A stretch of 20,000 bases of DNA, taken from IMG/VR virus record IMGVR_UViG_3300008120_000157; one strand, written 5' to 3'. The notes beneath the pieces are model-generated. The model saw only the letters and a list, made by a program, of their open reading frames with translations. It had not been told where the DNA came from and did not search any database. The position numbers and the translations under genes are program-made. Below are positions 1 through 20,000 of the stretch, piece by piece. The DNA is from an uncultured virus (IMG/VR IMGVR_UViG_3300008120_000157). Taxonomy: Duplodnaviria > Heunggongvirae > Uroviricota > Caudoviricetes > Crassvirales. Within the stretch, counting starts at the first letter, position 1. Every line of letters starts with the position of its first letter.

Positions 1-141
1 TTTTTTTATCTCTGTTGTAGGCTTTACATCTGGCATTTGAAAATTATTAAAAGCAAAAGCTTTGTGGGCAAGGTCTTCTCCCACTTGTTTTACTAACATT
101 TTCCATTCTTTACTGTTCTTATTGGGACAAGCTATAGCCAT
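1..141 (-). CDS. 5' part of a further cargo-module gene (partial, runs off the left edge): MAIACPNKNSKEWKMLVKQVGEDLAHKAFAFNNFQMPDVKPTTEIKK...
   Basis: Translated by hand; not in the ORF track. ATG at 141-139 lies 6 nt after the TAA of the 1664-aa ORF, and the frame stays open for 47 codons to the window edge. The C-P-N-x(4)-W-K-x-L start resembles N-termini I recall from giant crAss-like virion proteins. Confidence 0.8.
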   Translation of the reverse strand, partial: MAIACPNKNSKEWKMLVKQVGEDLAHKAFAFNNFQMPDVKPTTEIKK

Positions 142-147
142 TATAAA

Positions 148-3100
148 TTATTTACCACAAATTAACAAATATTTTTCATACATATCTTCATCCATTTCTC
201 TTGTTGCAAGGAATTCATCAGAGAAAGCACGATTAAATGCTTCCCAATCATCAGGTGAAGGTGTGAATGTATCTTTTTCTTGGAAACCAGAAGGTAGAGA
301 CTTTTTCTTAACAGCTGGAGATATTTTACTTGTATCTAGTTTATTAGTAAAAGGCTGAGCAGGTGTTTGAATACTTCTAAGCTCGTCTCTTACTTCCATA
401 AGTAATTTTGGAAACTCTTTGCCCCATTTAGTTTTATCTTGAGTATGTGTAAGAGTAGCGTTACCTGTAGCAAGTAGTTTAGCTAGAGCATCTGGATTTT
501 GTTCAAAAGATTCTTTTAGTAATTCTTTCATAATTCTAGAAGAATTTTTATCCCATTCTTTTGTATCTAATCCTGTAATTGTTCTGCCTAATGCTTTAGC
601 TTTTGCTCCTGTAACATTCATTAATTCTAGTACAATAGGTAATCTATCTCCTATACCCATAGATGAATATCTAAATTTAGCAGCTTGAAATGCTCCTTCT
701 ACTGTATTAAAAGTACCATGGATAGTCACGACACTTTTAAAAGGCCTAACAGCAAAATTACTTAACTCAGCATTTTCTCCTGTACCTGCATAAATATTAA
801 TAGTTGTGTTAGATAGTATACTAGGTTCTGTAGTAGTATCAAATCCTGTTAGAGTTGCTTTTATTCCTGGAGCAGGCGCAAAAAATACATCGTCTTGTAG
901 TGATTTTCTTTGTGTAGAATCGATCAAATCAATAGTTTCTTTAACTGCAGAAGCTAAAGCTGTACCTGCTTTAATATCTATACCTAAAGAATTTAAGAGT
1001 TGTAACAACAAATCTTTGAGTTTATCCATCATAGACTTGTCTTCTACTTTTACTTTATTTAACCATGCCTGGAATCCTTGGTCAGTAAGCGCCATAGTAA
1101 CAAACTCTGTAAGTTTGATAGCACCGTAGTATTTACTTAAACCTTTATCTGTAGTAAAAGGAGTTCTTGTAGCAGGGTCTGCTTTTGCCCAAGTATTAAA
1201 TTTTTCTATAAATTCATTTAACTCATTACGATTTCCTTGAGTTTCTAAATAATTAATATAACTTAACTGTAAAGCTTTTAGGTTATCAATAATCTTTACT
1301 TGTTCAGCAGTAAGTTTATCCATTCTACCTGCCTGATAATCTCTAATCGCCTCTCCTGTAAAAGTATGAATTAGTTCATGTGCTACAGTATTAGCAAGAT
1401 CGTTAACTGTTTTATGATTTTGATGATTTAAATTTATAAACAAAGTCTTAGTTGCATATTCATATCTGCCTCGAACACCAGCTTCTTTTACAAACTCAAA
1501 TTTAAATCCTTCTGGAAATATTAAACTATGAAGTTTTTCTAAAAGTAATTTGTTAGTAGTACTAACAGTAGGATCGGATAGTAGTCTATCAACTAGGTCA
1601 TCAAATGCTCGTTTACCTGACATGTTTGTATCTACACCTAGTTGATTAGGTGGAGTTTGTTGTACAGGATTGTTTACAATATTAGGATCAAATGTCTTAG
1701 TAGGTTTAACAAGAACACCTTGGATTGTGGTACCTGGAGCAACTACGCTTGGTTTGTTGTCTTTAATCTTAGGTTGATAAACAGGAACAACTACAGCATT
1801 CTGTGAGTTATACTGTGTAAAACCATAAGTACCTTGTAGTACAGGAATACGGTTGTATTTACGAGTAGATTCATCAAACTCGTATAATGCGTACTTAGAT
1901 TTATTATTCTTATTATCATCTCTGATAGTTAAGAAATGCGTCTGTGTCTCAGTCATATCTCCAGATACAGGATCTACAACACTTACAAAATTTCTTTCTA
2001 ATGCTTCTTTATCTAACTCAAATGATTCTGGAACTGTACTTACTTTACCTTTTAAGTCGCCAAGAGATATTGTTTTAGCAAGGTTTGGATTATTTTGAAT
2101 GTATTGACGAGTAAAACTACTAGGCATGCTATAAATAGGGTTGCCTAAATCGTCAACTATTCCACCAAAAGTACGTTCAAAATCAAAAGGAATTCCTTGC
2201 AGATAGTTGCCAAACCCTAAAGTTTTTAAGTATCCAATAGGAATATAGCGCATGTATTGTTTAGAACCTTGTATACCGCCTTCTAAGAAGGCCGCTGTAA
2301 TAAGATCTTGTGCAAGAAGTCTAGTAGTATAATCAATACCGTTAAAGTTTCCTAGAGGAACGTTTTTAGAAAGCAAATATGCAAAGCCTGCATAAATGCT
2401 GCGCTCGTCAAAATTAGCAGCATTACTAGACTCAAAGTTAATTCTTGAAACATCTCCATTACTGTTAAAGTTAAACGTAAGTTTATTTAAGAATTGATTG
2501 TTTTGATACCAAGGTTGAGTAGATAACTCTTGTAGTATAGTAGCAAGACTTTTGTTTTCACCTTCTTTATCGATAAATAATCTTGCTCTTTCTTCATCTG
2601 GATTGCCTAAAAATAAACTACTTCCTTCATTAGAATAAAAGTAAGATTTAATATCTTGGAAAATTTCTGTTTGTACATCGGATAACTTAGTGCTGCTAGC
2701 AATTACTTTATCTCCACTAGGAATATGTTTAAGAACTTCTTTAAATATTGTTTGAAATCCGTCTGTATTATACGGAAAATATGGAGCGTAAATATTATTA
2801 GCAAACATAGTTCCGTATTTAGAAGCATATCCACTAATAGTTGTTGGTACAAACTCTTTATTTTCTATTGTACCTAGTAGACTATTTGCATTAAATACAT
2901 TAGATAAAGGAAGGTTTTCAATCTGAGTTACTTTAGTATTAGTTTCTAACAAAGATTTGGGAATGCCTTTAGATGCAGTATTAATAGCTGATTGTATTTT
3001 CTTAATTTCTTCACCTATTCCATCAAGTTTTAAAAACTTATTTAAAATCATTAACTGTCCTATATTATAGTCAGTTGATTTAGTAGGATTAAATTTAGTC

Positions 3101-5142
3101 TCTTTTAGGTTTTCTAAAAGTTGTTCTCCAGACATGTCACCTAATTTTTCATAGGCTAACATTTGACTTTCAGAAGCTTCTGTTAATTTATTTTCAGGGT
3201 CGTATTTTTTACGAAGCTCCTGCATCAATTCTGCTTGGAAGTTAGCATTATATTTACTAGTAGTAGATCGATTAGCTTTTATTCGATCTAAGTACTCCCA
3301 AATGATGTCTTGAGTAATAAGCCCTGCTATATCTGTTTCTTCAAACCCAAACATTACCATAGCACGTATTGCGCCAAAAGTATCTGAGTTAATATTTAGT
3401 TTATCAAGAATCTGCTCTTTTTCGTTATCTACTGCAGTAGACTGTAGTGCTCGAATAATTGCTGATTTAAATTTAAGAGACTCTTTTTCTTCTTTAGTAA
3501 GCTCACGTTTTTCTGCTTTAGCTCTATTAATAAGAGCTTGAGATTTAAGAGTATATGGATTAGACATATCTCCTTTAGAAACAAACTCTCCAAATGTTGC
3601 TACAGGCATATTAGCTTCTGCTAACTCTTGTGCAGTAGGAATACGTGGATTCATTGGTGTACCAAATAATTCTACATACGCTTCGTCATTAAGATTTTGA
3701 TAAACTAAATCTTTGCCTTGTGCATTAGCATTAAAAGTAGAATCAAGAGAAAATGATCCTACACCATCTTTACCTGCTGTTGCATTAATGTATTTAGTAC
3801 GTTGATAAATATCAGAAAGAATAGTAACAGGTGTAGGGTTTACACCCTTCTCGGAACGTATTTTATTTACTTCTGCAGCTAGACCTGTAAATTCTCCAGA
3901 ACCATCAAGTGCAATAATACTAGCAATCACTTCAGGGTTAGTACTAGTCATTACATCTAAATGGATATCTAAGATCTTATTCTGTTTAGCTGCTACATAA
4001 GAACGATTTAAGATCGATAAGCGATCTATTAATGTTTCGATTTGACCAGGCTCTAGAAATTTTTTATCCAAACTTCTTGTGATAATTTCATTAGCTTGCG
4101 ACGCCAAAGTAGAATCAATATCATCTTTTTCTTCATTACTGTCTATAGTATTCTTAATGTAATCTCTTAGTATTTTATTTTCTTCTTTTGAAAGCTTTAA
4201 TCTTTCTTGTATATCGTTTAAAGTTTCTTTAGCAATCTTAATTTGCGCTTCTATTTTTTTAGGATCAGATAGAAAGTTAGTATATAGCTTGCCATTTTGA
4301 TAAAAATGATTGTACATGTATGTGTACAATTTATCAACGTCAAAGTCGGACCCCATTTGTTTAGTAAAATCTCTAGGCGCTAAGACTAAATCCCCCATTG
4401 CTTCTGGTAAAAATCCTACTATTTCTACAGCAGCCATAGAGTTACGGCTTTGAGTAGGAATACGGAATCCAAATAGTTGAAGTAGTTTTTCAGGAACTTT
4501 AGTAGTGTCTAATAAACCATCTTTTGTTAAAAATTCCTCTATGTTCAAGATTTCTCCACGCTCATTGCGAAACTTAAATGGAATCATAATTTGAGCAGGT
4601 AACATTTTACCTGTTGCAGGATCTACACGCAAAGGTTGTAACCCTTTAGTAGCATCAAATTTATTTGTGAATACGATATCAGAATTCTTTAAATCTCCTG
4701 CTGCAGCATCACCTTCTTTAATTTTAATCCCTTCTTCAGAGCCGAGTACATAAGAATTACCCGTAAACTTTTGTTTAACTACTTTATTACTAACGAGTGA
4801 CGTAAGTAAACTTTCAAATTTATCTGCATAAGGAGATGCCCACAAAGGAATTTTAAAGTTTTGTTTGTCTTCTGTTAATTCTAAAGCAGACAACATGTTA
4901 GGCGCATATCCTTGGCGAGTTTTGATTTCTTGAGCAAGAATCTCAGCAAGTTTAACTGCGGGAATTGTAGTTCTTTCTATGATTTTTTTGTCAGCAACTT
5001 TAACTTTAGAGCTATCTTTTTTAAATCCTGGAAGACTCAGCTTACCGTTAGCAACTAAAGTATCTAAAAGGCCTTCATTTAAAAGTGCCTTAAATTCATT
5101 TTCAGAGACCCAACGACCCCCTACAAAGTACTGACAAGCCAT
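148..5142 (-). CDS. Virion RNA polymerase, catalytic (beta'-like double-psi-barrel) half, fused to a zincin-like metallopeptidase domain and a C-terminal NADAR domain (1664 aa)
   Basis: Motifs GFRIPTQ (RIPTQ at 4450-4464) and GSDFDVDKLY (DxDxD at 4333-4347), plus a later AVDNEK motif, match crAss-like / phi14:2 gp66-type RNAPs. HELIH lies at 1366-1380 and NADAR motifs lie near the C-terminus. Confidence 0.92.
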   Translation of the reverse strand: MACQYFVGGRWVSENEFKALLNEGLLDTLVANGKLSLPGFKKDSSKVKVADKKIIERTTIPAVKLAEILAQEIKTRQGYAPNMLSALELTEDKQNFKIPLWASPYADKFESLLTSLVSNKVVKQKFTGNSYVLGSEEGIKIKEGDAAAGDLKNSDIVFTNKFDATKGLQPLRVDPATGKMLPAQIMIPFKFRNERGEILNIEEFLTKDGLLDTTKVPEKLLQLFGFRIPTQSRNSMAAVEIVGFLPEAMGDLVLAPRDFTKQMGSDFDVDKLYTYMYNHFYQNGKLYTNFLSDPKKIEAQIKIAKETLNDIQERLKLSKEENKILRDYIKNTIDSNEEKDDIDSTLASQANEIITRSLDKKFLEPGQIETLIDRLSILNRSYVAAKQNKILDIHLDVMTSTNPEVIASIIALDGSGEFTGLAAEVNKIRSEKGVNPTPVTILSDIYQRTKYINATAGKDGVGSFSLDSTFNANAQGKDLVYQNLNDEAYVELFGTPMNPRIPTAQELAEANMPVATFGEFVSKGDMSNPYTLKSQALINRAKAEKRELTKEEKESLKFKSAIIRALQSTAVDNEKEQILDKLNINSDTFGAIRAMVMFGFEETDIAGLITQDIIWEYLDRIKANRSTTSKYNANFQAELMQELRKKYDPENKLTEASESQMLAYEKLGDMSGEQLLENLKETKFNPTKSTDYNIGQLMILNKFLKLDGIGEEIKKIQSAINTASKGIPKSLLETNTKVTQIENLPLSNVFNANSLLGTIENKEFVPTTISGYASKYGTMFANNIYAPYFPYNTDGFQTIFKEVLKHIPSGDKVIASSTKLSDVQTEIFQDIKSYFYSNEGSSLFLGNPDEERARLFIDKEGENKSLATILQELSTQPWYQNNQFLNKLTFNFNSNGDVSRINFESSNAANFDERSIYAGFAYLLSKNVPLGNFNGIDYTTRLLAQDLITAAFLEGGIQGSKQYMRYIPIGYLKTLGFGNYLQGIPFDFERTFGGIVDDLGNPIYSMPSSFTRQYIQNNPNLAKTISLGDLKGKVSTVPESFELDKEALERNFVSVVDPVSGDMTETQTHFLTIRDDNKNNKSKYALYEFDESTRKYNRIPVLQGTYGFTQYNSQNAVVVPVYQPKIKDNKPSVVAPGTTIQGVLVKPTKTFDPNIVNNPVQQTPPNQLGVDTNMSGKRAFDDLVDRLLSDPTVSTTNKLLLEKLHSLIFPEGFKFEFVKEAGVRGRYEYATKTLFINLNHQNHKTVNDLANTVAHELIHTFTGEAIRDYQAGRMDKLTAEQVKIIDNLKALQLSYINYLETQGNRNELNEFIEKFNTWAKADPATRTPFTTDKGLSKYYGAIKLTEFVTMALTDQGFQAWLNKVKVEDKSMMDKLKDLLLQLLNSLGIDIKAGTALASAVKETIDLIDSTQRKSLQDDVFFAPAPGIKATLTGFDTTTEPSILSNTTINIYAGTGENAELSNFAVRPFKSVVTIHGTFNTVEGAFQAAKFRYSSMGIGDRLPIVLELMNVTGAKAKALGRTITGLDTKEWDKNSSRIMKELLKESFEQNPDALAKLLATGNATLTHTQDKTKWGKEFPKLLMEVRDELRSIQTPAQPFTNKLDTSKISPAVKKKSLPSGFQEKDTFTPSPDDWEAFNRAFSDEFLATREMDEDMYEKYLLICGK
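375..803 (-). other. NADAR (YbiA-like) domain within the 1664-aa ORF
   Basis: LSNF, FNTVEGAFQAAK, AKALGR, WD...IMKELLKESFEQNP...LLATG and LLMEVRDEL follow the NADAR/YbiA motif order. Confidence 0.85.
930..1605 (-). other. Zincin-like metallopeptidase domain within the 1664-aa ORF (boundaries approximate)
   Basis: RGRYEYATKTLFIN strands precede VAHELIH (HExxH). The downstream LTEFVTMALTDQGFQAWL helix supplies a candidate third ligand Glu (1105-1107). Confidence 0.8.
4333..4347 (-). other. RNAP catalytic Mg2+-binding loop DFDVD (aa 266-270 of the 1664-aa ORF)
   Basis: DxDxD motif about 39 aa after an RxP motif. It is the DFD[IV]D variant of canonical DFDGD, as reported for phi14:2 gp66 (DFDID). 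Confidence 0.92.
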
Positions 5143-5147
5143 AGCAA

Positions 5148-5624
5148 TTATTTATTAAGTAGTTCTTGATCGAACAACAACATGTTATCAGTAAGCGCTA
5201 AACGAGCAAGTAAATCCATGTACTCACCTACTGCTCCTACTTGATGAGTAGTAAAGTCTTGTAGTAACAATCTTACTTTCAGAGAAAGATCCATTTTGCA
5301 AGCAGATTCTTCGTATGCCATAAGCAAATCACGCTCCATTTCGTATGCCATCTCTAAAGCACCTTTAACATCTGTGCAATCACACTTCACAGCATCTAAA
5401 GCATCAGTAGAAAGTTCTCCGCCTAAATCGTTGCAGAACTTTTCGATTTTATTATAATGATCTCGTTCTCCTAAAGACTCTTCAGTAAATAATTTTTCAG
5501 CGCCAAAGTAACCATTAGTCTTCATACGATTTGCTAAATGCAAATACGTATGAGAAGCAGTAAGCTCTAGACGGCCAAATTTATTGAGTTCTTTTTGTTC
5601 AATATCGGTAAGTAGCTTTTCCAT
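5148..5624 (-). CDS. Ferritin (non-heme FtnA-like four-helix bundle), 158 aa
   Basis: ELTASHTY, GYFGAEKLF, ERDH, ALEMAYEMERDL and HQ motifs match the ferritin ferroxidase pattern, and the length is typical. The ATG overlaps the upstream stop (TAATG at 5626-5622). Confidence 0.88.
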   Translation of the reverse strand: MEKLLTDIEQKELNKFGRLELTASHTYLHLANRMKTNGYFGAEKLFTEESLGERDHYNKIEKFCNDLGGELSTDALDAVKCDCTDVKGALEMAYEMERDLLMAYEESACKMDLSLKVRLLLQDFTTHQVGAVGEYMDLLARLALTDNMLLFDQELLNK

Positions 5625-8600
5625 TAATCACAATTTTTAAACTGGTCATTCTCGTCGAAGAAGTAATTAATCTTAGAGTCTACTAAGCCTTCAACGATTT
5701 TATCAAAGTTTTGATTTATAAAGTTAATTCTTTCTAGGTTATCAGCACCTATTTCATCTTCAAATTCTTGTAAAGCAGTCTGTTTCTTAATCGGCGATTT
5801 GATTTTAGAGATAGCATCCATCTTTTCTGCTATCTTCTCAACCATTTCTGGATCGGCTTCTACTTCATTAAATTGTTCTAGAACATTGTCTTCAGTAATT
5901 TCTTCGTAAAGACCTAAACGTTTAGCAAGTTTTTTCTGATTGTACTCAAATAAATCTTGATAAGCACTGTTATATTCTTTAACTAGGTCTTTACCTGTTT
6001 TGTCTTTAGTTACTTGAACATCTAACAAGTCTACAAATAGTAATGCTCGTTCTTGGGTACCTACGTTGATTTCAGCTTTTTCTCGTTTATACGGTACATC
6101 TTGCTGAATTCTAAAGTTGCTACGATCTAGTACTAAAGTGTTTTCAGGTTTAACTTCAAAGTTATCTACAACATTGCCGTTGTCATCAAAAGTCTTAATT
6201 TCACTAGCAACAGCACCTACTTTATTAGCAGTACCAAAAGATGCTCTAATAAATTTAGGTTGTCCTCCTGCAGTGATATCTTTAGATACACTTTCTTCGT
6301 ACTTTTCTAATCCTTGTCGGATTTTGTCTATTTGTAAGCCTGCAGTAAACTGTGGAATAAGTGGAAAACTCGAAGATTTAATGTATACACGGCGGTCTGC
6401 ATTGTCTTCTACACTTGTCATGTTACCCACATACACAGGTTTCATAGGCTGCATTACTAGTCCTAGTTCTTCATATGTAAGTTTTGTGTTGTTATTTATA
6501 ACACCTGCAGATTGCTGAGTTAGCTTCTTGTTAATAGTATTGTATTGGAAATCAGTAAGACGTCCTAATTGGTTTAATACATATAAGTGTTCTTTCCAAG
6601 TAGTGTATTCCTGAGCATCTGATCCTTCTATCTCTCCATAACCTTTTTTGCCGTCACTGTAATCTTTGTTAATCTTTTCAAAAAATTCTTTTTGTACAGA
6701 ATCTTTAAGGTTATTACTTTTAAGTTTTTTATCTTGTAAGAATACTTGTAAGTATTTATTGTTAGCACTATCTGCCAACTCTAATCCTGGTGCAATATCT
6801 CCAGCAAGACGTTTACCCATATTGATAAAAGTTGCTGATAGATTTTCTAAAGTAGTGTTACCATCTTTAAACTTAGCATATAATGCAGGGTCTCCAGTAA
6901 ACAACTTCATCATTTCGCTGTTAGCAATAAGAGAGTTAAATACATAATCTGTAGCAGCAAAACGTACTCTAGCAGCTTCTCCTACACCTTTAGCAATGTT
7001 GGACATGTAAGCAGAGTCTAAGAAAGTATACTTGTCAGTTACACGTCCTTTAGCGTCTTTTATAGTTTGTCCAATTCCAAGATTGTTCCAGTCTTCTAGC
7101 TTTTTATCTACAAGAGTGTTAAGAGTTTCTTGTAAGTAGTCGTATACAGCTTGTTTAACTTCTGGGTTAACTACAGCATCATTTCCTGAACGAACAAGGT
7201 CTCTGTAGTTTTGCATAGTGCCGTTTACTTCTACTATTAGATCGTTTAATGCTGGGAAGAAATAAAAATATTCAGGTTCGTATCCTGCAATATCTGACTT
7301 GCCTTCTAACACTGCGGCACGGATTCTGTTAATCTCTGGCTGTACTGTTGCTTGGTAAAGACTTTCTAAGTTAGCATCAGTAACACCTCCTGGCGTCACA
7401 ACTACTTGTTGGGCTAAAGCATTGACTACTAACATCGTAGTCTTATCCGACATTGTAGGATAGAAATAAGAAACTTTTCTGTAGGTCTTACCGTCAGCAA
7501 CTTGTTTGCTTCCGTTAAAGAACATACCTAGTTTTACTAACTCATGTTCGTCGACAGTAAGTTTGTTTAGCTTACGGTCTTCTTGTGACTTAGTATACTG
7601 ACGTTTAAGTGCTTCAAGAGATAGATAGTCTATACCTAAAGAACTTCTCATTAAATCTCCTGTTTCTCCATCTTGAGTAAGCGCTGCCAACCATAAGCTA
7701 TCTCTTGTAAATGAGATTTTTTTAAGCTTGTCAATTAAGTCTTGATTAATAAACTTTTTATTATCACTGTCGTAACTAGTAAGATCGCGCATGCGATTTA
7801 CTAGATAATTATTGTTACCGTAAGAATAAATAGTCTTAGTACCTGCACGGAAAGAATTACTAAAATTACTAGCAGTATTAATTGCTTCTAATTTAGATAA
7901 TGCTTTGATTGCAGAATCTTTTAACAGTGACTTATCAGCTATTTTATCGGGGTTATTAGCAATAGCTTTAAGTTCTTCTTTTAGTACTTTTACTAACCCA
8001 GAACTAGTATTAAAGAGTGCTTCCCAAGATTTACGGCCAGAATTGTTGTATTTACCAGCACGTAAATCTTTATAAGTAGCATCAGACAGTACAATACCAA
8101 AATTACCTAACCATTTAGCTAATTCTTCATTTGTTACGTCTTTAGGATTTTTTTCCCATTCAGAAGCAATAGTTACTATATCATCTACTACTTCCTTATT
8201 GTATATATAATCACCTGCTTCGTTAACTAAAATAAGATTATTACCTGGTTTTAAAAGATTGCTACCCCAATAATCTCTGAGGCGCTCTTCCATAGCACTA
8301 GAATTACTTGACCAACGTTGTAGAGAATAATTACCATATTGATCTTTATTCCACATAATAAACTTCATACCGATATGATGTTTAGCCATATCTGATACAA
8401 ACTCATTTTTAATTCTTTCTGGAGAATTTTCTATGTTGTCAATAACAGTTTGTAACCATGGGAATGCTTCAGTATATAATCCTAAAGTATCTAACATTAT
8501 ATCTAAGTCGGCAGGTTTATTTGCCAATAACATATGGAGAGTGTCGTAAACTTGATCAAAAGGAATGATTTCTGGGAAACCTAATTCATTAGTCATTACG

Positions 8601-11600
8601 GCACCGTTAGCATCACGTGCTTCAACAAATGCAAAGAACTTACGTAAATCGGCACTTGCTGTAGCTTTTGAGTTAATAGTAAACGCCCAGTCGTCTGAGT
8701 AAATTGTCTTTTCTAGACCTACTGTTTCTTCACTTTCATCGAGGTCCATACTTTCGTCTACTCGTCCTGTAGAAAGTACACTCATGTATTGGTTTACTAA
8801 ACTTTGTAGTTTAGGAAATTGATCGACAATTTTATCTAGTACTGCAGCTTTTTTAGGAAAACCATTGTTTCTATAAAAATCTGCTAGTTGTTTTAAAGAT
8901 TCTTTATGTTCTTCAAATACAGGAAGAGTTTCTAAAGTTTTCTTGCCACCAACTTCTTTAAGAGCTAAGGCTCTTTTCATGATGTCTGCAGCAATATAAG
9001 ATTGCAAAGATTCTTGAGTACGTGGGCTAACGCCTTCTAATAGTAGTTCCCTAGCTTCAGCAACAATAGTTTCTACTTGATCGGGCTCAATAGTAGCCAA
9101 AGCATCATCAAAAGTATCTTCTGAAATATCAGTGCTGTCTTTAGTATTACCATCTACTTTAATAGTTAATCCATTAGGTAAAGTAATACTGCCTGTGTTT
9201 TGTGTTGAACGGGCTTTATATAATTCTAATGCTTTGTTAAAACTGTCTACAGCATTTTGCTTAGACTCAAAGCCGTTAGCTACAGCATCTTCGTCTGTCT
9301 TTAAAAAAGTACCGTCTCCTAAATTTTGAATATATCCTTCTAAAGTTTTAACAATAGACTCAGGAGCTACTGACTCTAACATCTGAGAGATAATCTGCTC
9401 GGCATTTTCAGTAACAGTATCTGCAACAGGTGGTGTAGTAGTAGCTGTAGGTTGTGTAGCAACAGGCTGTTCTAAAGCAGCTAGTTCTGCATCATATTTA
9501 GCATTTATATCTTGTAACTCTTTTTCTAATTCTTTAATTGATTTAGTCTTACCTGTAAAGTCTTGTGCATAATATTTTTTTAAAGCATTCTTCCTTTTTC
9601 TTTCTATATTAGCTTTTTGAGCTTCTATATCAGTAGATGGTGCAGCAGGTTGACTTGCTGGCGGAGCACTTGGCGGTGTAGCTGTAGAAGCAACAGGCGC
9701 AGGCTTAGGCAATTGATTAGCATTAAGCTTTTGTGTCTGTAGTTTACCAGCAAACTTAGTATCAAAAAGAATAGTTGGCTGAATAGTATAAACCCATTTA
9801 GGCTTATCTTCTGTGCCAATGTTAGCAGAGATTACGTTACTCTTAGTAGAACGTTTAATTTGATCTAAGTAACTTAGAGTCTCTGTTTCTCCTTCTCTAT
9901 TTAAAACTATTACAGTAGGAGTGTTTTCTTGTAGAGCTTCAATTCTTACGTTACTTACCATTTGTGCTAACACATTAGTAAGCTTTGTAAGATTTTCTGC
10001 ATTTAATCTTTTACCAAAATTTGATCCTTCAAAGTTTCTAGAGATTACTACGCCATATCGTTGGACTTCACTACCATCTTGTTGGACGTATTTGTTCATC
10101 ATAATGCCTGGACGGCCGAATTCTATACCTGTTTTAGTAATAGACAGTAACGGCGTAGTAGAAGGTAGAGCACTATTAGTACCGCCTTGCATTAATAAAT
10201 TCTCAATAGATTGCCCTTTAGCAGGAAAAATATAAGTAAATTGATTAACATAGTTAGCTAACCCTACTGAGTCTGTGATATCGTGACCTGTAGCATCAGC
10301 AATAGCTTTAACTACAGGATTGTTAATATCTCCAGTAAGATGTGCTTCAACCGCTAATACAATAGAGTTAACAACCTCAGCTGCTAACTTAGTACGCTCT
10401 AAAGGAATAGCTAAAAATTTATCAGGACCTACTTTAACTATAGCATAAGGACGACCTGCTTGAGTATCTTCTTTATTTATGATTACTCCTTTTTTGCCTA
10501 GTAGATTTTCTTTAGAGTTTGCAAATTTATATTCACCGTCTTTACCTACAGCAATAATTAACTTATCATCAGGCATTGCTTCTGTAAGAGGTAAAGACTT
10601 TCCGTCTGCAGTTTTAAACAAACGACCAAAACTTTTATAATCTACTTTAGATTTAACAGTTCCTTTTTCTACAATAGATTTACGGATTAAGTAATTTTTT
10701 TGTCGGTCTTCAGCAATTGCTTCTTGTGTATTGTCTAAGTTTTCCGCCTTGTACCAAGAGTTATCGTGTACGTAAAATACAGTTTCTCCTGACTCAAGAG
10801 TAACTTTAATAGGAACTTCAGCAATATACTCTGGCAATTGGTTTAATGGAATGTTACGATTTTCAGCAATCTGACGTAACTCTGCTAAACGTAATGGCCA
10901 TGCTATTGTCTCACGAGTATTACTTTTAGGATCGTATTTCTCTCCTTCATACTCAGTATCTATAGTCATAATTAGTTTAGTACCTGGCTGCAATGCATCA
11001 GGGTCTAGTACTAATTGATTATCTTCGAGTTGATCAGTAAACTCTTCACGATTTACAGTAAGTATTTCTGCAGTTTGATTAAAATCTCTTGATAAAAATG
11101 CTGCACGATTATGTCCTTCTGCAGCTCTATCGTAGCTATAAATTAAATTACCATTGACGTCTTGGCCTATTAAATAAGTCTTGTCGTTTTGATTAAGAGA
11201 TTCTGCAGCATTAGTAGTGCGCTTAGAAGCTTGGTCTGCTTCATTTTTTGGGTCAGGTAATCCATCAGGAAGCTCTGTTTCAGTGTCTTTGTTGTTCTGA
11301 TCGTTAGCATCTTTTGTTTCTTGTTCTTCAGTTTCATTACCTTGTTGAAATTGATCAAGTGGATTCTTAGGAGGAGCAGTAGGATTCTTTAAGCGCTCTA
11401 AATGATCAGAATACTCCATGCGAAGTTGATCTTTTTTATTTTGACTTATTTCTGCATCATCTATTGCTTTTTGGATTTCATCATAGTTTGCATCTGTAGA
11501 AGCATTAATTTTAGAACGCAACTGTTGCATTGTAAGTTCGACTTGCTTTCTTTTTGCAGCTGCCGCATTACTTTGTTTGATAGTATCAATCTTTGCTTCT

Positions 11601-13732
11601 GCAAGTTGTCTAAACTGCTCATCGTCAGTTTGATCCATTAATTTTTCTACATCAGGAATAGTTTGTGCGTTAACTAATTCAGCATTAAGAGTTTTAAGTA
11701 ATTCTTTTTTAGCTTGTTTAGCTTCATATTCTTGTTGATATTTTCTACTAGTAAGTGTAGTAAACTCTTCTTGATTGCTTTCTATTAATTTATTTAATAG
11801 CTCTTCCTGCCCTTGATAACCTTCATACTGCTCGTATTCAGGAGTATTTTTGACTTCTTTTAAAAACTTGTTGTAAGTTTTTTGGTTCTCTTTAGTATCT
11901 CCTTGATTATTTTCAATATCGCTAAGTACATAGTTAAGAGGAACTTCTTTCTTTTTTGGAGTACGTTTTACCTCAACACCTTCTACTTTATCAATCTGAT
12001 CGTACTCTTCCGTAAACTTATACTTCTGAGCAATGTCACGCACTTTTTGTGCGTAAGCAACTTGAGCATTCTTAGTAAGAGTACCTGTTGTATTTGCTTG
12101 ACGGTCTAATCTTTGTTTGGCTGCACGGTTATAAAAAATCTCATCGGCGTTTTTATACTCTTCAAAGTTATTATAGACTTCTTCTAATTCTTTTAAATTT
12201 TCTAAAGCTTTTTTAGCATTAGCTAAATATTCAGGACCTACTTCTGCAGGATCCTTAGCCATTTCTTCTTTAAGTTGCTCTTCTAAGATATCTGTAGTAC
12301 CAGATTGAAAAGCTTTTAATGCAGTGTTTTCAAAAAGTTTTTCTCGAATCTCTTGCACTTTAGCATCATCTCCACGATTTGCAGCATCAAACAATTCTTG
12401 TTCAAATTGCATGCGCTCGTTGATATTCATTAAAGCATCAGTAACTTTAACTCCGTTTTGTTTAAGTTCTTCAATTACTTTTTGCTGTCTCTGATATTGC
12501 TGACGAAGATTTTCGTTATAACTAATTTTGTTACCATTTTCATCAAGAGTAGCACCTGGGCCATATTTACTAGACCTTAAAGCTGAAGTAATAGCAGTTT
12601 GTCCTGCTCCACCTATAGCTCCTAAAAAAGCAGCTTCTAAGCCTTCCATAGTACTAATAGCTTCAAAACCTTTTTTCATGTAATCCTTCTCACCACGTCC
12701 TTTAGCTTCTCCAGCTTTTTGCGCGACAAGGTTAACAGTTTCTTCTAAAGCTTCTTGCCCTGCTTCTAATCCTACTTTACCTAAAGTAGCTCCTAATGTA
12801 GGAGCAATAAGAAGGTTACGGGTAGATTTCATTGGGGTCAAGAATGCTTTTGCAGATGTAAGATTTAGAAGAATATTAGCACGGTTAATATTCATTGTAG
12901 TTGCAGCAGCTCTTGCAGCATCTTCTTTTGCTTCTGTGTCACTCTTACCTTTAGCTCTAGAATTTTGGTAAGTATTTTTATAAACCTGGGTAGCTTCAAT
13001 AACAGCTTCTGCTTGGTTCATCATAGTAGCTGCACCAACTTGGCCTACTACACCTCCTACAGTTTTAGCATTTTTTGCCCCCATTACAGTCGCTGCTAAA
13101 CCACGAGCTAATGCTTTACCTCCTAATGATGCTAACTTACCTGCTCCCATACCTGTAGCAGCAAATGCAGTAATAGATTCTACAAGACCTTCGCCTCGTG
13201 TCATCCACCATGCAAAGTCTCCAAGTTGCATTGAACCACTAGGATTTTCTTCATAAATAGGTAAAGCTTCACTAGATTTTTCTTTAATACTATCTGCCCA
13301 ATTAACAATAGAATTAGTTGCTGCTTCTTCTGCACTAAAATACCCAGGAAGATCTAACATAGCTGCAGCTCCTCCAATAATTTGAGGCACTATATTTACA
13401 GCAAGTCTACCTATTGCATTTCCTGCTTGTTCCCAATTAGATTGGTTTTCTGCTCTTAAAGTATTAAGAAAATCTGTATCAAACTGTCCTCCACGTAATG
13501 TATTACGATCTATGTAGTCTTCATATGCATCATAAAAATCTGGAGAATCAATGTTGTACATTGCATCTACTCCACTGTACCCTGCTATCCTGCCTCCAGC
13601 TTCTTCTTGTGCTTTTTCGTAATCAGGAAGAACTCCTGATTTAATAGCTTCATTTTTACTTTGTTGTATTAAACTATCAAGTTTTGAAGTATCTGGAAGT
13701 TTATTAATAGGAGGCGTTGTATTTTTAGGCAT
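5624..13732 (-). CDS. Giant virion/ejected protein (2702 aa): N-terminal Gly/Ala-rich membrane-type region, helical and unknown domains, and a C-terminal first (beta-like) half of the virion RNA polymerase
   Basis: One uninterrupted ORF. The C-terminal region contains FTGDPALY, KRLAG, DAQEY, QPMKPVY, YIKSS, ANKVG, FRIQQDVP and GTQ, an ordered series I recognise from crAss-like RNAP N-terminal/beta-like regions. It lies directly upstream of the DFDVD-bearing gene, apart from the ferritin. Confidence 0.8.
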   Translation of the reverse strand: MPKNTTPPINKLPDTSKLDSLIQQSKNEAIKSGVLPDYEKAQEEAGGRIAGYSGVDAMYNIDSPDFYDAYEDYIDRNTLRGGQFDTDFLNTLRAENQSNWEQAGNAIGRLAVNIVPQIIGGAAAMLDLPGYFSAEEAATNSIVNWADSIKEKSSEALPIYEENPSGSMQLGDFAWWMTRGEGLVESITAFAATGMGAGKLASLGGKALARGLAATVMGAKNAKTVGGVVGQVGAATMMNQAEAVIEATQVYKNTYQNSRAKGKSDTEAKEDAARAAATTMNINRANILLNLTSAKAFLTPMKSTRNLLIAPTLGATLGKVGLEAGQEALEETVNLVAQKAGEAKGRGEKDYMKKGFEAISTMEGLEAAFLGAIGGAGQTAITSALRSSKYGPGATLDENGNKISYNENLRQQYQRQQKVIEELKQNGVKVTDALMNINERMQFEQELFDAANRGDDAKVQEIREKLFENTALKAFQSGTTDILEEQLKEEMAKDPAEVGPEYLANAKKALENLKELEEVYNNFEEYKNADEIFYNRAAKQRLDRQANTTGTLTKNAQVAYAQKVRDIAQKYKFTEEYDQIDKVEGVEVKRTPKKKEVPLNYVLSDIENNQGDTKENQKTYNKFLKEVKNTPEYEQYEGYQGQEELLNKLIESNQEEFTTLTSRKYQQEYEAKQAKKELLKTLNAELVNAQTIPDVEKLMDQTDDEQFRQLAEAKIDTIKQSNAAAAKRKQVELTMQQLRSKINASTDANYDEIQKAIDDAEISQNKKDQLRMEYSDHLERLKNPTAPPKNPLDQFQQGNETEEQETKDANDQNNKDTETELPDGLPDPKNEADQASKRTTNAAESLNQNDKTYLIGQDVNGNLIYSYDRAAEGHNRAAFLSRDFNQTAEILTVNREEFTDQLEDNQLVLDPDALQPGTKLIMTIDTEYEGEKYDPKSNTRETIAWPLRLAELRQIAENRNIPLNQLPEYIAEVPIKVTLESGETVFYVHDNSWYKAENLDNTQEAIAEDRQKNYLIRKSIVEKGTVKSKVDYKSFGRLFKTADGKSLPLTEAMPDDKLIIAVGKDGEYKFANSKENLLGKKGVIINKEDTQAGRPYAIVKVGPDKFLAIPLERTKLAAEVVNSIVLAVEAHLTGDINNPVVKAIADATGHDITDSVGLANYVNQFTYIFPAKGQSIENLLMQGGTNSALPSTTPLLSITKTGIEFGRPGIMMNKYVQQDGSEVQRYGVVISRNFEGSNFGKRLNAENLTKLTNVLAQMVSNVRIEALQENTPTVIVLNREGETETLSYLDQIKRSTKSNVISANIGTEDKPKWVYTIQPTILFDTKFAGKLQTQKLNANQLPKPAPVASTATPPSAPPASQPAAPSTDIEAQKANIERKRKNALKKYYAQDFTGKTKSIKELEKELQDINAKYDAELAALEQPVATQPTATTTPPVADTVTENAEQIISQMLESVAPESIVKTLEGYIQNLGDGTFLKTDEDAVANGFESKQNAVDSFNKALELYKARSTQNTGSITLPNGLTIKVDGNTKDSTDISEDTFDDALATIEPDQVETIVAEARELLLEGVSPRTQESLQSYIAADIMKRALALKEVGGKKTLETLPVFEEHKESLKQLADFYRNNGFPKKAAVLDKIVDQFPKLQSLVNQYMSVLSTGRVDESMDLDESEETVGLEKTIYSDDWAFTINSKATASADLRKFFAFVEARDANGAVMTNELGFPEIIPFDQVYDTLHMLLANKPADLDIMLDTLGLYTEAFPWLQTVIDNIENSPERIKNEFVSDMAKHHIGMKFIMWNKDQYGNYSLQRWSSNSSAMEERLRDYWGSNLLKPGNNLILVNEAGDYIYNKEVVDDIVTIASEWEKNPKDVTNEELAKWLGNFGIVLSDATYKDLRAGKYNNSGRKSWEALFNTSSGLVKVLKEELKAIANNPDKIADKSLLKDSAIKALSKLEAINTASNFSNSFRAGTKTIYSYGNNNYLVNRMRDLTSYDSDNKKFINQDLIDKLKKISFTRDSLWLAALTQDGETGDLMRSSLGIDYLSLEALKRQYTKSQEDRKLNKLTVDEHELVKLGMFFNGSKQVADGKTYRKVSYFYPTMSDKTTMLVVNALAQQVVVTPGGVTDANLESLYQATVQPEINRIRAAVLEGKSDIAGYEPEYFYFFPALNDLIVEVNGTMQNYRDLVRSGNDAVVNPEVKQAVYDYLQETLNTLVDKKLEDWNNLGIGQTIKDAKGRVTDKYTFLDSAYMSNIAKGVGEAARVRFAATDYVFNSLIANSEMMKLFTGDPALYAKFKDGNTTLENLSATFINMGKRLAGDIAPGLELADSANNKYLQVFLQDKKLKSNNLKDSVQKEFFEKINKDYSDGKKGYGEIEGSDAQEYTTWKEHLYVLNQLGRLTDFQYNTINKKLTQQSAGVINNNTKLTYEELGLVMQPMKPVYVGNMTSVEDNADRRVYIKSSSFPLIPQFTAGLQIDKIRQGLEKYEESVSKDITAGGQPKFIRASFGTANKVGAVASEIKTFDDNGNVVDNFEVKPENTLVLDRSNFRIQQDVPYKREKAEINVGTQERALLFVDLLDVQVTKDKTGKDLVKEYNSAYQDLFEYNQKKLAKRLGLYEEITEDNVLEQFNEVEADPEMVEKIAEKMDAISKIKSPIKKQTALQEFEDEIGADNLERINFINQNFDKIVEGLVDSKINYFFDENDQFKNCD

Positions 13733-13739
13733 AGCAAAA

Positions 13740-13755
13740 ACTTTTATGTAAAAGT
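13740..13755. promoter_or_regulatory. Inverted repeat ACTTTTA-TG-TAAAAGT in the only sizeable intergenic gap, just upstream of the 2702-aa gene; overlaps a near-match to the Bacteroidota -7 box
   Basis: Perfect 7-bp arms with a 2-nt spacer. The minus strand reads TACTTTTA versus consensus TAnnTTTG (one mismatch). No clear -33 TTTG element. Confidence 0.3.
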
Positions 13756-13768
13756 AAGAATTTTGTGA

Positions 13769-16348
13769 TTACTTTAAGTACCTCTGTTCTGCAATCTGTA
13801 CCTTTAAACCGTTTATATCACTAGACTTTAATCCAGTATCAACTTTTCCTGCAGGACTAATAACATAAGCTTTATAAATAGGATCGACGTTATTGCCTAC
13901 ATATTCTTTAACTAATCTAATATTTACACCTGTTTCTCCTGTTGGAATAGTTTCTAGTACTGCAGTTCTATTAGTATTATTTACTTCAGCTGCTTCAGCA
14001 CTTTGTCTTGTTACGCTACTACTAGTCATTAAATTATAAAGACCTACTGCAGTTGTTTGAAATGTTTGATTTGCCAATGGATCAGAATCTTTTAGTTGAT
14101 AGTTCATTTGAGCAGTTCTACGTAAAATTTTCTCAAATAATGCTTCTTGTCCAGGTTTAGCCATTACTTCAACAGTATTAGAGCGTGTGTCCCCATCTTC
14201 ATCTTTATAAGTATAAGGTATCTCCATAAATACTACATTACCACGCATACCAATTTTAGGAGTTTTACCTTCTGCTAATTTAGTACCTCCTGCCATTCTT
14301 CCTTCTTCATCAAATCCTGGAACATTTGCCCAACCTCTTCCTGTTAAAGGAGCAAATCTAGTTAGTTCACTAGCATTTAATAATTCTTGTCCTAGTGCAG
14401 CATCTACAACTTTATCTCCTACAATACGGGAACCCATTTCATTTCCTGAGAAATTTTCTTTATATGCTTTATCTTTAGCTAAGTTAATTGTACCACCTAA
14501 TTCTTTAGAACCTGCTCTCGAAAAATCAAACCCGTTTTCTACAGCTTCTGTTAGACTTTTAAAGCCATAAGCTTTTGCAATATTATTAGCTGACAGCCTG
14601 TATTCTGCAGGCATGTAAGTTTCTTTAGCTGAACGAGAAGGAGTATATTCTACTACTCCACTTTCAATTAATTTTTCTACTGTTGTTCCCCAACTTTTTG
14701 CTAACTTTTCTACAGTACCTACATCAGTTAAAGTTTTTTCTTTTCCTAATGTTTGTATTTCTTCTTTAAATCCTTTTAATGAAGTAACACTGCCAGCAAT
14801 TTGTTTAATTTGATCGTCAGCATCTCTAAAACGATTATAGTTTTCTTGCATTCCTTCGAGAGTTGTGCCTACCATTTGAGCAGTTTTAGTATTGCTTAAC
14901 TCATTAAATACAGATGCAGAAGTACTTTGTTTAATGCCAGTAGCTAATCCTGCATTATATAATTTTCTGTGGAAATCAGTAGCATCTTTAGATTGTTGGA
15001 AGATAGCAAAAATTTGTTGCTGACGTGCAACAGCCATTGCTGGGTTAGCTTCCATATTTTTACGCAATTCAGAACCTTTAGCTCCCATTGAAAGAGCTCT
15101 CATATTTCCTCCAGCGATATTATTAATTTTTGTAATATTTGGTACTAAGCTTTTAGTTGCTAAATATCTATTTTGTTCTAAGTCTACACTTACTAATTCT
15201 TTAGTAGTAGGAGTAGTTCTACCTACTGTACCTTCTAATGTAAAATCTTTTCCTGAACCTGATCCACTAGTTGGTATTGCTTGGAAAGAATAATCAGTGC
15301 TTATATTATTTACTTTAAAAATTTGACCTAACTCAGCAGCATCATATTGATTAGCCATGTAATCTCTTGTATATAAAGCTTGAATAATATCTGGATTAGG
15401 GTTATTCTTTTGGTCTAATAAAAGCTGTTTAGTTTCTAATAGTTTTTGGTATTCTTCTGTATCAGTTTTTTTATCTGCTTCAGCTTTTTTAATTAATCTT
15501 TCATTAGCTGATAAATTTTTATCAATTAAATTATTTGCTAAGTTGTAGAAAGAAGCGCCTTCATCTTTAGCATATAAATAATCTTTAAAGTTATAAGCAG
15601 CATTTTCTTGAAGCCATGGCTTAAATCTATCAAGACTCATCATATAAGCTTCTACTGCTTGATCTATTTCTTCAGGTTTTAATTGCTCAAAAGAACTTTT
15701 AACAAATTGAGCTTTTTGAGAAGTAGGTTCAATGCCTAAAGTTCTTAAAGCTCCATCCCATTCTTTAGCTTTCATTGCACTAGCGACTTTATATTTAGTA
15801 TCGTCAAAGTCTTTTTGCATATCTGTGATTCTTCCTACTTTACCAGTAATAGGATTATAAGTTCCTGTAGGATTTTCTGCATCTCTTTTATAAGCAGTAC
15901 CTCCTACATTTTCAAATTTTCGAAGCTCGTCGGTTCTCCATTGCAAATATTGCTGCTTAGTAATATCTCCTTTTGCTACACGAGCAACTTCTTCTTTATC
16001 CCGTTCTGTAAAAGTTTTATAATTTGTTTCTAGTGCAATACGTTCTGGATCTTCTAACCATAATCTATTAAGCTGTTTAAGTTTACTAGCAGCTTGTGTA
16101 TAGTTTTTACTTTCCATTAAGTTAGTTACTAACTCATCTCGTTTAGTTCTATATAATTGTTCTAAAGCTTTTGCCTTTTCCTTTTCATAAGGAAATTCTA
16201 ATGACGTTGCTTTAACATCAGCTTCTTCAATAGCAGCTTTTGTTAAGTCATATTTTTCCTGCATTTTCATTAATGGCTCTGCAAATGCCATTAAATTTAA
16301 AGGCTTATATTGAAATTGAGTAGGAGTACTATACGGAGTAATTGCCAT
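13769..16348 (-). CDS. crAss-like virion cargo/internal protein of unknown function (859 aa)
   Basis: Long ORF with no Cys. The N-terminus MAITPYSTPTQFQYKPL...MQEKYD resembles the cargo gene that typically lies between cargo protein 1 and the RNAP genes. It starts 2 nt after the upstream stop. Confidence 0.7.
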   Translation of the reverse strand: MAITPYSTPTQFQYKPLNLMAFAEPLMKMQEKYDLTKAAIEEADVKATSLEFPYEKEKAKALEQLYRTKRDELVTNLMESKNYTQAASKLKQLNRLWLEDPERIALETNYKTFTERDKEEVARVAKGDITKQQYLQWRTDELRKFENVGGTAYKRDAENPTGTYNPITGKVGRITDMQKDFDDTKYKVASAMKAKEWDGALRTLGIEPTSQKAQFVKSSFEQLKPEEIDQAVEAYMMSLDRFKPWLQENAAYNFKDYLYAKDEGASFYNLANNLIDKNLSANERLIKKAEADKKTDTEEYQKLLETKQLLLDQKNNPNPDIIQALYTRDYMANQYDAAELGQIFKVNNISTDYSFQAIPTSGSGSGKDFTLEGTVGRTTPTTKELVSVDLEQNRYLATKSLVPNITKINNIAGGNMRALSMGAKGSELRKNMEANPAMAVARQQQIFAIFQQSKDATDFHRKLYNAGLATGIKQSTSASVFNELSNTKTAQMVGTTLEGMQENYNRFRDADDQIKQIAGSVTSLKGFKEEIQTLGKEKTLTDVGTVEKLAKSWGTTVEKLIESGVVEYTPSRSAKETYMPAEYRLSANNIAKAYGFKSLTEAVENGFDFSRAGSKELGGTINLAKDKAYKENFSGNEMGSRIVGDKVVDAALGQELLNASELTRFAPLTGRGWANVPGFDEEGRMAGGTKLAEGKTPKIGMRGNVVFMEIPYTYKDEDGDTRSNTVEVMAKPGQEALFEKILRRTAQMNYQLKDSDPLANQTFQTTAVGLYNLMTSSSVTRQSAEAAEVNNTNRTAVLETIPTGETGVNIRLVKEYVGNNVDPIYKAYVISPAGKVDTGLKSSDINGLKVQIAEQRYLK

Positions 16349-16350
16349 GA

Positions 16351-19300
16351 TTATGAATTTTTACCTTTATTTGCTCTACGTGCTGCAGCTGCTGCATTTA
16401 GTTTATCTGCAATACTTATATATCTAAAATTACCTGCATAGTCAGGAGCTATTGTTTGCAAATATTTTTCTTGTAAATCTGTGCTAGATAATCCTTGAGC
16501 AATTTCACTAGCTTGTGTTAAACCTGCAGCTAACATATTTTGTCTAGCAGATAAAGCTTGATCATTATACTGTTGAATAGCTAAATCTTGTGTCATATTA
16601 TTAGACTCTACTTGAGCATTAAATTTATCTGCTTCCATTTTTTGAGCCTTGTCAAAGTTTTCTTTTTGTGCATAAATATCACGAATAGCTTGTTGACGCA
16701 TATTAGCCATGTTGCCTAATGTAGCTAAGTAACTTCCTGCACCAGGTGCTGCATTTTTAGCAGCTTGCATTGCAGTACCATAAGCACTGCGGACTGCTGC
16801 TAATTGCGGATCTACGTTCATTTCATAAGGAGAAATTTTAGCACGAGACTGATAGTCGCTAACATCTAATTGATTTACTTTACCAAAAAGACCACGACCA
16901 ATATTATAAAGTGCAGGTAATGCAGAAACTCCCGCTAAAATAGGATTTTGTTCTATAGATTCTAAACCTGTTTTTTTATCCATTTTAGTGAGCATTTTTC
17001 GTAATTCAGATGCCCACTCATCATCACTCATTCCTTCAGGTTTTACTAGACCATTACTTGCAGCAGCATTCATAATAGCTTCGTCTTCTTGTGCAAGTTT
17101 TTCTACTTCTAATAAATCAGTATCATCTCCTTCTTCAGCAACAACTTCAGTAGTAGATACATCAATAGGGTTACTTAAACTAGCATAATGTTCTTCTAAA
17201 GCTGCTTTTGCCATTTCAATATCTTGACTGTCAAACTTTCCATCTCCATCTGCATCAGCTCCTTCTGGCATAAAACTTTGAAGGATTATAGGATTATTTA
17301 ATGCTTCCTCAATTGTAAGACTAACGGGAACTCCTTGAATATTAAATGTAGCTTTTGGTCCAGTAATAGGATCTAAAGAACTTCCTTCTGCAAACTGATT
17401 AGTAAACATACCAGTAGTAGGTGCTCCTAAATAGCCTCCCTGTGCCATGAAATTTCCTGCGACATTCATCGCTTTAGTAATAAATGGGTTTTGAGGAGCG
17501 TTCATTAATTTAGCAGCAGCTTTACTTCCTTCAAGAGCTCCTTCTGGGATTACTTTTTTATCTGGAGAACCACCAAAGAATGTACCGTACATTGAACCTA
17601 ATTGTCCTACACCTTGTGCTACTTTATCTGTTTTTTCTCCTGTACCTGGCAAAGCAGCAACTCCGCTAGCTAAACCTTCTACACCTTCACTAATAGCTGA
17701 TTTAGTAGTAGCACCACCCGTTAGTACTGCAGAACCAAGAGCACCTGCTGCATTACCAAAACCTCTTGCAGCATCTAGACGACCTGCCTGACGTTCATCA
17801 ACATCTCCTATTTGAGATAGTTTTTCGTATCCTTTGTCTGTAAGATTGTCAGTAGTACCAAAAGTAGCTGCATCTAGTACACCTTCTCCGATACCATAAA
17901 GCGCAGAACCGATACCACGTAGGGCCATCATGCCTCCACCTGCACCGTACATATGACCGCCCATGTTATACATCTTACCCCCCATGCTCATTATACCTTG
18001 TTGTTGCATTTGTTGCATCATTGCTGGGTCTATTTCTTGTGGCATTCCTGCTGGAGGAGCCATTTGTTGTTGCTGCTGCATTGCCATCTCGTCTGCCATT
18101 GCTTGTTGGTCCGCCATAGCTGCTTGATCTACTATTTGTAAATCAGGATACTTAGATTGCATTTCTGCAACAGCTGCTTGTTTTTCAGACTCTTTTTGCT
18201 GCTCTTGCGCTTGCATTAAGTTTTCTAAATCACGTTGAATAGCAACTTGTTCAATAGTATCATTTTCACGACGAGAATTTGGACGATTTAATTTCTTAGA
18301 AATATCAGCAAATGTTTTTCCTATATCTCCTTTAGGCAAATCGTATAGAGTAGCAGTTTCTTTAGATACTTTAATCTCATCTGAAAAAATATAATCTGCT
18401 GCATTAAGTTTAGTTTCACCTTGTTCTACAAGATTTAATTTACCATCTTGTGCAAATCCTTGTGGAATGCCTCCTAGCGGATTTATTTCATGGGAACCTC
18501 CTTCATTAAATTCAGTAAGTTGTCCGCCATCAGCAAACGCTCGACCTCCCATGGAGTACATATGGCCTCCCATAGCATGTTTAACATTATGTGCTTTACC
18601 ACCAATACTAACCTTTTGGTTACCTGGTGTTCTTTCAAATTCTCCTGTAGCATGTCCATATGCTAACCATGCTTTGTATGCGGCTGGTGATTTAAAGTTC
18701 ATAGCGCCTCCTTGTTTAAAATTATTTTCTCCCAATCCTTCTGGATCGTTAGGGTCATATATAATAGGTTCTACATTAGAACCTGATTTTGTTGATGGTA
18801 CATAAATATCTTCTGCGTTTTTATTCCAACGTTTATCTATTGGGCTAGCATTTACTTTAGGACCAAAATCTCCATAAGGATCTCCTCCTTGTATTTGTAA
18901 ATTTTCTTCGCCGCCTTTATCTGCTCTTCCTAAGAATGAAGTAAGAGGCGACATATTAATGTCTGGCATATTAATATGAGGAGTCTCTATTTGTTGTAAG
19001 GGAAATCTAATTCCTACTTCACCCGAAACATGAGGGCGAAACATAGTTCCTAATGTTTTATCCATAGGTCCCGCACCTGTAGTATTAGTACTATTATTGC
19101 TGTTTTGATTAGGATCATAGTTAGGGTCTTGTCCTATAGTATTAGAAATATTAGCAGCATTTTTAGATGCAGCCCCAAACCCACCTGTTAAAGCAGCTTT
19201 ACCATAAAAAGACATAGGAAAATCCTTAAATGCTTTAGGTCTATATTCTCCTTCAGCACGAATTCCCCAACCAAGTTTTGCTCCTTTTGTTGAATTTAAA

Positions 19301-20000
19301 GTAAAACCTGTATAAGGTTCGATAATGCCTGATGGTCTACCTGCTTTTACTAAACCATTTCGATAAGGATTTCCAAAAGGAAATACACTTCCTACTTCTC
19401 CATGCAATCCTAAACCTGTTGACGGAGCATACTCTCCACCAAATTCAATACGTGGCATAGCGCTTTCAAAAATAGCGCCGCCTCCAACTTCTTGTCCTCC
19501 TTTAACAACTTTACCTTGCCAACCTATTTTACCTCCTGCTATAATATTTTGAGCATTAGGAGCTCCTCCGAGTAAAGCATCTTTGTTATTAGTAATATTT
19601 GTGATACTATTCTGATAAGCCTGTTCTTCAGGACTTAATGTAGTATTAAATGGTATACTTGGATTATACTGTTGCCCTGCATAGGCACTAGCATAAAATC
19701 CTGGAGCCTTTTTGCCTAAACCAGAATCTGTCTCAATACCTGCAATATAACCAGGCTTAAAGTTTCCTACTAATGCATTAGTATAAAAGGGACTAGCATA
19801 AACATTAGCTGTTGGATTTTTCTTATAAAATTTTTCCATAAGATCCTCAATAGGACCCCCTTCAGCGTAAGTTTGAATATTAGAAGCTTTAAAACTACTC
19901 ATCTTACCACCATGACTCATTTGATTTTTAATCTTTTTTTCTTGTGCTAACATTTCTTTTGTAGGTTTCTTTCCAGAACCTGCATTAGCACGAATATTAT
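16351..20000 (-). CDS. crAss-like cargo protein 1-type ejected protein, probably 5'-truncated by the window edge (>1215 aa)
   Basis: The frame is open upstream of the track's Met at 19953 to the window edge (..NIRANAGSGKKPTKE-MLAQEKK..), so the true start is probably outside the window. It contains the block GGSHE..GG..VEQGE..YIFSD..TFADISK, which I recall from crAss-like cargo proteins, plus Gly-rich hydrophobic segments and about 11 xxGG motifs. Confidence 0.75.
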   Translation of the reverse strand, partial: NIRANAGSGKKPTKEMLAQEKKIKNQMSHGGKMSSFKASNIQTYAEGGPIEDLMEKFYKKNPTANVYASPFYTNALVGNFKPGYIAGIETDSGLGKKAPGFYASAYAGQQYNPSIPFNTTLSPEEQAYQNSITNITNNKDALLGGAPNAQNIIAGGKIGWQGKVVKGGQEVGGGAIFESAMPRIEFGGEYAPSTGLGLHGEVGSVFPFGNPYRNGLVKAGRPSGIIEPYTGFTLNSTKGAKLGWGIRAEGEYRPKAFKDFPMSFYGKAALTGGFGAASKNAANISNTIGQDPNYDPNQNSNNSTNTTGAGPMDKTLGTMFRPHVSGEVGIRFPLQQIETPHINMPDINMSPLTSFLGRADKGGEENLQIQGGDPYGDFGPKVNASPIDKRWNKNAEDIYVPSTKSGSNVEPIIYDPNDPEGLGENNFKQGGAMNFKSPAAYKAWLAYGHATGEFERTPGNQKVSIGGKAHNVKHAMGGHMYSMGGRAFADGGQLTEFNEGGSHEINPLGGIPQGFAQDGKLNLVEQGETKLNAADYIFSDEIKVSKETATLYDLPKGDIGKTFADISKKLNRPNSRRENDTIEQVAIQRDLENLMQAQEQQKESEKQAAVAEMQSKYPDLQIVDQAAMADQQAMADEMAMQQQQQMAPPAGMPQEIDPAMMQQMQQQGIMSMGGKMYNMGGHMYGAGGGMMALRGIGSALYGIGEGVLDAATFGTTDNLTDKGYEKLSQIGDVDERQAGRLDAARGFGNAAGALGSAVLTGGATTKSAISEGVEGLASGVAALPGTGEKTDKVAQGVGQLGSMYGTFFGGSPDKKVIPEGALEGSKAAAKLMNAPQNPFITKAMNVAGNFMAQGGYLGAPTTGMFTNQFAEGSSLDPITGPKATFNIQGVPVSLTIEEALNNPIILQSFMPEGADADGDGKFDSQDIEMAKAALEEHYASLSNPIDVSTTEVVAEEGDDTDLLEVEKLAQEDEAIMNAAASNGLVKPEGMSDDEWASELRKMLTKMDKKTGLESIEQNPILAGVSALPALYNIGRGLFGKVNQLDVSDYQSRAKISPYEMNVDPQLAAVRSAYGTAMQAAKNAAPGAGSYLATLGNMANMRQQAIRDIYAQKENFDKAQKMEADKFNAQVESNNMTQDLAIQQYNDQALSARQNMLAAGLTQASEIAQGLSSTDLQEKYLQTIAPDYAGNFRYISIADKLNAAAAARRANKGKNS
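17929..17991 (-). repeat. Three tandem 7-aa repeats: MSMGGKM-YNMGGHM-YGAGGGM
   Basis: Seen directly in the translation; 21-nt period. MGGHMY is shared with the cluster at 18517-18579. Confidence 0.8.
18517..18579 (-). repeat. Three tandem 7-aa repeats: HAMGGHM-YSMGGRA-FADGGQL
   Basis: Seen directly in the translation; 21-nt period. Confidence 0.8.

Follow-up and report, generated by a model that had tools for sequence, protein, structure and literature searches.

Genomic context of the locus

The window analyzed here is a 20,000-nt stretch of an uncultured virus contig (IMG/VR IMGVR_UViG_3300008120_000157), and the wider cysteine survey described below covers the whole 58.9-kb contig. By its gene content and sequence similarities, the window is the cargo/RNA polymerase block of a crAss-like phage (Table 1). 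Upstream of the RNA polymerase pieces, Pfam profiles identified, in order, CrAss_Ring_1, CrAss_Ring_2, crAss_MUZ and crAss_CARG1, so that the gene order of ring proteins, muzzle, cargo 1, cargo 2 and RNA polymerase pieces is present as in the cargo block of phi14:2 and crAss001. The whole genome holds an extra cargo gene between the muzzle and cargo protein 1 (C1), encoding a 976-aa ADP-ribosyltransferase. C1 itself is 1236 aa long in the genome, its N-terminal 21 aa lying outside the window, and the 859-aa protein in the C2 position gave no family match in Pfam and other profile searches. The presence of the window's proteins in the virion, and their ejection, are probable by homology: the homologues of phi14:2 and crAss001 were detected in virions by mass spectrometry (crAss001: PMC10172136).

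Comparison with relatives identifies the 2702-aa, 1664-aa and 1335-aa proteins as separately translated pieces (pieces 1, 2 and 3) of one giant protein of ~5000 aa containing the RNA polymerase, which is whole in some relatives and cut elsewhere in others. Piece 1 matches phrog_16227 'virion structural protein' (4.4e-70) and covers positions 76–2697 of a fused 5151-aa relative by BLAST mapping; piece 2 matches the same phrog_16227 at 6.1e-68. When piece 2 was compared by tblastn with annotated RNA polymerase subunits, it matched FpV4 gp32 (3e-78), the 'RNA polymerase' of IAS virus (4e-16) and the 'putative RNAP catalytic subunit' of crAss002 (7e-11). DFDxD is the catalytic motif of two-barrel RNA polymerase (10.1101/2020.03.07.982082), and D266, F267, D268 and D270 of piece 2 are invariant in alignment A1, which comprises 26 homologues of the 1664-aa protein down to 40% identity. 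For the HExxH zincin-like motif, the PDB entries matched by the alignment profile include projannalysin and an 'internal virion protein'. The solved structure of phi14:2 gp66 was not retrieved by PDB sequence searches. The NADAR domain of piece 2 is a variable passenger domain preceding a conserved cysteine-bearing tail, as homologues carry helicase or other domains in its place.

The junction of pieces 1 and 2 is occupied by a ferritin-like gene, with a one-base overlap between its start and the stop codon of piece 1; the gene is found at this junction in every examined relative that is split here. Both the tail of piece 1 and the head of piece 2 are missing in relatives fused at that point, as seen when the junction sequence was searched by BLASTP in the fused L012 and L017 proteins. 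The genes of pieces 2 and 3 are separated by ~30 nt.

Table 1. Features of the window, in order of coordinates; A1, alignment of 26 homologues of piece 2.
Feature	Coordinates	Strand	Details
Piece 3 start (1335 aa in the genome), MAIACPNKNSKEWK...	1..141	-	Cys5 codon 127-129
Piece 2, RNA polymerase catalytic piece (1664 aa)	148..5142	-	Cys3 and Cys1662 only
Conserved C-terminal tail of piece 2 (...DWEAF...EKYLLICGK)	151..270	-	Cys codon 157-159
NADAR domain	415..777	-	Pfam NADAR 6.2e-13; PDB 2b3w YbiA 3e-7
HExxH zincin-like motif, residues 1255-1259	1366..1380	-	H1255, E1256, H1259 invariant in A1
DFDVD catalytic motif of two-barrel RNA polymerase, residues 266-270	4333..4347	-	Alignment A1
N-terminal head of piece 2 (~50 aa), starts MACQYFVGGRW	4993..5142	-	Cys codon 5134-5136
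Ferritin-like gene (158 aa)	5148..5624	-	4 internal Cys; Pfam Ferritin 3.4e-12, Rubrerythrin 2.4e-6
Piece 1 of the split giant protein (2702 aa)	5624..13732	-	Single Cys, residue 2701
C-terminal tail of piece 1 (~90 aa), ends FKNCD	5627..5896	-	Cys codon 5630-5632
859-aa cargo protein, C2 position	13769..16348	-	No Cys
Cargo protein 1 (C1)	16351..19998	-	Pfam crAss_CARG1 6.2e-30; no Cys

Cysteines at the ends of the cargo proteins

The preliminary description had placed cysteines exclusively at the facing ends of the giant proteins, and all four codons lie on the minus strand where it located them. The 2702-aa protein has one cysteine, in its terminal FKNCD*, the 1664-aa protein has one in MACQY and one in LLICGK*, and the next ORF begins MAIACPN; no cysteine occurs in the 859-aa protein or in the 1215 aa of the upstream cargo protein that fall within the window. 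The claim that the 2702-aa and 1664-aa genes are consecutive does not hold, as the ferritin-like ORF intervenes.

Across the genome, the six cargo proteins (8772 aa) contain five cysteines, all at most five residues from an end, including the last residue of the 976-aa protein, which is its only one. About 84 would be expected in the same 8772 aa from the 0.96% cysteine content of the genome's other ORFs, and the terminal placement of all five has p ~1.5e-11 under uniform placement; chance is therefore excluded for this pattern.

The pattern is maintained in homologues. C3 and C1662 are invariant in A1. Among the best 120 homologues of piece 2 (38–100% identity, 1213–2550 aa), a cysteine is found at residue 3 or 4 in 109 and at residue -1 to -4 in 118, and most have no other cysteine despite very different inserted domains. 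In piece 3, where Cys5 is the sole cysteine of all 1335 aa, C5, G21 and P37 are invariant and W13 nearly so (19 homologues). An AlphaFold2 model of its first 400 aa predicts Cys5 to lie in a coil overhang ahead of a confident domain, with pLDDT of 87–93 across residues 11–100; a Foldseek search with this model gave no PDB fold match (best E-value 0.11).

Split and fused forms in related phages

A survey of 79 related loci, reduced to 70 non-redundant clusters, yielded 119 junctions between ORFs of at least 400 aa. Cysteines were present on both facing ends at 64 junctions and on neither at 49; six had the N-side cysteine only, and none the C-side cysteine only (Fisher p = 3.8e-27, without correction for relatedness). 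This count bears directly on the co-occurrence proposed in the preliminary description, of a C-terminal cysteine in one gene with an N-terminal cysteine in the next. Within one split giant protein the proposal is strongly supported, the pair being found where the protein is split and absent where it is fused. It does not extend to cargo proteins generally: C1 and the 859-aa protein are Cys-free, and cysteines are always missing where the upstream cargo protein meets the giant one. At 68 junctions the C-side cysteine lies 1–5 residues from the end and the N-side cysteine at residue 3–8.

Terminal cysteines follow the fission and fusion of the gene. Fully fused forms (4799–5920 aa) contain no cysteine in nine of 11 cases and one internal cysteine each in the other two, while two-piece systems have exactly one cysteine per protein (e.g., L012, L036 and L048). 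Cut sites were placed by BLAST mapping on the fused 5151-aa reference, with zones curated by eye before the tree was built. At least three cut zones were distinguished, at ~1250–1700, 2640–2790 (that of the window) and 3800–3990, and proteins continuous across a zone carry no cysteine pair at that zone. The cut in phi14:2 is upstream of the zincin motif, that in the window downstream of it. On a FastTree phylogeny of 65 rows, the split state changed at least seven times for zone 3, six for zone 1 and three for zone 2. Supported branches gave four independent contrasts for zone 3 and four for zone 1, none in the opposite direction, with sign-test p of only ~0.125 and 0.25, respectively. The 83 internal cysteines included no evident fusion scars, meaning residual cysteines where a junction once was; they are dispersed or fall within inteins. 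At the third zone, identity between the fused forms and the head and tail modules is 20–25%, too low to judge whether the modules were retained.

The same terminal signature is found in isolated phages, in which phi14:2 gp67/gp66/gp65 (1797, 2180 and 1421 aa) and crAss001 gp47/gp50/gp49 are homologous to the three pieces of the window. In phi14:2, the sole cysteine of gp67 is its last residue, gp66 has only Cys3 and Cys-2, and gp65 only Cys3. In crAss001, gp47 carries Cys-3 only, gp50 Cys5, Cys-9 and one internal cysteine, and gp49 Cys5 only. Both phages differ from the window in that their first cut falls in zone 1 rather than zone 2 and none of their junctions has a ferritin gene. The rule is kept in crAss001 even though gp47 is encoded on the strand opposite gp50, hence gene adjacency is not required. 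FpV4 gp32 (4287 aa) has Cys-2 only, and FpV4 gp33 has Cys3 and one internal cysteine.

Some loci deviate from the pattern. A clade of four (L026, L031, L038 and L041) has the N-side cysteine and no extreme C-side cysteine; in L026, L038 and L041, the upstream piece carries a CxC ~25 residues before its end instead. Some pieces of the gut phages IAS virus, cr116_1 and crAss002 contain 7–10 internal cysteines, a hint that such cysteines may be more frequent in phages of anoxic habitats.

A possible link between the pieces and its alternatives

We hypothesize that one disulfide per junction connects successive pieces head to tail, making a single thread that can be packaged and ejected, a reading we hold to be probable on the sequence comparisons. 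Each cut would be bridged by one cysteine in the last 1–5 residues of the upstream piece and one in the first 3–8 of the downstream piece. We infer that such a bond exists in crAss-like phages and that oxidation would follow when the pieces have come to lie next to one another inside the particle, removed from the reducing cytoplasm. Linking would rebuild a single linear thread with a uniform N-to-C direction, in which cysteines at the extreme ends would leave only short stubs at each joint and the lack of cysteines elsewhere would preclude loops and branches; the thread could therefore pass the narrow tail partly unfolded. In crAss001, the cargo must partly unfold to pass constrictions of <50 Å, and the order of ejection is probably set by cargo packing and interactions, these proteins being unresolved in the structure (PMC10172136). 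On arrival in the host cytoplasm, reduction of the bonds would release the individual pieces.

A point against a disulfide is that the particles assemble in reducing cytoplasm, and gut crAss phages moreover live without oxygen. The facing ends might instead dock through the head and tail modules, with the thiols sharing a metal ion (e.g., Zn) or forming another non-disulfide link that needs no oxidation. The evidence for pairing is silent on the chemistry, and the extra modules of ~90 aa and ~50 aa at the window's first junction, missing in fused relatives, make non-covalent docking plausible. Nevertheless, we consider this alternative unlikely: a metal ion would be poorly held by just two thiols, and the cysteines are not accompanied by a conserved His or an additional Cys; the one solved case with the signature, in cyanophage A4, shows a disulfide (PMC12002296); and crAss001 virions do contain disulfides, between other subunits (PMC10172136).

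Alternatively, each terminal cysteine may act alone, tethering its protein to the portal, tail ring or muzzle or forming homodimers, with the pieces not joined to one another. Structural proteins of the crAss virion use cysteines for inter-subunit bonds (PMC10172136), and several terminal cysteines are unpaired. The 976-aa ADP-ribosyltransferase of this genome ends in Cys yet faces the Cys-free C1; it has relatives at only two close loci, and the one with 72% identity keeps the C-terminal cysteine as its sole cysteine. A genome scan for a partner with an N-terminal cysteine found no Cys-poor candidate: a 291-aa protein beginning MTTICHSK was rejected, as it has five cysteines, and it has no Pfam match. 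Likewise, cr116_1 gp051 ends in Cys and gp049, the large protein that follows it, lacks an N-terminal cysteine; crAss002 gp32 has Cys-2 and the first cysteine of gp33 is only at residue 35; and Cys5 of FpV4 gp30 is unmatched. Solitary action, however, leaves unexplained why none of the 119 surveyed junctions has a C-side cysteine without an N-side one, why both are lost jointly on fusion, and why each protein of a two-piece system has exactly one. We thus attach little probability to it.

Two further explanations are very improbable. The cysteine codons could be take-off and landing sites of translational bypassing or another recoding event, giving one fused protein with a single cysteine per joint; such a codon flanks each junction and some gaps are short, that between pieces 2 and 3 among them. 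This is contradicted by the partner gene on the opposite strand in crAss001 and cr116_1, and a functional 477-nt gene, the ferritin-like one, lies within the window's first junction; on these two grounds bypassing of the T4 gene 60 type was rejected. In addition, one to four codons follow the C-side cysteine in 58 of the 68 junctions, and phi14:2 gp66 has been annotated and studied as a separate protein (10.1101/2020.03.07.982082). Chance or shared descent, with cysteines purged from ejected proteins and persisting only at unconstrained ends, has next to no chance of accounting for the data, even though cysteine suppression has been published for Schitoviridae ejection proteins, where it is ascribed to envelope passage (PMC11445570), and independent contrasts are few: the terminal cysteines are invariant while their surroundings diverge to 38–40% identity, track at least three different cut zones, and are gone from nine of 11 fused forms, and cysteine density is 69 per 1000 for terminal positions but 0.22 per 1000 for the interior.

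A broader version of the disulfide reading is more speculative, and we regard it as possible but doubtful. The terminal cysteines and the head and tail modules might form a portable 'cut-and-stitch' connector, with which a 5000-aa ejected polyprotein could be cut at various points, its gaps could take up other genes, and passenger enzymes (NADAR, Dda-like helicase, ADP-ribosyltransferase) could be attached to the thread. The product would be a stoichiometric, linear, redox-cleavable chain, and reduction in the host would be what frees and activates the RNA polymerase.

Comparison with known systems

The closest precedent is cyanophage A4 (Anabaena phage A-4L), in which a disulfide between gp27 Cys1715 and gp26 Cys5 of the pre-ejectosome is seen in the cryo-EM map (PNAS 2025, PMC12002296). 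These are the sole cysteines of gp27 (1717 aa) and gp26 (1114 aa). The genes are adjacent and, as in the window, the large internal or ejected proteins have cysteines (nearly) only at their facing ends; unlike the window, A4 lacks an RNA polymerase and has a single link instead of several in series. No homology of A4 gp27 and gp26 to the window's proteins was detected (best BLASTP E-values 0.94 and 0.30), and the likeness is one of mechanism, not of family. The A4 authors suggest a chain reaction on ejection; in its text, where the word 'cysteine' does not occur, the paper draws no tie to gene fission or fusion and states no general rule (PMC12002296).

The preliminary description knew of no published account of such a link. 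This stands for crAss-like phages in that a search, with subscription journals and supplements outside its scope, found no paper on the terminal cysteines of their cargo proteins, but A4 is a precedent in another phage family. For phi14:2 and crAss001, the RNA polymerase proteins are reported to be packaged in virions, with a fused polyprotein in some phages, and the texts of both sources contain no occurrence of 'cysteine' (10.1101/2020.03.07.982082; PMC10172136). In the phi14:2 preprint, the fused polyprotein is proposed to be 'likely cleaved', an emphasis opposite to the joining of pieces (10.1101/2020.03.07.982082).

The N4-like phages (N4 gp50, DEV gp71–gp73) resemble the window in their giant virion RNA polymerase and ejection proteins and near-total loss of cysteine. 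They differ in having no cysteine at all and no reported terminal pair, and their polymerase, which belongs to another fold class, consists of one chain. In papillomaviruses and polyomaviruses, capsid disulfides that arise after assembly and are broken by reduction during entry serve as a switch for uncoating; they join capsid subunits rather than ejected cargo and are not terminal. Split inteins, which would place halves of about 100 aa and about 35 aa with splicing blocks at the facing ends, were rejected as a comparable system, as only 0–4 residues follow the C-side cysteine and 2–7 precede the N-side one; no intein Pfam match was found in the window's proteins. True inteins do occur in relatives, inside piece 2 (P0119, L014 and L017).

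Implications for crAss-like phages

The most abundant viruses of the human gut belong to the crAss-like phages. A link through terminal cysteines would point to a naturally occurring tag with which foreign proteins could be loaded into phage particles. If the tether exists, it would speak against the published suggestion of cleavage in fused forms (10.1101/2020.03.07.982082). It would jointly explain the absence of internal cysteines, their strict terminal placement and the free interchange of split and fused forms. As a covalent, redox-cleavable connection, it would also answer how a multi-piece RNA polymerase is loaded and delivered in the right amount and order.

Cysteine content of the giant virion protein pieces

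The genome is that of a crAss-like phage, with tail ring proteins 1 and 2, the muzzle protein and cargo protein 1 (C1) placed upstream by Pfam in the usual order. The 1664-aa protein matched annotated crAss RNA-polymerase subunits and carries invariant DFDVD and HExxH motifs and a NADAR domain; the nearest isolates were Flavobacterium phages of the FpV4 group (26% identity). A single PHROG profile (4401 positions) runs from the end of the 2702-aa protein through most of the 1664-aa protein, and FpV4 encodes one 4287-aa counterpart of both; the window's proteins are thus pieces of a single giant protein. According to the phi14:2 preprint (10.1101/2020.03.07.982082), some phages join the three RNAP-associated proteins as one polyprotein. 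The profile of the zincin-like region matched PDB 9sfn_G, a 1337-aa 'Internal virion protein' (E = 2.9e-5), which hints at a link with the ejection proteins of other short-tailed phages.

The large ORFs of the window are all encoded on the minus strand. Translation reproduced every cysteine count and codon coordinate of the preliminary description, including zero cysteines both in the 859-aa protein and in as much of the upstream protein as the window shows. On the whole 58.9-kb contig, Cys5 was the sole cysteine of the 1335-aa protein, and six proteins totaling 8772 aa held five cysteines, each at most five residues from an end. At the 0.96% cysteine content of the genome's other ORFs, the six should hold about 84; the terminal placement of all five has a chance probability of ~1.5e-11. 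The 2702-aa and 1664-aa genes had been described as consecutive, but an overlooked 158-aa ORF separates them, its start overlapping the stop of the former and its end lying 5 nt before the start of the latter.

Coordinates of the features discussed (L numbers, related loci; G000:C1, whole-genome contig; other positions refer to the window)
Feature	Position	Strand	Remarks
2702-aa protein	5624-13732	-	single Cys, residue 2701 (FKNCD*)
Ferritin-like 158-aa ORF	5148-5624	-	Pfam Ferritin, 3.4e-12; four internal Cys
1664-aa protein	148-5142	-	Cys3 (MACQY) and Cys1662 (LLICGK*) only
Zincin-like region	~1150-1500	-	residues ~1215-1330 of the 1664-aa protein
Passenger domain (NADAR)	415-777	-	1664-aa protein
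Next ORF (start of 1335-aa protein)		-	starts MAIACPN
976-aa protein	G000:C1:44641-47571 = L084:142-3072	-	outside the window, between muzzle protein and C1
Break in giant protein	L005:562-9501		in-frame stop, then ATG; no Cys pair
Break in giant protein	L040:2845-17470		two ORFs in different frames, 38-nt overlap; no Cys pair
Break in giant protein	L079:2735-13535		250-nt gap; no Cys pair
Intein-containing proteins	L014:10001-15208; L017:1832-14959		intein at residues 376-615; 3047-3344
Other ferritin-like genes	L026:14160-14654; L033:15175-15687; L038:14313-14831; L041:15221-15718; L062:9019-9513
Last pieces with C-x4-6-C pair	L026:16496-20758; L031:17723-22471; L038:16486-21507; L067:9680-13417

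Split and fused forms in related phages

ORF listings of related loci revealed that the cut sites of the giant protein vary from phage to phage. An alignment-based scan yielded 79 related loci (70 clusters after near-identical ones were collapsed), and 119 junctions between ORFs of at least 400 aa were scored, a side being positive when a cysteine lay in the last six residues upstream (C-side) or the first eight downstream (N-side). The proposed co-occurrence of a C-terminal cysteine in one gene with an N-terminal cysteine in the next was borne out: 64 junctions were positive on both sides, 49 on neither, six on the N-side only and none on the C-side only (Fisher p = 3.8e-27, uncorrected for relatedness). 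Junctions of the 'neither' class mostly separate an upstream 450-950-aa cargo protein from the giant protein; the class also includes three odd cysteine-free breaks within the giant protein (L005, L040 and L079), which may be sequencing errors or recoding (readthrough, frameshifting).

Fully fused forms (4799-5920 aa) contained no cysteine in nine of 11 cases and one internal cysteine each in the other two. Across 73 chains (148 pieces, 376,264 aa), 143 of 226 cysteines fell in terminal windows and 83 were internal, corresponding to densities of 69 per 1000 terminal versus 0.22 per 1000 internal positions. Mapping onto a fused 5151-aa reference defined three cut zones: zone 1 (~1250-1700), zone 2 (2640-2790) and zone 3 (3800-3990). 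The zone 2 cut is confined to the window's clade, zone 3 comprises at least two distinct cut points, and the zincin motif lies downstream of the cut in phi14:2 and upstream of it in the window. A FastTree phylogeny of a 516-column core (65 rows) requires a minimum of seven changes of the split state in zone 3, six in zone 1 and three in zone 2, with four strictly independent contrasts on supported branches for each of zones 3 and 1. The cysteine pair tracked the split in nearly all contrasts and ran opposite in none, the pairs being too few for a sign test to reach 0.05.

Conservation and anatomy of the junctions

Of the best 120 homologues of the 1664-aa protein, 109 had the N-terminal cysteine (residue 3 or 4) and 118 the C-terminal one (-1 to -4, counted from the C-end). 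These homologues share 38-100% identity with it and are 1213-2550 aa long, and many contain helicase, NADAR or other inserted domains. The conserved N-terminal motif is missing from the 11 without the former cysteine, of which nine resemble truncated gene calls, and the conserved tail is missing from the two without the latter. Additional cysteines are absent from most homologues; intein and homing-endonuclease domains occur in one that has four extra. C3 and C1662 were invariant across 26 diverse aligned members. The tail itself is a short conserved peptide, preceded by a linker and passenger domains that both vary. These passengers, located between the polymerase/zincin core and the cysteine tail, differ among relatives (homologues P0004-P0120): NADAR in the window, elsewhere a Dda/RecD-like helicase (PDB Dda, 2e-26 with profile), PF10263, PF18760 or PF13532, all without cysteine. 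The L014 and L017 intein, with a LAGLIDADG-type endonuclease, begins with cysteine and splits the conserved AGKDGVG motif of the polymerase piece between AGKDG and VG; most internal cysteines of both proteins belong to it.

At 68 junctions, the C-side cysteine lay 1, 2, 3, 4 or 5 residues from the end in 10, 31, 21, 5 and 1 cases, and the N-side cysteine was residue 3, 4, 5, 6 or 8 in 30, 13, 19, 5 and 1. Lysine precedes the C-side cysteine at 31 and proline follows the N-side cysteine at 24 of them, and a frequent tail pattern is ..EE(L/F)..(L/I/M)(K/R)(K/R)C. Head sequences form recurrent types, CPNKNSxEWKxL....G at zones 1 and 3 and CxYFVNGxWxSE at zone 2, the latter also at zone 3 in L030 and L043. 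Relatives fused at zone 2 (L012, L017) lack ~90 aa of upstream tail and ~50 aa of downstream head; the zone 2 cut is therefore accompanied by two inserted end modules, one on each side. In an AlphaFold2 model covering residues 1-400 of the 1335-aa protein (mean pLDDT 73.7), Cys5 sits in a ten-residue coil followed by a confident compact domain (pLDDT 87-93 over residues 11-100); no PDB fold match was found for the modeled region. In several lineages, the last piece has a C-x4-6-C pair ~105-125 residues from its C-end, which may form a small local loop.

Isolates, gut genomes and unpaired ends

In phage phi14:2, the sole cysteine of gp67 (1797 aa) is its last residue, the polymerase that was crystallised, gp66 (2180 aa), has only Cys3 and Cys-2, and gp65 (1421 aa) only Cys3. 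In crAss001, gp47 has only Cys-3, gp49 only Cys5, and gp50 has Cys5, Cys-9 and one internal cysteine; the gp47 gene lies on one strand and those of gp50 and gp49 on the other. FpV4 gp32 has only Cys-2, and gp33 starts MAC. Three gut genomes (IAS virus, cr116_1 and crAss002) keep terminal cysteines under a looser rule, with up to 10 internal cysteines per piece in the first two; in crAss002, gp32 has Cys-2 and the first cysteine of gp33 is residue 35. Some RNAP pieces of these three hold 7-10 internal cysteines, in contrast to those of crAss001 and the aquatic relatives; habitat (oxygen) may have an influence, judging from a small sample of three gut genomes.

Several ends had no partner. The 976-aa protein, probably an extra injected enzyme, has a domain that Pfam assigns to the ADP-ribosyltransferase exoenzymes (1.3e-6). 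Its sole cysteine, the last residue (..LNKNC*), faces the cysteine-free C1; this cysteine is kept in a relative at 72% identity. Three C-type ends stand against two N-type ends in cr116_1, Cys5 of FpV4 gp30 has no match, and the clade of L026, L031, L038 and L041 has an N-side cysteine without an extreme C-side partner. Ferritin-like genes (Pfam Ferritin, 1e-12 to 1e-27) occur repeatedly in or next to the block encoding the giant protein: the window's clade has them at the zone 2 junction, another clade at the zone 3 junction, and L062 has one following the last piece. With 0 to 4 cysteines, they are not purged of cysteine as the cargo is, and may be passengers landing in the operon's only gaps or have a redox function.

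Discussion

Our literature searches found no paper on terminal cysteines of crAss cargo. Cysteines go unmentioned in the phi14:2 preprint (10.1101/2020.03.07.982082) and in the 2026 N4 paper, and the crAss001 atlas (PMC10172136) neither contains the word 'cysteine' nor discusses the ends of these cargo proteins. The atlas describes disulfides of the virion tail and portal vertex, states that cargo must unfold in part for tail passage, and expects N-to-C ejection of cargo protein 1. Ejection proteins of N4-like phages have lost cysteines, as described in PMC11445570. The closest parallel comes from cyanophage A4 (A-4L), whose genome record gives gp27 (1717 aa) a sole cysteine at 1715 and gp26 (1114 aa) a sole cysteine at 5. 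A gp27-gp26 disulfide appears in the 3.6-A pre-ejectosome map (PMC12002296). The likeness to the window's pieces lies in sole or nearly sole cysteines near facing C- and N-ends; no sequence similarity was found between the window proteins and gp27 or gp26.

A disulfide between the facing ends, closing each cut, is the best-supported reading of these data. Comparison of loci upholds, in sequence terms, the earlier proposal that a C-terminal cysteine pairs with the next N-terminal one; the bond itself, when it forms and what it serves are inferred. A metal bridge between the ends, or tethering of each end independently, would be rival explanations. Descent alone is contradicted by cysteines that are invariant and shift together with the cut position, and translational bypassing by opposite-strand partner genes and the ferritin gene occupying the gap. 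The disulfides would join the 2702-aa, 1664-aa and 1335-aa proteins, in this order, into one linear thread. Owing to the terminal placement of the cysteines, side stubs would be only a few residues long, and the lack of cysteines elsewhere would prevent loops. Both features would fit one-way transit of a narrow channel, and the pieces would be released by reduction in the host.

What the first reader, a model, noticed from the sequence alone, without database searches (positions are those of the whole stretch)
4960..5915. RNA polymerase split mid-enzyme, with extra tail and head segments that may be a docking module
Seen: the RNAP-like motif series stops near GTQ...KKLAKRLGL in the 2702-aa ORF and resumes near IPAVKLAEILAQE...KQKFTG in the 1664-aa ORF. 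Between them lie a ~95-aa tail ending INFINQNFDKIVEGL..KNCD and a ~60-aa head beginning MACQYFVGGRWVSENEFKALL. Established: phi14:2 gp66 carries both barrels in one chain, whereas other crAss-like phages have split RNAP genes. Inference: this split lies shortly before the end of the beta-like part rather than at a clean subunit boundary. The added tail and head would then form a portable heterodimerisation pair that re-joins the enzyme. The second junction (..MYEKYLLICGK / MAIACPNKNSKEWK..) has a different sequence, suggesting orthogonal pairs.
Basis: partly seen in the sequence, partly recalled or inferred. Interest (0 to 1): 0.75.

Follow-up and report, generated by a model that had tools for sequence, protein, structure and literature searches.

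The report
Movable junction piece splits phage polymerase
The injected RNA polymerase of this freshwater crAss-like phage is cut in two by a small block of DNA (a protein tail, a ferritin gene and a protein head) that other phages carry between other giant proteins, and each new protein end bears one cysteine that probably ties the pieces back together, which nobody has yet tested.

Summary
The split is real. Unsplit relatives run straight across the site (5-15 residues). Here a 94-aa tail, a 158-aa ferritin gene (not in the finding) and a 58-aa head are inserted midway along the connector between the two catalytic barrels; 12 of 87 loci are split there. The head, mostly with a related tail and often this ferritin, also sits before unsplit polymerases and between giant proteins of phages with no polymerase hit, and a second tail/head type appears at the same site, so the ends are portable. 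The three cargo proteins hold 4 cysteines in 5,701 residues, all at facing ends. Across 92 loci 184 of 196 inner ends and 0 of 137 outer ends carry one. Best reading (0.6): docking ends closed by a disulfide chain the cargo for packaging and ejection, and re-join the enzyme as a by-product. Binding has only weak predicted support (0.58 vs 0.00); no bond or activity is shown. The scan noted the cysteine chain and the ferritin block before on other DNA; my 8 paper searches found neither for crAss-like phages.

The parts
5624..13732 (-). ORF A, 2702 aa: gp67-like cargo part fused to the N-terminal half of the virion RNA polymerase; one Cys (2701)
5909..6622 (-). A2371-2608: end of the beta-type barrel and first half of the connector (FRIQQ, GTQ, long helix ending KKLAKRLGL)
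   Evidence: model of an unsplit relative
5627..5908 (-). Added tail, A2609-2702 (94 aa, net charge -15); best-kept part is the last ~45 aa; Cys2701 codon at 5632-5630
5148..5624 (-). Ferritin-like gene, 158 aa; its ATG overlaps the stop of ORF A; E20, Y27, E53, H56, E97, Q128 align with identical residues in solved ferritins (their role as ferroxidase ligands is recalled)
4969..5142 (-). Added head, B1-58; Cys3 codon at 5136-5134
148..5142 (-). ORF B, 1664 aa: second half of the connector, beta-prime-type barrel, rest of the polymerase, NADAR domain; two Cys (3, 1662)
4333..4347 (-). Catalytic motif DFDVD, B266-270
   Evidence: matches gp66 1361-DFDID
151..285 (-). Second tail (end of B, ..YLLICGK), Cys1662 codon at 159-157
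1..141 (-). Start of ORF C (1335 aa, runs out of the window; gp65-like): second head type MAIACPNK.., its only Cys (5) at 129-127

Best explanation
The region is a transplanted gene junction. Crassvirus cargo proteins end and begin with short matched pieces that each carry one cysteine. A block made of one such tail, a stop, a ferritin gene and the matching head was recombined into a surface loop midway along the polymerase connector. Shown: the split, its position, the block's parts, its presence at three kinds of site, and the cysteine rule. Inferred: A, ferritin and B are made from one late operon; tail and head dock; Cys2701 and Cys3 form a disulfide in the particle, as Cys1662 does with Cys5 of protein C. 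The three proteins then form one 5,701-residue chain that is packaged in fixed ratio and threaded through the tail in order. In the host cytoplasm the bond is reduced and the polymerase folds from two chains, held by its own barrel and connector surfaces and helped by the docked ends. The ends make the split harmless, so the block and its ferritin can be gained, lost or swapped.
For: Insertion: 5-15 residues in Fpv1 and P0107 against 152 added residues plus a gene. The site is a loop (model residues about 356-364) between helices 329-355 and 365-378 in a model of an unsplit relative with mean pLDDT 91 that matches 6VR4 at Z 20.5, rmsd 3.2, 520 aligned. Cysteine rule on 92 loci: inner N-ends 97 of 102, inner C-ends 87 of 94, outer N-ends 0 of 57, outer C-ends 0 of 80; interior Cys 140 of 483,872 residues against 63 of 8,004 in other ORFs of this genome. 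All 109 of 120 A-type hits that carry this tail end in Cys; 108 of the 111 B-type hits with this head (of 120) also end in Cys. In crAss001 gp47 lies on the strand opposite gp50 and gp49, yet the end cysteines are kept, so the rule follows the proteins, not gene adjacency. Portability: 69 of 74 hits of the head profile start M..C; 15 are polymerases whose catalytic region lies over 1,400 residues downstream and 20 are proteins over 900 aa with no polymerase-profile hit. Tail + ferritin + head occurs before intact polymerases (L140, L142, L143, L146, L148, L153, L158) and in 13 of 13 loci L192-L204. Ferritin is 64-76% identical to the window's in six such loci whose catalytic region is 29-33% identical; DNA likeness to them is confined to window 5719-5050 except one 32-base hit; their ferritins interleave with those of the split clade (one side of a branch in 0% of 200 bootstrap trees). 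Split and unsplit forms alternate on the B tree (at least 4-5 changes forced by starred branches). Outside the split clade 19 of 25 junctions with this head have a tail scoring 10 bits or more on the tail profile, against 0 of 109 other junctions. Predicted tail-head complex 0.58, best of 3 controls 0.00, runs agree in at least 93% of contacts, partner pLDDT at least 71; that mark was reached by 116 of 157 solved complexes and 2 of 215 mismatches, but at 0.60 or under by only 18 solved ones and both mismatches: weak support. Precedent: a gp27 Cys1715-gp26 Cys5 disulfide seen by cryo-EM between ejection proteins of cyanophage A4 (PMC12002296, passages); disulfides exist in the crAss001 tail (PMC10172136, passages).
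Against: No disulfide, binding or activity is measured for any crAss-like cargo junction. Tail and head lie on one stretch of DNA, so moving together does not show that they bind, and the 25 junctions fall into two or three related groups. 6 of those 25 have a tail under 10 bits (L142, L143, L158 near 0), so the tail can change much while the head stays. 7 of 94 inner C-ends lack the Cys (L009, L034, L056, L058, L060, L068, L107). Two of 18 loci with two junctions (outside the 3 with unclassified heads) carry the same broad head class at both (L021, L019), which weakens strict orthogonality. The B tree came from a quick search and cannot tell gains from losses. Nothing here shows that these proteins are in this phage's particle; that rests on phi14:2 and crAss001. 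How a disulfide would form in a reducing cytoplasm is not explained. The block has no nuclease or recombinase gene and no convincing end repeats, so how it moves is unknown.
Confidence: 0.6

Rival explanations
1. One reading: tail and head are a non-covalent heterodimer whose job is to re-join the two polymerase halves in the cytoplasm, like the tails of Aeh1 NrdA-a/NrdA-b; the cysteines are incidental.
For: Conserved hydrophobic cores in both pieces; weak predicted complex; opposite net charge, tail -15 and head +3, as in Aeh1 (PMC3045599, abstract and Discussion); each half lacks one barrel.
Against: The same pair sits before intact polymerases and in phages with no polymerase hit. The Cys is invariant in both alignments and the cysteine rule holds at junctions of unrelated sequence. 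In Aeh1 itself the tails were not needed for the two fragments to bind.
Confidence: 0.15
2. The end cysteines do link the proteins but not as a disulfide: they hold a metal ion between several chains, or are the site of another modification or a packaging tag read by the portal or a chaperone.
For: The same cysteine counts; a cytoplasm is reducing (general knowledge); an iron-binding protein travels with the junction.
Against: Only one Cys per end and no conserved His in tail or head, too few ligands for a metal site within one pair; many junctions have no ferritin; the solved case in A4 is a disulfide.
Confidence: 0.12
3. The ferritin gene is what is selected. It was inserted with leftover flanks of an older junction, the polymerase halves bind on their own, and tail and head are relics here.
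For: Ferritin is the most conserved part of the block and moves between lineages; split and unsplit forms alternate.
Against: Tail and head stay conserved, with Cys in 109 of 109 tails and 111 of 111 heads of the split clade; tail + head also occur without ferritin (L135, L138, L149, L154-L156).
Confidence: 0.1
4. The block is removed at RNA or protein level (intron, split intein, ribosomal bypass) or the split is an assembly error, so one continuous polymerase is made.
For: Fractured phage genes with split inteins exist (PMC2677866, abstract); introns and inteins are common in crAss-like genomes (PMC7886860, passages).
Against: No Rfam match at E up to 1 in 4000-7000; no intein family among the Pfam hits of A or B; the Cys lie at the free ends, not at the borders with the enzyme; the layout is the same in 12 of 12 deduplicated split loci; no joint in 4 runs laid, though the one RNA run does not cover the site.
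Confidence: 0.03

Closest known systems
Virion RNA polymerase gp66 of Cellulophaga phage phi14:2 (PDB 6VR4; bioRxiv 10.1101/2020.03.07.982082, passages read)
   Same: Same fold (Z 20.5, rmsd 3.2, 520 aligned for an unsplit relative), same catalytic motif, same three-part cargo block; gp67, gp66 and gp65 hold 1, 2 and 1 Cys, all at facing ends.
   Different: gp66 has both barrels in one chain and is cut from gp67 upstream of the enzyme; here the cut is inside the Connector and carries a ferritin gene. The passages read do not mention the end cysteines ('cysteine' 0 hits).
Cyanopodophage A4 ejection proteins gp27 and gp26 (PMC12002296, passages read)
   Same: C-terminal helix of one ejection protein docks into the next and is fixed by a disulfide between a C-terminal and an N-terminal Cys (Cys1715-Cys5).
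   Different: One fixed link in an unrelated phage; no polymerase, no exchangeable end pieces, no passenger gene; 'crass' has 0 hits in that paper. Sequence relation to the ends here was not tested.
Aeromonas phage Aeh1 nrdA split by mobE (PMC3045599, abstract and Discussion read)
   Same: An essential enzyme gene is cut by an inserted gene, and insertion-derived C- and N-terminal tails of opposite charge are left on the fragments; no splicing.
   Different: The passenger there is a homing endonuclease and the tails are unique to that site; here the passenger is a ferritin, the ends are re-used at several sites and in different phage groups, and each ends in a cysteine.
Fractured genes: split inteins flanking a free-standing homing endonuclease (PMC2677866, abstract read)
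   Same: Layout of gene half - joining piece - passenger gene - joining piece - gene half, in phage enzymes.
   Different: No intein and no nuclease here; the chains are not predicted to be spliced.

Membership tests
crAss-like virion RNA polymerase (gp66 family) | DFDxD catalytic motif in a beta-prime-type double-psi barrel | tested here: met
   DFDVD at B266; residues 427-588 of the model of an unsplit relative match beta-prime/Rpb1 barrels
crAss-like virion RNA polymerase (gp66 family) | Homology and fold like gp66 across both barrels and the Connector | tested here: met
   Profiles built from A and B hit gp66 961-1167 and 1174-1379; 6VR4 E 3.7e-34 for relative L052. Direct phmmer of A or B to the PDB did not find 6VR4
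crAss-like virion RNA polymerase (gp66 family) | Both barrels in one polypeptide | tested here: not met
   Split over two ORFs with a gene between; a variant of the family
crAss-like virion RNA polymerase (gp66 family) | Packaged in the virion and active in transcription | not testable with these tools
   Known for phi14:2 and crAss001 only
A4 gp27-gp26 type disulfide link of ejection proteins | Cys near the C-end of one protein and near the N-end of the next | tested here: met
A4 gp27-gp26 type disulfide link of ejection proteins | The ends dock on each other | tested here: inconclusive
   0.58 vs best control 0.00, weak support, no contacts given
A4 gp27-gp26 type disulfide link of ejection proteins | Disulfide present in the particle | not testable with these tools
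   needs non-reducing gels, mass spectrometry or a structure
Genes-in-pieces with insertion-derived tails (Aeh1 nrdA-mobE) | Enzyme gene cut by an inserted gene, with added tails on both fragments | tested here: met
Genes-in-pieces with insertion-derived tails (Aeh1 nrdA-mobE) | Inserted gene is a homing endonuclease | tested here: not met
   It is a ferritin
Genes-in-pieces with insertion-derived tails (Aeh1 nrdA-mobE) | Tails are needed for enzyme activity | not testable with these tools
   bench test
Fractured genes with split inteins | N- and C-intein halves on the two fragments | tested here: not met
   No intein family among Pfam hits of A or B at E 0.01; Cys at the free ends, not at the enzyme borders
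Ferritin (PF00210) | Family match above the curated cut-off | tested here: met
   46.9 bits against 24.5; 57 PDB sequences, all named ferritin
Ferritin (PF00210) | Iron oxidation and 24-mer shell | not tested
   Only the conserved E, Y, E, H, E, Q positions were seen in alignments

The most novel reading that the evidence does not exclude
Bacteroidetes phages keep a kit of exchangeable, mutually specific tail/head pairs, each closed by one disulfide. Any pair can be dropped into a loop of a giant injected protein, even between the two catalytic barrels of the polymerase, cutting the gene while keeping the proteins one redox-gated thread. This frees a slot for passenger genes and small adaptor proteins; the ferritin that travels in the slot may supply the oxidising power for the bond. 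It would be a natural, reversible counterpart of split inteins.
Probability: 0.3. Interest if true: 0.85.

Novelty: new variant of a known kind. Interest (0 to 1): 0.68.

Why it matters
How several hundred kilodaltons of unfolded cargo leave a crassvirus through a channel under 50 A wide, in order and in the right ratio, is an open question in PMC10172136 (passages). End-to-end links give a concrete answer that can be tested now in the cultured phages phi14:2 and crAss001. The locus also shows a naturally two-chain form of a single-chain two-barrel polymerase, cut between the barrels as cellular polymerases are divided, and marks a loop that tolerates splitting. If the pairs are specific, they are small reducible protein connectors of use for engineering.

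Tried and rejected
phmmer of A and B against the PDB found no polymerase. AlphaFold of the end of A without an alignment failed (pLDDT 36), so no model of the tail exists. The ESM Atlas gave no usable hit for the tail and only unnamed phage clusters for a protein of the L197 group. The contig of P0108 was not found in viral contigs or metagenome contigs, so the pairing of P0318 with P0108 rests on the same source and the same longest-contig length (85,503). No convincing repeats, terminator or Rfam family at the block; one promoter-like site is below the shuffle mean. The RNA run laid does not cover the site. A one-clade test on the ferritin tree did not finish. PF25725 rang in none of 5 records of the L192 group and in no control, so it says nothing; a DFDxD pattern hit no more often than its control. 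Absence of a polymerase in that group rests on 0 of 4 records (84-95% complete) against a positive control. Papers: 8 searches showed no paper on this split, the ferritin block or end cysteines of crAss-like cargo. The library lacks most subscription papers: the journal version of the gp66 paper is not held and Yutin 2018 was not read. Extended Data Table 3 of PMC10172136 (virion mass spectrometry, reduced and non-reduced samples) was seen only as a legend, and no supplements were opened; they may bear on the disulfide claim and on whether this split is drawn in a published genome map. Rows dropped before the 92-locus count: of 129 loci with the catalytic region, near-copies (95% identical) were merged and 16 listed loci that were fragmented, probably recoded or too short were excluded.
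Full report
Setting. The window lies in a 58,886-base virus contig of a crAss-like phage. Runs holding the stretch are mostly labelled freshwater or lake. On the minus strand it carries a cargo block: a CARG1-domain protein, an 859-aa protein, ORF A (2702 aa), a 158-aa gene, ORF B (1664 aa) and the start of ORF C (1335 aa).

Observation. A and B match one 4401-position PHROG family in order. Against Fpv1 the match ends at A2608 (2990) and resumes at B65 (3006). The unsplit relative P0107 has five residues between LGL and TIPA. So the tail is A2609-2702 and the head B1-58. Between them lies a ferritin-like gene whose ATG overlaps the stop of A. Run X7 holds the whole stretch on one contig, and no joined form was listed in the 4 runs laid.

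Where the cut falls. Profiles of the regions before and after the cut hit gp66 at 961-1167 and 1174-1379. The preprint on gp66 (10.1101/2020.03.07.982082, passages) puts the Connector between the barrels at 1095-1238, so the cut is at its middle. An AlphaFold model of the unsplit relative L052 (67 rows, mean pLDDT 91) matches 6VR4 (Z 20.5, rmsd 3.2, 520 aligned). The site is a loop between helices 329-355 and 365-378, and the part that matches beta-prime and Rpb1 barrels starts at residue 427. Each half therefore carries one barrel, and neither should be active alone (inference from the two-barrel active site).

How common. Of 92 deduplicated loci, 87 show both regions: 75 in one ORF and 12 split, all at this site and all with the ferritin between. 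Of the 120 best A-type proteins listed (of 664), 109 have this tail, 7 are unsplit, 3 end without a tail or Cys (probably cut short) and 1 has another tail. Of the 120 best B-type proteins listed (of 327), 111 have this head. On a quick tree of the B core (48 rows) split and unsplit forms alternate, with at least 4-5 changes forced by well-supported branches. Gains and losses cannot be told apart.

The ends are portable. A profile of the head found 74 proteins among 1.84 billion; 69 start with M..C and 5 are internal chance hits. 15 are polymerases whose catalytic region lies more than 1,400 residues downstream, and 20 are long proteins with no polymerase-profile hit. Their loci show a Cys-ended tail (strong, weak or no match to the tail profile), ferritin and head before an intact polymerase (L140, L142, L143, L146, L148, L153, L158), tail and head without ferritin (L135, L138, L149, L154-L156), and tail, ferritin and head in 13 of 13 loci L192-L204. 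Four of those records gave no polymerase hit while the control did. In six loci of the first group the ferritin is 64-76% identical to the window's while the catalytic region is 29-33% identical. DNA likeness to them covers only window 5719-5050 apart from one 32-base hit, whereas the unsplit L050 matches the flanks and not the block. Their ferritins interleave with those of the split clade on a tree. This points to exchange of the block between lineages. In contrast, the tail profile found no other site in the first loci, and all 33 of its database hits were A-type ends; its relatives at other junctions are distant.

Matched pairs. Outside the split clade 19 of 25 junctions with this head have a tail scoring 10 bits or more, against 0 of 109 others; 6 do not, three of them near zero. 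P0106 and P0108 are cut at the same site but begin with a CPNK-type head. Among 155 junctions the best match to the P0108 head and the second-best match to the P0318 tail are one junction, in L157. L157 carries both pair types in tandem around a 288-aa adaptor. All 10 split loci in which both junctions were read use different head classes at the two, but L021 and L019 use the same broad class twice. Tail and head are inherited on one piece of DNA and the loci are related, so these counts show linkage, not binding. The predicted complex of tail and head scored 0.58 against 0.00 for the best of 3 controls. That mark was reached by 116 of 157 solved complexes and 2 of 215 mismatches, but at 0.60 or under by 18 solved ones and both mismatches: weak support.

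The cysteines. A, B and C hold 4 Cys in 5,701 residues (A2701, B3, B1662, C5); other ORFs of the genome hold 63 in 8,004. phi14:2 gp67, gp66 and gp65 show the same 1-2-1 pattern, and crAss001 keeps it although gp47 is on the other strand. Over 92 loci: inner N-ends 97 of 102, inner C-ends 87 of 94, outer ends 0 of 57 and 0 of 80. Three of the five inner-N misses are probably first proteins whose marker was not detected. The eight complete ORFs that carry all four markers have no end Cys. A Cys pair appears where the chain is cut, wherever that is.

Mechanism. Most likely (0.6) the ends dock and are closed by a disulfide in the particle, so that A-B-C is one chain for packaging and ejection. 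Crassvirus cargo must unfold to pass the tail, and its order is thought to depend on contacts between the proteins (PMC10172136, passages). A C-terminal to N-terminal disulfide between ejection proteins is seen in cyanophage A4 (PMC12002296, passages). Since the same pair sits where no enzyme is cut, re-joining the polymerase is probably a by-product that made this insertion survivable. The steps from docking onward are inferred. Rivals: a purely non-covalent enzyme-assembly module (0.15), metal or tag chemistry (0.12), relic flanks of a ferritin insertion (0.1), splicing or artefact (0.03).

Known and new. Closest in layout are Aeh1 nrdA-mobE (PMC3045599, abstract and Discussion) and split-intein fractured genes (PMC2677866, abstract), but there is no nuclease or intein here and the ends are re-used. 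Closest in chemistry is A4 gp27-gp26. Passages of PMC7886860, PMC10136315, PMC13434306, PMC8008677 and bioRxiv 10.1101/2021.06.01.446427 describe fragmented Zeta-group polymerase genes, cargo ejection, ferritin-like genes in another phage family and swapped transcription modules, not this arrangement. Eight searches found no report of it, within the limits of the library and without supplements. This scan has noted the cysteine chain many times (68 findings) and the ferritin block at least three times on other DNA. I noted the cysteine pattern before and had the block; the A4 paper came from those notes. I rate it a new variant of a known kind, interest 0.68.

Noticed in passing
window 415-777 (B1456-1576): NADAR domain in a variable slot just before the second tail. 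A relative identical in B1-300 lacks it (L044, 1509 aa), and many relatives carry RecD-like helicase domains (PF13538, PF13604) instead or as well.
   Followed up: no
L157:5085-5951, L019:11154-12032, L022:5439-5936, L034:11590-12504, L036:7767-9470: Small adaptor proteins (165-567 aa) with a Cys at both ends inserted into the cargo chain.
   Followed up: partly
L192-L204: A group of 40-65 kb phage records with two 1,300-1,850-aa proteins flanking the same tail-ferritin-head block, no PHROG hit for 6 proteins tested and no polymerase hit in 4 records; their identity is unknown.
   Followed up: partly
L056:14160-14654, L060:15175-15687, L068:15221-15718: More distant ferritins follow polymerase proteins that lack the C-terminal Cys, so ferritin genes have entered cargo junctions more than once.
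   Followed up: no
L009:6234-6238: The A gene is broken a second time without any end Cys; either a sequence error or a fresh break.
   Followed up: no
L051:10001-15208; proteins P0111, P0114: Some B homologues carry intein-associated homing-endonuclease domains (PF05203, PF05204) just after the catalytic region, which account for interior Cys.
   Followed up: no
window 16351-20000 and 13769-16348: The two cargo proteins upstream of A (1236 aa, starting just outside the window, and 859 aa) have no Cys at all, so they stand outside the proposed chain.
   Followed up: no
window about 1366-1380 (B1255-1259): HELIH motif, with H1255, E1256 and H1259 invariant in 16 B-type proteins: a likely zincin-like metal site.
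   Followed up: no
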